Origin: a virus
Virus record (IMG/VR): IMGVR_UViG_3300046501_000460
Coordinates: 1 to 64,000 of that record
Length of the DNA stretch: 64,000 nucleotides
Reading direction: 5' to 3' (one strand)
In this document: positions 1 to 64,000 of the stretch, one piece after another
Layout: each line of letters opens with the position of its first letter
Numbering within the stretch: position 1 is the first letter of the stretch
Program-made: the position numbers and the translations under genes
Notes under the pieces: generated by a model
Databases searched by the model: none
The model's input: only the letters and a program-made list of their open reading frames with translations
What the model was told of the DNA's origin: nothing

Positions 1-690
1 GGCACGCAGCTGCGCGGCGATCTGGCGGCCAATCGACCGCGACGACTCCTCGCTCGGCAGGCCGAGGAGCGCGCGGGCGTCGATGGGCGAGGCCGACTTA
101 ACGCGCAGCGCGGCGTCGCGCGCGGCGTTCATCGCGCGCGCCTGATCGATCTCGGATTCGGTGGCGCCAGCCAGCGGCTTGAATGTGGTCTGGTATAGGG
201 ATTTGGCGTTGGCCTGGAACTGCTTGAGCTTTTCGAGTTGACCATCCAGCGACTGCGCGGTCGTGGCCGCCAGCTCGCCATAGCGTGCCCGAACCGCCTC
301 AACCGGGATGCCTTGCGCGAGCTGGTTGAACGCCGCGGTGACGTTCGCAGCCGAGCCGCGCTGGATCTGTTCCCAGGTGCGAGCGTTGGCGGTCTTCATG
401 CGCAGGCCGGCGGCCTCGATCGCAGCCGCCGCCTTGGCGCCGCCCTCCTCGATGGCCTGCGCCTGGCGGCCGGTCATCGAGGCGATCATCTTGTCCGACG
501 TCGCGGCGAGGTTGGCGAAGCCGGTCACCATGGTGGCCTGCATCAGCTCCATCTGCTGCGCAAGCCGGTCGAGGGCCGAGTTGCTGCCGAGCGCCTCCAT
601 CGACGAGATCAGGCGATCAAGGCTCGATGTCACCTTGTCGATGCTCTCGCCACCAATCGCCACTACGTTTACGTCAATTTGATCGCTCAT
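1..690 (-). CDS. Tail tape measure protein, N-terminal part (runs off the window)
   Basis: Open frame from ATG at 690 (MSDQIDVNVVAIGGESIDKVTSSLDRL...). Ala/Gln-rich helical sequence, directly downstream of the tail chaperone pair. Confidence 0.85.
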   Translation of the reverse strand, partial: MSDQIDVNVVAIGGESIDKVTSSLDRLISSMEALGSNSALDRLAQQMELMQATMVTGFANLAATSDKMIASMTGRQAQAIEEGGAKAAAAIEAAGLRMKTANARTWEQIQRGSAANVTAAFNQLAQGIPVEAVRARYGELAATTAQSLDGQLEKLKQFQANAKSLYQTTFKPLAGATESEIDQARAMNAARDAALRVKSASPIDARALLGLPSEESSRSIGRQIAAQLRA

Positions 691-695
691 AAGCA

Positions 696-743
696 AAGCC
701 CCCGTTAGATTGCCATTATCTAACGGGGGCTTCCATGAAGCAA
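696..743 (-). promoter_or_regulatory. 15-bp perfect inverted repeat overlapping a TTGCTT-N17-GATAAT promoter, just upstream of the tape measure start
   Basis: Arms at 696-710 and 718-732. On the minus strand, -35 is at 743-738 and -10 at 720-715. The SD-like GGGGG lies inside the stem. Confidence 0.6.
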
Positions 744-756
744 GTTTTCTGCCAGG

Positions 757-1100
757 CTACTTCTTGGCCTGCTTTTCGGCGACAAACTCAAGGTAGGTGC
801 TGTCAAGCCGATTCACGAATCTGAGGATACGCTCACGTTCTGTAAGATTGTCTATTTGAAACATGATGCAGTACGACAAGATCTCGGACATCGGTATGGG
901 CAGCGGCCCGGCCATGCTCACGTTGCGGCTTCGGGAGAGAGTCTGGTACGCCGTGTAATAGTGGTACTGGCGAAAATCCAGTACCGGCCTATTTTGCAGC
1001 GCCTGGGGCGGGTGCCCCAGGTCTTCCTGCATCTGGAGCAGATACTCCAGCTGCGCTCCCCAGGTCAGATCCCAGCGGAGGTAGTCGGCGAGTTTTTTTC
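757..1100 (-). CDS. Tail assembly chaperone, frameshift extension (lambda gpT-like)
   Basis: The -1 frame after the slippery site GAA AAA AAC (1100-1092) reads KLADYLRWDLTWGAQLEYLLQMQEDLG..., continuous with ORF 757-1032. Confidence 0.85.
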
Positions 1101-1505
1101 GTCGACCTCCTCGGCCTTCACGCGGAAGTTGCGGAAGTCGGCGGCCTTCTTGGCCACTTCGGCCTGGAAGTCCTTGATCTGCAGCAGCATCTCGGCGTTG
1201 GCCACCGAGTACGGCAGCTCTTTGCCCTGGAAGCCCAGCGGACCGGTCCAGCCCAGCAGGATCGAACGGGACATGACGTGCGCCATGATCTTGTTCGAAC
1301 GATCTTCGGCGGTCGCCAGCTGCTCGTCGGTTTCCTTCTGGTCGAGGGTGTGCTTGTGTGCCTCGTACTGCTGCGCCAGCATGCGCGTGTACTTCGGGTT
1401 GTGTGCGCGGGCGATGATGAGCTTGACGCCGCCGCCCCAGTCGACCTCGCGGCCTTCGAGTTCAGCTTTCGGGTCGGTCGCGTACTGGCTCCAGATATCG
1501 AGCAT
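1065..1505 (-). CDS. Tail assembly chaperone (gpG-like)
   Basis: 146 aa, located between tail tube and tape measure, with an A-AAA-AAC slippery heptamer near its 3' end. Confidence 0.85.
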   Translation of the reverse strand: MLDIWSQYATDPKAELEGREVDWGGGVKLIIARAHNPKYTRMLAQQYEAHKHTLDQKETDEQLATAEDRSNKIMAHVMSRSILLGWTGPLGFQGKELPYSVANAEMLLQIKDFQAEVAKKAADFRNFRVKAEEVDEKNSPTTSAGI

Positions 1506-1615
1506 GATGTGTCCTTGCAGGGTTGAAATAGGGAAACCGTAGTGTGGAGAAAGAGTTGTCCGGTGTCAAGTTCTTCTTGGAAATGGCAACTGTGGTATGT
1601 TGCGGCCTACGCAGA

Positions 1616-1644
1616 ATAAAAAGGGCGCGACCGAAGTCGCGCCC
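1616..1644 (-). terminator. Rho-independent terminator after the tail tube gene
   Basis: GGGCGCGAC-TTCG-GTCGCGCCC followed by a T-run on the minus strand. Confidence 0.85.
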
Positions 1645-1672
1645 AACCCTGCTTCCCCACCCCTGAGAACTA

Positions 1673-2920
1673 TTACGGCGCCACGGCGTCGCCGACGCGG
1701 TCGATGATCAGCGTCTTGCGCAGGGCCGCGACAGCGTTGCCCTTATCCGACACGGCCGTGAAGCTGAATTCAGCCATCATATCAGTGTCTTGACCACCTG
1801 CCAGCACCTGGCCGTCCGACAGCATCGCCTTCGGCACGGTGAACACGTAGCCGTTGCCGACCGAGTCCTGCGTCGACACGATGAACGACGTGTAGGTATC
1901 TGCCAGGAACTTGGCGAACAGCGCGCCGTTGGCGAAGTATACCGTGATCTTGCCGGTCACCTTGAAGGTGCCGATGCCCACACCGACCAGACCCAGCACA
2001 CCGGCCGCGTCCTGCGCGCGCAGACCGCTGTCGATGTCGAACGAGATCGACTTGATCGACGTCGAGGTCAGCGGCGCGCCGCCTTCCCACAGCTGGCCCA
2101 GGCCGCGCACGCCGTTCTGGATATCGTACGTCTTCGAGGCGGCGACCGTGCCAGTCAGCTGCGTCGTGCCGTTGGACAGCATGTCCTTGCCGAGGAACGT
2201 GAACGTGGCTTCGGTCAGCGACTTCGAGGCGAACGTGGTCGAGAACTTCGACACGTTCATGCCGCGGAAAGTATGGTACTGGCCCACATCCAGCATCTGC
2301 TTCTCGATCGAGAACGGCTGCAGCGTCACGCCGTTGGAGATGCGCGAGCCGGAGATGACCGCGCCGGTGATGGCGCCCTCGGCCTTCAGCGGCGTGTTCA
2401 CGTCCAGCGTGATGGTCGTGGTGCCGTTGGTCGACAGCACGCGCACGAGGTTGTCCGTGGTCGGGTTGTTCACCGCGCCCGGCAAATCGACGAGGATCCA
2501 CTGGCCAGCAACGAGGTTCGAAAATGCGCTGGTACCGGTCGGCGCTGCGCCAGCGGTGATCACCGTGGAGGTTGTGCCCAGCACGCCGGCCGTCACGGAA
2601 GTCACGTTGAAAGCGGCACCAACGCCGTTGGTGCCGTAGGCAGCCCAGGTCGAGCGCATCAGGCCGGCCAGGAAGCGATCGTATTCAGCGTACTGCAGGT
2701 GCACCTTGATGTCGCCTTCGGCTTGCGCGCCGGTGGTGGTCATCGAGGTCAGTTCGGCGTTCGGGTTCAGCTCCTTGTCGTTTTCTTTCGACAGGTTGAA
2801 CTTGAGGGACTCGCCCGTGTTGCGCAGCGCGTACGGGTTGCCGGTGGTCGGGATGGTGCCGAAAGTCGATTCCAGCACATACGCCAGCTGGAGGCGATTG
2901 GCTGCTGCAAACGTGGGCAT
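1673..2920 (-). CDS. Major tail tube protein
   Basis: 415 aa, Thr/Gly-rich, N-terminal LAYVLESTFGTIPTT motif typical of siphovirus tail tubes; position in the tail cluster. Confidence 0.85.
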   Translation of the reverse strand: MPTFAAANRLQLAYVLESTFGTIPTTGNPYALRNTGESLKFNLSKENDKELNPNAELTSMTTTGAQAEGDIKVHLQYAEYDRFLAGLMRSTWAAYGTNGVGAAFNVTSVTAGVLGTTSTVITAGAAPTGTSAFSNLVAGQWILVDLPGAVNNPTTDNLVRVLSTNGTTTITLDVNTPLKAEGAITGAVISGSRISNGVTLQPFSIEKQMLDVGQYHTFRGMNVSKFSTTFASKSLTEATFTFLGKDMLSNGTTQLTGTVAASKTYDIQNGVRGLGQLWEGGAPLTSTSIKSISFDIDSGLRAQDAAGVLGLVGVGIGTFKVTGKITVYFANGALFAKFLADTYTSFIVSTQDSVGNGYVFTVPKAMLSDGQVLAGGQDTDMMAEFSFTAVSDKGNAVAALRKTLIIDRVGDAVAP

Positions 2921-2989
2921 GGTAGTTCTCCGAGGAAATTTCCCCGAAGTCTACCAAGGAAATATTGCCACGTGTAAATAGTTTGCCAC

Positions 2990-3421
2990 TTATTTGTGCA
3001 GCTTCGTAAAGTAGTAGAACGGGATGATCGCCGGCTCGTACCAGAGACCCAGATGCGCGCGGCCGCCGACCATCTGGGCCGCCTGCAGCTGCACACCTCC
3101 AAGGTTCTGGGTGCTGAAGTAGGGCAGCACGAAGTCACGCAGATCCTCGGCGTCGGCCACGCCGGCACCGCTCTTGACGACCGCCGTCAGCACGAGCTGG
3201 CCGTCAACGCGCACGAGTGGATCCGGGCCGATCTCGGCCTGGTCGCCGCCCATCGCCGCGATCACCACCTGCAGGAACGGGTCGGTCTGCTTCGACAGAT
3301 CGATCAGCGTGCGGTTGGGCGTCTCGACCGCAAGCGGGTAAGTGGTGAAGTCGGCAACGATCTGATTGACGACGGCCATGATGTTGGCGCGCGCGGCGCT
3401 GAAGGTGAGGGGCGTGGTCAT
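2990..3421 (-). CDS. Putative tail terminator/completion protein
   Basis: 143 aa immediately upstream of the tail tube gene; synteny. Confidence 0.6.
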   Translation of the reverse strand: MTTPLTFSAARANIMAVVNQIVADFTTYPLAVETPNRTLIDLSKQTDPFLQVVIAAMGGDQAEIGPDPLVRVDGQLVLTAVVKSGAGVADAEDLRDFVLPYFSTQNLGGVQLQAAQMVGGRAHLGLWYEPAIIPFYYFTKLHK

Positions 3422-3954
3422 GGCGCGGGATCCTTGGGTTTGATGTTCTGGGCCAGCGTGCGGATGTAGACTTCGATGCTGGTGTGCGACGGGATGACGT
3501 TCTCCGGGCGCAGGCGCTCGATTCCGTCGAGGCCCTGCATCATCGTGCCGCTGTCATCGACGCGCAGCTCGGTCGCGTTCACGAAGTGCACGCGGCTCTT
3601 CAGCGTCACCTTCTTGAGCTGCGCGGCGCCACGGCCGAGCGAGGACCGGACGGCTTCCGGGTCGCCCGCCTGGTGCATGCGGTAGGTGGTGGTGCCATTC
3701 GGGTTCTCCACGGGCACGGTCGATGCGGCCAGCTTCTCCGGCCACATCTTGTAGACCGGCATGTCGCCGTCGACGACGATGTTCCAGTTGCTGGCGAAAT
3801 CGCCCGACCATTGCGGCGACACCATCACCGCCCGCTCGTACAGGTAGTACAGCTTCTGCCGGAAGCGGCCCTCCGCAGTCTTGTGCAGCTTGGCACGCAC
3901 CGCCTCCAGTTTCTTGAGGTTCATGCGGATCGTGTCCGCGCGTACCGCAATCAC
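3418..3954 (-). CDS. Putative neck/tail-completion protein (HK97 gp10-like)
   Basis: SPQWSGDFASNW motif resembles the sPvdTG.f..nW motif of this family; synteny. Confidence 0.55.
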   Translation of the reverse strand: MIAVRADTIRMNLKKLEAVRAKLHKTAEGRFRQKLYYLYERAVMVSPQWSGDFASNWNIVVDGDMPVYKMWPEKLAASTVPVENPNGTTTYRMHQAGDPEAVRSSLGRGAAQLKKVTLKSRVHFVNATELRVDDSGTMMQGLDGIERLRPENVIPSHTSIEVYIRTLAQNIKPKDPAP

Positions 3955-4790
3955 ACCAGCCTCACGCGCAGGACGCGCGCGTCCTGCTCGACGATCGAGG
4001 TCAGCACGCGCCAGCGCGCGCCCATCATCGTCAGCTCGCTGTTCGGCTGTGGCGCGATGCTGGCGCTGGCGACGAATACCACGCGATCACCTGGCTGGTT
4101 GTCGGCCTCGACCTGCGCGCGGTAGCGATAGAACTTGAGCGAGTCGGCCTGCACCACCGGCAAGGTGGTCGAGATCTCGTTGAACTTGTCGGTCACGAGA
4201 TTCAGTACGCCAGTGGTGAACGTCGCACTCTGGCGCGCGTCGGCGTCGAATTCGTCCGCCTCCAGCATGCACAGGCCATTGACCTCGGCGTAAACGCCGC
4301 GTACACGGTACAGGGTCGAGCCCTCGCGCAGGAACTTGCCGCGCACGTTCGCGGCCTCGTTCGGCGTGACGGAAACGCCCCAGAGCGGATCCCAATCACT
4401 GTAGGCTTTCGGGTTGCCCGAGTCCTTGTACAGCTCCTTCTGCGCGTACAACAGCGTGCCTCCGGCGTCGGCGCAGGCCTCGGCCGGCGTGAGCATGTGC
4501 ATCGGGCTGGTGCCGCGCTTGATGTCCCAGATACGGCGGATGCTGACACCCTGGAAGCTGTCGATCGAGCTGTTGCCGACGAGCCAAGGTTCGCCCAGCA
4601 AGGTGATCACGCCGCGCGCGGGCGCGGTGACGTCGACGGTGGTCGTCATCGATCGCCGGCGGATGGTGGCGCCGGCCGAAGTCTGGTCGGTCGCGGCCTT
4701 CGAGTGGCAGTGAAACAGGTAGGCGCCGGTGTACGCGTCGTACACCGGATCGTTGTTGAAGTACGACGCGACGGCCGCGAACTCCATCAT
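3951..4790 (-). CDS. Virion structural protein (head closure-like)
   Basis: Real start is MMEFAAVASYF at 4790, coupled to the upstream stop; lies in the head-tail joining cluster. Confidence 0.55.
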   Translation of the reverse strand: MMEFAAVASYFNNDPVYDAYTGAYLFHCHSKAATDQTSAGATIRRRSMTTTVDVTAPARGVITLLGEPWLVGNSSIDSFQGVSIRRIWDIKRGTSPMHMLTPAEACADAGGTLLYAQKELYKDSGNPKAYSDWDPLWGVSVTPNEAANVRGKFLREGSTLYRVRGVYAEVNGLCMLEADEFDADARQSATFTTGVLNLVTDKFNEISTTLPVVQADSLKFYRYRAQVEADNQPGDRVVFVASASIAPQPNSELTMMGARWRVLTSIVEQDARVLRVRLV

Positions 4791-5275
4791 CAGGCCCCGG
4801 TGACCGGATCGGTCGACAGGCCGACCGCGACCCCGAAGACCTCGACGATGGCGGCCGGCGGCTGCGCCGCGGTGTTGATCAGCGCGTACGCCTTCTGCAG
4901 GCGCGAGCGCATGGCTGACAACACCGCGCCGATATCGCGACCCAGCTGCTCGTACGGGTTGACGTTGCGTGTGAGCTCGGCCTTCTCGTCCTTGATGGTG
5001 AGCGGCGCGAACATCGGCAGGGCGCCCAGACACTGCTGGGCCACGTTGTACGCGGCGTACGCCTGCATCAGGTCGAGGAAGCGATCCTGATCAGCGGTAC
5101 GTACGGTCAGCGCGCTGATCATGGCGAAGTCGGAAATGATCTGGGTGTTCAGGTCGCGCAGATCCTCGCGCAGCCGCGTCGAGTAGATCGAGTTGGTCAG
5201 GACGGCGTCGGGCAGTTCCTGCGCCGAGACGCCAAGTGCGGCGCGCACGCTGTCAGTGGTCACGAGGTCGGTCAT
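4790..5275 (-). CDS. Head-tail adaptor protein
   Basis: 161 aa helical protein beginning MTDLVTTDSVRAALGVS; synteny. Confidence 0.6.
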   Translation of the reverse strand: MTDLVTTDSVRAALGVSAQELPDAVLTNSIYSTRLREDLRDLNTQIISDFAMISALTVRTADQDRFLDLMQAYAAYNVAQQCLGALPMFAPLTIKDEKAELTRNVNPYEQLGRDIGAVLSAMRSRLQKAYALINTAAQPPAAIVEVFGVAVGLSTDPVTGA

Positions 5276-5297
5276 TTATTTCTCCTAGGATGGAGAT

Positions 5298-5316
5298 ATT
5301 GTGGCACAGAAATTGC
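5298..5316 (-). promoter_or_regulatory. Putative phage late promoter (GCAA-N6-TGCCACAAT)
   Basis: Minus strand GCAATTTCTGTGCCACAAT. The same motif recurs before several structural genes. Confidence 0.65.
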
Positions 5317-5322
5317 TTCTGG

Positions 5323-5350
5323 CAAAGAAAAGCCCGCCTCGTGGGCGGGC
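5323..5350 (-). terminator. Rho-independent terminator
   Basis: GCCCGCC stem pair (5332-5338 / 5344-5350) followed by TTTTCTTT on the minus strand. Confidence 0.7.
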
Positions 5351-5370
5351 CTTCTGTGGCGCGTCGTTGG

Positions 5371-5619
5371 TTATTTCGGCGCCGGCGTGAAGTCGACGTA
5401 GAAGGTGTCACCCTGGCGGAAGCGGCCCAGCAGTTCGGGATTGGTCACCGTCATCTGCAGGCTGGCCGACGGCGTCCAGTTCGCGAACGTGTTGTTCTCG
5501 TCGCTGCCGTCCGCCGGATAGCCGTCCGACTTGCAGACGGCGTTGAAGTGCAGAGTCTCGCAGCCGGAGCCCACGGCCACGTAGGAGACCGCCATCTTGG
5601 CGCGCATCACGGCGCTCAT
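5371..5619 (-). CDS. Conserved small phage protein
   Basis: MSAVMRAKM...DENNTFANWTPSASLQMTVTNP...FYVDFTPA; start coupled to the upstream stop. Confidence 0.7.
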   Translation of the reverse strand: MSAVMRAKMAVSYVAVGSGCETLHFNAVCKSDGYPADGSDENNTFANWTPSASLQMTVTNPELLGRFRQGDTFYVDFTPAPK

Positions 5620-5948
5620 TCCTGCACCTCGCCGGCTGCCGGAGCCTGCACGTTCGGGTGTGCCTGCACGGTCGAGACCAGATCGGCTTCGCGCATGCGC
5701 TGCTCGGCCGCGGCTGCACGCGCAAGGCGGTCGGCTTCGTCGGCTTCGTTCTGGGCGTTGATCTTGGCCAGGTCCTTTTCGGTCGGCTCGTCGTTCGGAT
5801 CCGGGCAGCGGATGATGGTGGGCTGCTCGTGGACCCATTTGGTCAGCTCGGCCTTGGTGGCCTCACCCGGCTCGAAGCGGGCGCCCGAGTAGGGATCGAC
5901 CATCGGGAATTCGGTGGTGTTCTTCAGCCAAACACGTTGGTTTGCCAT
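5616..5948 (-). CDS. Hypothetical late protein
   Basis: Start MANQRVWLKN with a GAGGA RBS; preceded by the late promoter motif. Confidence 0.7.
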   Translation of the reverse strand: MANQRVWLKNTTEFPMVDPYSGARFEPGEATKAELTKWVHEQPTIIRCPDPNDEPTEKDLAKINAQNEADEADRLARAAAAEQRMREADLVSTVQAHPNVQAPAAGEVQE

Positions 5949-5977
5949 GGTGGTGGTCCTCAAGTTGTGGAGCGGGT

Positions 5978-6021
5978 ATTGTGGCACGGAAACTGCTAGG
6001 TGGCAATTTGTTTGCTATACT
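5978..6021. promoter_or_regulatory. Back-to-back late-type promoters
   Basis: Minus strand GCAGTTTCCGTGCCACAAT (5996-5978); plus strand GCAATTTGTTTGCTATACT (6003-6021). Confidence 0.6.
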
Positions 6022-6052
6022 AAAGGTTCAATAAACTTCATGAGGTAGGAAA

Positions 6053-6913
6053 ATGCTCTGGATCCCACTCACCGAACCACATCGCCTGCCGGCCGCGTGC
6101 GGCCTGTACCTGATCCGCCATCGCGAGTCTGGCCTGGAATACGTGGGCAAGTCCGTGAACATCCGCTCTCGGGCCTACGATCATCGCCGGGCCCGCACCG
6201 GCGTCACGTACTTGTACCGTGCGATCCGTAAGCACGGCGTCGAGGCATTCGATATTTGCGTGCTGGCGCTTGGCACCGAGGCCGAGATGACGCAACTGGA
6301 GATCGACACGATCGCCGCGCGCGGCACGTTCAACCCAGCCGGCTACAACCAGACGCGTGGCGGGGATGGCATCTCCGGTTATCGGGCGACACCGGAGCAT
6401 CGCGCAGCGATCAGCGCGCGGCAGCTGGGCCGGGCGATCACCGAAGAGACGAAAGCGAAAATGCGAGAGTCGCGGCTGATCAACAACCCGTTCAGAGGGC
6501 GCAGGCACTCGCCGGAAACGTTGGCGAAGATGTCCGCCGCGCTGACTGGGCGGCCTTCCGTCAAATCAGAGGAAGGGATGGAATCGTTCAGAGCGGCGAT
6601 GGCGAAGCGTCGAGGTAAGCCGGGGCATAAGCACACCGATGAAATGCGGCAACATCTGAGCGACGTCAAGAAGGGCGTCCCGAGGCCTGATGGATTTGGA
6701 GATCGCTATCGCGGAGAGAAGAATCCCATGTTCGGAAAACGCTCAGCATTTGCGAAGCAGGTTATAGCCTGGGTGCCGAATAGCCTGACACCGATGACGT
6801 TTGACACAGCTGAACTGGCAGCGATATGGGCAGGCTGCAGTGCTGCGAGCATGAGTGCTTATTGCTCCGGTAAGCAAAGAGCAAAATCTGGAATCCTATT
6901 TGCGTTCGCATGA
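6053..6913 (+). CDS. Free-standing GIY-YIG homing endonuclease with NUMOD3 repeats
   Basis: GLYLIRH...YVGKSVNIRSRAYDH (GIY-YIG variant), GYNQTRGGDG, and repeated H(S/T)xETxAKMS NUMOD3 motifs; antisense within the head cluster. Confidence 0.9.
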   Translation: MLWIPLTEPHRLPAACGLYLIRHRESGLEYVGKSVNIRSRAYDHRRARTGVTYLYRAIRKHGVEAFDICVLALGTEAEMTQLEIDTIAARGTFNPAGYNQTRGGDGISGYRATPEHRAAISARQLGRAITEETKAKMRESRLINNPFRGRRHSPETLAKMSAALTGRPSVKSEEGMESFRAAMAKRRGKPGHKHTDEMRQHLSDVKKGVPRPDGFGDRYRGEKNPMFGKRSAFAKQVIAWVPNSLTPMTFDTAELAAIWAGCSAASMSAYCSGKQRAKSGILFAFA

Positions 6914-6915
6914 AA

Positions 6916-6946
6916 AAATAAAGCGACCTAGAAAGGTCGCTTTATT
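6916..6946. terminator. Bidirectional terminator between the GIY-YIG and capsid genes
   Basis: AATAAAGCGACCT-AGAA-AGGTCGCTTTATT. Confidence 0.8.
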
Positions 6947-6987
6947 AGAAGCAATCTCCTGCTGACAGGAGATCACTAGTTAAATCA

Positions 6988-8211
6988 TTACGAGATTACG
7001 AGTCGGTCGAAAGGAGTCAACTCCAGATCACCAAACGTCCTGTAGCACTCGGCCGACCAGTGCATAACCATCATCTCGCTGCGACGCAGGATGAAGGACT
7101 CGGTCGCCTGGTACTCGGCTTCCGTGTTGCTGACCAGCGTGATCGCCTTCGAAGCGTCCAGGGCCCAGACTTCGCCGGCCGGGATCGGGCCGCCTTCGGC
7201 TGCCGAGTCGACGATGAAGAACTTCACGTCCTGGAACGCCAGGTTGCCGACGCGGGCTTGCGCTTCGACGATCGGCAGGCGCTGGTCGTAAGCCGACAGG
7301 CCCGGGCGGCCGGTGCGTGCCTCGATTTTCAGGTACGTGTCGATATCGCAAGCTGCGTGCGTGATACGGCGCTTCTTGCGGTTGCGTGCCAGGAACTTCA
7401 CCCAGGCCTTGTGCGTCAGCACGCCGCCGGTGGCAGCCGAGTCCAGCGAGGTCGACGTCACGGACGGGACGGCGCCGATCACCATGTCGTTGTCGCCCAT
7501 GAAGATGCTCGACATGTAGGTGTAGACGCGCTGGTCCTTCTCGATCTCGAGGTAGCGCTTGACGGTCATGGCCAGCAGATCGATGGTCTGCGCCTTCATG
7601 GCCTGCTGCGACATCTCGATACCCATGCCGTAGGTCGGCAGGCGGCGGATCCGGTCGGACGTGGTGATCGACAGGATCGTCGGCGTCACGGCCAGCTGGG
7701 CGATGCGCTGCGCCTTGGCCTGGTTCGGACCTTGCGGGCCGGGCGTGGCGTAGTTGATGACCGGCTGTTCGAACGAGTCGCCGCCGATCGAGATGGTCTG
7801 GGCGACCATGTCGTTGAACATCACGGTGTCGGTCTCGCGATCCGGCTGGATGGCCGATTCGACGTACGCGATCAGCGCGGCCGGGAACAGGTTGCGCGAC
7901 TGGGTACCCAGCGGCGAACCCTTCTGCTGCACGTTGGTCGGGCTGCCGGCGTTGATGCCGCTGGTGCCTTCCAGGATCTCGGCCACGGTCGGTGCGCGCA
8001 GGCCGAAGATATTGTCCTTCGGCGCGCCGATGATACCTTCGGAGGCGCAGATCTGGGCGAAGGGCGTGCCCTTGCCCATGTCCGCGTCCTTCTGGTACAG
8101 CGAGTTGATGTACTGCGGGACCGACTTCTTGGCGGTCTTGGCGGCCGCGTAGACGGAAGCGTCGACCGTGACCGGCTGGGCGTTGCCCGATTTATCGATG
8201 AAAAATGCCAT
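6988..8211 (-). CDS. Major capsid protein
   Basis: 407 aa following protease, scaffold and decoration genes; YGMGIEMSQQAM resembles an HK97-fold capsid segment. Confidence 0.8.
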   Translation of the reverse strand: MAFFIDKSGNAQPVTVDASVYAAAKTAKKSVPQYINSLYQKDADMGKGTPFAQICASEGIIGAPKDNIFGLRAPTVAEILEGTSGINAGSPTNVQQKGSPLGTQSRNLFPAALIAYVESAIQPDRETDTVMFNDMVAQTISIGGDSFEQPVINYATPGPQGPNQAKAQRIAQLAVTPTILSITTSDRIRRLPTYGMGIEMSQQAMKAQTIDLLAMTVKRYLEIEKDQRVYTYMSSIFMGDNDMVIGAVPSVTSTSLDSAATGGVLTHKAWVKFLARNRKKRRITHAACDIDTYLKIEARTGRPGLSAYDQRLPIVEAQARVGNLAFQDVKFFIVDSAAEGGPIPAGEVWALDASKAITLVSNTEAEYQATESFILRRSEMMVMHWSAECYRTFGDLELTPFDRLVIS

Positions 8212-8216
8212 TTTAA

Positions 8217-8765
8217 TTAGCTCCCGATGCGCGAGATGACGATGGTGGTGCCGGGGGCGCCGGTACCTGCGGTGCCCAGCGAAACAACGCGCCAGGGATA
8301 AGCTGCCAGTTTTGCTTGCGCGCCGGCTTCGGTCAGCGTGGCCGGGACGGCGCCGATCTGGACGGTCGACTTGAGGACTTTCGGATACGGGTTGGCCATC
8401 GCGGTGCCCTTGGCTTCCTGCGTGCCGGCCACGACGTAGTCGCCGATCGCAAGGTTGCCGGTGCCTTCGGTCGCCTGCAGGCCGTTGGCCGTGACGTAGG
8501 CTTCCTTCTCTTCCTTCAGGCCGCCGACCGACCAGCCGTCGGACAGGGCTTGCTCGACCGAGGTGATGATGCCTTCGATCATGTCGCCGGCGGTGGCCAC
8601 GTCGAACTGCGATTCGCCGACCAGCTTGACGATCTTGCCCTCGTCGAGGTAGGTCATGGAGCCGCCGGTACCCGGGACGCCAGCCGTCGCACGGGCAGAA
8701 CCCAGGCGGACGGTCATGACGTCAGGGGTCGGACCCGTCGGCGTGATGTAGTGTGCTTTGGACAT
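8217..8765 (-). CDS. Head decoration protein
   Basis: 182 aa, Gly/Thr-rich, directly upstream of the capsid gene. Confidence 0.6.
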   Translation of the reverse strand: MSKAHYITPTGPTPDVMTVRLGSARATAGVPGTGGSMTYLDEGKIVKLVGESQFDVATAGDMIEGIITSVEQALSDGWSVGGLKEEKEAYVTANGLQATEGTGNLAIGDYVVAGTQEAKGTAMANPYPKVLKSTVQIGAVPATLTEAGAQAKLAAYPWRVVSLGTAGTGAPGTTIVISRIGS

Positions 8766-8776
8766 GGTGATCCCCT

Positions 8777-9385
8777 TTATTTAACGAGTGCGTTCTGCAT
8801 GGTCGCGGCGAGCATCGGATCGAGCTCGGCCTTGACGGTCGATTTGTCTTCCGGCGTGGCCGCAGCTGCGACGCCGCCGACGCGGAACTGGGTCTTGAAC
8901 ACGCCGTCGATGCGCGCATGCTCAGCGACGATGTTGGTGGCGGTATAGCCTGCAGCGATGTCGGCCGAGCCGCCCAGCGCCACCAGCTTCTCCCCGATCA
9001 CTGCGCGCAGCGCGCCGACGAGACCGTCGACAGCGGCAGCCTGCGCCTTGAAACCCTCGACCTCGACCCGGGCCGCGATCAGGGCAGCATCCTTTTCGGT
9101 CAACTGCGCTTGCAGATGCGCGACCAGCTCGGACGGCGCGGCGGCAGCGGCCGGCGATGCGATGCCGGTACCTTCGGCCGGCGGCGCGGCCGGCGTGGCA
9201 GCGCCGGTAGCAGCGGCTGCTGCAGCAGCGGCAGCGGCGGCATCGTCAGCGCCCGGCGCGGCGGCCGGATCGGCTGCAGCCGGATTACCCGGCGGATTGG
9301 CTTCCGGCGCGGTCGCCAGCGAGGCGATCACTTCCGGGGTAGCTCCGGTCGCCAAGGCGGCGAGTTGTGCGGCGTTGAGTTTCAT
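8777..9385 (-). CDS. Capsid scaffold protein
   Basis: Ala/Pro-rich low-complexity region plus a coiled coil, between protease and decoration genes. Confidence 0.6.
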   Translation of the reverse strand: MKLNAAQLAALATGATPEVIASLATAPEANPPGNPAAADPAAAPGADDAAAAAAAAAAATGAATPAAPPAEGTGIASPAAAAAPSELVAHLQAQLTEKDAALIAARVEVEGFKAQAAAVDGLVGALRAVIGEKLVALGGSADIAAGYTATNIVAEHARIDGVFKTQFRVGGVAAAATPEDKSTVKAELDPMLAATMQNALVK

Positions 9386-9435
9386 TTGGGCATCCTTTTG
9401 AACTGTGGCAATTATTAGGCACGATTTTTGCTATG

Positions 9436-10236
9436 TCAACGATTTTTCGCTGCGGCAACAGCTTGGTCGCGCGTTTGCACCTTATCGACCAGGCCGGCGG
9501 TCACTGCCCGCTTGCCCATAAAGGTCTTGCCCTGCCCCATCCGCGCGCTGACCTCGTCGGTGGTGACGCCGCGCACCCTTGCGACGTGGGCTTCGAACAT
9601 GGCGTTCACGTCATTCACCTGGGACTGCATCTCGGCCTTGGCGGCGTCGGACAGCGGCTCGTACGGATTGCCCTGCATCTTGAATTCGCCGGAGCGGATG
9701 ACGGTCTTGTCGACGCCCTTCTCGGCAAGCTGTCGGTGGATCGAGGTGTGGATCATCACGGCGCCGATCGAGCCGGCAATGGCCATCGGGTCGATCGAGA
9801 TGCCGTCCGCCGCGCTGGCGGCCCAGTACGCGGCGCTCGCGCCGGTCGTGCTGATGTGGGAGTGCACGGGCTTGATCTTCTTGATCTGGCTGATGTACTC
9901 AGCCAGCGGCGGTGCGCCGGCGGCGGCGCCACCGCCCGAGCCGACGTCTAGGAGGATCGAATTGACGTCCGGATCGAGCGCCGCCTCGGTCAGCGCCGAG
10001 GTGATGTCGTCGTAGCCGGTACAGCCGAAGAAGGCCATCCAGCCAGCCTGGCCCATGATGAGCGAGCCCTCGATCGGCACGACTGCAAGGTTGCCCTGCT
10101 TCTGCCACATCTTGGGCATGTCGGGTTGCGTGGCCTCGCCAGCGAGCACGCGCCTGGCCATGTCCTGCGCGCTGGCCTGCGCGCGCACCACGACTTCATA
10201 GCTCTCCTCGGAGCCGGCCCAGAGGATGTGCGTCAT
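9436..10236 (-). CDS. Head maturation protease, S49 (SppA-like)
   Basis: LDVGSGGG, ASAAYWAASAAD, GSIGAV and SGEFK motifs of peptidase S49. Confidence 0.92.
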   Translation of the reverse strand: MTHILWAGSEESYEVVVRAQASAQDMARRVLAGEATQPDMPKMWQKQGNLAVVPIEGSLIMGQAGWMAFFGCTGYDDITSALTEAALDPDVNSILLDVGSGGGAAAGAPPLAEYISQIKKIKPVHSHISTTGASAAYWAASAADGISIDPMAIAGSIGAVMIHTSIHRQLAEKGVDKTVIRSGEFKMQGNPYEPLSDAAKAEMQSQVNDVNAMFEAHVARVRGVTTDEVSARMGQGKTFMGKRAVTAGLVDKVQTRDQAVAAAKNR

Positions 10237-11813
10237 TTCTGCGGTCCTTTCGGTTTGCTGGGCGCATCGGACTTCTGGCCTTGCTGGCCAGCGCCCTGCT
10301 TGTTGCCCATCGGATTTTCGTTGCCCTTCGACGTGCCGTCGCCCTGCTGGCCCGCCATGCCGCCGGCCTGTGCCGCGGCGCCACCGCCAGCGAAGAAGCC
10401 GGTGCCCGACAGCGGCGTGAAGCCGGTCGGCGTCATCTCGCCGGTCAGCTCCAGCGCGGCCTCGTCGTCGGTGAGGAACCCAAGGCTGAGCTGCTCGAGC
10501 ACGCGCGCCTGCTTCATGGCCTTGAACGACTCAAGCTCGAGCGTCGGGCGCAGGTTGATGTCGTCGAACAGGAACTCGACGGTCACGTCCATGCCGAACA
10601 GGCGCACGGCCAGCGTCATCGCCTTGGAGATCAGCTCCTGCAGCTTCAGGCGCACCATGCCGTTGGCGCTGAGCATGAAGATCATGGTCTCGGTGCTGGC
10701 CACGTTCTGCGAGCCCGAACCATGGCCGAGGACCGACGGCAGCACCTTGGCGCCGGTCGAAACCTTCTCGTCGTAGATCGACTTGACGGTCTCGAATTCG
10801 CCCGCGTTCGCGCCGTTCATCTCCACCGTCTTGACGGTGAAAAAGTCGAAGTGCACGATCGCATCTTCCGGGTTCATCGTGTTGATGACCGAGTTGATCG
10901 ACGCGATCGTGTCGTTCATGTACTGCTTTGCCTTCTCCGTGTCGTTCAGGACTTCCGGCGGCAAGCGGTCGCGCAGCTTCTCCTCGTCGATCTCGACGTC
11001 GTAGCGCGGAAATACCGCGCGCTTACAGATCCGGCGCATGTCGTTGGCGAAGTCGGCGGCTGCCAGCACGGGCTGCACGGCCGCTTCCAGCGGGCTGATC
11101 GCGTACGCGGTCAGCAGATCCTGGTCGAGCGCGGTGTAGAAGAAGGTCGGGATGTCGAGGTCGATGTACTCGCCGCCGATCAGCTGCTGCGGCTTGATCG
11201 CCTGGGTGTTCTTGTCCTCGACGAACACCAGCTGCGAGACGGGCACGGGCTGGAGTTTGTAGGGCAGGCGGGTCTTGTCCAGCACCAGTTCCAGCGCGGC
11301 GCCGCCCTCGATGATGATTTCCTTGCCCAGGGCTTCGCACACCGAGCGCAGGCTGGACACCTGCGAGAAGCCCGACGCGAAGTCCGGCATGAAATCGAAC
11401 TGGCGCAGGATGCTGTTGGCGAGCGCAGTGGCTTCGCGGTTGAAGCTGCCGTCCATGTTGCGGGCCCTGACGGTCCACTTTTCCGGAATGCCCACGCGCA
11501 GGAAGGAGCTGACCGCGGTTGACAGGTCTGGTGTCAGGCGCGCCAGCGTGCGGATCGCGCCGGGCGTGTTCGCCGCCTGGCGCGCGGCATTCGCGATGTC
11601 CGTCGTCATCGCGCCGCTGTCCTTCTTGGTCAGCGGCGAGCTGACGTACGTCGTGTTGGGCACATAGCCCGGCTGCGTGACCTGCTTGTTCGGCGTCTTC
11701 GGCGTCTGTACCAGCGGCATTGCCGGCTGGCCGGTGACGGGCGTCAGCGTGCCGCCGCCCTTGGGCGCGGTGCCGGTCAGCTTGGCAAAGAGTTGTCGGG
11801 CGGCATTAAGCAT
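10233..11813 (-). CDS. Portal protein
   Basis: About 526 aa between terminase and protease. The likely start ATG 11813 (MLNAARQL) lies 7 nt after the -10 of the late promoter. Confidence 0.75.
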   Translation of the reverse strand: MLNAARQLFAKLTGTAPKGGGTLTPVTGQPAMPLVQTPKTPNKQVTQPGYVPNTTYVSSPLTKKDSGAMTTDIANAARQAANTPGAIRTLARLTPDLSTAVSSFLRVGIPEKWTVRARNMDGSFNREATALANSILRQFDFMPDFASGFSQVSSLRSVCEALGKEIIIEGGAALELVLDKTRLPYKLQPVPVSQLVFVEDKNTQAIKPQQLIGGEYIDLDIPTFFYTALDQDLLTAYAISPLEAAVQPVLAAADFANDMRRICKRAVFPRYDVEIDEEKLRDRLPPEVLNDTEKAKQYMNDTIASINSVINTMNPEDAIVHFDFFTVKTVEMNGANAGEFETVKSIYDEKVSTGAKVLPSVLGHGSGSQNVASTETMIFMLSANGMVRLKLQELISKAMTLAVRLFGMDVTVEFLFDDINLRPTLELESFKAMKQARVLEQLSLGFLTDDEAALELTGEMTPTGFTPLSGTGFFAGGGAAAQAGGMAGQQGDGTSKGNENPMGNKQGAGQQGQKSDAPSKPKGPQK

Positions 11814-11819
11814 GCCGCG

Positions 11820-11838
11820 AGTATGGCACGGAAATTGC
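11820..11838 (-). promoter_or_regulatory. Putative late promoter for the portal gene
   Basis: GCAATTTCCGTGCCATACT on the minus strand. Confidence 0.65.
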
Positions 11839-11862
11839 CTCACGACAATCAGGAAATTGCGC

Positions 11863-11890
11863 CAAAGAAAAAGCCTGCTTTCGCAGGCTT
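11863..11890 (-). terminator. Rho-independent terminator after the terminase cluster
   Basis: AAGCCTGC-GAAA-GCAGGCTT followed by a T-rich run on the minus strand. Confidence 0.75.
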
Positions 11891-12013
11891 CGTCTCGGCC
11901 GGGAACCCCCAACCCTTACTACCGGACGTTGGCACCCGGTGGCAGCTTGTGGGACGCGGCCGCAGCCACAGGCCGACGCCTGCCTCTGACGCCCACGCGC
12001 TGGCCGCAGCTTA

Positions 12014-12313
12014 TCAGAGTTCCAGTCCGGAAAGCAAGCCGTCGACCTGCTCCCTGAGCGCGCGGACACGCTTGGTCTGCCTGTGGATCGCATCGGCCAG
12101 ATCCACCTGGCCGCCGGCAGTCTTCCCACCGACGCCGCCAGACGTGGGCGTTGGCTGGGTGACGGGCACGAGGCGCTGTGCCAGCTGCGCGACGCCCTCT
12201 ATCAGGTACGACAAGGTCTGGTCGAGGTCTTGCAGGGCAGCGGGGATTTGCGGCGTGCGCGGCTGGCTGGCGATTCCGACACATTTTTCCATATCGATGG
12301 GGCGGTGGTTCAT
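12014..12313 (-). CDS. Hypothetical protein
   Basis: 99 aa with an AGGAG RBS; coiled-coil character. Confidence 0.6.
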   Translation of the reverse strand: MNHRPIDMEKCVGIASQPRTPQIPAALQDLDQTLSYLIEGVAQLAQRLVPVTQPTPTSGGVGGKTAGGQVDLADAIHRQTKRVRALREQVDGLLSGLEL

Positions 12314-12364
12314 GGTGACTCCTGTAGGGTGGGAGCCGCCATGATAGCAAACAATTTCCAGATG

Positions 12365-14059
12365 TCAATGCTTGACCTTGAACGTCGAGAATAGCGGCAC
12401 GCCGATGAATGGGATGTCGCGCGACGCGGTCTCCATCAGCTGCGCCGCTACGTGCAGGTAGCCCAGCGAGTGCATGAAGTGGTCGTTGCCGTCCTTCGAC
12501 TTCTGCCAGGTGTAGACGATCTCCTGGTGCTTGTCGAATTCCTGCACCCGCTTCATGTCCAGCATGTGCAGCGACCAGAGCCGGTCGGTATGGTCGTGCA
12601 TCGGCTCCCACAGCAGCTGGCGCGACTTGTACAGGGCCATCACCTCGTCGAAGTTGACGTCGCGCATGATCTGCGCCTGGTTGATCGGCAGCTTGCCCTC
12701 GGCCTTGTTCTCGTCGACCATGACCAGCTTGAAGGTGGCCAGCAGCCGGCTTTGCGCGTAGACGCCGCCGTACAGGTTCTTGTCCTGGCGCTGCATCTGG
12801 TGCACGAGGTTCGTCTCGGGGAAGGCGTCGACCACGGTGATGAGCACGCGCCACAGCACCGCAAGTTGGCGCTTCCTCTCGGCCAGCTTGGCAAGTGGGC
12901 ACTGCTCCCGGTAGGTCACCAGCAGCTTGCCGTCGAGCGTGCGCCGGCCGACCGTGATGTGGCAGGTCTGGCCCACGTCGATGCCCATGGCGTGCAGCTC
13001 GCTCGAGCGCAGCGGGAACGGCGATCTGCACTCCTCGATGTCGTTCTCGGACAGCTGCGCATTGCCGGCGTCCGCGGTCTCGCCCAGCGCCTGGTTGACG
13101 AATTCGGCCCACGTCTTGTACTTCGTGATCTCCAGGATCAGCGACGGGATCGTGACGACGTTGGGCACTTCGAACGGCGTGACGTAATAGCCGATCGCCT
13201 CGTAGCTGTCGTCCGGGTTCTCGCAGATCCATTTCCGGTACGGCGGCGACAGGTCCGGCTCGCCGTCGCACTGCGGGCAGTGCAGGCGCGCCTCGCGCCA
13301 GCGCAGCGTGTCGATGTTGTGCTTGTTGATGTCCTTGAATTCCCCGGCGTAGTCGGGGATCTTGACGTCCTTGTGGAAGTTCGGCACGAACAGATGGCCG
13401 CAGTGCACGCATGTGCACGCGCGGCGCATGCGCCGGGCCGCTTTCATCTCCAGCGCGATGCCGCGGCCTTCAGTCGTTGGCGTGCCGAAGCGCCGCGTCA
13501 GCTTCCATTTGCTGTGCTTGATGCGGGACTGGAACTGGGCCAGCGTGTCCGGATCCGAGCGGTCGACCTCGTCGTGGATCAGCATGTCGGCCGGCACCGA
13601 CAGCGCGGTCGTCGAGCCCGAGCAGCCGCGCATGTACAGCAGGCTGGTGCCGATCGACTTGATGCTGGCGTTGTCCAGGTCCTTGTCGACCGATTCACGC
13701 AAGTCGGGCGACTCGTCGATGATGGGGTCCAGACGCGTCTTCGTGAAATTGGTCGCGTCGTTCGCGAACGGCAGCGTCAGGATGACCGAGAAGTATGGCA
13801 TCACGCGGCTCACCGCCAGCGCGTAGCGCGCCATACACTCCGACAGGCCGACCTGTGCGCACTTCTGCACGTACAGCGTCCTGCTGGTGTCGGACAGGAT
13901 GTCCTTCTGGAACTCGTGGTCGTAGAACGAGAAGCGGTCGCCCTTGAGGTAGGTCTTCTCCTCCAGGTAGCGCACGACATCGCCCAGGTCGTAGCTGTTG
14001 AAAAGCGCCTGCTCAAGCCGCTTGAGGTGCTCGACCAGCGCGGGATCGGAATGGCTCAT
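12365..14059 (-). CDS. terL: Terminase large subunit (lambda gpA-like)
   Basis: KCAQVGLSE Walker A-like motif, LIHDEVD Walker B, GTPT, CxxC pairs, MGIDVG nuclease aspartate and C-terminal NDHFMH. Confidence 0.92.
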   Translation of the reverse strand: MSHSDPALVEHLKRLEQALFNSYDLGDVVRYLEEKTYLKGDRFSFYDHEFQKDILSDTSRTLYVQKCAQVGLSECMARYALAVSRVMPYFSVILTLPFANDATNFTKTRLDPIIDESPDLRESVDKDLDNASIKSIGTSLLYMRGCSGSTTALSVPADMLIHDEVDRSDPDTLAQFQSRIKHSKWKLTRRFGTPTTEGRGIALEMKAARRMRRACTCVHCGHLFVPNFHKDVKIPDYAGEFKDINKHNIDTLRWREARLHCPQCDGEPDLSPPYRKWICENPDDSYEAIGYYVTPFEVPNVVTIPSLILEITKYKTWAEFVNQALGETADAGNAQLSENDIEECRSPFPLRSSELHAMGIDVGQTCHITVGRRTLDGKLLVTYREQCPLAKLAERKRQLAVLWRVLITVVDAFPETNLVHQMQRQDKNLYGGVYAQSRLLATFKLVMVDENKAEGKLPINQAQIMRDVNFDEVMALYKSRQLLWEPMHDHTDRLWSLHMLDMKRVQEFDKHQEIVYTWQKSKDGNDHFMHSLGYLHVAAQLMETASRDIPFIGVPLFSTFKVKH

Positions 14060-14138
14060 TGCAGGAATCCGGCGATAGGGCCACTGAAAATGATGGCCAG
14101 ATTGAACAGGATGAAGATCGTCCAGAATTTCTTGTGGC

Positions 14139-14393
14139 TCATGAGCCTGCTCCCCAGCTCAGCAGGTGGCGCTGCTCGTCAGGGATGCGCACGCCGACAG
14201 CACCGGTGATCACCTTTTCGACCCATCGATCGTTCTCGACGAGTGGCACGCCGTTACCGTCAGTGAGATAGATGCACGCCTCGCCGCGCTCCAGATCGAC
14301 CCAGACGCACGTGCCTCGCATTAGCGGCACGCCATCGATCAGCACGTCGGTGATGTGCACGGCGGCCGGGTGCTTGTTGGCTTCAATCCTCAT
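14139..14393 (-). CDS. Hypothetical protein
   Basis: 84 aa, overlapping its neighbouring genes. Confidence 0.55.
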   Translation of the reverse strand: MRIEANKHPAAVHITDVLIDGVPLMRGTCVWVDLERGEACIYLTDGNGVPLVENDRWVEKVITGAVGVRIPDEQRHLLSWGAGS

Positions 14394-14817
14394 TCCGGGC
14401 CTCCTCGGCTTTTTCTTCCTTCAGGAACTCGCCGTACATGTCGAAAAACTTGCGTTTCGACTCCAGCGGCAGGTCCTCCAGCACCTTGATGAAGGCCGAC
14501 TCGAAGCGCTTCAGGCGCTCCGCGCTGTAGACGATCTTCTGCTGCTTGACGATCTTCTCCAGCATGCCAGAGACCGAGTTGAACACCTGGGCGCGCTGGT
14601 TCGCCGGCGTGCCGTTGTCGTCCTGCACCGATGCCAGCAGGATCGTGCCGGCGCGGTATTGCAAGCCCAGCTCATCCGCAAGGTTGAGCTTGGTCAGGTC
14701 GAGGTTCAGCTTCTTGTCCAGCCGCATGCGCAGCGCCAGCATCTGGGAATCGTCCAAGCCTTCCAGCGGATCGACCTTGTCGGTTTGGCCCTTGAGCGAG
14801 TAATCCTTGAGCGACAT
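14383..14817 (-). CDS. Putative terminase small subunit
   Basis: 144 aa helical protein upstream of terL; call rests on synteny only. Confidence 0.55.
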   Translation of the reverse strand: MSLKDYSLKGQTDKVDPLEGLDDSQMLALRMRLDKKLNLDLTKLNLADELGLQYRAGTILLASVQDDNGTPANQRAQVFNSVSGMLEKIVKQQKIVYSAERLKRFESAFIKVLEDLPLESKRKFFDMYGEFLKEEKAEEARNED

Positions 14818-14819
14818 GG

Positions 14820-14975
14820 TCAGTTCCCGAAAATGAGGGCCATGAGGGCGTCGTGTACCTGCAGTAGGCCGTAGACGACGTTGGCCAGCAGCCAGGCGAG
14901 GACCATGACAGCGATCGTGGCGCCGGCGATGAGCAGCATCGCGCCGCTGTTCTTGGGAGTGCGCGGCGTGCTCAT
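14820..14975 (-). CDS. Small membrane protein
   Basis: MSTPRTPKNSGAMLLIAGATIAVMVLAWLLANVVYGLL..., with a hydrophobic segment; start coupled to the upstream stop. Confidence 0.5.
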   Translation of the reverse strand: MSTPRTPKNSGAMLLIAGATIAVMVLAWLLANVVYGLLQVHDALMALIFGN

Positions 14976-15259
14976 GCTTTGCTCCGGATCCGGTAGATGG
15001 TGCGCTCGCTGCAGCCGGCGGCCGCGGCGGCTTCCTTGACGCTCAGGGTCGTGGCGACGCGGCGCCGGTGCTCGGCGCGGGCGGCGTTCAGTTCCTTGGT
15101 GCTGGGCTTGGCCGGGATCGCTTCACGGGCGATGCCCATGCGCTTGAGGACGCGGCAGATGTACGACTCGTGGGTGTCCAGCAGCTGCGCGAGTTCACGG
15201 TTGGTGATCTCGCGGCGGACGATGCGGTCGATGTAGGGTTTGAGGTCGTCGCTTAACAT
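14972..15259 (-). CDS. Double helix-turn-helix DNA-binding protein
   Basis: TNRELAQLLDTHESYICRVL and SVKEAAAAAGCSERTIYRI HTH-like motifs. Confidence 0.75.
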   Translation of the reverse strand: MLSDDLKPYIDRIVRREITNRELAQLLDTHESYICRVLKRMGIAREAIPAKPSTKELNAARAEHRRRVATTLSVKEAAAAAGCSERTIYRIRSKA

Positions 15260-15299
15260 GGCAAAAAGTATGCCATGAAGCATTCTTTTTGCCTAGCAA

Positions 15300-15460
15300 C
15301 TTCTGTTCCAGCGTCAATTTCGGCGGAAATTTGCCGAAAATTGCAAAAATTTCTGAAAAATTAGTGAAAAATTGCAAAAAGTTTAAAAAATTGAGGGAAA
15401 TTTTTGGGGACCCAGGAGCGCGCGGCCACCTGCCGCCCCGCCGAAAACTACCCCCGTCAG
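15300..15460. other. Putative packaging/terminus (cos-like) region with phased A-tracts
   Basis: Non-coding strand-switch point upstream of the terminase genes; A/T tracts about every 10 bp, followed by a GC-rich block. Confidence 0.5.
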
Positions 15461-15596
15461 AATCGCTCAGATCGCGCCATACGGCACGACACAATCCGCG
15501 TGCGCCAGCGTACACAGAAATAACAAGCGCAACCTGCGCCATTCTGGCGCGTCCTAGGGCCATTGCATAAAAGCAACAGTGTCGATGCCGACGTCC

Positions 15597-15709
15597 AGGT
15601 CCAACCGCATTTAACACTTTGGTCCAACCAATTACGCTGTCTGGTCTGGCCAAAGTGGTCTGACCAATTGTGCGGTCTGGTCAGACCAGGTTGCCCACCT
15701 GCCAGACCA
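15597..15709. repeat. Array of about 6 TGGTCn(G/A)ACCA palindromic boxes
   Basis: Copies at 15597-15607, 15620-15630, 15642-15652, 15656-15666, 15678-15688 and 15699-15709 (degenerate). Confidence 0.8.
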
Positions 15710-15857
15710 ATAGATTTTAACTATACAGGTAATTAAAAAATACAATGAGCTCTAGGATCACAGTTTTGATATGATTCTTACGTCGTCTGGCAAACGACAC
15801 GGCGCCGCAGTCATGGCGCATCACTCTCAACCGTTACACACACGTATAGGACACACC

Positions 15858-16634
15858 ATGAAAACCGCACAATCCCGCACCGTCGCCATGTCCGACATGT
15901 TCCGCGCTCTGGCCGGCTGCCCGGAAGCGCAATTCGATATGATCGCTTGCACGGTCTACAGCGCTGCCTACTCCATCATGCTGGCGGGCAACAAAACCCA
16001 ATTCAACAAGCTGGAAGCGGACGCGGCCATGTACGGCACTAGCACGGACGCGAGCAAGACGATCCGCGCCCTGTTCGGCATCAAGGCGATGAACGCCGTA
16101 TCGAAGCACTTCCAGCGCACCTACTACGCTGTATCCGAAGCACTGCGCCAGTGCGGCATTCCGGCCGACATGCAAAAGGACTTGCCGCAGGGCAAGGCGA
16201 ACGGTGCCGCGCGTCATGCGATCCTTGATCCGCTGGCGCAAGACTACGCTGACGCTTTCACGGCCGTATTCACGTCCGTGATGATTATGCCGACCAAAAC
16301 CGACGAGGAGCGCACGGCAGCGGCGGCGGATCGTGAGGCGAAGAAAGCCGAGAAAGAAGCCGAGGCGGCGAAGCTGGCCAAAGAAGCCGAACGTGAAGAG
16401 CGCGCGAAAATCGACGCTGAAGTCAAGGCGCGCGTTGACCGTGCCACCGAAGCGACCGAAAAGGCGCTGGAGCTGGCCACCGCGCCCGATACCATGGCGC
16501 GCACCGTCGCCGACATGCTCATGTCCGGCACGCTGTCGGCCGATCTGGAAGCACTCCTGATCGAAGCGGCGCAGGCGCGGGAAACGGCTCTGTTACTGGC
16601 GCGCGCCGCCAGCGCCGAACCCGTCCCAGCCTGA
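15858..16634 (+). CDS. First early gene; hypothetical protein with a charged coiled-coil C-terminus
   Basis: AGGA RBS before ATG 15858; E/K/A-rich helix in the C-terminal half. Confidence 0.8.
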   Translation: MKTAQSRTVAMSDMFRALAGCPEAQFDMIACTVYSAAYSIMLAGNKTQFNKLEADAAMYGTSTDASKTIRALFGIKAMNAVSKHFQRTYYAVSEALRQCGIPADMQKDLPQGKANGAARHAILDPLAQDYADAFTAVFTSVMIMPTKTDEERTAAAADREAKKAEKEAEAAKLAKEAEREERAKIDAEVKARVDRATEATEKALELATAPDTMARTVADMLMSGTLSADLEALLIEAAQARETALLLARAASAEPVPA

Positions 16635-16639
16635 TCCCT

Positions 16640-17340
16640 CGCGTCCCTACAGGGACGCTGTCTAGTGCGGCGCGTGCGCCGTACCAGACAGCGTTACCCT
16701 GCGCACGTCCGTACATAACGATACGGAACCCCGTGCGCGCTCTTTCGGTCTCGAATCGTCGGCCCAGCTGGCCGATGTACCCCGAGATTGATTGGGAACC
16801 GTCCTTTAACAATGTGCGCCCATGTGTTCCGCGAATCGTGAATTCGTTGCGGACTGTTCTTTGACATCGTCCTTTCGGTGGCTCGTTCGGTTTGCTTCGC
16901 CCTATACCGTCCCGCGCAGTCATGGATGCCGTCAGTAGAAAACGCACAGTCGCCGCCAGTTCGGCGACTGGCGCGATTGCAAAGAAAACCCGTACGACGC
17001 GACGTAGTGCGCCGGGATACGGGTAATCGGTTCGCATGCTGGAGATTGCCGGATAGATACCGGCCGCATCAAAGGCATGGCCAGCGAAAACGGCGCTTGC
17101 CGCAACACGGGAATGGTGTGTTGCGGATCTGGGCCAGATAAGCCGGAACCGGATGAGATCGTTGCAATCGCGTAGGCAAACACAAAATCCGGGTTTAGCA
17201 GGCCCGGCCGCGATGAGCGGAATTGCTTTGGCAAGCGATAGCGCCACCGTCCCGGCGCGCAATAGGGACAACGGTAATACCCTGCGCACTGTCCTTGTCG
17301 GTTGATACGGGCAGGCACAGTGCGCAGTCATTACCGAGGA
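16640..17340 (+). ncRNA. Putative large structured non-coding RNA or leader with boxA-like motifs
   Basis: More than 12 adjacent hairpins, a 12-bp long-range stem (16971-16982 / 17162-17173), no credible ORF, and boxA-like motifs at 16738, 16800, 16855 and 16868. Confidence 0.7.
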
Positions 17341-17347
17341 GGACCGC

Positions 17348-17638
17348 ATGAGAAAAGTCTTGACGTTGCCGATTAAGACGGCCCTGTCTGGCACGCTGGC
17401 GCAGTATGCAAAAGCATTGCCTAAACTGCATGAAAACCTGATCCGCGAACCGGTGATCGAGCAGCGCTCGAAGCTGTTCGATCCGGAGATTGCGCCAGTG
17501 GCGCCGCGCCGGAAGATGAAGAAACGCCACGTCGTCGAATCGACCGGGCTGGCCATGCCAGCACGGCGCGGCGGCGAACTGAATCGGCCGGACAAGTCCG
17601 AGCCACGTACAAACCTGACATTCAACTGGGAGAGATAA
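17348..17638 (+). CDS. Hypothetical basic protein
   Basis: Strong GAGGAGG RBS immediately after the last hairpin of the structured region. Confidence 0.65.
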   Translation: MRKVLTLPIKTALSGTLAQYAKALPKLHENLIREPVIEQRSKLFDPEIAPVAPRRKMKKRHVVESTGLAMPARRGGELNRPDKSEPRTNLTFNWER

Positions 17639-17642
17639 CAAA

Positions 17643-17894
17643 ATGAAAACCATCTACGAATCTGCAATCGAAACGTCCGCTGAATATGAGGGCCAGCTGT
17701 GCGACGTAATGCGCGAGTATGGCGCCGATCTGGCCGAACTGACGCGCCGCCTGCACATGCGGCAGGCAGCAATCGCCGGTGAGCAGGACTGGAAAAGCTT
17801 CCCTGACGGAAGCTCGGAAGTCCGGATTACCGAGCTGGACGGCACCAGCCTTGATTACACGGCCTACATTCGCAAGGTCAACCTGGTCTGCTAG
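17643..17894 (+). CDS. Hypothetical protein
   Basis: GGAG RBS, 83 aa. Confidence 0.65.
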   Translation: MKTIYESAIETSAEYEGQLCDVMREYGADLAELTRRLHMRQAAIAGEQDWKSFPDGSSEVRITELDGTSLDYTAYIRKVNLVC

Positions 17895-17950
17895 AGCTTC
17901 AATGTGAGCGCGTCGGCGCTCACGTGGACGTTCTAACAACAAGGAAGACG

Positions 17951-18199
17951 ATGAAAACCAATCTCCGCACGATCCGTATCGGCCATGGCGCCTACAGCGG
18001 CACCAACGCCCTGAAACACGTCACCAGCAAGTCGGCCGCAGTCCGCGAGCTGGTCCAGCGCGGCGCCGCGCCGGCCGAGGCGCGCCACGTCGTAACGCTG
18101 GCGGCCAACAAGCCGAACGGCTATGCCTGCCTCACGATCAATCACGACGTGGTCGAGATCTTCGCCATGAATACCGCCTGGGCATGGGGGCAGGCATGA
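17951..18199 (+). CDS. Hypothetical protein
   Basis: AAGGAAG RBS; high GC at third codon positions. Confidence 0.65.
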   Translation: MKTNLRTIRIGHGAYSGTNALKHVTSKSAAVRELVQRGAAPAEARHVVTLAANKPNGYACLTINHDVVEIFAMNTAWAWGQA

Positions 18200-18434
18200 A
18201 CTTCGCTCGATCCCTGCTCAGCCTCGTCACGATCGTCGTGCTGGTGGCCATCGACAACCAGGCCAGCGGCCCCGACGGCCTGATCAACTACGGCGACCTG
18301 ATGCGCCTCGTGGTCTGGTCCCTGATCGCCTGCAACGCTGTCACCATCTACGAGTATGTGCGCAAGGTGGCGCATGACTGAATTCGACCTGATGCAGCTG
18401 GCCATGGTCGCCGCCGGCGCCATGGCCCTGATCG

Positions 18435-19172
18435 TCATTGCATGGCCGGAGTCCAGCGCGAGCCGTCAGGCAGGTACGCAAACACCCGCTGCTCTGCCGG
18501 ATCGAACCTAAATTCCGTGCAGCCCGCAAGGGTCGCGGCCAGGCGCACCCTGTAGTCGTCACACACGTGGATCGCGACCGGGATGTCGATCCACTTATCC
18601 TTGACCCAGTGCCACTCGCGACCCTCGATAGCCTTGGGCCGAGACGGCTTCTTGAAGTCCGTCTTGACGTTGACAGGCTTGCGCACCGCGCCGGTCTCCA
18701 GCAGATACTTGGCGCGCAGGTCGCGCTCGAATGCCTCCACGCGCTCGACATACACCATGTCGCGCCGGTAAAACTCGGCAGCCATCATCTCCCAGTGTGC
18801 CCGGCAGGCGCCCGGTGAGATGTGACCCATGTTGCTCAGCGGATGGAAGTACAGCGGACCCTTCTTGATCTCACGGTAACGCAGGCGCTTCACGCGCGCC
18901 GGGTAGAGGTTGCCACGCGAGAAGTCCAGGGGATCGGTCCCCAGCTGGACAACTGGAAACTCGGGCCAGTTGCCGTAATACAGGCACCACGCGATGTCGA
19001 CACCGCGCAAGCGTTGGCCATTGAACAGCGTGACCGCGTGATTCGCATCCATGCTTTTCACAGGCATCGCGGCACCCGATGCAAGCTTGCGGTAGAGGTG
19101 CGGACCCTCTAATACAAAAAAGACATGTACGTCCTCTGGAGGGAGGATCGCGTTGAGGTGAGTGTTGGCCAT
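18435..19172 (-). CDS. Protein with a degenerate HNH-like domain
   Basis: IAWCLYYGNWPEFPVVQLGTDPLDFSRGNL aligns to the HNH pattern HRLAW...GEWP..IDHING...DNR..NL but lacks the catalytic His and Asn. Confidence 0.6.
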   Translation of the reverse strand: MANTHLNAILPPEDVHVFFVLEGPHLYRKLASGAAMPVKSMDANHAVTLFNGQRLRGVDIAWCLYYGNWPEFPVVQLGTDPLDFSRGNLYPARVKRLRYREIKKGPLYFHPLSNMGHISPGACRAHWEMMAAEFYRRDMVYVERVEAFERDLRAKYLLETGAVRKPVNVKTDFKKPSRPKAIEGREWHWVKDKWIDIPVAIHVCDDYRVRLAATLAGCTEFRFDPAEQRVFAYLPDGSRWTPAMQ

Positions 19173-19708
19173 AATTACCCTTTTCGTTGTCAGGTGGGAA
19201 ACATCAGGAGCACAGTCCGCTCTTGAAGTTACAAATAATAGCACAGAATCCAAGGTGTGCAAGCGGGTGCTTCCCTCTAGACACACCTAAAAAGGTAACT
19301 ACTTATACTGTGATGACATATCCTGATAGGCTTTTTGAAAATTTTGGCTAGAGCGTTTTGGTGTTGAGTCCGTTCTGTTCCCTTATTTTGGTCCTTTTTT
19401 CAAAACGCGTTTTTGGGGGGGCCTTTTATAATTTCTGAAGTGCCGTCCAGAGCACAGAAAATACCTAGGTAAGTCACAGGAATTTAAGTTTTCTGTATAG
19501 TAAGTTTAAAGTGAAGTGTTCTCTTGCCCTATTTCGGATGTGTGCTTCTTTGGACTTCTCGTGCACACTTTTTAAGCAACGTCCGCAAACTGTCACCTTA
19601 TGTGACCTCTCCCCATACTTACTGTGCGCCAGTACTCTTATTCCACGTGCTTGTACGATTCTGGTGGGGGGTACACGCGAATTCACAGCAAAAACTCATT
19701 CTTACGCC
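19173..19708. other. AT-rich divergent intergenic region (candidate origin or control region)
   Basis: About 535 bp of markedly lower GC with T-runs; AGCACAG repeated at 19209, 19240 and 19451. Confidence 0.45.
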
Positions 19709-20128
19709 ATGAAATCTTTCTTCCCGTTCAAGAATCCGACCTTGAAAGAAGTACAACAACGTGAAATTTGTGAAACCGAGCTTGCGCTGCACGAAGCCCG
19801 CATCGCCAAGGATCGTGCCGACGCCACCGTCAGCATGTTCGAAACCCGCCTCGAAAGGCTCCGACGTGAACACTTTGGAAATTGACGCCGTGCTAACAAC
19901 TGCCTACCACGCGGCCGCCACGCTGGCCGCTGCCGAGGTCAAGAAGCACCTGCACCGCTTCGACCTGCGCCGGCATCCGGTCAGCTGCCACGGCGGCTGC
20001 CTGCTCGTGGGCAGCCGCCCCTTCTTCGAGTTCACCGGTGCCCATCCGCTGCATCACGCCATCCGCGAGGCTGGGCAGTTCATCGACGTGCTGCCCATGC
20101 CCGTCCGACGGCTTGTGGGGACCTACCT

Positions 20129-20428
20129 ATGAAGAACCAGTTCCGCGCGCGTATCCTCACGGCGATCCGCGCCCTGATCGACACCAACCCGACCTTGGGC
20201 ATCGCACAGGCCGCAGACCTGATCGCCAGGGAAGACCACCGCCGCAAGGTGCACGAGGTCTGCACCACCATCATCCTCGAGGTGGCGCAGGACCTCGAAC
20301 CTTGCGAATCGATCGATGCCTACCTGCGCCAGCACGGCAGCGCCGTAACGCCCCACCAGGCCCGCCTGAACTGGCTGGCAGACGCCATCAAGCGCTGCGC
20401 CACCATGCCCGACAAGGAGACAGCATGA
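20129..20428 (+). CDS. Distant member of the 'ARLAWLD' paralog family
   Basis: C-terminal QARLNWLADAI and similar helical N-terminus. Confidence 0.6.
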   Translation: MKNQFRARILTAIRALIDTNPTLGIAQAADLIAREDHRRKVHEVCTTIILEVAQDLEPCESIDAYLRQHGSAVTPHQARLNWLADAIKRCATMPDKETA

Positions 20429-21546
20429 CCAATTCCGCCTACGTACTCGACCTCGAACAGCAGGTTTCCGACCTCACCGGCGACTGTTACCAGAAGCAAA
20501 ATCGCATCCACGACCTTGAGGCCGAGAACGAGAACCTGCAGCGCGAGTTCGACGAGACCGTGCAGGTGCGAGACCAGCTGCTGCGCGACCTTGCTGCCCT
20601 GCGTGAACAGCGCAACAAGCCCACGATCGAGGCCGTCGCCGCCCAGGCCGCGCAAGCCGAGCATGCCGTGCTTGAGGCTTACCTCAAGGTGGCTCTGGCC
20701 GGCCGCGACCCAGCCGACTTCCGCCTGTACCAGCGGACTGACTGGTCGAGCAACACCCGCGAAACGTGGCTGGAGCCGAAATGAGACCCTTCCAGACCAC
20801 CTATTACGGCCCCGGCCGCGGCAAGAAGAAGCCCATCGTCAAGATCACCTACGGCAGCAATCGCCACGAGATCCTCCCCAACATCATGCGCCGCCTGACC
20901 CAGAACCTCGACGGCGCGGTCGTTGTCGAGACCATCGACGTCGAGTACGGCGAGCTGCTGCTCGTCGTCACGATGTTCCCGGGCGAAGCGATCCGCGTCG
21001 CCTTCAAGAAAGCCACCCACCCGGTCCTCGTGACCCACGAACTGGAGTAACCCATGACCCACACCCTCGAAACCGCCAACGACCTGATCGACCGCTATTA
21101 CGCCCTGGTCAAGGCCCAAGCCGACGAGATCGCCCAGCTGCGGGAAGAGCGCGACCTGCTGCAGCGCACCCGTATCGACGACCATACCGCCGAGCTCGAG
21201 GCCCTCAAGCGGGCCCGCCGCGAAGAGCTGGCCGAGTTGGCGCGCGTCTCCGGTGAGCTGGCCAGCGTTTCCGCCGAGCGCGAGAAGCTGATCGAAGCCC
21301 GCCACAACCAGGCCGACACCATCACCCGCCTGCAGCACGAACTTGCCGAGATGACCCGGCTGCGCGATCAGTGGCATCAAGCCTACACGGGCGACGCCGC
21401 CCAGCACGACAAGACGGCCACTATGCTCTGGCAGGTGGAGCAGCAGCATAACGACCTGCTCACGAAGTGCGCCAAGCAGAAGGAGACCATCGACCGCCTG
21501 CAGCACATCATCGCCAATGTTCAATCCCTCGTTTCGGAGGCCTGAC

Positions 21547-21843
21547 ATGACCCTGACCTGCGACCACCTCCCACCCCTGCGCGGCGCACACGATCTGCTC
21601 GCCAACTATGAGTACGACTACATCTGCCCGGCCCTGTCCGATGCCGCCAACAGGCTGGATCTCGACCAGGAAACTGTCACGCCCATTCACGAGGTCATCA
21701 CCCAAGGTATCGACCACTACAGCGTACTGGACAGCTGGCTCTATGACCAAGGTTTCCGGCCGCAAGGTGAGGCCGACTACATGCGCCTCGCACGACTTGC
21801 GTGGCTGGACAAACTCATCTGGGATATCAAGCATGCTGAATAA
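21547..21843 (+). CDS. 'ARLAWLD' paralog 1
   Basis: LTCDHLP...YICPAL...LARLAWLDKLIWDI. Confidence 0.75.
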   Translation: MTLTCDHLPPLRGAHDLLANYEYDYICPALSDAANRLDLDQETVTPIHEVITQGIDHYSVLDSWLYDQGFRPQGEADYMRLARLAWLDKLIWDIKHAE

Positions 21844-22156
21844 ACAACACCTCCCCATCCTCAAGGCCGCGCGCGACATCGTGTTCGAGAAGGACGGCCC
21901 GATCTGCAGCGCCTTGGACGAGGTGCCCGCCAGCCGTATCCTCATCCGCGACGTCAAGCTGTACATCGCCGTACATCTGGCGCCGCGCAACCTGATGTCG
22001 ACGTGGCTGCTCGAGCAGATGTTTCCGAACATACCCATCCGGGACGTGCCCGAGCCCTACCTCGGTGGGTACTGTGCCGAGAACGGCGTGCTGACCCTCG
22101 CCCGACTTGCGTGGCTCGATCGCATCATCGCCGACATCGAGGAGCAGTCGTGCTGA
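21833..22156 (+). CDS. 'ARLAWLD' paralog 2
   Basis: LNKQHLP...PICSAL...LARLAWLDRIIADI. Confidence 0.75.
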   Translation: MLNKQHLPILKAARDIVFEKDGPICSALDEVPASRILIRDVKLYIAVHLAPRNLMSTWLLEQMFPNIPIRDVPEPYLGGYCAENGVLTLARLAWLDRIIADIEEQSC

Positions 22157-22494
22157 CCCGTGACCACCTACCGCTGCTGCACGCCGCGCGTGAGCTGATC
22201 GAAACAGGCCGGGAGGAGTTCATCTGCCTGGCCGCCAACGAGGCCCACTACAGGCAAGACCAGAGGCTGTTTGACGCCTCCCCCAAGCTTCTGGACGATA
22301 TCGTCCACCACGTCCAATCGGCCCTAGCCGGCTACGAGACTCTGGAAGAGTGGCTGGCTGAGGAGATCGCGCCGGATTACTCGTACAGCCCACGCATCAC
22401 GCTGCGGGCGCACAACATTAACACCCGGCACATGACCCTGGCCCGGCTTGCGTGGCTGGACAAAATCATCCATGACATCGAGGAGAACACATGA
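22150..22494 (+). CDS. 'ARLAWLD' paralog 3
   Basis: LTRDHLP...FICLAA...LARLAWLDKIIHDI; GTG start. Confidence 0.75.
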   Translation: MLTRDHLPLLHAARELIETGREEFICLAANEAHYRQDQRLFDASPKLLDDIVHHVQSALAGYETLEEWLAEEIAPDYSYSPRITLRAHNINTRHMTLARLAWLDKIIHDIEENT

Positions 22495-25092
22495 CCACCA
22501 ACCTTCTCATCGGCACCGCACCGTCCGACGACTATCCCGGTCTGCTCAACATCAGCGTACAGATCGTGCAGGACGGCGGTTCGATCGTCGTTTATCAGGG
22601 TCGTCACATCATGGCCAGGCCAGACGTCGGCGGTGCGGAACTGCCCGCCATCCAGCCCATGACCGCCGAACGCGCGCACGACATCCTCAACGACGGCGCG
22701 GCGTACATCCGCTTCGACGCCGACTCTGTTCTCCTCGACGGTTACTTCAGTCTCGACGAGCTGCAGGCTGTTATCACCCTCTTTCACAAGGATCCGAAAT
22801 GACCATCGACATCAGCGCCGACATCGCCGGCGCCATCGACATGCTGCGCACCGTCGCCACGTGCGGCGACAACGAATGTTCGGACTGCCGCGCGTACGCC
22901 AAGCGCCACCGCAGGAATCTGCTGCAGGTGCAGGCCCAGCTCACACCCGAGCTGCGCAACGCCGCGCGCTACCGCGGCATGCGCGACGCCCTCATCAACC
23001 AGGACCTGTCCTTCTTCGATCGCATGGAGGCCGCCTGCCCCAAGCTGCGCGACGAGAGCGCAGACGTGATGCCCACGGCCGAGGAGTGGGACGCGGCACT
23101 GGACCACGTGCTCGGGCTGGGGAGCTGACATGGCCATCGACCACGACACCATCCGCGCCGTGTTCCTGCAGCACGGCTTCACCGTCAAGGAGGGGCAGGC
23201 CGACCTCAAGCCGTACGTGTTCGAGGCGGCCGAGGCGCTGCTCGACCTGCAGAACCTTGCGGAGCGCATCCGCACCGTACTGCCAGCCGACGCGCAGCTG
23301 GCGCGCAGCCAGTGGCTGACGGTTGAGGAGGCCTACGCCCAGTACGACGGCCGCCACAAGATAGATCTGGCGACCTTCAAGGCGCTGTGCGCCAAGCACG
23401 GCTGGCGTTGGGAGCGGCCGCTGTCCATGCGGCCGGTACTGACCGAAGACCAGATCCACACGCTGCGCTGTGCGGCCGAGAACATGCGCAGCGACGACGA
23501 TTCAATAACCGCCGCCGCGCGCTTCCGCCTGGCCCACCAACTGGAGCACATCGCAAACTGCGCCACCCTTCATCTGCCCAAGGACTGACATGCCCTACAT
23601 CACACTCACCGAGATCAGTAACCCCAGCCAGCCGCGCGCGGTCCTCGTGAACATCGCCCACATCCAGATCATCAGCACGCGCAAGGTCGCGAATTACGGC
23701 GACACGCACCACACGCTGAAGACCTATATCGAGATCGCCGGCCGCGCCGACGTGCTGGACGTGGCTGAGACGCCGACCGACATCCTGCGTGCGATCGAGG
23801 AGGCCGGCCATGCATGACATCTACCCCTTCGTCCTGCAGCGCCAGGCCGGCGAAGAGCTCTGGGGCCGCTTCTGGGTCGAGAACCCGGACCGCCGCGTGG
23901 CATGGTCTCATGTGCGCGTCGCGGTGCGCAGCCCGATACACATCGAATTTGCCGTGTACGACTACCGCGGGCTGATCGCCGAGATCAGCCACAGCTACAG
24001 CGACACCACCCTGTACCCATTCGTCAACGAGGAGCAGCTGCGCGTTGCCGGCCGCGTGCTGGCCGAGCGCGAGCGACTTGCGGCCGCGCGTGAACTGGAG
24101 GCCAAACTGGCCGCCATCCACCTCGAACTTTTCGGAGAACCACCCCAATGCGAATCGACCGACTCCAACGACTGACCCAGATCCTAGCCCGTGTGCCGGA
24201 AGATCAGTTCGACCTGTCCACGTGGCAGTGCGGCACCGCTGCGTGTGCGGTCGGGCATGCAGCCAGAGACCCGCAATTTCAGATCGAGGGCCTGCGCCTG
24301 TCGAGTCCGCTCGCTGGCTATCCGACCATCGTCATCGACGGCGAGGAGCTCAAGCACTGGGACGCCGTGCAGGTGTTCTTCGAGCTGCGCGAGGATCAGG
24401 CGTATGCGCTGTTCAATGAGGACGCCTACCGGTACAACGGCATCCCGAATCCGCGCGCGATGCATGTCGTCGCCCGCATCAACGACATGATCGCACGGCA
24501 CCAGCAGGAGGCAGCATGATTCGCTTCCTCTGCACCATCGCCGCCGCCATCCTGCTCGTCGCCGCCATCGGCGCCGAAATCTCGCGGCCCTATTTCAAAC
24601 ACGACCACATGGAGACCCGGAAATGACCTCCGAAGAAATCGCTGCGCGCCTGCGCGCCGCGGCAAAAGATCCAGCCAGCCTGCTGTACGCCGAGGACGCC
24701 GAGTACGTGCTGCGCACGGCCGCCAACATGGTCGAGGGCTATCAGAAGTTCCTCAACAAGACCGACTGGGTGCAGATGGAGTACCTCGAAGGACGAGGCT
24801 TCTCGAACGCCAGCGGCCGGCACCGCGCCGACCTGCTGACCGAGGAGGTCGACCGGCTGCGCGCCGAGGTGGCGCGGCTGCGTGGCGTCATGCCGGACCC
24901 GGCATGCACCTACTATCTAGCGCGTGCGCGCGGTGCCGTGGTCCTGCGCCAGACGCGCTACCGTGACCTGCTGCTGGCTGGCGAGCCGCATCCGCACGAC
25001 GTGTGCGCCGTAGCAGGCAGCAAGCAGCAGATGCGCCAGACGGCTATGGCCCTGCAGGGCACCATCGACTGGTCCAGCATTCCGGAGGATGA

Positions 25093-25569
25093 ATGAAATC
25101 GACTGTTGCAGAAGTGCGCACCGAGTACCGCAGCGATGACGCTGTGATTGAGGCTGCCCGGCGCATCCTAGTCAAGCGCCTGAAGCAGCCCGGCGCGGCG
25201 TTCTCCTCGCCGAATGACGTCAAGGCCTACTTGACGCTGCAGCTGGCACAGCTTGAATCTGAGCGATTCGACGTCCTGTTTCTCGATGTCAAGAATCGAA
25301 TGATTCGGCATGAGGCCATGTTCGCCGGCACCGTTACCAGCAGCACCGTGCATCCGCGTGAGGTGGTCAAGCTGGCGCTGGCCCTGAACGCCACCGGCGT
25401 GATCCTGGCGCACAACCACCCATCCGGCGTGGCCGAGCCAAGTGACGCCGACCACCGCCTGACGCGCGCGCTGACTCAGGCCCTGGGATTGATTGACGTT
25501 CGCGTGCTGGACCATATCATCGTGGCCGGCGTGACCACGTATTCGTTTGCCGAACATGGCCTGGTCTAG
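25093..25569 (+). CDS. radC: RadC-like JAB/MPN domain protein
   Basis: VHPREVVK, LAHNHPSG..EPSDAD and VLDHIIV motifs. Confidence 0.92.
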   Translation: MKSTVAEVRTEYRSDDAVIEAARRILVKRLKQPGAAFSSPNDVKAYLTLQLAQLESERFDVLFLDVKNRMIRHEAMFAGTVTSSTVHPREVVKLALALNATGVILAHNHPSGVAEPSDADHRLTRALTQALGLIDVRVLDHIIVAGVTTYSFAEHGLV

Positions 25570-25751
25570 AGGGTACGAATGAAGATCCTCACCCTGCACG
25601 AGAAGATCACCCTCAAGGGCGAGCTGGCGCGCCGTGGCGCGCCGCCGTCCCTGCTGGTGCGTCTCACCGCGGCGACCGCTGCGTGCCTGCACTGGCGCGG
25701 CTACGGCCGGCCAATGTCCACCCGTTGTTCACCCACACCCAAGGAGTAACT

Positions 25752-26288
25752 ATGCCTCACGTAATGATTGACATCGAAACGCTCGGCACCGCGCCGGGCT
25801 CCGTCATCCTCTCGATTGGCGCCGTCTGCTTCGACCAGCGTGGCGTCCACCACGACAAGAAGGCCCACTGGACTATCGATCCCAAAAGCTGTGTGGCGCA
25901 GGGCCTGACCATTGATCCAGACACCGTGGCCTGGTGGATGCGCCAGAGCGACGCTGCGCGCGTTGCGGCATTTGCCGTCGAGCCGCTGCACCTGATCCGC
26001 GCCCTGAGCAGCCTGCACGAGTGGTACGAAATGCAGGCTGGCGAGAAGGTCTGGTGCCACGGTGCCACGTTCGACGTGCCGCTACTGGACGCTGCATATC
26101 GTGCAGTCTATGTGCAGGCGCCGTGGCACTTCTCCGCGGTCCGCTGCACCCGCACGCTGTACGAGCTGGCCGATGTCTGGCCGGATCGCACGAAGGGTAC
26201 GCACCACAACGCGCTGGATGACGCCATCGCACAAGCCGAAGCCGCAGTGCTGGCGCACCAGAAGCTGGGCATCTGGGAGGCAGCATGA
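25752..26288 (+). CDS. 3'-5' exonuclease (DEDDh, ExoVIII/RNase AS-like)
   Basis: HVMIDIETLG, WCHGATFDVPLL, RCTRTL and HNALDDA motifs. Confidence 0.88.
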   Translation: MPHVMIDIETLGTAPGSVILSIGAVCFDQRGVHHDKKAHWTIDPKSCVAQGLTIDPDTVAWWMRQSDAARVAAFAVEPLHLIRALSSLHEWYEMQAGEKVWCHGATFDVPLLDAAYRAVYVQAPWHFSAVRCTRTLYELADVWPDRTKGTHHNALDDAIAQAEAAVLAHQKLGIWEAA

Positions 26289-29200
26289 GCTACGTCCTCA
26301 TCGTCCTGATGCTCAACAGCGTCTGGTATCAGGCCAGCGCAAACTCGCCGCGCAGCCAGCCGGCACCGACCGTGACCATGCAGGAGTTCGATAGCGAGAA
26401 GGCCTGCCTGTTTGCCGGCAACGCGATCCTGCGCCGTGCTGGCGAAGCCGCCGGCCATCTGCGCGCGGTGTGCGTGCCGAAGGGAGACCGGAAGTGAACC
26501 TCTACTGGGCCTACCACGGCACCGAGTTCAAGCCGCTGGGCCGCCACGCCAGTTGGGACGACGCTGCGCATTACGCCGACGGCGCGCTGCCCGGCTGGCA
26601 CAGCGTCGTCTCGATCGACGAGCTGCGCACGCTGCACACCCAGATCGGCCTGCAACTTGGGCAGCGCATCCCGTCCGACCAGCTGGGTCAGCACGCCGAA
26701 GCATATCTCGACACGCTCCAGCGGCTGGGCCCGCAGGATCCGGAATACTGGCCGGCGCGCCGGCGCACGACGTCAGCCAAGGCGCGGCTGGAAGCCTTCA
26801 TCCGCCAATTTGCGAAAGGAAACTGATGATCTCCAAACCCGATCCCGCAGCAGAGCGCCGCGCACGCCAGCAGCACGCCCTGTCCATGCTGCAGATCGCC
26901 ATCGAAGAGGCAAGGGCCTGCGGCCTGCTCGAACGCATCGCCAACACCTGCATCCGGTACCGCAGTGTCGACGACGTCTGCCACGTGCTTGACCATTTCG
27001 CGAAAGGAAACCTGTAATGCAACTCGAAATCAAAATCGTTATCGACTTCGGCGAGGACGGCCCGCCGACGGGCGACATGAACGACATCTTCCGCTACTCC
27101 ATGGAGCGTCTGCAGGAGGCAACCACGCCGATCTGCAACACGTACGGCGCCTCGGCCACGATGCACACAGGCTGGACCTCGTCCGGCGACGACGAGGAGT
27201 GACCATGCACCGCTACAGGCTGACCATCAAGCATGACAAGGGCACCGTCCACATCGACACGCACGCCATCAACGAGGCCAAGGCGCGCGAGATCATCATG
27301 GCCGCCGAGCTCTGCCCGTCCCGGGCGATCCGCCGCGTGCGCGCCGTCGACGAGCACGGCTTCGAGATGCAGCCCTCCAACCCGAGCCAGCGCCGCGTGA
27401 TCGCGCCGCCAGCCGCCAACGTGCGCATCACCGATTTCCCGGGCTACCGACTCTCGGCCGCCAAGACCCCGACGCGCTACGAGGTGCTCCTCGACGGGCG
27501 CTGGCGCCGCGTCTTTACGACACGAGACACTGGCCTGCGCTACTGCGTCCATGACAACCTGAACGTGGTCGTGGACCTGCCGGGAGATTTGACATGAAAG
27601 AGTTGACCCATTACGGCTTGACGCGCGAGGAGTTCGCCTCCCGGGTCGGCAAACATCCGTCCTGCTTCGAGGACCGCTTACGGCCGCTGTGCGGCAACGG
27701 CAGCTATCACGCGAAGTGCGTCCGAAATGAGAAAGTGGTCGACTGCCCAGTATGCCGACAGATGCGAGGCATGCCATGAGAGCCCTGCGCGCCGCCATGG
27801 AGACCGTCGGCTGGATGACCTCCATCCTCTTCCTTCTCGGTACTCTCGGCATCGGGAAATTCGTCATGACCTATCACCTGTAAAGGAAATCAAAATGCTG
27901 AACCGCTCGAAAGTAGATCTGCTCGGCCGCGCCGCGGCCGACGTGGCCAAGTCGGCCACCGAAGTGCTGGCCCTGAACGCCAAGATGCGCCACGCCGAGA
28001 CGCAGGTGGCCGCCGTCGACTGGCACCCGTCGGCTGTGACCCGTGCGCGGGAGGATCTCGACGAGGCCGAGGCAACCCTCCGCGGCATGGTCGAGGTGCT
28101 CAAGCTGCAGATCGCGGGGCTGGAATGAGCTACCCGCCCGAACTTGCACGCGCTGATCAGCTGCTGACGGCCGAAGAACTGCGTCAGAAATACGAGACCG
28201 AGCACCCACAACACCTCCGCTGGATGTGGCGGCAGGCGGTCGTCGATGACAAGACGATCCGCAGCTACTGGGATTGGGTGCAGGCCCAGCTCGAGGAGGA
28301 GGAGCCGTGAGCCTCCTCGCCCACGCCACCGCCGGCGCCGCCGGTGCACATCTCGAGCGCGAAACTCGTGCGCTCGCCGACCTCGCCCAGCACGAAGTCG
28401 CCGAGGCGCGCCGGATCCAGGCCCAGACCGGCTGCACGTGGACCGAAGCCCTGCGCATCGCCTACCAGAACAACCGAAAGGAAAACCCATGACCCGCAAG
28501 ACCCTGAGCCTCACGCTCGACGTCACCTACGAGCTGAATGACGCCCACCCGGGCGATCTGATCGACAACCTGCTGGCGCTCGCTACGCGTGCCAGCGCCG
28601 AAGGTTGGCTGACCGAAGGCACCGATGCCGAAGTCGTCGTCGCCGATCCCACCGTCCGATATGGAGTTGAACCATGACCCAAGCACTCTACGCCCTCAAC
28701 GACGCCCAGCACGCCACCGTGCTGGCCGCGCTGCGTTACTACCAGCAGGCCCGTGCAGTGCTGCAGGACGTTCCCTTCAATGTCCGCGACATCGCCACCA
28801 ACAGCGATACCGTCACGCCGCTCACGGCCGTCGAGGTGGGCCAGCTGTGTGACAACCTGAACCACCACGGCCTGACGTTCGGCGAGATCGTCAACATCCT
28901 CGGCGCCGACAGCGGGCCGTACGTGGAGGCCGCGCACGAGCACCGGCTGCTCTCCGAAGGCACGCTCGAGGTCGACGGCAAGACGATCGTCAGCGAGAGC
29001 GAGGGCGGCGCCTACGTCATGGCCTGGCTGTGGGTGGACGTCCCGGGCGGAGATGAGGATGGCGAGGAGGATGACGAATGAACCACGACTACACCCTCGA
29101 CACATGGCGCTTCGCCAAGGATCGCTACTGCGGCAAGGTGGATCCGCTTACCGAGCGCCTGCCCAAGCTGCTGGAAGACCCCGACATCGCGGCGGCCGTC

Positions 29201-31971
29201 TCGGCCATCCGCAACGCCGAGCGTGCCATCGAGGCGCGCGTCACCGAACTGCTGGAGGACGACGGACAATGAACGGCATTACCACCCGCGACATCGAACA
29301 CTACAACCCCAGCTGCAACGCCCGCGGCACGATCAAAGCCGGCACGCCGGTACGCCATGTCCGGAAGGATGGTTGGGCTGGCTGGGTGCTCACGACCCGC
29401 CCCGACTGGATGTGGGACTGGGACTGGCAGCACCACTTCGTCGACGTGCCGGCCGACGCCGTACAGGAGACACCATGAGCTGCACTATCTGCGGCAAGCC
29501 GATCGTGCTGGTGCCATCGGCGGCCGAGCGCGCCGCCAAGGACGTCACCGGCAGGCCGGCCAGTTATTACACCGGGCTGTTCCGCCAGCATAGCGACTGC
29601 TTTCTCGAGCAGCGCGCCCACGACACCACGGCGCTGATGCGCCGCCTCAACAAGGAGAAATCATGATCATCGCACTACCCAACGACGGCCGCGGCCTGCT
29701 GTACCACGTCACCGATTTGGACGGCCGCACCGTGCACGCCTATCGCGACCTCGACGCCGCCATTCGGTCGCGCGAGGGCGACCAGCGCATCTTCATCCAG
29801 TGCGAGGCCGATGGTAGCTGGCTGACTGGCCCGCCGACGCCGGTGGTTCGCCCGCTGGGCGACGTGCTGGCCGGCGAGACGCCAGCGATGGCGCGCACGT
29901 ACGCCCAGTATCGCGATCTGCTGGAAGCTGCGCCCGGCGCGGCCGAGCTCGACCGCATCCGCGCCAATATCACCTGCGCGACCCGCGCCAGCCAGCTGAA
30001 CCTTGTGCAGGCGGGCCGGCTGTACGACCGCGCTGACGCCATCCAACGCAGCAAGGAGGCGTCATGACCGAATACATCGACAAGCAGGGCGGCCGCGTCC
30101 AGCCCATCGACGTGCTGGCCGACCCGGTCGAGTTCTACCCGTCCGGCGGCGGCTTCCTTCACAACATGCCGCGTGCACGCTTCCTCGAAGAGTTCCGGCC
30201 GGCGCCGACGAAGAAGTGGCGCCGCGCCACCACGTCGGCCGACTGGATCGATCTCGGCGCCGGCGACCAGATCTCGTACCTGCCCTGCTGGTCCGACGGC
30301 AGCTTGTGGAATGGCTGGGGCATGCCCGCCTTCGCCCGCGTCGAGGTCGACTATCAGATCGGGATCAGCAAGCAGGGCGGCCTGTTCCCGATGCGCTGGG
30401 AAGGCGACAACGTCGTCGTGACGGACGAGGACGGAGACTACGCCATCGCGCCGCTGACGATGCCGGACGGCTCGCTGGCGTGGGATATCGGCGCCGGCAG
30501 CTGGTGCTGGGACCGCTGCATGGTCGTGCCGACCCTGCCCGAGACCCTGGTGCGCATGCAGAAGGAGGTGCTGGACTGCATCAGCATCGGGCAGGTGCCG
30601 GAGACGGTCGCCAGCCTGGAAGCGCTGGCCGACATCATCGACATCAACGAGCTGGGCGGCTTCTGTGAAGACGAGCTGGCCGACCGCCTGATCGCCCACT
30701 TCGGCGGTCGCGACGAACACGAGGGCATGCCGCAGGCGATGCTCGACTACATCAACGCCGCGCAGGCCCAGCTCGATGGCTGGCTCAAGGCCGGCGGCCA
30801 CAAGGAGAAGAAATGAGAGTCATCAGCGATGCGCCCATACCAGGCACCGAGGACCTGTTTCACACACTTGTCGAGCGTGCCCCGGACGAAGACCTCCACA
30901 CTTCCGTGGCCGACGGCTTCTACCAGATCGGTCACGTTGTCGTGCCTGGCCACTACCTCAACGACATGCGTCGCGTCGCATGGGACGTCGAGGCGCAGGA
31001 GTGGAAGGTGGTGCGATGAGCTACCCATGCACCATCTTTTTGCAGCCGCACGGCCGCCGCGACCAGATCATGATCCAGGATATCGATCCGGACGATGAGG
31101 CCTGGTTCCGTACGAACAGCGTCAAGCTCTCGATGGAGGCGGGCGCTCCCGGCGAGGTCATCGTCTACGCCGACATCGGCCTCGTCGATGAAGACGGCGA
31201 GCCGGAAGAAATCATCGTGTTCTCGGACACGATGGACTGTATCGAAACCCTGCACAAGCTGCGCGAGGCGTGCGAGGAACGTAAAGCGAAGGAGCAGTCA
31301 TGAACACCTCCAAACTACTTGCCCAATCGCAGCGCTTTGTCCAAGCACTCGACGAGCTGGGCTTCAACGCCGACGCTGGTGTCAGCGGCGCCGACACCGT
31401 CGACGTCATCTGTTGGCACCTGCCGCTGCTCAACAAACTGCCGGCGCTGTGCGAGCTTGCGGATGCGGTCGGCACGTTCCTGAGCGCCAAGGTGCCCGAG
31501 GACGGCAGCTACTCGCAGATCATCGAGCCGCTGCTCGCTGCGCACACAAAACTGAAAGGAGCCTGACATGCCCTACGAAACCGTTCGGGTCGACCCCGAA
31601 CTTTTCTGCACGACGCACAACGGCGTCAACGTCTTCTGCACCTACAAGGACGACGAGATCGCGCAGGGTCGCCGGCGCTACTGGTACACGCTGCATGCGA
31701 GTGATGACGACCACGCTTTCGACGTGCGCGAATTCGACTCGGCCTACCATCTGGATCAGCATCCGCCCTACCTGCAGACGGCCAAGACGCCAGACGACAT
31801 GAAGGCGCTGAAGGCCGCCTGGGACCACTGGTTCGATGTCGAAGAGCCAGACCACATCCGCGCCATCATCGAGGCGTCGATCGACGCCGGCCTGATCCCG
31901 CTGCCCGAGGACATGGCGGACAACACCATCGAGCCGGGCACCGCCGACGCCACTGATACGGTGCGTCTGGA

Positions 31972-32170
31972 ATGAAAGAATCCGACATCGCCCACGAGAA
32001 CAGCCGCTACTGGGTGCCGCGACGTGAAGCGCGCCGCGTACACCGTCTACGTCAGCGGCGCCACCCATTCCACCAGCGACAGCAGCTACCCGCTCACCGC
32101 GGACGGCCTATCGCTGGCCAAAGCCCGGGCCGATTATCTGGCCGGGCGCGACAAGGAGAAGACGAAATGA
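31972..32170 (+). pseudogene. Small ORF with an apparent frameshift near 32017
   Basis: MKESDIAHENSRYWV continues with good codon usage in another frame (RDVKRAAYTVYVSG...KEKTK*), whose stop overlaps the next ATG (ATGA). Confidence 0.55.
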
Positions 32171-32449
32171 CACGTGAGCGTGAAACCTACAACCAGGAGC
32201 TTGCGGCGATCGACCGGCAGACGCGCGCGGCCCGCAAGGAGCTGAACGCGTTGATTCGCGGCGCCGAGGCCTTCGACCTCGTGCTGACGATCGAGCAGTC
32301 GCCGCTGTGGCCGCCGGCCATGGGCAATTACGAGACCGTCGGCAAGGTGCGCCTGTCGCGTGAGCGGTACCAACGACTTGCGGCGCTGAAGGCCGCGGCC
32401 GAGAAGTCCGAAACGAAATAACCCACCACCCACCCACAAAGGAACCCAC

Positions 32450-34492
32450 ATGTCCGACCAATTCCACCTCTTTTCCAAAGCCGTGCACGCCCAGTTTACC
32501 GAGATGATCAAGGGCGAGCTCTTCGTCGTCGACATCGACGGCGACACCCTGTACGAAGCCTACCAGGCGGCCTTTCCGGCCGGCACCAACGAGATCTTCC
32601 GCACGCGGCGCGAGCACGAGTGCAGCTGCTGTGAGAATTTCATCCGCAACATCGGCAACGTGGTGTCGATCCGCGACGGCAAGCTGGTGACGGTGTGGGA
32701 TGTGACGGTGCTGGCGCTGCCGGTCCCGTACGGACAGGTGGCCAGCACACTTGCCGCGGCGGTCCGCGCCGGTACGATCAAGTCCGTGTTCCGCAGCGAG
32801 ATGCCGTCCTATGGCGCCGAGAAGACGGCCGAGCCGGCCAACGAAAAGAACGGCGGTTGCCAGATTATCTGGAACCACTTCCACGGCAAGGTCGCCAAGG
32901 CGCACTATGCCGGCAAGGAAGCCGCGGCGCGCATCGGCGAGGCAGCCGCGCTGGCCCAGGTGCTGGGCCGCGGCTTGCGCGAGATCCGCCCGGACGATGT
33001 CCAGACCGTGCTCGAGCTGATCGACGCGAACGCGCTGTATCGCGGCGCCGAGAAGCGCCATGTCGTGCAGGGCTTCCAGCACCTGCAGGGTGACTTTCTG
33101 CTCACCGAGACCGAGCAGGAGGACCTGTTCATCTGGTCCAACATCTCCCACCCGGCTGCGCGCACCCGAAACGACGTCATCGGCACGCTGCTGACAGACC
33201 TTGCGGAAGGCAAGCCGCTGGAACTGGCCGTCAAGTCCTACGAGGACAAGGTGTCGGGCACGAACTACAAGCGCCCGACGGCCTTGATCACGCCGCGCAT
33301 GGTGGAAGACGCGATGAGGACCGTGCAGGAACTGGGCCTCGAGCCCGCGCTGCAGCGCCGCTTCGCGCGCATCGACGACGTGTCCGTCAACGATATCCGC
33401 TTCGTCGACAACGCGGTGCGCGGCCGCATGAAGGGCGGCCTGTCCGATCTGCTGATGGCCGAGGCGAAGAAGAACGTGACGGTCGACGCCGGCGCCGCGC
33501 AGGATATCGGCGTCGACGACTTCCTCGCGACCGTCGTGCCGAAGGCGAAGTCGATGTCGGTGCTGCTGAAGAACCGGCACCTGCCGAACTTCGTCAGCCT
33601 GACGGCGCCTGTGCACGCCGACGCGCCGCCGCTGTTCAAATGGGACAACGGCTTCGCCTGGTCGTACGACGGCAACGTGACCGATTCGATCAAGGATCGC
33701 GTGAAGGCGGCCGGCGGCGTTACTGACGCGGTGATGCGTGTGTCGCTGGCCTGGTTTAATTTCGACGACCTCGACCTGCATGCGATCGAGCCGGGCGGCC
33801 ATGAGATCTGCTTCCACCAGTACCGCAAGGGTCGTACCCCGGCCTTCTCCCCGAACGGCGGCCAGCTCGACGTCGACATGAATGCCGGCGGCGGCTCCAC
33901 TCGTAACGCGGTCGAGAACATCATCTGGCAGAAGGTGCCCGGCGACGGCGAGTACCGCGTTGTCGTGCACAATTATTCGAAGCGCGAGACCACCGATAAC
34001 GGCTACACGCTGGAAGTCGAATTCGGCGGTGTCGTGCGCCAGTTCAGCTGCCCGGTCTCGCCGCGCAACAACGGCCAGGACCTCGCGCTGGTGATCACGA
34101 TGAAGGGCGGCCGCATCGCGCAGATCCAGTGCGGCGTCGGCATCGAAGCCGGCGACAAGGCGCAGGAGAAGTGGGGCGTGCACACCGAGCAGTTCGTGAA
34201 GGTCGACACCCTGATGCTCTCGCCCAATCACTGGGGTGAGCAGGCCGTCGGCGCCAAGCACACGATCTTCATCCTCGACGGCTGCAAGAATCCGGCGCCG
34301 ACGCGCGGCGTCTACAACGAGTTCCTGCGCAGCGACCTCGACAAGCACCGCAAGGTGTTCGAACTGCTGGGCGCGAAGACCATGTGCCAGCCCGCCGCCG
34401 ACCAGCTGTCCGGCGTCGGCTTTACGGCGGCGCGCGGCGATGAAGTCGTCGTCCAGGTGGACGGCGGCCGGCAGTACAACGTGAAGTTCTAA
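32450..34492 (+). CDS. Large conserved phage protein (680 aa) with a DUF2135/YfaP-like domain
   Basis: HECSCCENFI near the N-terminus; RVSLAWFNFDDLDLH...LDVDMN...VENI resembles DUF2135. Confidence 0.7.
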   Translation: MSDQFHLFSKAVHAQFTEMIKGELFVVDIDGDTLYEAYQAAFPAGTNEIFRTRREHECSCCENFIRNIGNVVSIRDGKLVTVWDVTVLALPVPYGQVASTLAAAVRAGTIKSVFRSEMPSYGAEKTAEPANEKNGGCQIIWNHFHGKVAKAHYAGKEAAARIGEAAALAQVLGRGLREIRPDDVQTVLELIDANALYRGAEKRHVVQGFQHLQGDFLLTETEQEDLFIWSNISHPAARTRNDVIGTLLTDLAEGKPLELAVKSYEDKVSGTNYKRPTALITPRMVEDAMRTVQELGLEPALQRRFARIDDVSVNDIRFVDNAVRGRMKGGLSDLLMAEAKKNVTVDAGAAQDIGVDDFLATVVPKAKSMSVLLKNRHLPNFVSLTAPVHADAPPLFKWDNGFAWSYDGNVTDSIKDRVKAAGGVTDAVMRVSLAWFNFDDLDLHAIEPGGHEICFHQYRKGRTPAFSPNGGQLDVDMNAGGGSTRNAVENIIWQKVPGDGEYRVVVHNYSKRETTDNGYTLEVEFGGVVRQFSCPVSPRNNGQDLALVITMKGGRIAQIQCGVGIEAGDKAQEKWGVHTEQFVKVDTLMLSPNHWGEQAVGAKHTIFILDGCKNPAPTRGVYNEFLRSDLDKHRKVFELLGAKTMCQPAADQLSGVGFTAARGDEVVVQVDGGRQYNVKF

Positions 34493-34520
34493 CCACCCAC
34501 CCACCATGAAAGGAAATACC

Positions 34521-34958
34521 ATGTCTGAAAACACCGTCAACATCTTCGAGCAAGCGACCCGCCAGAAGCTGCGCTTCGATACGCCCACGCACTCCGGCCT
34601 CTCCATCGAGCAGCTGTGGGATCTGCCGCTGCAGACCACCCGCACCAACCAGTCCGACCTCGACGGCGCCGGCCGTGTGCTGATCAAGGCGCTGCGCGAG
34701 CTCGACGACGACAGCCTCGTCACGCCGCGCAACACCGATGCGCATGCCGAACTGGAACTGAAGCTGGCCGTCGTCAAGCACATCATCGGCGTGCGCCAGG
34801 CCGAAGGTGCTGCCAAGGCGGCACGCGTCGCTGCAGCAGGCGAGGCCCAGCAGCTGGAATCCCTGCTTGCGACGAAGAAGGCGGCCGAGCTGCAGAACCT
34901 GCCGACCGAGGAAATCGAGAAGCGCCTGGCCGAGGCCCGCGCCCGCGCCGCCAGCTGA
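34521..34958 (+). CDS. Conserved phage helical protein, probable partner of the upstream 680-aa protein
   Basis: NIFEQATRQKLRF...LSIEQLWDLPL motif. Confidence 0.7.
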   Translation: MSENTVNIFEQATRQKLRFDTPTHSGLSIEQLWDLPLQTTRTNQSDLDGAGRVLIKALRELDDDSLVTPRNTDAHAELELKLAVVKHIIGVRQAEGAAKAARVAAAGEAQQLESLLATKKAAELQNLPTEEIEKRLAEARARAAS

Positions 34959-35269
34959 TCAACGTGACGGGAGGCTGCGGCCTCCCGCTGGAGAAACCTA
35001 TGAAGAAACGCCGCATCGCCAAGCCGGAGGTCGAAGATGCCTGACCGACGCTGGCACACCACCTGGTGGTGGTTCCTGATCGGCTGGGTCTGGCACGGCG
35101 AGCGCCGCTCCGGCTTCGACCGGCGCCAGCGCACCGCCGACCTGCCCGCCATCAACCGCACACTGCTCGGCCTGCCGATCGTCATCGACGACAGCGTGCC
35201 GCCCGGGCATGTCGAATTCCGCAGCGGCCGGCGCACGGTCGACATCGAAATTAATACGAAGGAAGAAAA

Positions 35270-35578
35270 ATGAAAGTCCAACTGTACGCCTACCTGACCG
35301 AATTCGATATGCAGTACCTCAAGCCGGAAGACCTGCGCGATGTCGACAAGTTGGTTCCCCAGCTGCACTACTCCACCGTGGATCCGGCCCGGATCAGCAA
35401 CGTGACCGTCGGCACCGCCGAGATCGATGTCGAGCTGCTGCCGCCCGAGCAGATCATCGGCAATGCCGTGCTGTCCCTGCGCTCCAAGGCGGCTGGTGTT
35501 CGCGCCAAGGCGACGGCCGAGGCGGCCGTGTTGGAAGGTAAGGCGCAGCAGCTGCTGGCCATCGAGAACAAATCGTAG
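35270..35578 (+). CDS. Hypothetical protein
   Basis: 102 aa with a C-terminal QQLLAIE tail common in phage proteins. Confidence 0.65.
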   Translation: MKVQLYAYLTEFDMQYLKPEDLRDVDKLVPQLHYSTVDPARISNVTVGTAEIDVELLPPEQIIGNAVLSLRSKAAGVRAKATAEAAVLEGKAQQLLAIENKS

Positions 35579-35628
35579 AGCTATACACCTTTTACCTGTG
35601 GTAGAGTTCTGCTTTCGTTGGAGGAACT

Positions 35629-36318
35629 ATGCCGCAGAGAAAATACCTGATTGGCCAAAAATTTGGCCGTCTCACCGTGGTAGCGATCGCTGCCGAATCC
35701 GAGTGGACGCCATCACCGTTCCGAAAGGGGCGGCAGCCTGTTCCCTGGAAGTGCCTTTGTGATTGCGGTAAGACCGTATTCACGGACACCAGTCACCTGA
35801 CCAAGGGGAACACACGAAGCTGTGGGTGCCTCCAGAGGGACGTGACAAGTGTTCGAGCCAGGTCCCATGGGCATTCCACAGGCGGCAAGCTATCGCCAAC
35901 CTACCACAGCTGGGCGGCCATGTGGACCCGAGTCACCAACCCGAGGCAGCGCAGTTTCAAGGACTACGGTGCGCGCGGAATTACTGTCTGCCCAGAGTGG
36001 AAATCCTTCGAGCGATTCCTTGCGGATATGGGCGAGAGGCCAAGCGGGCTGACCCTGGAAAGGTGCCGTGTGAACGAAGGGTACAGACCGGACAACTGTT
36101 ATTGGGCGGACGGCGAAACTCAGGGAAACAACCGGCAGGCGCAGCGTAAATACTTTGTGGATGGCCGATGGTACGGACTACTGCAGCTTTCGAGGTACTG
36201 GGGCCTGAACCCGTATCAGACACGGAAGCGCATTTCGAATTCTTCAATTAAAGACAATACAGGAGGTGTTTATGGGCTGGCTCTGGATGCACAAGCCGAA
36301 AGGCATGAAGGTCGCTGA
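35629..36318 (+). CDS. HNH-type homing endonuclease
   Basis: GQKFGRLTV, WKCLCDCG, TRSCGC, YGARGITVCPEW, FLADMGERP and GYRPDNCYWA motifs; lower GC than flanks. Confidence 0.85.
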   Translation: MPQRKYLIGQKFGRLTVVAIAAESEWTPSPFRKGRQPVPWKCLCDCGKTVFTDTSHLTKGNTRSCGCLQRDVTSVRARSHGHSTGGKLSPTYHSWAAMWTRVTNPRQRSFKDYGARGITVCPEWKSFERFLADMGERPSGLTLERCRVNEGYRPDNCYWADGETQGNNRQAQRKYFVDGRWYGLLQLSRYWGLNPYQTRKRISNSSIKDNTGGVYGLALDAQAERHEGR

Positions 36319-36814
36319 TTTCTTGATCAACTATTCCGGTGCGTTGCGTTGGTCAGAGTCTCCGTACACGTATCGTGTGCTCGATCATTCAATAGTACGG
36401 TTGAGAACTGCGTATTTTGCAGTGGAGCAGGTCCACAAGGAGACCGGCGAGCGCCGCGTCTGGGCCGCCGTGTTCCTGCTTGGCTTCTGCCCGAAGAGCG
36501 AGCACAACTTCGGTTACAAGGACATGGATGAGAGCTGCGGACCTTGCGAGAGTGAGTGCCCCGAACGCATCCTCGACCTGCTCACGCCGACCGAATACGA
36601 GCACGCGATCGACTGGCGCGCTCGCTGCCGCGCGTACCACGAGCGGCGCCGCGCGCGGCCGAAGATCAAGGTCGGCGACACGTTGGTGTACGGCGGTCGC
36701 GATTATCGCGTCAGCAGCCGGGCTGGTCGCTCGTGGTTGATCGTCGGCACCGATGGCTGCCAGTATCGAATGACCGATGCGCGCGCCCGCCGCGCGGAAG
36801 TGAGGCCGGCATGA
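36272..36814 (+). CDS. Conserved hypothetical protein (DUF6927-like)
   Basis: MGW start, FGYKDMDESCGP..SECPERILDLLTPT, WRARCR. Confidence 0.7.
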   Translation: MGWLWMHKPKGMKVADFLINYSGALRWSESPYTYRVLDHSIVRLRTAYFAVEQVHKETGERRVWAAVFLLGFCPKSEHNFGYKDMDESCGPCESECPERILDLLTPTEYEHAIDWRARCRAYHERRRARPKIKVGDTLVYGGRDYRVSSRAGRSWLIVGTDGCQYRMTDARARRAEVRPA

Positions 36815-37952
36815 GCACCCGACGCCGCGGCGTGCCGCACAACCCGGCCGCCGGCTACGCCTTCACCCTGCTCGACGAGATCCGCGCCTCCAAAACCGAC
36901 CCGCTGCCGCTGGCACAGCGGCAGGCGCGCGTGAAGGATGCACGCGACAACCTCGCCATGCTGACGCACGGCGCCGAACCGTCGCGCTTTCACTGGCGCG
37001 TGCTGGCCACGGTCGGCAACATCTTCGAGGTGATGCTCGAACTTGAGATGGTGAACGATCCGGAGGGCCTGCTGTGGAAGGCCCAGAACACGCTCAAGGC
37101 GGCCGCCGAATACTCGATCGAGCACGGCGTCGCTCCGCGGCTTGTGGGCGAGGAGGCCGAGACGATCGCGTCCCTGATCAACGCCTACGAGGAGGTGATG
37201 GCGGTGATCTCGCATCGCGAATTCATCCGGGTGCTGCGCGAGACCGACAAGCGCATGCGCGTGCTGCGGCCCGGCGACTACAACGCTAACCCTGCCAAGC
37301 GCCGCAAACCCTGACATGGCCGACTATCACATCCCTGTGTTCCTCGAACAGCCTGTCGTCGAGGAGCCGCCCAAACCCCCACCGCGCCGCGTCCGGCCGC
37401 CTGTCGACACGTTCGAGACGGTCAGCGAGCGGATCGAAAGCCTCAGAGCGCACCTCGCCGTTTACCGGGCCCGGGTCACGAATCTGACCCAGCGTGCCGC
37501 TGTGCTGCGTGAGCAGGCGCGCCAGCTGGAGCTGCAGGCCGAAGAGCTCGATCCCATCATGCAGGACATCAGCCGGGTCCGCAACGTCCTGTACCAGAAG
37601 CGGCTGCGGCTGCGGCTGCGCCCACCACCCGAAGGAGAAACAACATGTTCCACCCCTACGTCATCAGCCTCGACAACGACAAGTACCGCGTCATCAACGA
37701 CAACGGAATCCTGACCTTTCTGCGCTACGGTGCCGCGTGGCCGTCAGCGCAGGAAAGCCTGGCGTTTTCGAAGGTCGTGCTGGCCATGGCCCAGCGCATC
37801 GAGGAGCTGGAGGTCGCGATCGGCGAGGTGCTGGGCGGTACCATGCAGGCGAATGGGCAGCGCGCTACGGATGGCATGAAGTATGCCGCCGTGATGGGCA
37901 AGCCAGTCGGGCACTGGCAGGAGCGCCTGCAGCGCGTGCTGGAGCAGAAATA

Positions 37953-38531
37953 ATGCCCACCCCAACCCTCACCCGCAAGCAGTACCTCGGCCGCCGGCAG
38001 GAGATGTTCGAGAAGTGGCTGGTCGAGCGCGGCGCCGAATTGCTCACGCCCACCAACGAATGGGAGCTGCTGCGCTTCCGGACCGAGAAGGGCACCGGCA
38101 TCATCTACACGAACAAGCACGGCCATCTGACGTGGATGGGCCCGGCTACTGAGGCATACCTTGCGCACGTCAGCAACCGGTCCAGCTGGCGCGCGGTGCC
38201 TAGGGAGGAGCGCAAGTACAAGTCGAGCCCGACGTGCCAGGCGCTGCGCCGGCGCGACGGCGATGCTTGCTTTTACTGCCATCTGCCGGTCGCCGTCGAG
38301 GACGAGTCGGTCGAGCACCTCGTGAACCTGACGCATCAAGGTCCGGACCACATCGCCAACATGGCGCTGGCGCACCGCGACTGCAACCGCGAGGCCGGCC
38401 ATCTGTCGGTGATGGAGAAGATCCGCTTCCGCGAGACGTGCTGGCAGCGCCTGCACACGCATGGCACGCTGGCGAACCCTGCGCTGGAGATGGTCGAGGC
38501 GCCCGGCGAAATCACACCACCTTGGGACTGA
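37953..38531 (+). CDS. HNH endonuclease domain protein
   Basis: RDGDACFYC...SVEHLV...GPDHIANMALAHRDCN. Confidence 0.8.
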   Translation: MPTPTLTRKQYLGRRQEMFEKWLVERGAELLTPTNEWELLRFRTEKGTGIIYTNKHGHLTWMGPATEAYLAHVSNRSSWRAVPREERKYKSSPTCQALRRRDGDACFYCHLPVAVEDESVEHLVNLTHQGPDHIANMALAHRDCNREAGHLSVMEKIRFRETCWQRLHTHGTLANPALEMVEAPGEITPPWD

Positions 38532-39744
38532 ATATGGAACACGGAAAACCACACACCACGAAGCACGTCGCCATGTATTGCGACTGGAAGGGCGGTGGCC
38601 TGGGCGATCTGCTCAAGGTCCGGTTGGAAGGTATGACGCTGATCGACGATCGTGACCTCGCGCGGCTGCTGCATTACCAGGCCGTGATGGAAGCTGAGCC
38701 GCTGCCATCGCATGTCGTCGACGTCCTACATCTGGCGCTCAAGGCGCTGGGCGGCCCGCGCGGCGCCAAGCCGAAAACGCAGAAGGGCATCGACGCGAGG
38801 GAGGCGATCCGCAACCTCCTTGCGACAGCGCCGATCGAGAGGGAGGCCTGATATGAACCCACCAACCATCCGAGAAGCCCTCGACCACCTGAGCGAACAC
38901 TACGGCCTGACGGCAGCCCAGGTGCGGGAACTGGTGCGCACGCCGCTGCATCCACGCGAGTTGCGTGATGAGTTTGCCGGTCGCGCCATGCAGACGCTCG
39001 TTGGTCAGGGCTGGCCTGATGCCGGCCGCATGGCCGAGGAGGTGTACAAGGTGGCCGATGCCATGCTCGCGGCCCGATTGCCCAAGGAGACCTGACATGA
39101 ACCTCTGGAGCGTCACCATCACGTTCACCGACGGCACCTACTACAGCGACATCTGGGCCACGACGCCCGGCGGCGCGCTGCAGCTGGCCCTGACGGACGC
39201 GCGCGGCGTCGAGACCACGCCGCTCTTCACCGGCGAGGTGCGCGACGTCGTCATCAACTGGAAGGAAAAATCATGATGTATCTCTACGGCATGCGCGTCA
39301 TCGAGTCGCCCTACGTTAATGACGCAGCCCGGTTCGAACTGGGTCCGGGCGTGCGCCAGTTCCTGACGCCGGAATACCTCGCCCAGTTCGACATCTGGTC
39401 GCGCAGCTTCTTCGGCATCAAGCCCACCATCTACAAGGCGCAGGATCCCGCTGGCGACGTGCTGATCGTCTCGCCGTACGGCTATGAGATCTTATGCCGC
39501 GCCGCACCGAAAGAATACCTGCCATGACTACCCACATCCTGCGCATCGACGCGCACTGCATGGACGTCGAGATGGAGGCCCTGTTCCTGCGCAACTACGA
39601 CGTCCGGATCGCCGAGCGCCACAACGCCCCGTGGGAGTGGGCCTTCGTCGGCACTCGCCAGAACCTGGCCCAGATGGTCACCGACCACTGGGGCTATCCG
39701 GAGGACGAGCTGCCTGGCGTCCTCGACCTGATTAAGGAGCAGAC

Positions 39745-40422
39745 GTGACCACCCACACCGTCCACTTTTCGCGCATCGCCAACAACGCCAAGACTGGGCC
39801 GATCCCGGTCACCACCAGCAGCCGCAGCACCTGCCCCACGACCTGCGCGTTCAAGAACAACGGCTGCTACGCCGAGAACTTCCCGCTCAAGCTGCACTGG
39901 GACCGCGTCTCGCGCGGCGAGCGCGGTATGGCCTGGGAGGGCCTCGTCGACGAGATCAGCCGGCTGCCGAAGGGCCAGCTGTGGCGACACAACCAGGCCG
40001 GCGATCTGCCGGGCGCGGACGACGTCATCGACGGCGCAGCGCTCAAGCAGCTGGTGCGCGCCAATCGCGGCCGCCGCGGCTTCACGTACACGCACTACCC
40101 GACGTCGCCGGCGAATCTGCGCGCGCTGCGCCACGCGAACAAGAACGGCTTCACGATCAATCTGTCGGCGGACTCACTGGCCGACGCGGACCGACTTGCT
40201 AAGCACCGCTTGCCGATGGTCGTGGTGGTGCCGCAAGGCTGGGAGGGCGGCACCACGCCGGCCGGGCGCAAGGTGACGCTGTGCCCGGCGCAGTTCATGG
40301 ACGCCATGAACTGCGCCAACTGCGGGCTGTGTCAAAAAGCCGATAGGCATGCTATCGTCGCGTTTGAAGCGCACGGGGCGCGCCGCGCCCATGTGTCGCG
40401 CATAGCGAACACGGGGGAATAG
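39745..40422 (+). CDS. Cys-rich conserved phage protein (DUF7227/Gp88-like)
   Basis: NAKTGPIP, CPTTC..KNNGCYA, RHNQAGDL, FTYTH and CPAQ...CANCGLC motifs. Confidence 0.7.
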   Translation: MTTHTVHFSRIANNAKTGPIPVTTSSRSTCPTTCAFKNNGCYAENFPLKLHWDRVSRGERGMAWEGLVDEISRLPKGQLWRHNQAGDLPGADDVIDGAALKQLVRANRGRRGFTYTHYPTSPANLRALRHANKNGFTINLSADSLADADRLAKHRLPMVVVVPQGWEGGTTPAGRKVTLCPAQFMDAMNCANCGLCQKADRHAIVAFEAHGARRAHVSRIANTGE

Positions 40423-40602
40423 CCATGCTACATACTGTCACCATCACGCATGTCGTCGAAGCCGACACGTGGGACGGCGCCATCGAGAAGGTGCTGCGAA
40501 ATCCGATCGCGCATGTGGCCGACTGCCGGGTCAAGACGCCCGGCAGGCAGCTGATGCACGTCATGGCCAGCGTATTCAAGGAGGCGTACGAGCGCCTCCA
40601 GC

Positions 40603-40761
40603 TTACGGCTTGACCTTGATGTAGGTCGGCGCCTTCGCCGGGAGTGCTGGTGGTGACGGTGCTGCAGCCGGCTGTTCGGCCGACTGCTCTTCGGCCGCGG
40701 CCTGGGCGCGCTGCTGCGCGGCGACGAGCGCCGCTGCGCTGAACGTGACTTCCTGTGCCAT
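40603..40761 (-). CDS. Small hypothetical protein, last gene of the antisense island
   Basis: MAQEVTFSAAALVAAQQRAQ..., coupled to the upstream stop. Confidence 0.5.
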   Translation of the reverse strand: MAQEVTFSAAALVAAQQRAQAAAEEQSAEQPAAAPSPPALPAKAPTYIKVKP

Positions 40762-41078
40762 CAATGGTCCTCCAGATTGAAGTAGATCGTCCGGTCGAAG
40801 CGCTCGCCGTTGGCGCAGGTGACGCGCGCCGTGCCGCACGGGCTGGTCGCGTTCGTCGTCCCGTTCGTCACCGACAACAGGGCGATGACCGTGGTGCCCT
40901 GCACTGTGGGGCCCTGCGTGGCGGTCATGCCAACCAGGTTCAGCGCGGCGGTCGCCGCCGTCGTGGCGCGGTCGGACAGATCCTTCGTGACGTCCCAGAC
41001 GACGAAGTTGATGTCGTCCGGATCGATGTCGATCGTCCAACCCTTGGCGCCCATATAAGGTGTGGTTGCGTTTGCCAT
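40761..41078 (-). CDS. Putative fibre adaptor/subunit (small beta-sandwich)
   Basis: DIDPDDINFVVWDVT...RVTCANGERFDRTIYF pattern seen in phage fibre-associated proteins. Confidence 0.6.
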   Translation of the reverse strand: MANATTPYMGAKGWTIDIDPDDINFVVWDVTKDLSDRATTAATAALNLVGMTATQGPTVQGTTVIALLSVTNGTTNATSPCGTARVTCANGERFDRTIYFNLEDH

Positions 41079-41095
41079 GTGTGCCTCGAATAATG

Positions 41096-42712
41096 TTAAA
41101 AGACTACGGTCTTGATGCTGCCGCCGAACACGACACGCTTCACGCTGCCGTCGAAGGTGACGCGCTTCGTGCCGCCGGCGAAGGCGACACGCTTCGCGCC
41201 GCCGTCAAAGACGACTTTCTTTACGCCGCTGCCGCCGAACGTCACGACGCGCGTGCCGCCGCCAAACACGACCACCTTGGTGCCGCCAGCGAACGACACG
41301 ACGTGCGTGCCGCCAGCGAACGTGACCCAGTGCGCTTTCGTGATTGACGCCTTGTCGATCGTGACGGGTGGGATCGCGCCAGCGAGGAATGCGGCCAGCA
41401 CGTCGGTCGCGGCAAGGCTGTCGCTGGCGCTCGCGATCGCGGTCAGCAGCGAGCTCGTCGCGTCGGTCACGGTCACGCTGTCGGCGCGCGTCGCGCTGGC
41501 GCTGCCGGCCGCGACGGCCTGATCGATCAGCCCCAGGCTGTCGATGTAGGCGGCAGCGGCCTGCGCGGCCGACGTGGTCGAATCCGACAGGCTCAAGCTG
41601 TCCGTGCGCGTCGCCGTGCCGGCGGCGCTGCTCGAAGCGCTGTCGTTCAGGGCAAGCGTGTCGACGAGGGCTGACACGGCCTGCTGCAGGCTTGCGAAGG
41701 CTTCAGACGCGCTCAGGCTGTCGCTGGCAGCTGCCAGCGCCGAGAGCGCGCTGGAGACCGCGTCGCCGAGCGTGAGCGTGTCGGCCGCGGCGGCGGTGTT
41801 CGTTGCGGCCGCGCTGCCGCTCTCCGCGGCGGACAGGATGTCGGCCACCTGCGCGGCGCTAAAGTACGTGGCGCTGGTCAGGTCGGCCGCCGTGATGGCG
41901 TCCAGCCAGGCGGCACTGGTCTCAGTGCTGGGCGAGAACGCCGATGTGCGGCGGAAGCGCGGCCTGAACAGCTGCCACGGGTTGTCGGCCAACGACACCA
42001 TCTCCGAATCGGCCAGCGTACGCCGCCATACTGCAACAAGCATCAGCGCGCCCGTACTCCATTGCTGGGCGCTGGTGACCCGCGCGCCTACGCTAATTGG
42101 TATGCCTATTCCCGGCGTCTTCATCGTGCCGCTACTGTATGTCGCGGTAGCCATGACACCGTTCTGGAAGCAGGCAGTTCGTCCGGGCATCGCGGTAGCG
42201 CCCATGGTGAATCCGCGCGACAGCTCTGTTACCGTCAATGCCGACGATGCCGTGACATTGCCGAGCAAGGCGGACATGGCTGAATTGAACGGAAGGAATT
42301 CGACCTTGCCGTTGGCAACTCGAAACTGGAAATAGCGCTCCGAGCTGTTATCCATGTCAATCGCGCTCTGCGTGACAGAGGCAGAGCCGCATGTGCCAAC
42401 CGCAAACAGGCTGTAATTAGGCGAGGTGATAGCGCCGTTCGATGCCAGCGTGTACATTGGGTTGCTGCCGGTCGGGCACCCTCCCGTACCCTGCGGCGTG
42501 TTTGACTGCTTGCCAGCCGAGTAAGCCACATTGTTCATTGAGACGGCAGAGCCAGAACCGTCGAGAGCCGTCACAAACCCGTACGCCTGGTCCGCGTGCA
42601 TCAAGCATACGGTCATGTCTTTCGTGATTGGGTTGTCCCAATCAATCGATACAGCCTCCCCGGGGAGAGGCTGTGTCGTTCTTACGCGGCGCCTGGAAAA
42701 CGGTGCAGTCAT
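41096..42712 (-). CDS. Putative fibre tip/ruler protein: LamG/ConA-like domain, nine 20-aa repeats, nine 9-aa repeats
   Basis: Domain ends with LVAVWRRTLADSEMVSLADNPWQLF (LamG-like); D-x-(L/I/V)-x-x-x-(D/E) every 20 aa; C-terminal VxFxGG repeats. Confidence 0.7.
   Translation of the reverse strand: MTAPFSRRRVRTTQPLPGEAVSIDWDNPITKDMTVCLMHADQAYGFVTALDGSGSAVSMNNVAYSAGKQSNTPQGTGGCPTGSNPMYTLASNGAITSPNYSLFAVGTCGSASVTQSAIDMDNSSERYFQFRVANGKVEFLPFNSAMSALLGNVTASSALTVTELSRGFTMGATAMPGRTACFQNGVMATATYSSGTMKTPGIGIPISVGARVTSAQQWSTGALMLVAVWRRTLADSEMVSLADNPWQLFRPRFRRTSAFSPSTETSAAWLDAITAADLTSATYFSAAQVADILSAAESGSAAATNTAAAADTLTLGDAVSSALSALAAASDSLSASEAFASLQQAVSALVDTLALNDSASSSAAGTATRTDSLSLSDSTTSAAQAAAAYIDSLGLIDQAVAAGSASATRADSVTVTDATSSLLTAIASASDSLAATDVLAAFLAGAIPPVTIDKASITKAHWVTFAGGTHVVSFAGGTKVVVFGGGTRVVTFGGSGVKKVVFDGGAKRVAFAGGTKRVTFDGSVKRVVFGGSIKTVVF
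41099..41332 (-). repeat. About 27-bp tandem coding repeat, nine copies of (K/H/R)xVxFxG(G/S)x
   Basis: HWVTFAGGT HVVSFAGGT KVVVFGGGT RVVTFGGSGV KKVVFDGGA KRVAFAGGT KRVTFDGSV KRVVFGGSI KTVVF. Confidence 0.9.
41402..41902 (-). repeat. 60-bp period coding repeat, nine copies of D-x-(L/I/V)-x-x-x-(D/E)
   Basis: DAITAAD, DILSAAE, DTLTLGD, DSLSASE, DTLALND, DSLSLSD, DSLGLID, DSVTVTD and DSLAATD at exact 20-aa spacing. Confidence 0.85.
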
Positions 42713-43188
42713 TACGTGTACTGCTGCATCGCCGGCAGAGCCTTGAGCACCCAGCCCGAGTTCATCGATTGTGTGCTGCGGTTGATCAGGTAGACGTTGT
42801 AGATGACCGGGAATAGCTCACACTCGCCCGACTGGAACAGCAGGGCGGTATTGGCGACCGGCGTTTTCGGAAACACGAAAACGGCCTTGCGCATCGTGAA
42901 CGGGATGATGCTCGCCCCTGCCGTGGTGTCGATGTCCGCGTAGTTGGTGCCGTCCAGCGACGGCACCAGATATAGGTCAGCCATGGTCGTCACGTTGGCG
43001 GTGATGCCCGTGATGGCGCTGACGGCCGCCGACAGCGAGAACGTTACGGCAAGCATATCGGCCGCGTTGCCGTTTGCACGGCAATCCAGTTTGGTGGTGG
43101 CCAGTACAGCCGAGCCGGAGGCTGCAGATGAGCCGCTGGACTCCAGCGTCAGGAGGGAACCTTCCTGCCATTTCATAACGCCGGCCAT
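42712..43188 (-). CDS. Putative virion beta-sandwich protein
   Basis: 158 aa, LYLVPSLDGTNYAD; coupled in the island operon. Confidence 0.6.
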   Translation of the reverse strand: MAGVMKWQEGSLLTLESSGSSAASGSAVLATTKLDCRANGNAADMLAVTFSLSAAVSAITGITANVTTMADLYLVPSLDGTNYADIDTTAGASIIPFTMRKAVFVFPKTPVANTALLFQSGECELFPVIYNVYLINRSTQSMNSGWVLKALPAMQQYT

Positions 43189-43634
43189 TATTCTTCACTC
43201 CATGCGGCAAGGATTTCGCTGTTGGATGGCGCCGGAATGCCTAGCTTCTCGACGCGGCTGGCAGGGATCGTCGCTAGCGCGTACAGGCCGTCGACCTCTT
43301 CCTGCGTTGCGATTTCGTGCTGAACCCAGGCTCGCAGCATGGCCTGCAGCCGCGGATCTTCCAGATGGATCGGGTCGCCGCACGCGAACGAGTCACGGAT
43401 GACGAGGCAAGCGGCCCGGCACGGGTTGCTCGTGTCCAGGCTGGCGTCATAAATTTTGGCGTAGGGGCCCATTGCAGCCCACGCTTTAGCGGTGGTCGAG
43501 CGCAGGGGGCCGACCATGCTGAACGACTGCGCCGTCAGCAAGTCGTAAACGCGCTGCGGGTCGCCCGGAAGATGTTCGGCATAGCCGAGTCCTTCCGGGT
43601 CATTCCTCAGCTCAGAGGCAAGCAGGCTTTGCAC
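43188..43634 (-). CDS. Hypothetical protein (possible fibre assembly chaperone)
   Basis: ELRNDPEGLGYA...SRVEKLG; coupled in the island operon. Confidence 0.6.
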   Translation of the reverse strand: MQSLLASELRNDPEGLGYAEHLPGDPQRVYDLLTAQSFSMVGPLRSTTAKAWAAMGPYAKIYDASLDTSNPCRAACLVIRDSFACGDPIHLEDPRLQAMLRAWVQHEIATQEEVDGLYALATIPASRVEKLGIPAPSNSEILAAWSEE

Positions 43635-43637
43635 GAC

Positions 43638-43817
43638 TCACTCCTTGATGCGGATCTCGTCTTCCGCGAAGAGACGCTCGTGAGGCTCGCCGTCGGTGCC
43701 CACGTAGGCAACCCTGTACTTCACCTCGCCATCGACGATTTCCGGACCGACGACCTTGCCCTCGATCGGGGAGATGTTCTGGACGACGTCGTCGTCCGCT
43801 TTGAATGCGACAGGCAT
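43638..43817 (-). CDS. Small SH3-like protein (59 aa, below the ORF-track cutoff)
   Basis: AAGGAG RBS; MPVAFKADDDVVQNISPIEGKVVGPEIVDGEVKYRVAYVGTDGEPHERLFAEDEIRIKE. Confidence 0.65.
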   Translation of the reverse strand: MPVAFKADDDVVQNISPIEGKVVGPEIVDGEVKYRVAYVGTDGEPHERLFAEDEIRIKE

Positions 43818-43826
43818 GTCGACTCC

Positions 43827-44408
43827 TTAGATGGACAGTTGATACGAGACGGTCAGCGTGCCGCCGTTGCTGACCACCTGGTCGCCGCCGGAGAACAGGC
43901 CGGCACTGACCAAGGTGCCGGCGGTGCCGTCCTTGGTCGAGCTGGTGGTCACGAGCGAACCCTTGACGGTGCCGGCGCCGGTGAAGTTGAACGACGCGGC
44001 GGCGCTCATGGCCTTCGTGCGGCTGCCGGCGCCGCTGCCGGTCGCGGCCGACCAGCCGATCGACGGACGGGCGGTTTGCGAGAAGGTTGGCGCGTTGGTG
44101 CCGCCGGCTTCGGTCCACGTGGGATGTGACGCCATCGTGTCACCGGCAACGGGAGCCGACGTGTAGCTGACCGAGCTGATCAGGCCGAGGTAATGTGCGG
44201 CCGTATAGCCCGAACCGCCGAAATACTTGTCGAGGATGTCCTTGGCGCCGGCGTCGGTGACGAGGTTGTCGTAGCTTTCGGACCAGATCAGCTCACCGTC
44301 TTCGTAATAGCGCGCCTCGTAGTGTCCGTGCACCGGGGCGCAGTCGCCGTCGGCGGCGTGAGTGCCGGCCGCGGCCGTCGTGTTCGATTTGATGTTGAGG
44401 GAGTCCAT
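43827..44408 (-). CDS. Putative virion fibre/filament major subunit
   Basis: 193 aa, Gly/Thr/Ser-rich; NLVTDAGAKDILDKYF...YLGLI...GTLVSAGLF...TLTVSYQLSI. Confidence 0.6.
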   Translation of the reverse strand: MDSLNIKSNTTAAAGTHAADGDCAPVHGHYEARYYEDGELIWSESYDNLVTDAGAKDILDKYFGGSGYTAAHYLGLISSVSYTSAPVAGDTMASHPTWTEAGGTNAPTFSQTARPSIGWSAATGSGAGSRTKAMSAAASFNFTGAGTVKGSLVTTSSTKDGTAGTLVSAGLFSGGDQVVSNGGTLTVSYQLSI

Positions 44409-44457
44409 GGCGATCCTTGCGAGGAGAAGTGCAGGCCCCGCAAACGAACGCGCAGAC

Positions 44458-44493
44458 CATGCCAGAATGCAATAATTCTGGCATGCTTCTTGC
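44458..44493 (-). promoter_or_regulatory. Late-type promoter of the antisense island, overlapping an 11-bp inverted repeat
   Basis: GCAAGAAGCATGCCAGAAT on the minus strand (44493-44475); inverted repeat CATGCCAGAAT-N6-ATTCTGGCATG. Confidence 0.55.
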
Positions 44494-44549
44494 CTGAAGT
44501 AAAGAAACAACTGATCCTTGTCAAGGAGGTATTGATTCGAGAAAATATT

Positions 44550-44579
44550 TTGACAGCGCACTAAAGTTTGCCTTAACCT
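44550..44579 (+). promoter_or_regulatory. Sigma70-like promoter upstream of rdgC
   Basis: TTGACA at 44550 and TAACCT 18 nt downstream. Confidence 0.45.
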
Positions 44580-44613
44580 GATGTTCCCTTTCCCTACAGA
44601 AAAAATCACAACC

Positions 44614-45462
44614 ATGTGGCTCAAGAACGCAACCATCTACGGGATCTCCCCCAAAGCACAATTCCCCATCGAGCAGCTGCAGGCTGCTCGATTCGTTCCT
44701 GTCGACAGCCTGCAGCTGCAGTCGGTCGGCTTCTCGCCAGTCCGCGAGGGCGAACTTGCCTACAGGCAAGGTAAGCACATCCTGCTGCGTTTCACGATCG
44801 AGAAGAAGCACATCCCGGGCTCGGCCGTAGCTGTGCTGGTGGAAGACAAGGCCGCGGCGCTGGAGAAAGCGCAGGGCTTCCCGCCGGGCAAGAAGGCGCG
44901 CAAGGAGCTCAGGGAGCGTGCGATCGACGAACTGCTGCCGCGCGCGCTGTCGACCCGCCGCACGACGCAGGTCTGGATCGACCAGGACCAGCACCGCATC
45001 GTGATCGATTCGGCCTCGAACTCGACCTGCGACGAGATCATCAAGGCGATGATCAAGCTGTTCCCGACGATCGAGTTCCAGGACGTCAGCTGGCCGCGCG
45101 CCAAGGTCGTGACGGCGTGGGTGGCCGACGAGGAGCCGGACGACTTCACGATGGACGATTCGGTCGTGCTGCAGTACCCGGGCGAGAAGGGCAAGCGCGT
45201 GAAGTTTGAACGCGCGACGGCGCAGGGCGCGGACGTGATCAACCACCTGACGGCCGGCGCCCACGTCGACTCGGTCGCCATGACCTTCTCCAGCCGCCTG
45301 TCGTTCGTCATGACGGACAACATGCGCATCCGCCGCATCAAGGCGCTGGACATCGTGCAGGAGGGCCGCGACGCTGAGAACGACGACCGCTTCGACAGCG
45401 ACGTCGCGCTGATGACGCGCGAACTGGGCTGCCTGATCGACGCTCTGGTGCGGGAGGCGTGA
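44614..45462 (+). CDS. rdgC: Recombination-associated protein RdgC
   Basis: MWLKNATIY, SVGFSP, EKKHIPGSAV, ELLPRAL and RFDSDVALMTREL motifs. Confidence 0.9.
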   Translation: MWLKNATIYGISPKAQFPIEQLQAARFVPVDSLQLQSVGFSPVREGELAYRQGKHILLRFTIEKKHIPGSAVAVLVEDKAAALEKAQGFPPGKKARKELRERAIDELLPRALSTRRTTQVWIDQDQHRIVIDSASNSTCDEIIKAMIKLFPTIEFQDVSWPRAKVVTAWVADEEPDDFTMDDSVVLQYPGEKGKRVKFERATAQGADVINHLTAGAHVDSVAMTFSSRLSFVMTDNMRIRRIKALDIVQEGRDAENDDRFDSDVALMTRELGCLIDALVREA

Positions 45463-45770
45463 TGGGCATCCGTAAAATTGGGCCCGTGACCGAGGTCACG
45501 CCCGGTCAGTGGATTCTGCAGACCCCGCTGCTGAACGACCACCTCGTGTCCGAGCCGCGCGAGGTTATCCGCCGCTCCGGCAAGCGCATCTACTATCGCA
45601 ACCGCCACGGAGAGGACGATGGCACCTACTGCAGCATCGCGACGGTAGTGGCCCTGTGCGACACGAAGGCGGATGCGGACACCGTGTACGCCGTCAGCAA
45701 GTCGCAGTTCGATGCCCTGCGCGCGGTGCGTCACGACCACCTCGGCCGTCTCAAGGCGCTGGTCGCATGA
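45459..45770 (+). CDS. Hypothetical protein
   Basis: Coupled to both neighbouring genes. Confidence 0.6.
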   Translation: MMGIRKIGPVTEVTPGQWILQTPLLNDHLVSEPREVIRRSGKRIYYRNRHGEDDGTYCSIATVVALCDTKADADTVYAVSKSQFDALRAVRHDHLGRLKALVA

Positions 45771-47134
45771 CCGCGTACTACAACGAATTCAACCCCGCGG
45801 CGGCCGAGTGGCTGCGCAACCTGATCGCAGAAGGCCTGATCGCGCCGGGCGTGGTCGACGAAAGGAGCATTGCCGATGTCACACCCGGAGACCTTGCCGG
45901 ACTTGACCAAGTACATTGGTTTGCCGGAATCGGAGGCTGGTCCCTCGCTCTCCGACTTGCAGGCGTCCCTGATAGCCGTCCAGTCTGGACGGGCAGCGCG
46001 CCTTGCCAGCCTTTCTCCTCGGCAGGCGCAGGCGGCGGGTTTGATGATGAGCGGCACCTGTGGCCCGCTCTCTTCCACCATGTCAGCGTCCGACGACCTG
46101 CAGAAATCTTTGGAGAGCAGGTTGCAAGCAAGCCTGTCGACCTGTGGATCGACGCTTTACAAGCTGACCTGGAAAGCGTGGGTTACGCCGTCGGGGCGGT
46201 TGCGTTCCCGTCTGCGGGCTGTGGCGCACCGCACATCCGAGACCGCTGCTACTGGGCTGGCCGGCTGGGTAACGCCGACGTCACGCGACTGGAAGGATTC
46301 GGGAGCGGACATTCGACCCCGCTCGGACAATGGCAAGGCTCGACTGGACCAGCTGCCACGCCAGGCGAACCTGTGTGGCTGGCCGACGCCGATCGCGAAG
46401 GAGGCCAAGGCGGGTCTGCACTGCTCGAATCAGGTGACGGTGAGCATGGCGGCCCAACTGGTTGCGGACGGTCCGGCCCGGTTGCTGGTTTCTGGCGAGA
46501 CGCTGACTGGCTCAGTTGCCGGGACGGCAAGTGGCGGCCAGTTGAACCCATCCCACAGCAGATGGTTGATGGGCTACCCAAAAGCCTGGGACGATTGCGC
46601 TCCGAACAAACCCACGCGTTCGCGAAAGAGGTGATGGAGTATGCCGAGGCCTGCGAAATCGACGCCAGAGAAGCGCTGCACAATGTGTGGATGTCGCTTG
46701 CAGAGGAGACGCTTCGGCGAACGTCTGGAGGACTTTCAGGCGTTCATGAAGCGCCAGTTTTGCTCGCTTTCCTGCGCCAACTCGCGTACGAAGGGTGGGA
46801 CGTCGCGCAGGGCTTACCAAGCCCAAGCCCGCAAACTCCGGAAGGAGGCCTGCGAGTGTTGTGGGAGCGTGAAGCTGCTGCACGTGCATCACATCAACGA
46901 GGACTGGTCGGACAATCGTCCGGAAAACACGCAGACGCTGTGCGTGTTTTGTCATCAGTTCTGGCACGCCACACACAGGCGTGCTGGGGTGAAGCCTTCG
47001 ACCGCCATGCCTCCGATGCCGTTCCTCTCATCGGTGACGCAAGGTCTCGGGTGATTCGTCTGCACGGCTACGGCAACGCCATTAACCCGTACGCCGCGGC
47101 CGCCTTTCTCAAAGCATTTTACGGAGTAAACTGA
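45767..47134 (+). CDS. C5 DNA cytosine methyltransferase, alpha subunit (M.EcoHK31I type)
   Basis: Motif [36 protein letters not shown] and X LHGYGNAI are in this frame; motif IX is absent from it. Confidence 0.9.
45876..46634 (+). CDS. C5 methyltransferase beta subunit, in the alternative frame (start uncertain)
   Basis: +1 frame inside the alpha gene; W(V/P)TP..RDWKD and LDQLPRQA repeats and motif [17 protein letters not shown]. Confidence 0.8.
46641..47054 (+). CDS. HNH endonuclease nested within the methyltransferase alpha ORF
   Basis: CTMC, FCSLSC and CECC...[26 protein letters not shown]; own RBS (GAGGTG/GGAG) before ATG 46641. Confidence 0.85.
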   Translation: MPRPAKSTPEKRCTMCGCRLQRRRFGERLEDFQAFMKRQFCSLSCANSRTKGGTSRRAYQAQARKLRKEACECCGSVKLLHVHHINEDWSDNRPENTQTLCVFCHQFWHATHRRAGVKPSTAMPPMPFLSSVTQGLG

Positions 47135-47476
47135 ATGACCGCCGGAATCCTGGGCCCCTGTGCCCGCCGCGTTGTCCGCTGCACCCTGATCACGCCCGGC
47201 GGCCACGCCATCATCGGCGAGAACTGGTGCATGAACCCACAGCCCGCGTGCCCGCGCGCCGAGGGCGAAGGGTACGAGAAGTGCCAGACGATCTGCCATC
47301 AGGTCGGCCACGCCGAGGAAGTCGCGGTGCTGCTGGCCGGGCCGTCAGCGGTCGGTGCCCACGCCTATGTCGAGAACCACACGTACGCCTGCCGCAACTG
47401 CCAGGAAGTCCTGTTTGCTGCCGGCGTCGCCGCGCTGACGATCGGCGCGCCACCTGATCGGAGGGAAGATGTTTGA
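47135..47476 (+). CDS. dCMP deaminase-like zinc protein
   Basis: GHAEE and ACRNC zinc motifs. Confidence 0.8.
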   Translation: MTAGILGPCARRVVRCTLITPGGHAIIGENWCMNPQPACPRAEGEGYEKCQTICHQVGHAEEVAVLLAGPSAVGAHAYVENHTYACRNCQEVLFAAGVAALTIGAPPDRREDV

Positions 47477-47692
47477 CAACGAAATTTTCAACGCAGGCCT
47501 GCACCATGTGGTTGCGGGTCTGCCGGGCGCGCTGTTGCTGTGGATCGGCGTCTGGATGGGGCGCCGCTCGCGCGACATCGAAGTCCACGGCTACAGGCTG
47601 ACGAACAGGTTCCTCGAGAACCTCGCGGTCATGAACGCGAAGATCGCGGACAAGGCACTTGCCGAGATCAGCAAGTCGCGGAAGGATACTTG

Positions 47693-48127
47693 ATGCCCTC
47701 GACCCCTGACTTCAACGTCGCCCGGGATCTCGAAAAAGTGCGCGCCTTAACGGCGCGCATTTCGTATCCCCACTGGATGCATCGGCCCGGGACCTGGACG
47801 TGGACGCGCCCCGACGGCATGTCGCAGGGCTTCTCGTCGATGATCTACACCCAGCCTGGCCTGTGCAATCTGCTGTGGCTGGCGATGGATCTGGACCGGC
47901 CGCCCGAGGCGTACAACGCGCTGGCCAACCCGCTGTACATGCTGCTGGTGGTCAATCGCGATGCGAAGCTGCGCGGCGAGCCGCTGACGGATATGGCGGC
48001 CCTGCTGACGCTGCGCCAATTCCACGACCTGCTGCCGGAATCGACAGCGGCCGTGAACCCGGTCGAGCACGCCTACCCGCTGCTACGACTGCTTGCGGAA
48101 AGGAGGCTCGATCATGCTCACCCTTGA
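47693..48127 (+). CDS. Hypothetical protein
   Basis: Coupled TGATG start. Confidence 0.55.
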   Translation: MPSTPDFNVARDLEKVRALTARISYPHWMHRPGTWTWTRPDGMSQGFSSMIYTQPGLCNLLWLAMDLDRPPEAYNALANPLYMLLVVNRDAKLRGEPLTDMAALLTLRQFHDLLPESTAAVNPVEHAYPLLRLLAERRLDHAHP

Positions 48128-48722
48128 GCAGGCGCAGGCTGCTGGACTGCGGCGTTTCTTTACGGGTCAGCCCTGCCGTAATGGCCACGCCGCAGAGCGA
48201 TATGTCGCTGGCGGCGCATGCGTGCAGTGTGCAGCGGTTCGAATGGCGAAAGCGTCAAAAAAGTGGAAGGACGCACATCGAGAGTTGATGCGCCAGGCCA
48301 GCAAATCATGGAGGGGTTCCAATGCAGATAAGGTGAGGGCGACCAACGCTGCCTGGGCCGCTGCGAATCCGACCCTGAAAGCCGAGATGCACAGGGCCTG
48401 GCGAGAAGCTAACCCGGAGTATCACCGTCGATACTCTGCCGCACGCCGTCAAAAGCAGTCCGAGGATCAGCTGTCACGAGGCATCGTGGAGAGACTGTGG
48501 CAGCTCCAAGCTGGCCGCTGCGCCTGCCCCTGCCGGCAGCACCTGCTGCGGAATGATTTTCACATTGACCATATCGTCGCGCTCTCCCGTGGCGGGCGGA
48601 ACATCGACAGCAACGTGCAATTGCTAACTCCGGAATGCAACCTGAAGAAGTACAACAAGGACAATTCGGAATTTTTCGTTGAGCAGGCTGCGAGATTCGG
48701 AGGGCGGCATGCTCACACTTGA
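48114..48722 (+). CDS. HNH homing endonuclease
   Basis: FFTGQPCRNGH..ERYV...CVQC and HIDHIVALSRGGRNIDSNVQLLTPECNLKK. Confidence 0.9.
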   Translation: MLTLEQAQAAGLRRFFTGQPCRNGHAAERYVAGGACVQCAAVRMAKASKKWKDAHRELMRQASKSWRGSNADKVRATNAAWAAANPTLKAEMHRAWREANPEYHRRYSAARRQKQSEDQLSRGIVERLWQLQAGRCACPCRQHLLRNDFHIDHIVALSRGGRNIDSNVQLLTPECNLKKYNKDNSEFFVEQAARFGGRHAHT

Positions 48723-50157
48723 GCAGGCTATCGAGAGGTACCCGCTGCCGCACCCGCTGGGTGGCACGATGGTGCTGGAGGAGCTTCAAAAGCAGGACAT
48801 CGTGCGCGCCGCCATGTGGCGCCGCGCGCTGCTCGATCTGCCTGTCGGCTATGGCAAGACGGTGATCGGCACCTGCATCTCACTGATGTTGCAGCCGGAC
48901 GTCACTGTCGTGCTGGTGCCGCCGATCCTGATCGCGCAATGGGTCGCATGGCTCAACAGCATCCCGGGCGCCGGCACGGCTATCGCGTACAACGGCTCGC
49001 CGAAGGCGCGCGCGGCGATGCCAGTGGCAAGCGTGCGTTGGATCGTGACGTCATATCAGGTATTCAATAACGACATCGCGCGCCTGACGAAGGATCTGGC
49101 GCACCACGCAGTGATGCTGATGGTCGACGAGGTGCAGGCCCTGAAGGGCCGCGGCGTGCTCTTCAAGAACGTGCGGACGTTCACGGCCGGCGGCCGCGAC
49201 CTGATCATGATGTCGGGCACGATCATGAGCAAGCCGGGTGATGGCTACGCGTACGTCAAGCTGAACACGCCGGACGTCTACGCCAGCTACACCCAGTTCG
49301 AGAACATCCACGTCGAGAAGCGCGACCCGATGTTCAACCAGCCAACCGCCTGGCACAACCTCGATCTGCTGCAGACGAACCTGAGCATGCGGCGCGTGCG
49401 CCGCACGAAGGAGGAAGTGCACAGCGCGCTGCCCAAGGCAAACTACATCCCGATCTACTACGACCTGTCGAAGGAGCACATGGCGCTGTACAAGCGCCTG
49501 ATGAAGGAGCAGCTGCTGCTGCTCGACGACGGAAGCAAGATCGATGCCACGACGGCCACGCGGCTGTACCACGCCGCGCAGCAGATCGTGCTGGACTTCG
49601 GCCACTTCGCCGGTGACCCTGACAAGCGCAGCGCGATCTTCGACCTGGTCGACGGCATCGCCGCCGAGATCAATCTCGGCGGCGAAATCATGATCGACAA
49701 CGAGACGAGGCCGGCCAGCAAGCTGATCCTGTGGACCGCGCACCGCAGCGTGACGCGCCTGATCGGCGAGCACATGTCGGCCCGGCTTGCACCACTTGGG
49801 AAGCGCGCGGTGATGGCGTATTCCGAGGTGGACTCGAAGAAGTCGGTGCGCGAGTTCATGAAGGACCCGAACACGGTCAACCTGACAGCCCAGCCGGGCA
49901 GCGCGGGCGTCGGGCTGAACCCCCAGTACCTGTGCTGGGAATGCGCCTTCGTACAGATCCCGACGACCACGATCCCGTTCATCCAGGCATCTGGCCGGAT
50001 CGACCGCAAGGGCCAGCGTTACAACCCGAACATCAGGTTGCTGGTCGCGCGCGGTACGATCCAGGAACAGCTGTTGAAGAACCTTTTCGACAATGACGAC
50101 CTCGTGAACCGGGCGTCCGGGTCGAAAGCCGGGATCAGAAATTTGATTTTCCCGTAG
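48709..50157 (+). CDS. SF2 (SNF2-like) DNA helicase
   Basis: LPVGYGKT, VDEVQ, MSGT, GVGLN and QASGRIDRKGQ motifs. Confidence 0.9.
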   Translation: MLTLEQAIERYPLPHPLGGTMVLEELQKQDIVRAAMWRRALLDLPVGYGKTVIGTCISLMLQPDVTVVLVPPILIAQWVAWLNSIPGAGTAIAYNGSPKARAAMPVASVRWIVTSYQVFNNDIARLTKDLAHHAVMLMVDEVQALKGRGVLFKNVRTFTAGGRDLIMMSGTIMSKPGDGYAYVKLNTPDVYASYTQFENIHVEKRDPMFNQPTAWHNLDLLQTNLSMRRVRRTKEEVHSALPKANYIPIYYDLSKEHMALYKRLMKEQLLLLDDGSKIDATTATRLYHAAQQIVLDFGHFAGDPDKRSAIFDLVDGIAAEINLGGEIMIDNETRPASKLILWTAHRSVTRLIGEHMSARLAPLGKRAVMAYSEVDSKKSVREFMKDPNTVNLTAQPGSAGVGLNPQYLCWECAFVQIPTTTIPFIQASGRIDRKGQRYNPNIRLLVARGTIQEQLLKNLFDNDDLVNRASGSKAGIRNLIFP

Positions 50158-50215
50158 GAAATAGCTGTAGAATTCCCGCTTCATGTCGTATCACCACCGT
50201 ATAAGGAATTGCAAC

Positions 50216-50698
50216 ATGGATAACCCATCCACAGCGCGGGCGCACAAGCTCGCGCTGCAGGCCAAGTGGCTCAACCAGCGCATGGTCGACAACGACCGCT
50301 GGACGCTGGACATGCCCAGCCCGCGCGTGGTCAAGGTGAGCGACCGGAAGACCTTCATTGCCTGGCGCAGGGACGCTGCCGGCAAGGTGGAGGTCGTTGA
50401 TATGTTGCGTGTTAACGACGTCGAGATTTCGTTTACCCGCGGCATCACTGTCAAGTTCAGCGCTGGCGCCACTTCCAACACCATCTGCATCACCGCGCAC
50501 CCGCGCGAGATCGTCCCGGGCGTCTTCGCCTGGATCCCACCGCACGCCGAGCTCCGCTACGGCCCGCACAATCCCGAGGACGCGACGTCGCGCTGGCGCC
50601 TCACCTTGCCGATGCTCGTTCGGCAGATGACCACCAGTTCGACTGTCCTGTCGACGCTCAAGGAATTTCAGGACCTCCACCCCAACATTAGCCTGTGA
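50216..50698 (+). CDS. Hypothetical protein
   Basis: AAGGAA RBS before ATG 50216. Confidence 0.6.
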   Translation: MDNPSTARAHKLALQAKWLNQRMVDNDRWTLDMPSPRVVKVSDRKTFIAWRRDAAGKVEVVDMLRVNDVEISFTRGITVKFSAGATSNTICITAHPREIVPGVFAWIPPHAELRYGPHNPEDATSRWRLTLPMLVRQMTTSSTVLSTLKEFQDLHPNISL

Positions 50699-50705
50699 GG
50701 CCCGC

Positions 50706-53645
50706 ATGAGCGCATTCCACTACTACCAGATCAAGGGTGGCGAAGAGGCATGGCAGGCCGTGCCGGTATCCCACCGCGACCAGATTCTGCAGGACGTGCG
50801 CCCGGTCTTCATGACCGTGCTGTCCGTCTCCAAGCTGGTTGACGAATTGTCCTACGAGGAGAAGCTGAAGCTGGCGTACGCCGGCCCGTTCTATTCCGAT
50901 TTCGACTCGGAAGACGAGACGCTCGTGATCGTCAAGGTCAATGAATACCTCGACAAGCTCGAAGGCCTGGGCGTCGACCTCGAGATGTGTCGCCTGTTCG
51001 CCACCGGCGGGCGCGGCTTTCACATCGAGGTGCCGCCCGAGGTCTTCATGGAGAAGGTGCCCAAGGGCGGCGTCGTCGGTCTGCCGTCGGTCTATCGCGA
51101 GATGGCGCTGGCGCTGGCCGTCGACACCCTCGACCTGAAGATCTATTCGACCGGGCGCGGCCGCATGTGGCGCACGCCCAACGTCAAGCGTCAGAACGGC
51201 CGCTACAAGGTACCCATCACGGTCGCCGAGATGCGGGAGATGACCCCCGAACTTGCGATCCTTCTGTCGTCGCAACCGCGCGAGAGCGTGCCGGTCAAGT
51301 CGCCGGCCTTCTGCGTCAAGCTGTCGATCGAATTCTCCAAGGCGTCCCAGAAGGTCGAGGATCTGCTGAAGAAGCGCGCGCGCTTCAAGCCGGATCCGGC
51401 GATGCGTGAACGTGCGTCGGCCGAGTCGGTGCACTTCATGATGGCCGGCCTGGGCATCAAGGAGTCCGCCGGCTTTCAGGAGATCGCCACGCAGCTGGCC
51501 ATCGCCGCGGTGACCGCGGGCCTGAACGAGGACCGCTTCATCGTCGAGTGCGAGGGGCTGATCAACAACCACAAGGGCGATAGCAGCCGCTACGGCTCGC
51601 CGGCGAAGCGCACCGAAGAGCTGCGCCGCATGCACCGCTACATGGACGGTAACGCCTGCTACGAATTCTCGGTCGGCGCAATCAAGACGCTGCTGAATCA
51701 TGCCGCGCCCGATCTCGACGGCATTGCCGTCACGAAGGAAGAAGTCCTCGAAGAGATCGAGAGCGCGGCCCAGCAGACCGAGGACGAAGCGGAGCTGCAG
51801 GACGAGTATGCGGACGTGGCCAAGGGCGTGACGCTGTCGAAATACGGCGTCTACATGGACGGCGAGTTCGGCAAGAAGCGGATCTGCGCGGTGTCGTTCG
51901 ACGCGGCCTCGATTCTCATGTCGAGCGAGACGGACCAGATCATCGGCTACGACGCCACGGTGCTGGTCAACGGCAAGTCGGTGGGCAACGTCACGCTGGA
52001 GGTCGACATGTTCAGCGGGCTGGTGCCTTTCAACCGGTTCGTGGCGAAATACGGGCACGCCTTTCAGGGCAATGACGCCCAGGTAAGGACGGTAATGATG
52101 CGTTTTGTAGAGCAGGCAAAGAAGAAGGGCAACATCAGCTACATCGTGACGCGCGAGGGTCTCGACATCGTCAACATCCCGAACCACCCGGACCCGGCGC
52201 TGCATGAGCCGTTCATGGTGTGGGCGGACAACCACGGCGTCCGCCTGGAACCGCGCGTGGCCGACCTTGGGCTGAAGATCAAGTTCGCCGGCTACCCGGA
52301 CCCGCGCGGGATGTTCAAGACCGACATCTCGAACGCGCCTGCGCTGGCCCAGTGGCTGGCCGAGCCAGGCAACAAGGCGCTGCTGGCCGACACCTTGGGC
52401 AACCTGCTGGCGTGCCAGCGGCCTGAGGTGCTGGGCAAGGTGTTGGGCTGGTACACGGCCTGCTTCTGGAAGCAGCTGTTCCAGAAGCACTACGGCAAGT
52501 TCCCGCTGCTGCACGTGAATGGGCCGGCCGGCATGGGCAAGACCGAGATGCAGATCGGCATCTCGAACCTGTTCTACTGGCGCGGCGAGCCGCGGCCGCT
52601 GTCGCCCGGGTCGACCAACTTCGCGCTGCTGCAGCACCTGATGGCGTCGTCGTCGATCCCGCTGATACTTGACGAGTACAAGCCGCACGTGATGCTCAAG
52701 CAGCGCGTCGACCAGCTCAAGGGTCTGTTCCGCGATGCCTACAACCAGCGTGACCAGGCGCGTGGTGGCGGCTCGCGCGAGAGCGACGACTACCGTGTGC
52801 TGCAGTTCTCGCAGATGGCCGCGCCGATGGCGTTCATCGCCGAGGCGGCCGAGGAAGAGGCGGCCGTCATGGAGCGCGTCGTGCTGGTCACGCTGGCGCG
52901 TCCGGCGCAGAGCCAGGGCCTGAAGAACCACGCGCACTGGCAGGCGTTCTGGCGCAATCGTCATCTGCTGGGGATTCTCGGGCAATACCTCGCCATGAGT
53001 GTTTTGGAGGAGGCAAATGCTGAAAAGTTCACGGCCGAGTTCGACGATCTGTACAAGGAAGCCAAGGATCGCTTCATGCTGTCCGAGGCCGACTTGAGTG
53101 GCAACCTGAGCGAGGAGGAGTTGAAGGACAAGCAGAACACGAAGGAGCGCCCGGTGTTCAACCACTCGGTCGCGCGCTTCGGGTTCCGCCAGCTGCGGCG
53201 CCTGATCAACGATGCCGTCGGCACCCAGTTCGACGACCGCATGGCCGAGATGGAAGAAGGCGTCTTCGCCCGCCTGCACGATCTGCACGCGGCGACCACG
53301 CCGGAATACGTCAAGGTGCTGTCCGAGATCTCCAGCATGAGCCACCACATCGAGGTCGACCGGCCCGACGCGGTGCGCAAAAACCACGAGTACGCGTTCT
53401 CGCGCATCGGTGGGCGGGACTGTATCGAGATCGCGATCCGGCCGGCGTACCATCGCTACCGCATGCACTGCCGGTCCACCGGGCTGGAGGCGCTGTTCGG
53501 CGGCTTCGAGAGCTTCGCGCACTCGATCCAGGATTGCTCGGCCTTCATCAAGCGCGGTACCGGCGAGGTGCTGCAGATGCCGGGCGTCTACACGTTCGAC
53601 CTGCACGAGCTTGCGCGGATGGGGGTTGATACCTTCAAGAATTAA
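50706..53645 (+). CDS. Primase (AEP-like)-helicase fusion
   Basis: YSDFD and TGGRGFH primase motifs; GPAGMGKT and LILDEYK helicase motifs. Confidence 0.85.
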   Translation: MSAFHYYQIKGGEEAWQAVPVSHRDQILQDVRPVFMTVLSVSKLVDELSYEEKLKLAYAGPFYSDFDSEDETLVIVKVNEYLDKLEGLGVDLEMCRLFATGGRGFHIEVPPEVFMEKVPKGGVVGLPSVYREMALALAVDTLDLKIYSTGRGRMWRTPNVKRQNGRYKVPITVAEMREMTPELAILLSSQPRESVPVKSPAFCVKLSIEFSKASQKVEDLLKKRARFKPDPAMRERASAESVHFMMAGLGIKESAGFQEIATQLAIAAVTAGLNEDRFIVECEGLINNHKGDSSRYGSPAKRTEELRRMHRYMDGNACYEFSVGAIKTLLNHAAPDLDGIAVTKEEVLEEIESAAQQTEDEAELQDEYADVAKGVTLSKYGVYMDGEFGKKRICAVSFDAASILMSSETDQIIGYDATVLVNGKSVGNVTLEVDMFSGLVPFNRFVAKYGHAFQGNDAQVRTVMMRFVEQAKKKGNISYIVTREGLDIVNIPNHPDPALHEPFMVWADNHGVRLEPRVADLGLKIKFAGYPDPRGMFKTDISNAPALAQWLAEPGNKALLADTLGNLLACQRPEVLGKVLGWYTACFWKQLFQKHYGKFPLLHVNGPAGMGKTEMQIGISNLFYWRGEPRPLSPGSTNFALLQHLMASSSIPLILDEYKPHVMLKQRVDQLKGLFRDAYNQRDQARGGGSRESDDYRVLQFSQMAAPMAFIAEAAEEEAAVMERVVLVTLARPAQSQGLKNHAHWQAFWRNRHLLGILGQYLAMSVLEEANAEKFTAEFDDLYKEAKDRFMLSEADLSGNLSEEELKDKQNTKERPVFNHSVARFGFRQLRRLINDAVGTQFDDRMAEMEEGVFARLHDLHAATTPEYVKVLSEISSMSHHIEVDRPDAVRKNHEYAFSRIGGRDCIEIAIRPAYHRYRMHCRSTGLEALFGGFESFAHSIQDCSAFIKRGTGEVLQMPGVYTFDLHELARMGVDTFKN

Positions 53646-53674
53646 TTGACACAGGTAAAGAAGTTTGCCATACT
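53646..53674 (+). promoter_or_regulatory. Sigma70 promoter
   Basis: TTGACA-N17-CATACT with an extended TG. Confidence 0.75.
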
Positions 53675-53739
53675 GAATTTTCCCCAAGCCGGGCGGGGAT
53701 CCATGCCCCGGCAATCCGATGATGATAGAGGTAATGAAA

Positions 53740-54525
53740 ATGGCACTGAATCAAAAAGCAAACACCCAGACCGCAGACTTCGAAGCTCCGGACGACGACA
53801 CCGTCGGCAACGAGCAGGATCAGGCAGCGGCGATCCGCGCGAAAGCGCAGGAACGTCTGACAGCTGCGGCAACTGCGCATCAGGCTACCAAGCCGGCCGA
53901 GAATGCCGTCGCAACCGCCAAGCCGCAAGGCGGTCAGGTTGCACTGCGCAAGGCTCTGGTGAATCCGCTGGCGCCGCTGAAGGGCGCTTTCACGGTCGAG
54001 TGGGACACCCTGCGCAGCCTGAAGGTCACCAACGGCAACGTGCTGGACAACCAGTCGGGCAAGACTCTGGGCGACGTCGTCGGCCTGGAACTGCTGTCCT
54101 TCCAGGACCAGTGGGTGATCTCGCCGGGCGTGGATGGTGACGAAGCGAAGGAACACGTGCGCTACTCGAACGACGGTGAGACGACCACCAACGGCGAGGA
54201 CTGCAACGAGTATCTCGAGCAGCTGAAGAAGGCGGACTTCCCGGACGCCAAGATGTCGAAGCGTACCGTGATCTGCGGCTCGCTGTTCGATATCGGCGAC
54301 AAGGGTCGCAAGGACTGCAAGGACATCCAAGACTGCCTCGTGCAGCTGTCGCTGGCGCCGACTTCGAAAGCGTCGTTCGATCGCTACATGATGGACCAGG
54401 CCTTCAAGATCGGCAAAGCGCTGATCTCGCCGGAAGGCGCGGAACGTCTGAAGCTGGAATGCACTGTCGTGACGAAGGGCAAGAACAGCTGGACCGTCGT
54501 CAACTTCAGCCGCTACGACGCGTAA
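53740..54525 (+). CDS. Replication-module protein (possible ssDNA-binding protein)
   Basis: Has its own promoter and terminator and an acidic disordered N-terminus; function inferred from position only. Confidence 0.5.
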   Translation: MALNQKANTQTADFEAPDDDTVGNEQDQAAAIRAKAQERLTAAATAHQATKPAENAVATAKPQGGQVALRKALVNPLAPLKGAFTVEWDTLRSLKVTNGNVLDNQSGKTLGDVVGLELLSFQDQWVISPGVDGDEAKEHVRYSNDGETTTNGEDCNEYLEQLKKADFPDAKMSKRTVICGSLFDIGDKGRKDCKDIQDCLVQLSLAPTSKASFDRYMMDQAFKIGKALISPEGAERLKLECTVVTKGKNSWTVVNFSRYDA

Positions 54526-54543
54526 TCGTCGTCGCCACCACCC

Positions 54544-54573
54544 AAAAGGGACCTCTTCGGAGGTCCCTTTTCT
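54544..54573 (+). terminator. Rho-independent terminator
   Basis: AAAAGGGACCTC-TTCG-GAGGTCCCTTTTT. Confidence 0.9.
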
Positions 54574-54593
54574 ACAGGAGAAACACCTTGGAC

Positions 54594-55304
54594 ATGCAAC
54601 AACCACAAGAAGAAGTCCGCGAGATCGCCTGGGTCATCGCTGATACCGAAACCACCGGCCTGACGGGCCCGGCCTGCGAGGTCGCCTTCCGCGAGATCTG
54701 CCCGGATACGCTGGAGACGATCCGCGAGATCCAGTCGCTGATCGATCCGGAGTGCCCGATCGAGCCGGGCGCGCAGGATGTGCACGGCATTACGCAGGAA
54801 ATGGTCGCCAACGCGCCGACGATGGACGAGTTCTTGACGGTGCCGGGTTATCTGGACGGCGCCTTCGACGGCCGCGACATCGTCCTGATCGCGCACAACG
54901 CCCCGTTCGACGAGAAGCGCCTGCGCAAGGTCGGCAGCATCGTGTCGTCAGTCTGCACGCTGTTCCACGCCCGCCGCCTGATCCCTGAAGCCGAAAACCA
55001 CAAGCTGCCGACATTGCGTGAGCACTTCGGCTTTCCGAAGAACGAGGCGCACCGCGCGATGGCCGACGTGGCCACGACGCACCGCCTGCTCAAGGAGGTT
55101 ATGGCTCGCGCCGGCCGGCGCTCCTTGCGCGACTTCCACGCCACGCAGGAAACGACGATCCATCGCTGGGTGTTCGGCAAGTACCGCGGCCGTCTGCTGA
55201 TCGACACGCCGCGCGAATACCTCGAGTGGTTCAAGAAGCAGCCTGACGTCGAGGCGAACCTGAAAGCGTCGATCGTCAAGGCGCTCAAAGTCATCCCCAA
55301 ATAA
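54594..55304 (+). CDS. DnaQ-family 3'-5' exonuclease (ExoX-like)
   Basis: DTETTG, AHNAPFD and AHRAMADV motifs; C-terminal FGKYRG..YLEW domain. Confidence 0.9.
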   Translation: MQQPQEEVREIAWVIADTETTGLTGPACEVAFREICPDTLETIREIQSLIDPECPIEPGAQDVHGITQEMVANAPTMDEFLTVPGYLDGAFDGRDIVLIAHNAPFDEKRLRKVGSIVSSVCTLFHARRLIPEAENHKLPTLREHFGFPKNEAHRAMADVATTHRLLKEVMARAGRRSLRDFHATQETTIHRWVFGKYRGRLLIDTPREYLEWFKKQPDVEANLKASIVKALKVIPK

Positions 55305-55322
55305 CAACGAAAGGAACCACCC

Positions 55323-55955
55323 ATGAATTTCGCACAATACCCCGCCCTCGCCGCCCGCACCGAAAAAGAGCTGCCGACCCGCCTCGATCGCCTGGAACAC
55401 GCCGCGCTCGGCCTGGTCACCGAGACCGGCGAAATCGCCACCATCGTCAAGCGCATCAAGATCTACGGCAAGTCGCTCGACAGCCTCGTCGAGAAGGGTC
55501 CGGACGCCGGCAAGTCGTTCCGCGCGCTGATCGCCGAAGAGATGGGCGACGTGCTCTGGTACCTCCCGATCGTCACGCGCGAGTTCGGCGTCAGCGACGA
55601 AGTGTTCGGTACCATGGACAGCGCCGAGTTCCTCGAGCCGCAGGAAGGCCTGCCGGCTATCGCGCTGGACAAGGCCTTGGCCAGCGTGTCGCGTCGCCTG
55701 AGCATCGCCGCCGCTACGGTCGCCAACTTCGTCGAGGACGAGTTTATCGCGCAGCAGACCCAGGTGGACCTTGGTCTGGCTGTCGGCACGATCACCACCA
55801 GCTTGGCAAACCTCGCGTGGCTGATCGGCGCCGACCTGCGCCAGGTCGCGGCCGACAACATCGCCAAGCTGAAGCTGCGCTATCCGGAGAAGTACAGCGA
55901 TGTGGCGGCCGAGGCGCGCGCTGACAAGGGTGGCGAAGACGCGCGGAATAGCTGA
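55323..55955 (+). CDS. MazG-like NTP pyrophosphohydrolase with an internal duplication
   Basis: LGLVTETGEI, EEMGDVLWY and NIAKLKLRYP motifs. Confidence 0.85.
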   Translation: MNFAQYPALAARTEKELPTRLDRLEHAALGLVTETGEIATIVKRIKIYGKSLDSLVEKGPDAGKSFRALIAEEMGDVLWYLPIVTREFGVSDEVFGTMDSAEFLEPQEGLPAIALDKALASVSRRLSIAAATVANFVEDEFIAQQTQVDLGLAVGTITTSLANLAWLIGADLRQVAADNIAKLKLRYPEKYSDVAAEARADKGGEDARNS

Positions 55956-55956
55956 T

Positions 55957-57027
55957 ATGGCATCCCACCTGATCAGCGCCGCGGCGCAGGTCCGGTCTCT
56001 GGCAAAAGCGGTTTCGGCCGCTTTTGCCGCGTCTGCGCTCACCGACGAGGAGCGCAACCCGGACCGCATCGAGATCCCCGACCTGCCGTGGACGGCCCCG
56101 CCGTTGCGCTGCAGCGCGACCTTGGGCGGCGTGCCGCTGTCCGATTACCTGAACGTGCCGATGGCGCTGGACGAAACGCTGCTGCATCGCTTCTGGGTCA
56201 AGACGCTGGACGACCTGTGGCACCGGCCGTCGTCGGCGATCCGCCGCGGCGCGTTCGCCAACTGCGCGCAGGGCATGCCGAAGCTGAAGGTCGGCCAGCG
56301 TGCATTCCTGTTCTCGACGCCGGCGGGCTTCCCAGCGCAGCTCGACTCCAGCGCGGGCGCCATGCTCTCGATCGAGGTGGCGCACGCGGCGGCCCAGTCG
56401 TTACCCATCCTCGACGTCGTCTCGGACGAGGACAACTACTACGTTGTCATGCCGGACGAGAGGATCATCGGCGTGCGCGCCGGCAAGCCGGCCTGCGACT
56501 CTCCCTGGGGCGATCGCGTTTCGGGCATGGTGCAGGAGATGCTGGAGATGAGCCGCGGCGAGCCGGACTACACCCTGCGCTTCGACCAGCTTGCGGCAAT
56601 GCGCTCGGTGGTGAACGTGCACCGCAGGCGCTTCCCTGAGTTTCAGGGCCTCGACTGGGGCCTGCAGGCGCTGCGCATCCTGACGCTGGGCGGCCACTGC
56701 CCGGAGCTGATGACCCAGATGCGCATGACATCGATGGAGCTGCCGCAGCTGCGCCGCAACGAGCAGATCCTGCGTGACTGCCTGGCGATCGTCGACGACT
56801 TGTCCCTGTCGGATCGCAGCAAGCTGCAGATCTGGCAGAACTATCTCGTGCCTGAAGTGATCAGCGTCTCGCGCTTCAAGCAGGTGATCTACGGCGGGGC
56901 CCAGTGGCCGTTCTCGCTGCCGCTGGCGAAACTCGAATCGATCCGTACCTGGCTGGAGGAGCGCTACCGCGCGCTGCCGGCCAACATCCAGAAGGAGGGC
57001 GTATGCAGACCCATCGCCACACCCTGA
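55957..57027 (+). CDS. Hypothetical protein (356 aa)
   Basis: Long ORF with phage-typical codon usage; no recognisable motif. Confidence 0.7.
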   Translation: MASHLISAAAQVRSLAKAVSAAFAASALTDEERNPDRIEIPDLPWTAPPLRCSATLGGVPLSDYLNVPMALDETLLHRFWVKTLDDLWHRPSSAIRRGAFANCAQGMPKLKVGQRAFLFSTPAGFPAQLDSSAGAMLSIEVAHAAAQSLPILDVVSDEDNYYVVMPDERIIGVRAGKPACDSPWGDRVSGMVQEMLEMSRGEPDYTLRFDQLAAMRSVVNVHRRRFPEFQGLDWGLQALRILTLGGHCPELMTQMRMTSMELPQLRRNEQILRDCLAIVDDLSLSDRSKLQIWQNYLVPEVISVSRFKQVIYGGAQWPFSLPLAKLESIRTWLEERYRALPANIQKEGVCRPIATP

Positions 57028-57191
57028 TCGAAGTGGTGATCTCCACCGGTGCCGCGTTTGTTATCAGCGCGCTGCTGCAGCACTACTTCGTCAACCCGCA
57101 CTGGCACCTGCACTCGTCGCCGGCGGACAGTGTCGGCATCACCGTGTTCTTCACCGTCGTCTCACTGGTGCGGAGCTACATTTTCAGATGA
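57003..57191 (+). CDS. Small two-TM membrane protein (DUF7220-like), possibly truncated
   Basis: MQTHRHTLIEVV...FTVVSLVRSYIFR*. Confidence 0.65.
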   Translation: MQTHRHTLIEVVISTGAAFVISALLQHYFVNPHWHLHSSPADSVGITVFFTVVSLVRSYIFR

Positions 57192-57217
57192 ATGTTCAAT
57201 AAATTGGGAGTCAAGAA

Positions 57218-57562
57218 ATGAAGATGGAACAAGATCCGAACGGCGTCGCAGCAAGTCAGCCGGGCGCAAAACTCGACGCCGGCAAGTCGCCGGTCCGCCG
57301 TGGCCTGCTGGAATACTTTCCGCGCGCATGTCTTGCAGTCGCGGAAGTGAGCGCCGCCGGCGCCAACAAGTACACGTGGGGCGGCTGGCAGACGGTGCAG
57401 GGCGGCGTGGACCGATACGGCGACGCTGAGGCGCGCCACATCTGCAAGGCGGCGATCGAGGGTGAGATCGACAAGGACTTTGGCCTGTTGCATGCGGCCC
57501 ACGAGGCGTGGAACGCGCTGGCGCGCCTGGAGCTGATCCTGCGCGAGAAGGAACGGGCATGA
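57218..57562 (+). CDS. dATP/dGTP diphosphohydrolase-like protein (DUF5664)
   Basis: GAKLDAGK, GANKY, RY..A..RH and GLLHAAH.AWNAL motifs. Confidence 0.85.
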   Translation: MKMEQDPNGVAASQPGAKLDAGKSPVRRGLLEYFPRACLAVAEVSAAGANKYTWGGWQTVQGGVDRYGDAEARHICKAAIEGEIDKDFGLLHAAHEAWNALARLELILREKERA

Positions 57563-57801
57563 GCGAGCGCACCGCAGACGAACTTGAGACGGCCGAGAAG
57601 CTGCGACAGGAGTCCTCCGACTTCGGCCTGGCCCAGGTGCGTGAGCACCTGAAGGCCGAGCACCACCCGGAGTTCAATGGCAAGGACTGCGTCGGCTGTG
57701 GCGACGAGCTGGCACCGGTGCGCATCGCGTATAAGCGCGTGCGTTGCGCGGCCTGCCAGACCGAGATCGAAAAACGACAGAAGCAGATGCGGAGGGCCTG
57801 A
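57559..57801 (+). CDS. TraR/DksA C4 zinc-finger protein
   Basis: CVGCGDEL...R.....RCAACQ; N-terminal ADELETA. Confidence 0.85.
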   Translation: MSERTADELETAEKLRQESSDFGLAQVREHLKAEHHPEFNGKDCVGCGDELAPVRIAYKRVRCAACQTEIEKRQKQMRRA

Positions 57802-60800
57802 TGAAAAGATACCGTCGCGGCGGCTTTGACATGTCGTCCTTCATGTGGACGATGATGTCGTGGGGGAAGGACAAAGAAAACGGCTACGAGGTCGAGCACG
57901 AAGGGAAAACGGTTTACATCAATTCGGGCCAGTACGGCTACGACAATACGCTCGGCCGCATGCTCGACTGCATGAAGGCTTACAGGCTGAACCCGATCGA
58001 CGTGATCCTCGTGTTCGAAGGCCAGAACAGCAAGGGCAAGCGCCTGCTGATCGACAACCAGTACAAGGGCGGCGACAAGAGTAGCCGCCCACCCGAGGCG
58101 TACGCGGAATTCGAGAAGTGCCGCGAGATGCTGAAGACGACGTTCCGCGAGCTCGGCGCCCAGCTGCTGTGGCAGGACTTCGCCGAGGGCGACGATACGC
58201 TCGGCTGGCTGGCGCACAATACCGAGGACGACCTGATCGTCTTCACGTTCGATAACGACCTGACGGTGTTGAACCTGCACCCGAACACCCACGGCGCGCG
58301 TGTCTCGACGTGGATCAACGAGATGTTCGAGTTCAACAAGTACGGCGTGTTCGACTACCACCTCGTCACCACCTATAAGGCGTTGGTCGGCGACAGCTCG
58401 GACAACATCAAGGGTTGCCCGGGTTTCGGCCCGAAGAAGTTCGAGGCGCTGTGCGAGCAGTACGGCTTCGACGGCCTGGCCGAGATCCACCAGATGCTGG
58501 TGAACAGCAACCTGTCGCCGCTGGCCGACTACATCTCAGGTCCGCAGGACAAGCTGCTGCAGATGATCCTGGACAACGCATCGCAGGTGATCCGCTGCTT
58601 CGACCTTGCGCGTATCCGCCCCGAGTGGGTGAACACCATGCGCAACCCGCTGCACTGGGAAGCCGGCATGGTGCGCCAGCTGCAGCCAACCGACCGCGAC
58701 CCGCGGCTGAAAGCCTGGTACGGCCGTACGCGGCTTATCACCGGCACCACGTTTGCCCAGGCCTGCGAGTGGGCCATGCCGCACATCGCCGCATCGCGCG
58801 AGGTGGCGCTGGACATCGAGACCTCGACGCCGGACGAGTCCGACGAGTGGCTGGCCGCGCTGGGCGACCCGGACGGCGTCGACGTGTTCGGCTCCGAGCT
58901 GACTGGCCTTGCGCTCACGTTCGGTCCGAACAACCAGTACACGCTCTACTTCTCGGTCGACCACGCCGACACGGACAACATCGCCAGCGAGGATCTGCGC
59001 CAGTTCATCGCGTCGATCCCGCAGTCGATCCCGCTCGTCATCCAGAACGTGTCGTTCGAGCTGGCTGTGCTCTTCAACGAGTGGGGCGCGCGCCAGATGG
59101 ACAACGGCTACCACGGCTTCCTGCCGAACGTGCTGGACACGAAGATCGAGGCCAACTACGTCGACGAGAACATCCCGACCGGCCTGAAGCAGCGCTCGCA
59201 CGGCACCCTGGGATACCGCCAGCAGACGTACGAAGAGACGTGCGTGATCACGGCGCACCCGTCCGAGCTGTTCAAGGGCGGCAAGTTCGTGCGCGAGGAC
59301 TACGTCTATGAGACGGTCGGCACTGGCCGTTTCGAGCCGCTGACGGCCGAAGAGGACGCCGCCGGCATCGTGCCGACCGAACTCACGAAGGTGCAGCTGA
59401 AGCTGGTACCAACTGGTGAAGTCGACGAAGCCGGCGAGCCGGTGATGGAGCCAGTCGTGGCCACCCAGACGCGCCGCTACAAGATGCGCGAGCTGCCGGC
59501 GGCCTACGTCCTTGGGTATGGCGCTGATGACACGATCTGCACGATCGCGCTGCACAACTACTACAAGCTGTTCATGCAGCTGGAGCACACGTGGGACGTG
59601 TACCGCGAGGTGGAGATCGACGCGGCCTACCAGCACGCGAAGAACTTCATCGACGGTACCGAGATTTCGGTCGCGCGCTGCAAGGCGCTCGAGCGCGAGG
59701 ACGACATCACGTACGACAACGCCTGGGAGGTGGTGCGCCAGTACCTGATCGAGCAGGGCTGGGCCGGCACGGCGCCGCCGACCTACACGATCGACATCAC
59801 GCCGGCGCAGATCAAGGAGGCGTACACGATCGTGACCGGCGAGGTGCTGGACACGATGATGCGCACGAACTCGAAGATCGTGAAGTTCATCGAGACCGAG
59901 ACGGAGCATCTGCAGTTCGCGCGCATGCTGGATCGGCTGGTGCAGGCCGGCGCGGCCGTGCGCGGCGAGAAGCACGATCTGCCGGATGGCACCGTGCCGG
60001 CCGAGATCGAGAAGGAATTCACCGCGTACGTCCGTGGCTATTTCGAGGGCGAGCCGCAGTTCAACAAGGGTTCGCCGCTGCAGATGCAACGTCTGATGTA
60101 CGGGGTGATGGGCCTGCCGATCCGTGTCCGGAACATGCCGACCGACACGATGAAGAGGGCCGGCATCCGCGAAGGCACGCCGAAGACGGACGCACTGGCC
60201 GTGGCCTACGCCTTGCAGGACTGCATGCCCGAGCAGAAGCCCGTGCTGGAAGCCCTCAAGCTGATGGGCATGGTCACGACGCGCCGCTCGCTGTATTACT
60301 CGAAGTACCCGTACTACCCGCACTGGAAGGACGGCCGCGTGCGCTCGCAGCACAATCAGGCGGCAACCGTTACGCGCCGCGCCAGCGAATCCAAGCCCAA
60401 CAAGCAGCAGCTGCCCAAGCACGCGAAGATCGAGGGGCAGGAGGCCAAGTTCCGCGAGGTGATCGTGCCGCACAAGCCGGGCGCCGTCATTGTCTCCATG
60501 GACTTCGACTCGCAGGAGATGGTGCTGATCGCATTCCAGTCGCAGGACCCGAACGCACTGTCGTGCTTCCAGGGCGAGAAGCGCAAGTCGCCGCACACCA
60601 TCACGGCGCTGGGTATCGTCCGCGAGGAGAACAAGCTCGACTGGACGTACGAGGACTACGAGGCGGCGCTGGAAAAAGCGCTGGGCGACGAGATGGCGCA
60701 CCTCGCCAAGGAGACCCGCAAGCTGGGCAAGAAGGTGAATTTCACGGCCGAATATGGCGCGATGGCCGAGAAGGTCGCCGCCACGCTCATGATCTCGGTT

Positions 60801-61385
60801 GAGCGTGCCCAGCTGTTCCTCGATGCGCGCGCGGCGATGTACCCGGTCGCCGAGCAATGGAAGGCCGCCATCCGCGAGGAGGTGAAGCAGAACGGTGTCG
60901 TCCGGACCATGGGCGGCGCTGTGCGCCATCTGGGCGACATCCTGCAGAACGGCACCAGCTTCGAGAAGAGCAAGGCCGAGCGCCAGGCTGTCAACTTCAA
61001 GGTGCAGGGCCCGGCCGGCGAGCAGACGAAGCTTGCAGAAGGTCGCATGTGGCGCGACAACCTGTCGTACGACTTCGACGCGATCTGTTACGGGCCGATT
61101 CACGATGAAGTGGTCTGGTCGGTGATGCTGGAAGACCTGTACGAGTTTCTGCCGCGCTGCCATGCGGCGATGACGGCGCCGTACGCCAACATGGACCTCG
61201 AGGTGGTGTCCACCATCTCGTTCGGCCCGAACTTCTACCGCCAGACCGAGATCGGCCCGTACCCGACCCGTGAGGCGATCGAGGCCGGCATGCTGGAGAT
61301 GCATCTGCAGATGGTCGCCCGCGGCGAGACCACGTGGGAGCAGTCGTGGATTTCGAATGATGAACAATGGAAGGAGGCAGCATGA
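57801..61385 (+). CDS. polA: Family A DNA polymerase with 5'-3' and 3'-5' exonuclease domains
   Basis: EGDD and GDSSDNIKGCPGFG (5'-3' exonuclease); LDIET, QNVSFE and YGADD (3'-5' exonuclease); DFDSQE, RKLGKKVNF..EYG and IHDE (polymerase motifs A, B, C). Confidence 0.93.
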   Translation: MKRYRRGGFDMSSFMWTMMSWGKDKENGYEVEHEGKTVYINSGQYGYDNTLGRMLDCMKAYRLNPIDVILVFEGQNSKGKRLLIDNQYKGGDKSSRPPEAYAEFEKCREMLKTTFRELGAQLLWQDFAEGDDTLGWLAHNTEDDLIVFTFDNDLTVLNLHPNTHGARVSTWINEMFEFNKYGVFDYHLVTTYKALVGDSSDNIKGCPGFGPKKFEALCEQYGFDGLAEIHQMLVNSNLSPLADYISGPQDKLLQMILDNASQVIRCFDLARIRPEWVNTMRNPLHWEAGMVRQLQPTDRDPRLKAWYGRTRLITGTTFAQACEWAMPHIAASREVALDIETSTPDESDEWLAALGDPDGVDVFGSELTGLALTFGPNNQYTLYFSVDHADTDNIASEDLRQFIASIPQSIPLVIQNVSFELAVLFNEWGARQMDNGYHGFLPNVLDTKIEANYVDENIPTGLKQRSHGTLGYRQQTYEETCVITAHPSELFKGGKFVREDYVYETVGTGRFEPLTAEEDAAGIVPTELTKVQLKLVPTGEVDEAGEPVMEPVVATQTRRYKMRELPAAYVLGYGADDTICTIALHNYYKLFMQLEHTWDVYREVEIDAAYQHAKNFIDGTEISVARCKALEREDDITYDNAWEVVRQYLIEQGWAGTAPPTYTIDITPAQIKEAYTIVTGEVLDTMMRTNSKIVKFIETETEHLQFARMLDRLVQAGAAVRGEKHDLPDGTVPAEIEKEFTAYVRGYFEGEPQFNKGSPLQMQRLMYGVMGLPIRVRNMPTDTMKRAGIREGTPKTDALAVAYALQDCMPEQKPVLEALKLMGMVTTRRSLYYSKYPYYPHWKDGRVRSQHNQAATVTRRASESKPNKQQLPKHAKIEGQEAKFREVIVPHKPGAVIVSMDFDSQEMVLIAFQSQDPNALSCFQGEKRKSPHTITALGIVREENKLDWTYEDYEAALEKALGDEMAHLAKETRKLGKKVNFTAEYGAMAEKVAATLMISVERAQLFLDARAAMYPVAEQWKAAIREEVKQNGVVRTMGGAVRHLGDILQNGTSFEKSKAERQAVNFKVQGPAGEQTKLAEGRMWRDNLSYDFDAICYGPIHDEVVWSVMLEDLYEFLPRCHAAMTAPYANMDLEVVSTISFGPNFYRQTEIGPYPTREAIEAGMLEMHLQMVARGETTWEQSWISNDEQWKEAA

Positions 61386-61666
61386 AGGCAGCAGTAACGA
61401 AGGACGAAGTGTTCACCCTGACCGTCGGCGACGTGAAGTTTGCAGACATGCGCGCCGTGTCGCGATGGGAAGGCCTGACGAAGCTGCAGAACGGCCGCGG
61501 CGAGGCGCTGGTCGTGTCAGGTCTCGGCGACGGCCGCAGCTTCGGCGCCGCGTTCGACACGATCTTCGGCGGCATCTTCCGCACCGGAGACCAGACTGAC
61601 GAGGCTGGCGTGCTGATCGTGATGGGCTCGCCGTGCCTGCTCGCGCAGATGAGGGAGAAAATATGA
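61382..61666 (+). CDS. Hypothetical protein
   Basis: Coupled ATGA start. Confidence 0.6.
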   Translation: MKAAVTKDEVFTLTVGDVKFADMRAVSRWEGLTKLQNGRGEALVVSGLGDGRSFGAAFDTIFGGIFRTGDQTDEAGVLIVMGSPCLLAQMREKI

Positions 61667-62013
61667 GGGACCTTGTCGCACTGGCGGTCGCCCGAACCTT
61701 GGGCGTCTCGTCGAAGATGATCTTCGGCTGGGAGCTGAACGCGCTGCAGCGCGGCATTCGCGGTGCACCGGGCATGCTGGAGACGCAGTTACAGGTTCAC
61801 CTGTTCAGCGACCTAGAGATGCTGCGCCGGCTCCAGAACGGCGAGCGGCGCGGCAGCTGGGCGCTACACGGCGTTAGCGCGGAGGCGGGCGGTCCGCTGG
61901 ATGTTCCAGCGCGACTCGATGTCGTGCTCCTGTACGGTAAGGAGACGCAGCACATCTTCAAGGCGCTGGCGCAGCAGATGGTTTACCGCAAACCGGCGAA
62001 GCGCCGGAAATAA
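61663..62013 (+). CDS. Hypothetical protein
   Basis: Coupled ATGA start. Confidence 0.55.
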   Translation: MRDLVALAVARTLGVSSKMIFGWELNALQRGIRGAPGMLETQLQVHLFSDLEMLRRLQNGERRGSWALHGVSAEAGGPLDVPARLDVVLLYGKETQHIFKALAQQMVYRKPAKRRK

Positions 62014-62061
62014 CAACCCCGCCCGGCCGCCGCGCCGGGCACAACCCTGAAAGGAAATGCC

Positions 62062-62349
62062 GTGGGAATTTCTTACGAGGCCAAACTGATCGTCGGCCTG
62101 CCGCAGGACGAGATTGAGTGTGACGACGAAGACCGGCGCGAGGACCTGCTGGAGGAGCTGGACCGCGCGTCCAGCCATTACGATTGCGACAGCGACGCCC
62201 GGATTTCTGGCATCGAGATTGAGCATTCCGGCGATTACAGCTTCAAGGAGATCACGCTCGACTGGGCAAAAATTGAAGCGGCCAAGGCTCGATTCCGCGA
62301 GCTGACTGGTCAGGAAGGCAGGCTGTACCTCTCACTGCACAGCAGCTGA
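62062..62349 (+). CDS. Hypothetical acidic protein
   Basis: AAAGGAA RBS, GTG start. Confidence 0.65.
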   Translation: MGISYEAKLIVGLPQDEIECDDEDRREDLLEELDRASSHYDCDSDARISGIEIEHSGDYSFKEITLDWAKIEAAKARFRELTGQEGRLYLSLHSS

Positions 62350-62375
62350 TTACAAAACCACCCTGAAAGGCAAGC

Positions 62376-62588
62376 ATGAAACGAGAAATCACCATCACCA
62401 TCGACGGCCCGGCAGGCGCCGGCAAGACCACGCTGGCGCGCTACCTAGCCACCGACTTGAAGATCCGCCACGGCGTGCAGGTCAAACTGATCGACGACGG
62501 CAACCGCCCTGTGTCGGTCCCGGACGTGCACGAAACGCTGGAAAACTACTTCGACGCCAACGTCACCATCATCGTGGAGCAAAAATAA
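62376..62588 (+). CDS. Miniature P-loop protein
   Basis: ITIDGPAGAGKTTLARYLA, an NMP-kinase-like Walker A, in only 70 aa. Confidence 0.7.
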   Translation: MKREITITIDGPAGAGKTTLARYLATDLKIRHGVQVKLIDDGNRPVSVPDVHETLENYFDANVTIIVEQK

Positions 62589-63130
62589 TGCCGGAGGCGA
62601 CACCGAAACGCTTGACCTTAGAGCAGCTGAAATCGTGGCTTGATTACTGCCCCGACACCGGCGTGTTCACGTGGCGGTGTCGCCGCGGCCGGCAGGCGGC
62701 TGGCAGTATTGCTGGCCGGCCGCACAAGTCGGAAGGCGGCAAGCTGTATTGGGCTGTCCGCGTCGGGGGCGAGCAGATCCTTGCGCATCGATTGGCATGG
62801 TTCTATGTGGCGGGGCGCTGGCCTTCAGCTGAAATCGATCACGAGGACGGCAACGGCCAGAACAACAGCTTTGTCAATCTGAAGGAAGCGACACGCCTCA
62901 GTAACAGCAAGAATCTGTCACTTCACCGGAAGTCTCGGACCGGAGTGACAGGCGTCCGGCCCCGACCAGGAGGTCGTTTTGAAGCCGCGATCTTCTGTAA
63001 CGGGCAGCATCATCACCTGGGCATGCATGACACATTCGACGCGGCAGTTGCCGCGCGTCGAAAGGCTGAGCAGGACCTTAATTTTCATCCACACCACGGG
63101 AACCTCCCGCAATCTGAAAGAAGAAGATGA
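62588..63130 (+). CDS. HNH-AP2 homing endonuclease
   Basis: LDYCPDTGVFTW, AHRLAWFY, EIDHEDGNGQNNSFVNL and AP2-like HLGMHDTFDAAVAARRKAE. Confidence 0.9.
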   Translation: MPEATPKRLTLEQLKSWLDYCPDTGVFTWRCRRGRQAAGSIAGRPHKSEGGKLYWAVRVGGEQILAHRLAWFYVAGRWPSAEIDHEDGNGQNNSFVNLKEATRLSNSKNLSLHRKSRTGVTGVRPRPGGRFEAAIFCNGQHHHLGMHDTFDAAVAARRKAEQDLNFHPHHGNLPQSERRR

Positions 63131-63996
63131 CCTTCAAACCTCTCCTGGCCGTCGAGGCCGACTTCGACATCCTGACCTACCCTAAGCTGGCCAGCATTAA
63201 GCTGGACGGCATCCGCTGCGTCATCGTCGACGGTCAGGCCGTGACGCGCAGCCTGAAGCCGATCCCGAACGCGCACATCCGCGGCATCCTGTCGCGTGCC
63301 GAGCTGGACGGCCTGGACGGCGAGATTCTGTGCGCTGAGCCGACCGACCCGGACTGCTACCGGAAGACCAACAGCGCCGTCATGGGGCGCGACGGCGAGC
63401 CGGAATTCACCTTCTACGTGTTCGACAAACACGACGAGGCGGCTGACTTCCGCGAGCGTCTCGGCCGTGCCCACGACCTAGTGCAACGTCTCGGCGGCTG
63501 CCTCCTGCTGCTGGAACACACTGTCGTCACCTGCAAGGAGGAACTTGACGAGTTCGAGCAGCAGGCTGTTGATGCTGGCCACGAAGGCATCATGCTGCGC
63601 TGCCCGCAGGGCCGATATAAGCAGGGCCGCTCGACAGCGAAAGAGCAGATCCTGCTTAAGGTGAAGCGTTTCGTTGATGGCGAGGCCGAGGTGATCGGCG
63701 TGCAGGAGGAGATGGCCAACATGAACGAAGCGACGAAGAACGCCTTGGGCCAGACCGAGCGCTCGTCACATGCTGCCGGCAAGGTGGGCAAGGGTACGAT
63801 GGGCGCGCTGCTGGTGCGTGACCTGATGACCGGCGTCGAATTTTCGATCGGTAGCGGCTTCACCCGGGCCGATCGCGAGGCGGGTTGGCCGGTCGGCACG
63901 CTCGTGAAGTACAAGTCGTTCCCGGTCGGCGTGAAGGACAAGCCGCGCTTTCCGATTTTTCTCGGTCTCCGCTCGCGCGAAGACATGGCAGCCTAA
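63127..63996 (+). CDS. ATP-dependent DNA ligase
   Basis: KLDGIR, LDGE, FYVFD, EGIMLR, LLKVK, GSGF and PRFP motifs. Confidence 0.95.
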   Translation: MTFKPLLAVEADFDILTYPKLASIKLDGIRCVIVDGQAVTRSLKPIPNAHIRGILSRAELDGLDGEILCAEPTDPDCYRKTNSAVMGRDGEPEFTFYVFDKHDEAADFRERLGRAHDLVQRLGGCLLLLEHTVVTCKEELDEFEQQAVDAGHEGIMLRCPQGRYKQGRSTAKEQILLKVKRFVDGEAEVIGVQEEMANMNEATKNALGQTERSSHAAGKVGKGTMGALLVRDLMTGVEFSIGSGFTRADREAGWPVGTLVKYKSFPVGVKDKPRFPIFLGLRSREDMAA

Positions 63997-64000
63997 CCAT

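Follow-up and report, generated by a model that had tools for sequence, protein, structure and literature searches.

A 713-nt non-coding gap (16635-17347, plus strand) in the 87.6-kb genome of an uncultured soil phage encodes a plus-strand, multi-domain structured RNA of ~700 nt. The window here means the whole stretch of phage DNA that was analysed, 64,000 nt in length, and all coordinates refer to it.

Evidence for a structured plus-strand RNA

The fold was derived from seven sequences belonging to ~4-5 lineages. The consensus contains 174 base pairs, 87-89 of which show changes on both sides, compared to 11-25 in six controls in which the pairing partners were slid. Of 1138 cells (pair by sequence), 92.5% can pair, versus 33-43% with partners slid, and the covariation score is 0.412, versus 0.050-0.085. 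None of 500 shuffles reached the observed value for any of five covariation measures. The first-pass annotation, which proposed a densely structured RNA from the letters alone, had named covariation in homologues as a check, and the signal found is strong. All six stems that it listed are present, with coordinates exact or within 1-3 nt, and the 12-bp long-range helix that it placed at 16971-16982/17162-17173 appears in the consensus as 16971-16979/17165-17173.

Predicted folding energies were likewise better than those of shuffled sequence. For the region as a whole, z is -4.81 (plus strand) and -4.74 (minus strand), with none of 20 shuffles as good in either case. Domain 2 (z = -4.14), positions 17185-17336 (z = -4.28) and the third sub-domain (z = -4.15) were each unmatched by 200 shuffles, and three coding controls of 227 nt gave z = -1.44, +0.02 and +0.04. 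One caveat here is that in a GC-corrected sliding scan of minimum free energy over the whole genome (200-nt windows), only one of the 11 windows in the region was exceptional (start 16651, rank 11 of 1748), with the other ten ranking between 128 and 1169. Hence, the strong evidence is covariation rather than thermodynamics alone.

The strand is indicated by the pattern of mismatches. G-U cells outnumber A-C cells by 100 to 19, as expected for plus-strand RNA and in line with the earlier remark that G-U pairs are tolerated on this strand; the structure predicted for the minus strand requires 34 A-C cells. The alifold energy is -169.6 for the plus strand versus -136.2 for the reverse complement. 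These numbers bear on the idea that the element works as DNA, for example as a replication origin, a packaging site or a cluster of protein-binding palindromes. Its distance of ~1-1.5 kb from a divergent control region beside the terminase genes, the similar folding z-scores of the two strands and the perfect palindromy of several arms would suit such an element. However, cruciforms and dimer-binding sites would be strand-symmetric, in conflict with the G-U excess and with a plus-strand consensus fold that is better by 33 kcal/mol. Moreover, no family of direct repeats (iterons) with more than two copies was found, and long-range nested helices make no sense in duplex DNA. We consider a DNA-level function very improbable.

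The earlier statement that the region holds no credible ORF stands. In windows wholly inside the gap (starts 16650-17150), GC content is 0.50-0.68 in all three phases, whereas codon-position GC in the flanking genes reaches 0.74-0.90 in one phase. Substitution rates by codon position are 0.227/0.224/0.203 in the gap, versus 0.167/0.140/0.302 in the upstream gene, and thus lack a three-base period. The region is crossed by a 417-aa ORF on the minus strand (16519-17772) and by several others of 87-128 aa, which might suggest that it is protein-coding, a gene in decay or a self-splicing intron. However, neither the 417-aa ORF nor three others in or overlapping the gap matched Pfam at E≤0.1, no PHROG match was found, and the open frames are not conserved among relatives. 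The intron version was rejected as well: no group I or group II model matches at E≤10, the flanking genes are complete, with stop and start conserved, and in the relatives L002 and L003 an additional ORF separates the RNA from the next gene. We give this explanation almost no credence.

A search of the whole 64-kb window against Rfam 15 returned no match at the gathering thresholds; the families covered include GOLLD, ROOL, OLE, HEARO, raiA, 6S, tmRNA, RNase P, introns and riboswitches. When the cutoff was relaxed to E≤10 for positions 16400-17600, 10 matches appeared, all far below threshold and none to a large-RNA family. The best of these scores 26.7 bits against a threshold of 50 and is located in the next gene. 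This fits the earlier impression that the element is not a tRNA, an intron or a known riboswitch. The broader proposal of a novel large phage ncRNA or cis-acting leader is thus supported by covariation, by the folding z-scores and by the absence of an Rfam match. We found no paper describing this RNA in the literature. Fremin et al. (2023) screened IMG/VR 3.0, and the candidates given in the available part of that report span only 29-151 nt (PMC10690425).

Architecture and distribution

The RNA is laid out as three hairpins, a conserved boxA-like motif and three domains. These features, and the flanking genes and signals, are:

15717-15746, plus strand: promoter-like site TTAACT-18-TACAAT from a consensus scan, ahead of the first early gene
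15858-16634, plus strand: opening gene of the operon; product of 258 aa when counted from a conserved ATG (the longest ORF begins at 15771)
16652-16697, plus strand: hairpin 1, ~20 bp and nearly perfect, directly after the stop codon; arms 16655-16673/16676-16694
16700-16739, plus strand: two-part hairpin with the conserved loop ACAnAACGnU; helices 3 and 4
16753-16781, plus strand: variable hairpin just 5' of the boxA-like motif; helix 5
16801-16811, plus strand: boxA-like motif GTCCTTTAACA in a single-stranded stretch, matching GYTCTTTAANA at 10 of 11 positions
16815-16918, plus strand: domain 1, made up of nested helices 6-9; the strings GTGAATTCGT (16838-16847) and CCCTATACC (16900-16908) are conserved
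16947-16970, plus strand: helix 10, a hairpin leading into the central domain; arms 16947-16955/16962-16970
16971-17173, plus strand: domain 2, multi-branched, helices 11-20, closed by the long-range helix 16971-16979/17165-17173
17189-17258, plus strand: domain 3a, a set of four short hairpins (helices 21-24), which include the invariant loops UAG, GAUGA and UUGG
17272-17336, plus strand: domain 3b, long terminal hairpin with conserved apical GGUUGNUACG; helices 25 and 26
17338-17638, plus strand: ribosome-binding site GAGGAGG (17338-17344) and next gene (ATG at 17348, 96 aa)

Support is spread unevenly over these parts. The hairpin after the stop codon (helix 2) has changes on both sides in 13 of its 20 pairs, with 92.1% of cells paired; it may be a processing site of the RNase III type or may stabilise the 3' end of the mRNA. 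Both-side changes occur in 1/6 pairs of helix 3 and 3/5 of helix 4, where the loop columns are invariant, and in 5/9 pairs of helix 5, which is 82.5% paired. Domain 1 is the least secure part of the fold: its helices 6-9 are 83-93% paired and show both-side changes in 2/4, 3/5, 2/6 and 5/7 pairs, respectively. Helix 10 is better documented (8/10 pairs, 96.7% paired). Within domain 2, the corresponding counts are 4/9 for helix 11, 4/6 for helix 16 and 6/9 for helix 20, with 92-100% of cells paired; a repeat finder recovers its closing helix as 16972-16985/17159-17172 (14 nt, 93% complementary), and a further stem inside the domain joins 17100-17108 to 17118-17126. Domain 3a, the most conserved block of the element, is 96-100% paired and has both-side changes in 3/8, 3/4, 2/7 and 0/5 pairs of helices 21-24. 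In domain 3b, they are seen in 2/7 pairs of helix 25 and 13/16 pairs of helix 26. This terminal hairpin stops 1 nt before GAGGAGG here, and 1-3 nt before the ribosome-binding site in all seven phages.

Two further kinds of pairing were considered and rejected. No pseudoknot of at least 5 bp was detected among the unpaired columns. A leader-trailer helix joining the ends of the element was sought by RNAduplex of the 5' and 3' flanks; in none of the seven phages was the duplex better than shuffles, the fraction of shuffles at least as good being 0.15-0.95. The 4-bp "helix 1" of the alifold consensus is only 78.6% paired.

Might the region be merely a loose string of independent hairpins, serving as stabilisers, pause or processing sites, or protein-binding stem-loops, with nothing to join them in a higher-order fold or a common function? 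The three hairpins at the 5' end are indeed local and variable in sequence, domain 2 can be lost, as in L003, the GC-corrected scan has its single exceptional window, and the missing pseudoknot would also fit. Against this, compensated long-range helices enclose others (16971-16979/17165-17173, 17028-17033/17146-17151 and the nested set at 16815-16918), unpaired strings are conserved in all seven phages, and the order and spacing of the elements are constant in all relatives. On balance, we find a loose string unlikely.

The element follows the same gene in each of the six relatives with sequence there, all uncultured phages of 85-93 kb. A search with model R1 finds one strong copy per genome in 5/5 genomes rated 100% complete (this phage and four relatives); beyond two weak matches (E = 0.026 and 0.44), it finds no second copy in the five. 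Nucleotide identity to relatives is 58-83% in the gap and 67-76% in the upstream gene. For L002, identity to this phage is 87-93% in the central and 3' domains versus 76% in the upstream gene. Alignments show that domain 2 is missing from L003.

Wider searches added little. Neither blastn nor tblastn with the upstream protein found a match among GenBank phages. Pattern scans of metagenome contigs (two stretches) and genome contigs (three) gave five matches, all of them chance hits to the pattern only. A first viral pattern scan returned 19 stretches, six of them real (five already known, plus L023). The 5'-domain pattern was too loose, with at least 119 stretches and no relative among the matches listed; the central-domain pattern returned only the five known carriers and one chance match. 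From a profile-based scan of proteins, the only addition was L038, on a contig that stops within the gene. Nonetheless, the RNA family appears to be larger than the seven members analysed, because the upstream protein has 27 homologue clusters, none of them named and many on Logan or ENA contigs.

The early operon and the boxA-like motif

The first-pass annotation placed the element at the head of the early operon. This is slightly off, as one gene (15858-16634) lies 5' of it. The ATG of that gene and its AGGA ribosome-binding site are conserved in the alignment of relatives, and its GC3 is 0.74. An AF2 model of the 258-aa product (pLDDT 83) contains helices only and has no match in the PDB (Foldseek, E≤0.001). 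The 96-aa product of the gene that follows the RNA is a small basic protein, whose Atlas model is of low confidence (pLDDT 0.38). The 258-, 96-, 83-, 91-, 65- and 283-aa products matched neither Pfam nor PHROG families, and neighbouring proteins fall only into unnamed viral clusters in the Atlas. About 1 kb of small genes lies 3' of the element, followed by a convergent gene. A divergent control region is situated beside the terminase genes, ~1-1.5 kb from the element. The nearest cultured phages share only ~29% terminase identity.

Ahead of the first gene, the TACAAT hexamer of the promoter-like site is identical in 5/7 aligned relatives and is preceded by TGGTCnnACCA palindromes. No sigma-70-like site matching at 8 or more of 12 positions was found on the plus strand of the gap in six of the seven phages (L004 has one weak site), and no plus-strand terminator-like site was found between 15000 and 20000. 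Given that neither promoter nor terminator was found inside the gap, the RNA is probably co-transcribed from the operator-controlled promoter predicted at 15717-15746. The further suggestion that it is made among the first transcripts after injection would follow from gene order and the promoter-like site only. No RNA-polymerase family was found among 14 large ORFs; three of these have no family and one has only PHROGs of unknown function, so this search was not exhaustive.

The boxA-like motif is unpaired in the consensus structure and occupies the same aligned position in all seven phages. It matches GYTCTTTAANA at 10/11 positions in five of the six relatives and at 9/11 in L003; an 11/11 match is never seen. 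Motif positions C4 and T6 are intact in 6/7 phages. The available part of PMC5725501 gives GYTCTTTAANA as the functional boxA consensus of gammaproteobacteria, which may differ from that of the host. Sites matching at 10 or more positions are rare, with only six on both strands of the 87.6-kb genome. Two of these fall within the 700 nt of the element, where ~0.024 would be expected from the six in 175 kb of strands overall. The second, at 16856-16866 inside domain 1, is peculiar to this phage.

Relative to the 12-mer boxA of E. coli, UGCUCUUUAACA, which again may not be the host's version, the phage motifs match at 9-10 of 12 positions. Their best-conserved portion is the 3' half, CUUUAACAA. 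According to the portion of PMC3177189 available, NusB/NusE contact boxA nucleotides 1-8, and within those 8 nt agreement between the phage motifs and E. coli is limited to 5-6 positions. The exact string CTTTAACAA occurs once in the window; three matches at up to one mismatch, versus 2.41 expected, are not unusual. As to placement, the motif lies 3' of the promoter-like site, and ~540 nt of apparently untranslated sequence follow it. The accessible parts of two sources describe boxA elements 5' of long untranslated RNAs (16S rRNA, CRISPR arrays) as raising transcription (PMC7862264, PMC13753749).

We favour, at about even chances, an ornate RNA internal to the first rightward (early) operon, whose synthesis would enlist host Nus factors against Rho and whose body would act in cis. 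Host RNA polymerase would start near 15717-15746, read through the 258-aa gene and enter the untranslated stretch. There, the motif at 16801-16811, with a hairpin 5' of it as in rrn leaders, may recruit host NusB/S10 and other Nus factors. The polymerase would thereby become Rho-resistant while making ~540 nt of untranslated RNA that folds co-transcriptionally. The folded body (domain 1, an optional domain 2 and domain 3), ending at the next ribosome-binding site, could then influence the translation or stability of the small early genes downstream. Co-transcription, boxA function and the cis role are thus the three steps that we infer.

The abutment of the terminal helix on the ribosome-binding site in all seven phages speaks for a cis role. 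Other points count against the favoured reading. The boxA match is imperfect in all seven motifs, and their best-conserved half is not the one contacted by NusB. Furthermore, the optional domain and the many invariant nucleotides in loops and junctions suit a self-standing ornate RNA at least equally well. Because only ~1 kb of small genes precedes the convergent gene, there is little to antiterminate besides the RNA itself. A search for pairing that would mask the ribosome-binding site gave no consistent anti-Shine-Dalgarno partner among the seven phages, the best candidates lying in alignment columns 266-313 in three of them, in columns 230-276 in L003 and elsewhere in the others. Given that no conserved masking was found, no concrete cis switch is visible.

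Alternative roles and known counterparts

An alternative that we judge possible, though on the doubtful side, is a stable RNA of ~500-600 nt that acts in trans after release by RNase III-type cuts at the end hairpins, with boxA needed only for synthesis, as for rRNA. Such an RNA could be catalytic, as a ribozyme, could serve as a scaffold for a protein of phage or host, or could divert a host defence as a decoy. Many loop and junction nucleotides are invariant, and three domains with long-range helices fold separately. Hairpins of ~20-25 bp are long enough to be substrates of double-stranded RNases, and both the ~20-bp hairpin after the stop codon and the ~25-bp composite terminal hairpin reach this length. 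The central and 3' domains also outconserve the neighbouring protein gene in close relatives, as the L002 comparison illustrates (87-93% versus 76%). A boxA followed by a long structured RNA within an operon would copy the rrn design, to judge from the available sections of PMC13753749 and PMC10250234. On the other hand, there is no leader-trailer helix, the flank duplexes resembling shuffles in 7/7 phages; strict abutment to the next ribosome-binding site would not be required; and the family is restricted to one small phage clade.

A bolder form of the trans idea, which we put forward more tentatively still, is that the element founds a new class of three-domain ornate RNA in uncultured 85-93-kb rhizosphere siphophages. 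It would imitate an rRNA operon in miniature within the first early transcript, with a host-type boxA providing Rho-proofing and the hairpins releasing a stable RNA of ~0.5-0.6 kb. While the cell is being taken over, this RNA would work in trans, whether as a ribozyme, as an RNA-protein machine or as an anti-defence decoy.

To our knowledge, very few conserved bacterial or phage RNAs exceed 500 nt and have intricate folds, and each one we know of so far either is a ribozyme, forms the core of a ribonucleoprotein or counts as an unexplained "ornate" RNA. The present element combines unusually clear covariation with a place in the apparent first early operon and an adjacent, seemingly borrowed rRNA antitermination signal. 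This makes it a case in which one can test how a phage makes long untranslated RNA in a Rho-bearing host, and what purpose such RNA serves. The uncultured host and the small clade of carriers limit its value.

One close counterpart in design is the rrn leader/spacer, with its boxB, boxA and boxC and its cofactors NusA/B/E/G, SuhB and S4. As in the rrn case, going by the available parts of PMC13753749, PMC5725501 and PMC7862264, the boxA-like string of the phage is single-stranded behind a hairpin. The phage hairpin at 16753-16781 holds the position of boxB in rrn leaders, and a long, presumably untranslated structured RNA follows within what would be a host-polymerase transcription unit. In contrast to rrn, what follows the motif is an RNA other than rRNA, without a match to any family, there is neither a leader-trailer helix nor a perfect boxA, no conserved boxC was identified, and the best-conserved half of the motif differs from the half contacted by NusB. 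A second parallel is boxA 5' of CRISPR arrays and suhB, where the accessible text of PMC7862264 and PMC13753749 describes Nus-dependent shielding of untranslated RNA from Rho. The phage element likewise has a boxA-like motif upstream of a long, ribosome-free RNA that would need protection from Rho. Unlike those cases, it is phage-borne, is surrounded by the protein genes of an operon and has an ornate fold instead of repeats.

Large ornate RNAs such as GOLLD, ROOL and OLE are found near tRNAs, whereas the element is embedded in an operon and adjoins a ribosome-binding site. With these RNAs, as the available portion of PMC12286853 describes them, the element shares a length above 500 nt, many helices with conserved junctions, carriage by phages and an undefined role. 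It differs in having no match to their Rfam models (at the gathering threshold or at E≤10), in host range and clade, and in having only a handful of members.

The nutR and putR sites are located behind cro. Like lambda nut and HK022 put, the phage RNA lies behind the first gene of the early operon and combines a boxA-like element with hairpins, and a gene for a small, basic, poorly ordered protein follows. However, the RNA is ten times larger than nut or put, and no downstream plus-strand terminator that it would have to overcome was found (15000-20000). No N-like arginine-rich N-terminus was recognised by eye in the 96-aa protein. Finally, with a long hairpin at either end, between early genes, the element recalls the RNase III hairpins of T7-type early regions. 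Those are single hairpins, whereas here the putative sites flank ~500 nt of conserved multi-branched structure.

Genomic setting of the gene-free stretch

The source record (IMG/VR; 87,574 bp, the window covering its first 64 kb) is rated 100% complete. Its IMG/VR class is direct terminal repeats, yet the first and last 50–400 bases are not identical; either the terminal repeat was trimmed or it measures under 50 bases. The closest cultured phages, Vibrio SHOU24, Pseudomonas PMBT3 and Caulobacter Seuss, share only ∼29% terminase identity, and the sequencing runs containing this phage DNA are exclusively rhizosphere metagenomes. A gene map was derived from codon-position GC, with the following features around the control region.

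Features around the control region
1–15283, minus strand: virion genes, including those for tail tube protein and gpA-type large terminase
1673–2920, minus strand: tail tube protein gene
12365–14059, minus strand: gpA-type large terminase gene
15283–15771: divergent control region of low GC
15717–15746: promoter-like TTAACT-18-TACAAT of the first rightward operon, with TGGTCnnACCA palindromes 5' of the site
15858–16634, plus strand: 258-aa gene, first of the small rightward operon (conserved ATG at 15858, stop at 16634)

Genes beyond the control region lie on the plus strand, the later ones encoding SNF2 helicase, primase, family-A DNA polymerase, ligase, thymidylate synthase and SbcCD. A non-exhaustive scan of large ORFs turned up no RNA-polymerase family, and hence transcription of the phage is probably carried out by the host polymerase. 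The first rightward operon runs from the promoter-like site through the 258-aa gene, a 713-nt gap (16635–17347) and genes of 96, 83, 91 and 65 aa to a convergent 283-aa gene. The 258-aa product is all-helical, with one 59-residue helix (AF2 pLDDT 83); metagenomes contain 27 clusters of its homologues, and it matches no Pfam family, PHROG family or PDB fold.

The palindromes form a run (15590–15715) immediately 5' of the promoter-like site, and at least two copies are kept in relatives in A7, an alignment of the promoter and gene-start region. The product of the adjoining gene (14972–15283, minus strand), a helix-turn-helix protein (Pfam HTH_23, E 1.3e-7), is a candidate for repressing the early promoter. 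Also in the control region, 15300–15400 is AT-rich (GC about 0.3–0.4) with repeated GAAAAATT-like words, and could contain the late leftward promoter, an origin or a packaging site. A second gene-free region of low GC (0.41–0.47), 19290–19760, separates the minus-strand 283-aa gene from the main plus-strand block; this region, probably another one of divergent promoters, contains two promoter-like sites (19313–19342 and 19473–19501).

Relatives were sought in IMG/VR by flanking proteins and a conserved DNA pattern, yielding six uncultured phages (L002, L003, L004, L005, L006 and L023), in each of which the gap lies directly 3' of the homologous gene. Aligned gap segments measure 689–743 nt, except in L003 (477 nt), where the whole central domain is missing. 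Nucleotide identity to the window is 58–83% in the gap and 67–76% in the upstream gene. R1, a search model of the RNA, gave a single strong hit per genome in the five searched (E 1e-38 to 1e-41), indicating one copy per genome.

The gap is non-coding. The first-pass annotation had described about 700 nt of structured RNA with no credible ORF, and the data bear this out: GC is similar in the three codon phases (0.50–0.68, windows wholly inside the gap), and substitutions among relatives lack 3-periodicity (0.227/0.224/0.203, versus 0.167/0.140/0.302 in the upstream gene). Open frames differ from relative to relative. Pfam returned nothing at E ≤ 0.1 for a 417-aa minus-strand ORF (16519–17772) or for three shorter ORFs that overlap the gap or lie within it, nor was any PHROG family found for the two shorter gap-internal ORFs scanned.

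Folding and covariation

All stems listed in the first-pass annotation are present in the sequence, and the RNA can be laid out as follows.

Anatomy of the RNA
16652–16697, 16700–16739 and 16753–16781, plus strand: three local hairpins just 3' of the stop codon
16801–16811, plus strand: unpaired stretch with boxA-like GTCCTTTAACA
16815–16918, plus strand: domain 1, nested helices with invariant strings GTGAATTCGT and CCCTATACC
Between domains 1 and 2: conserved linker
16947–17173, plus strand: domain 2, a hairpin and a multi-branched domain closed by a long-range helix; missing in L003
17189–17336, plus strand: domain 3, a long terminal hairpin with conserved apex, preceded by four short hairpins whose loops are invariant

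The region folds better than shuffled sequence, with z = –4.8 for the plus and –4.7 for the minus strand (0/20 shuffles). Three sub-domains gave z = –4.14, –4.28 and –4.15 (0/200 shuffles), and three 227-nt coding controls –1.44, 0.02 and 0.04. In a genome-wide, GC-corrected scan of 200-nt windows, only window 16651 of this region was exceptional (rank 11 of 1748), the remaining ten ranking 128–1169, and for this reason the case for structure is not based on energy. The most stable windows of that scan (40151–40551, 41601–41751 and genome 65451–65501) have residual z of –2.4 to –3.2; the last, outside the window and only 49% GC, could be a terminator or a further structured element.

The homologues covary. 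RNAalifold applied to A5, the alignment of the seven gaps, predicted 174 pairs, 87 with compensatory change. Standard pairs make up 92.5% of 1138 cells, compared to 32.9–42.7% when 3' partners are slid by 1–3 columns; changes on both sides occur in 89 pairs of the RNAalifold structure (11–25 in slid controls), and the covariation score is 0.412 (0.050–0.085 slid). None of 500 column shuffles attained any measure. One caveat here is that the consensus structure was derived from the same seven sequences used for counting, which represent ∼4–5 lineages. Helices 14 and 17 are invariant and helix 24 changes on a single side, making these three uninformative, and the weakest are helices 5–9 (82–93% paired).

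Helices best supported by pairs changed on both sides
16652–16697: 20-bp hairpin, 13/20 pairs
16947–16970: helix, 8/10 pairs
16971–16979 with 17165–17173: long-range closing helix, 4/9 pairs
17100–17126: helix, 6/9 pairs
17283–17324: terminal hairpin, 13/16 pairs

That the region is a set of unconnected hairpins seems unlikely to us.

In L003 (IMGVR_UViG_3300049459_000229, 5094–5112), the equivalent of window 16947–17185 is missing and domains 1 and 3 are kept; this natural deletion shows that the central domain is dispensable.

Consensus folding energy is –169.6 kcal/mol for the plus strand and –136.2 for the reverse complement. The tolerance of G-U pairs noted earlier also holds, with 100 G-U versus 19 A-C cells in the plus-strand structure; the predicted minus-strand structure has 47 and 34. 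Together, energy and asymmetry exclude a strand-symmetric DNA element and place the RNA on the operon's strand. To a DNA element or coding DNA generally we leave only the small probability that the other readings do not take up.

No Rfam 15 family matched anywhere in the window at gathering thresholds, in line with the first impression of an unfamiliar RNA. Permissive filters gave only noise (best 26.7 bits against a 50-bit threshold, inside the next gene), and neither tRNA nor tmRNA was found. Our literature search found no published description; a large intergenic screen of an earlier IMG/VR release, as far as its relevant part goes, gives candidates of ≤151 nt (PMC10690425). Relative to the published literature, this is an undescribed RNA family.

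The boxA-like motif and possible function

The E. coli boxA consensus is given as UGCUCUUUAACA (PMC13753749) and the gammaproteobacterial functional consensus as GYTCTTTAANA (PMC5725501). Against the latter, which may not be the host's, the motif matches at 10/11 positions in the window and five of six relatives; L003 has 9/11, and no phage has a perfect match. All seven carry the motif at one aligned position, which is unpaired. Positions 4 and 6, whose mutation is reported to abolish function at suhB (PMC5725501), are intact in six of the seven. Sites of at least 10/11 number only six on both strands of the genome; two fall on the plus strand of these 700 nt (16801 and 16856), against an expectation of about 0.024. 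The relatives do not share the site at 16856, and the exact 9-mer, taken by itself, is no rarity in the window. NusB/NusE contacts are described for boxA nucleotides 1–8 (PMC3177189). In its 3' half (CUUUAACAA) the motif is better conserved among the phages than in the 5' half contacted by NusB, where 5–6/8 positions agree with E. coli boxA, possibly not the host's. On these comparisons, we lean slightly towards a working Nus-factor site.

BoxA elements are reported to precede long RNAs that are not translated, 16S rRNA and CRISPR arrays among them, and in Legionella boxA addition raised pre-crRNA about tenfold (PMC7862264); by analogy, the phage layout would fit this precedent. The RNA is like rrn leaders and CRISPR-array boxA in layout, but its motif, a putative boxA, falls short of the full consensus, leaving the RNA a candidate member.

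Inside the gap, no sigma-70-like promoter was found in six of the seven phages, and the window shows no plus-strand terminator-like site there; 5' of the first gene there is a conserved promoter-like element, accompanied by operators. Most simply, therefore, the RNA is part of a polycistronic early transcript. A transcript from this element would run through the 258-aa gene into the gap, where ∼540 nt without ribosomes would invite Rho; the entrance boxA and dense structure could keep Rho off, and the folded body may act in cis on translation or stability of the small early genes. We give this reading, as stated, an even chance. Many invariant loops and junctions, modular domains and long hairpins at both ends speak for a processed, self-standing RNA acting in trans, which we regard as possible but rather doubtful. 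A cis role in translation or stability is favoured because the RNA always adjoins the next ribosome-binding site (1–3 nt from the end of domain 3 in 7/7 phages); no conserved helix masking that site was found. An extra small ORF between the RNA and the 96-aa gene homologue in L002 (5450–5675) and L003 (5283–5745) means that the RNA there adjoins a different gene.

We rate the region as an untranslated, structured RNA, putatively protected by boxA, with a folded body that fits none of the known families. It is like GOLLD, ROOL and OLE in size and ornateness but is not a member, the model test not having placed it among them, and it exceeds nut or put sites tenfold in size.

Follow-up and report, generated by a model that had tools for sequence, protein, structure and literature searches.

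Homing endonucleases of the HNH and LAGLIDADG types are free-standing or borne by introns and inteins, and they lie between genes, split their host gene, or are spliced out. Those located inside genes are usually thought to survive only through RNA or protein splicing.

M.EcoHK31I from E. coli HK31, described by Lee, Kam, and Shaw in 1995, is a heterodimeric C5-methyltransferase (C5-MTase) (PMC2836561). Its alpha subunit contains motifs I-VIII plus motif X; its beta subunit, which contains motif IX, is encoded entirely within alpha in a different frame (PMC2836561). The ShiLan domain and the Pacc40 insertion are hidden out-of-frame HNH endonucleases in the DNA methylase genes of actinobacteriophages (Gosselin et al. 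2023, PMC9957025; Arsenault, Gosselin, and Gogarten 2025, PMC11855218). In the ShiLan-type insertions of mycobacteriophage methylases, the host frame is free of stops, signatures of splicing are absent, and the flank is repeated (PMC11855218). Gp54/gp55 of phage Applejack is a published example of this type (PMC12613952), and its genome (PP978873.1) is used here as the representative for comparison.

The window comprises 64,000 nt (positions 1 to 64,000) of the IMG/VR virus record IMGVR_UViG_3300046501_000460. It is part of a complete, uncultivated phage genome of 87.6 kb with terminal repeats. The locus under study lies in the early/replication region, with an RdgC gene before it and another HNH gene after it. 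Among sequencing runs, the locus occurs in one DNA dataset, probably the source sample, and in no RNA dataset; the contigs of that DNA dataset comprise just the source contig, free of variants and joints. The locus is likely a two-frame phage C5-MTase of the M.EcoHK31I kind into which a mobile HNH endonuclease element has inserted. Its features are listed in Table 1.

Going by the architecture described in PMC2836561, the alpha/beta layout of the locus is like that of M.EcoHK31I. In contrast, M.EcoHK31I has no nuclease insert, and the window's beta (252 aa) overlaps almost all of alpha up to the insert, unlike that of M.EcoHK31I. The resemblance to the ShiLan type includes a host frame without stops, an HNH with zinc fingers in another frame, the absence of intron and intein signatures, a repeat of the flank, and an in-frame peptide predicted as a low-confidence helical loop. 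The annotated coordinates of the Applejack HNH give the same +1 frame relation as in the window. When compared by hhalign, Applejack gp55 matches the HNH profile of the window's family at 97% (E 1.1e-10, 96 columns) over both the zinc module and the core of the HNH; this profile match identifies it as a distant homologue.

The Applejack host is an N6/N4 amino-methyltransferase (PF01555), whereas the host here is a C5-MTase (PF00145). The window's host is itself dual-coding, unlike ShiLan-type hosts, and three products share about 1.3 kb. The HNH start is an ATG with a Shine-Dalgarno (SD) sequence right after the beta stop, while that of the ShiLan type is a GTG with no visible ribosome-binding site. 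The window's HNH has no mycobacteriophage match by tblastn. Its family spans phages of Proteobacteria, Firmicutes, and others, unlike the ShiLan type. The principle of a nested nuclease has already been published (ShiLan domain, PMC11855218, 2025), and the locus is not a new kind of system. It is a combined variant of a known principle, because it joins a dual-coding C5-MTase host, three products, and a putative coupling of the nuclease to beta. The locus resembles classic homing endonucleases in its conserved-motif site, patchy distribution, and divergent flanks of the co-conversion kind. Unlike theirs, its host protein would be made by reading through the nuclease gene in a different frame.

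Table 1. Features of the methyltransferase-nuclease locus, in window coordinates (aa, alpha residues unless a product is named).
Feature	Position	Strand	Description
Alpha subunit ORF of the C5-MTase	45767..47134	+	455 codons plus TGA
Alpha motifs			I, aa 52-58; IV, PCQPFS, aa 79-84; VI-like, GEQV, aa 116-119; VIII-like, HIRDR, aa 156-160
Motif X of alpha, GYGNAI	47066..47083	+	aa 434-439, immediately 3' of the insertion
Beta SD and ATG	45860..45878	+	SD GAAAGGAG at 45860-45867, ATG at 45876-45878; within alpha codons VDERSIADV
Beta subunit ORF (most likely start)	45876..46634	+	252 aa plus TGA; +1 frame of alpha
Upstream flank copy	46553..46600	+	Alpha segment; in the beta frame, the putative motif-IX end of beta
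Net insertion relative to empty alleles	46604..47068	+	465 nt, 155 alpha codons (aa 280-434)
Beta-HNH junction	46626..46643	+	AAGAGG, TGA 46632-46634, 6 nt, HNH ATG 46641-46643
HNH endonuclease ORF	46641..47054	+	137 aa plus TGA; +1 frame
Downstream flank copy	47021..47065	+	Leads into motif X; contains the HNH stop codon

Alpha and beta subunits

The earlier note described a nested locus of three proteins at 45767-47134, and the ORF list contains all three there: the alpha ORF, a +1-frame ORF ending at 46634, and an HNH ORF that shares the frame of beta. One stop codon and two further codons separate the beta ORF from the HNH ORF. Comparative sequence analysis indicates that alpha, beta, and HNH are three real reading frames. 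About 0.4 kb codes for both the nuclease and a linker of the MTase, and a further 0.75 kb codes for two MTase subunits.

Alpha matches the Pfam family DNA_methylase (PF00145) at 2e-10 and phrog_363 at 8e-72. Motifs I, IV, VI, VIII, and X lie where the note had placed them. In an alignment of 60 sequences, alpha retains all of the invariant columns, including those of motif X past the insert. The AF2 model of alpha has an N-terminal domain with pLDDT 85-95 and a C-terminal helix with pLDDT 92. Residues 176-274 are disordered in the model, and it is in this segment that the conserved repeats of beta are encoded. Between this disordered linker and the confident last helix, the model renders the insert as helices of low confidence, in keeping with a tolerated loop. 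The MTase gene family is very widespread in phages, including epsilon15, PMG1, BcepC6B, and eiAU, and is conserved at the DNA level (about 70% identity) even where the hosts differ widely in GC.

Beta matches phrog_1008 (3e-29), a family with the annotation DNA methyltransferase. It has GW(P/V)TP repeats and a motif-IX-like C-terminus, and its alignment contains 19 invariant columns. By hhalign, beta aa 222-238 correspond weakly to motif IX of single-chain MTases (E 0.01, 17 columns only), and a PDB sequence search with the beta profile gave no match. Among the 80 closest IMG/VR relatives, 79 have a beta frame that stays open over 240-347 codons, and the sole exception is a truncated locus. 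The control frame in the same 80 relatives is open for 34-104 codons and never beyond 104. The same two-frame pattern occurs in epsilon15, which has about 50% GC.

The start of beta is embedded in alpha codons. The nearly invariant VDERSIxDV of alpha encodes GAA(A/C)GGAG, followed 8 nt on by an ATG. Glutamate is encoded by GAA in 68 of 74 relatives, and arginine by (A/C)GG in 64. The aspartate codon before valine is GAT in 73/74, compared with 38% GAT across the gene, where GAC is preferred. This GAT makes the +1-frame ATG, which is found in 69 of the 74. Because the codons that form the SD and ATG are conserved in VDERSIxDV, beta most likely starts at ATG 45876. The beta ORF to 46634 in the earlier note is real, with a start that is most likely this ATG and not TTG 45870. 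The alternative-frame reading after M.EcoHK31I, also proposed in that note, gains support from the open beta frame in relatives and from the conserved embedded SD and ATG.

The HNH nuclease and the open host frame

The HNH protein comprises an N-terminal CxxC...CxxxC zinc module and a CxxC-HH-N-N-CxxCH-H core. Its ORF matches several PHROG HNH families (down to 6e-8) as well as Pfam and NCBIfam HNH families. An alignment of 36 family members contains 17 invariant columns rich in Cys, His, and Asn, with all zinc and catalytic residues kept, and nearly all of the members begin at a conserved ATG. The AF2 model has a pLDDT of 82.7. The top folds found with it by Foldseek are mostly HNH nucleases (T5 SciA, Cas5-HNH, McrA), at a weak E of about 0.01. 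A complete zinc-finger and HNH nuclease had been read in the +1 frame from the window, and the family matches, the invariant core, and purifying selection bear this out.

Selection differs between the frames. When about 100 pairs are compared, the HNH frame has a dN/dS of 0.1-0.3, whereas values in the same DNA reach about 0.6-1.2 for the host frame and 1.1-2 for the third (control) frame; for the window's HNH against that of locus L006, dN/dS is 0.24. The comparison of both frames proposed earlier thus gives purifying selection for the HNH frame and near-neutral change for the host frame. The values for the HNH frame show that it is the nuclease protein that selection preserves. Those for the host frame show that alpha is mainly kept open across the insert, where the peptide is nearly free to vary. 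Since this peptide evolves almost neutrally, the enlarged alpha could be impaired. The enlarged MTase is presumed to be active.

Loci were fetched with the nuclease as bait and comprise 48 viral, 5 genomic, and 49 metagenomic loci (25 full-length hits). The 5 genomic loci came from a scan of bacterial genomes with one narrow peptide pattern. The HNH ORF is contained entirely within a long host ORF, at +1 of the host, in 76 fetched loci and in the window. This count covers every locus whose hit spans the nuclease, and GC ranges from 0.33 to 0.68. The 77 loci are not 77 independent events, because they were baited with the nuclease and many are related. The hosts tested are all C5-MTases of PF00145 (8/8). 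Among these nuclease-baited loci, the nuclease family is found only inside C5-MTase genes.

The host terminator aside, the host frame contains no stops in 46 of 46 loci, against 3.3-18.5 expected from synonymous recoding. The other frame of the 46 contains stops at the expected number. The host frame is also stop-free in 30 further loci. In locus L010, the HNH is broken by a stop and the host frame is nonetheless open. The pattern indicates that selection removes stops from the host frame. The suggestion that the alpha frame stays open across diverse HNH inserts is upheld, as neither the 76 fetched loci nor the window have any stops in it.

The openness of alpha might be ascribed to chance in GC-rich DNA, with alpha truncated or dead and the HNH an ordinary free-standing insertion. 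The window has a GC of 63%, and other long alternative-frame ORFs are abundant in it. Under synonymous recoding of the HNH, 3.5 alpha-frame stops are expected in the window against none observed, and the probability of an open frame is 0.017, which is modest when taken alone and not vanishing. However, all 46 tested loci are stop-free, even those with a GC of 0.33-0.51, for which 7-18 stops are expected, and the other frame carries its expected stops. The HNH identities of 30-76% exclude the loci being near-copies of one sequence, and alpha keeps every invariant residue, with motif X after the insert included. An origin by chance is exceedingly unlikely.

HNH ORFs are, as a matter of general knowledge, common in phage group I introns. 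The insert might be spliced out, either as such an intron with an HNH ORF or as an intein, which would make the open frame irrelevant. The repeat in the flanks has been considered a possible intron signature by the authors of the ShiLan study (PMC11855218). In contrast, an Rfam scan of 45000-48000 at E<=1 finds no family and hence no intron of a known kind. Pfam matches nothing in alpha but DNA_methylase, which leaves it without an intein-type domain, and the residue after the insert is Tyr and not Cys, Ser, or Thr. A spliced intron needs no stop-free host frame, yet selection keeps one. Removal by splicing is very unlikely on these grounds.

Insertion, flank repeat, and mobility

The net insertion is defined by the empty alleles L055-L057 and by the pair of L110 and L007. 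It contains the last 10 codons and stop of beta, the HNH gene, and the second copy of the flank. The tract derived from the donor probably begins further upstream, at about 46547. In empty alleles, a single flank segment encodes both the tail of beta and the FPL...RVGRLR strand of alpha. In relatives such as L140, L144, and L006, translation of the downstream copy in the beta frame still gives the former tail of beta. With the flank duplicated, one copy would serve beta and the other alpha, so that the end of beta and motif X are both complete. The duplication that the earlier note saw in the flanks is clear in the nucleotides of these relatives (z 5.6-6.0), but the same test on the window's nucleotides is not significant (z 1.1). 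The window's repeat has decayed.

In the mechanism proposed for the invaded two-frame MTase, alpha holds the catalytic domain and motif X. Beta would be translated in the +1 frame, starting at a ribosome-binding site and ATG hidden among alpha codons, and would carry the recognition region and motif IX. The element, about 0.5 kb in length, sits just before motif X. With it come a replacement C-terminus and stop codon for beta, the HNH gene, which is in the beta frame, and a further copy of the 3' segment that alpha and beta share. Because the -1 frame of the element has no stop codon, alpha could be translated straight through the nuclease gene. Alpha would gain a loosely helical loop of 155 residues, with neither RNA nor protein splicing. 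The nuclease may cut empty alleles at the sequence coding for motif X, and repair would copy the element in (homing).

The junction suggests how the nuclease is made. Where the junction of a two-frame host is intact, 0-6 nt separate the beta stop from the HNH start, which follows a purine-rich stretch (GAGGAA, AAGAGG). In L143 and L145, there is no beta stop, and beta and HNH form one fused ORF. Single-chain hosts have an internal Shine-Dalgarno for the HNH instead. In the window, the HNH is probably coupled to beta, because its start lies 6 nt past the beta stop in the same frame, and termination-reinitiation is the likely form of this coupling. For two-frame hosts, a start 0-6 nt after the beta stop with a purine-rich stretch before it may be a concrete answer to the question left by PMC11855218 of how the hidden nuclease is translated.

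The element is unevenly distributed. Among the 80 closest MTase alleles, 75 lack the nuclease and have both frames intact, and only 2 carry the insert. In the tree of the catalytic domain, the HNH-bearing alleles are scattered, and 4 or more gains or losses are needed to account for them. The window falls together with three empty alleles (99% support) and shares 82% identity with L057. By contrast, the HNH of the window shares 71-76% identity with its counterparts in L006 and L140, and the MTases of these two sit in other clades. Apart from the element and a swapped recognition region, the occupied L007 and the empty L110 share about 98% identity. The empty site in L110 is RLRA^YGNAI, within the sequence coding for motif X. 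On the left side of the insert, identity between the two drops to about 65% over some 55 nt, as expected of a co-converted tract derived from the donor. Single-chain MTase hosts carry the same nuclease family just before motif IX.

The scattered distribution and the empty/occupied pair point to homing. A homing-type HNH that spares its host by overprinting had been one of two suggestions from the window's sequence. It agrees with the open host frames, the purifying selection, the scattered presence, and the empty/occupied pair. The locus belongs to a large family under selection, which takes a third route besides RNA and protein splicing: the host frame is kept open and the insert is tolerated as a loop. 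In the window, this route would have been taken inside a gene that was already dual-coding. Homing alone does not explain the restriction of the nuclease family to MTase genes.

The second suggestion was that the locus is a compact unit of restriction-modification or addiction. On such a reading, the HNH would be restriction-like and perhaps guided by beta, alpha/beta would protect the phage DNA, and the nesting would make the parts inseparable. The confinement of the nuclease family to C5-MTase genes, the position of the HNH after beta in the same frame (with the fusions in L143 and L145), and the long-term purifying selection on the HNH are in line with such a unit. However, the 75 of 80 closest alleles that lack the nuclease with both frames intact suggest that the MTase normally works as an orphan. 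The nuclease is scattered in the tree and differs between members of a near-identical pair, its insert lies in a conserved motif like those of homing elements, the same family occupies the other site before motif IX in single-chain MTases, and L010 has a decayed HNH in an intact host. An inseparable unit is unsupported, because most alleles of the MTase have no nuclease, and this reading is unlikely. A Type II restriction-modification system was also considered and rejected, as the nuclease and MTase are not inherited as a unit and the presence of the nuclease is scattered.

A related reading is that the HNH, when coupled or fused to beta, uses the DNA-recognition region of beta, which would make the locus a restriction-modification-like device in three frames. 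If true, the sharing of beta by MTase and nuclease could explain why the nuclease family is confined to MTase genes. It is regarded as distinctly unlikely.

The HNH might also have been domesticated as an accessory of the MTase complex or of phage DNA metabolism and be no longer mobile. The two beta-HNH fusions, the strong purifying selection on the HNH, and its conserved start context would suit an accessory. In contrast, the distribution is scattered, and the empty/occupied pair is recent. Decayed HNH copies occur in L010 and L135. The pattern of HNH similarity disagrees with the MTase tree, as in the comparison of the window with L006 and L140. Domestication is highly improbable, and a mobile element within a two-frame MTase is the preferred reading.

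Three phages with the nuclease were found in GenBank. Gene callers mis-annotate all three genes at such loci. The nuclease is present yet unannotated in phiKX1 and CUB-EPI_14, and the annotation of PMG1 comprises the beta frame only.

Fused and decayed forms of the nested nuclease

In two relative loci, L143 and L145, a single ORF spans beta, the +1-frame subunit of the methyltransferase, and the HNH nuclease without an intervening stop (528 and 504 codons, respectively). From its open frame, each is a predicted fusion of the recognition subunit with the nuclease. The nested HNH has decayed through an internal stop in L010 and through truncation in L135; despite this decay, the methyltransferase frame of L010 remains open. 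In phiKX1 and Staphylococcus phage CUB-EPI_14 the nested HNH is present but unannotated. The 'DNA methyltransferase' annotation of Pseudomonas phage PMG1 covers the beta frame only, and its alpha frame has an apparent interruption close to the 5' end.

Recognition region of the occupied and empty alleles

The methyltransferase alleles of L007 (occupied by the HNH insert) and L110 (empty) are approximately 98% identical outside the stretch coding the GWPTP-repeat (recognition) region of beta, where they differ completely. Judged by sequence, this looks like a specificity cassette exchanged through recombination.

Neighbouring genes

The 113-aa ORF directly downstream of alpha has no Pfam match, and its HAEE...CxxC pattern is reminiscent of cytidine/dCMP deaminase zinc sites. 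The second, free-standing HNH endonuclease gene is similar to epsilon15 gp40 at its N-terminus. A 103-aa ORF lies between the RdgC-family gene and the methyltransferase gene.

Coordinates of features in the window and in relative loci
Locus	Feature	Position	Strand	Remark
Window	RdgC-family gene	44581-45462	+	Pfam 1.7e-68; upstream of methyltransferase
Window	113-aa ORF	47135-47476	+	start abuts alpha stop, TGAATG
Window	free-standing HNH	48093-48722	+	Pfam HNH, 2.7e-9
L143	beta-HNH join	2426-2546		
L145	beta-HNH join	2426-2546		
L007	GWPTP-repeat stretch	2570-2815		
L110	GWPTP-repeat stretch	2500-2830		
L010	decayed HNH	2741-3112		
L135	decayed HNH	601-918		
L001 (PMG1)	methyltransferase locus	1537-2405
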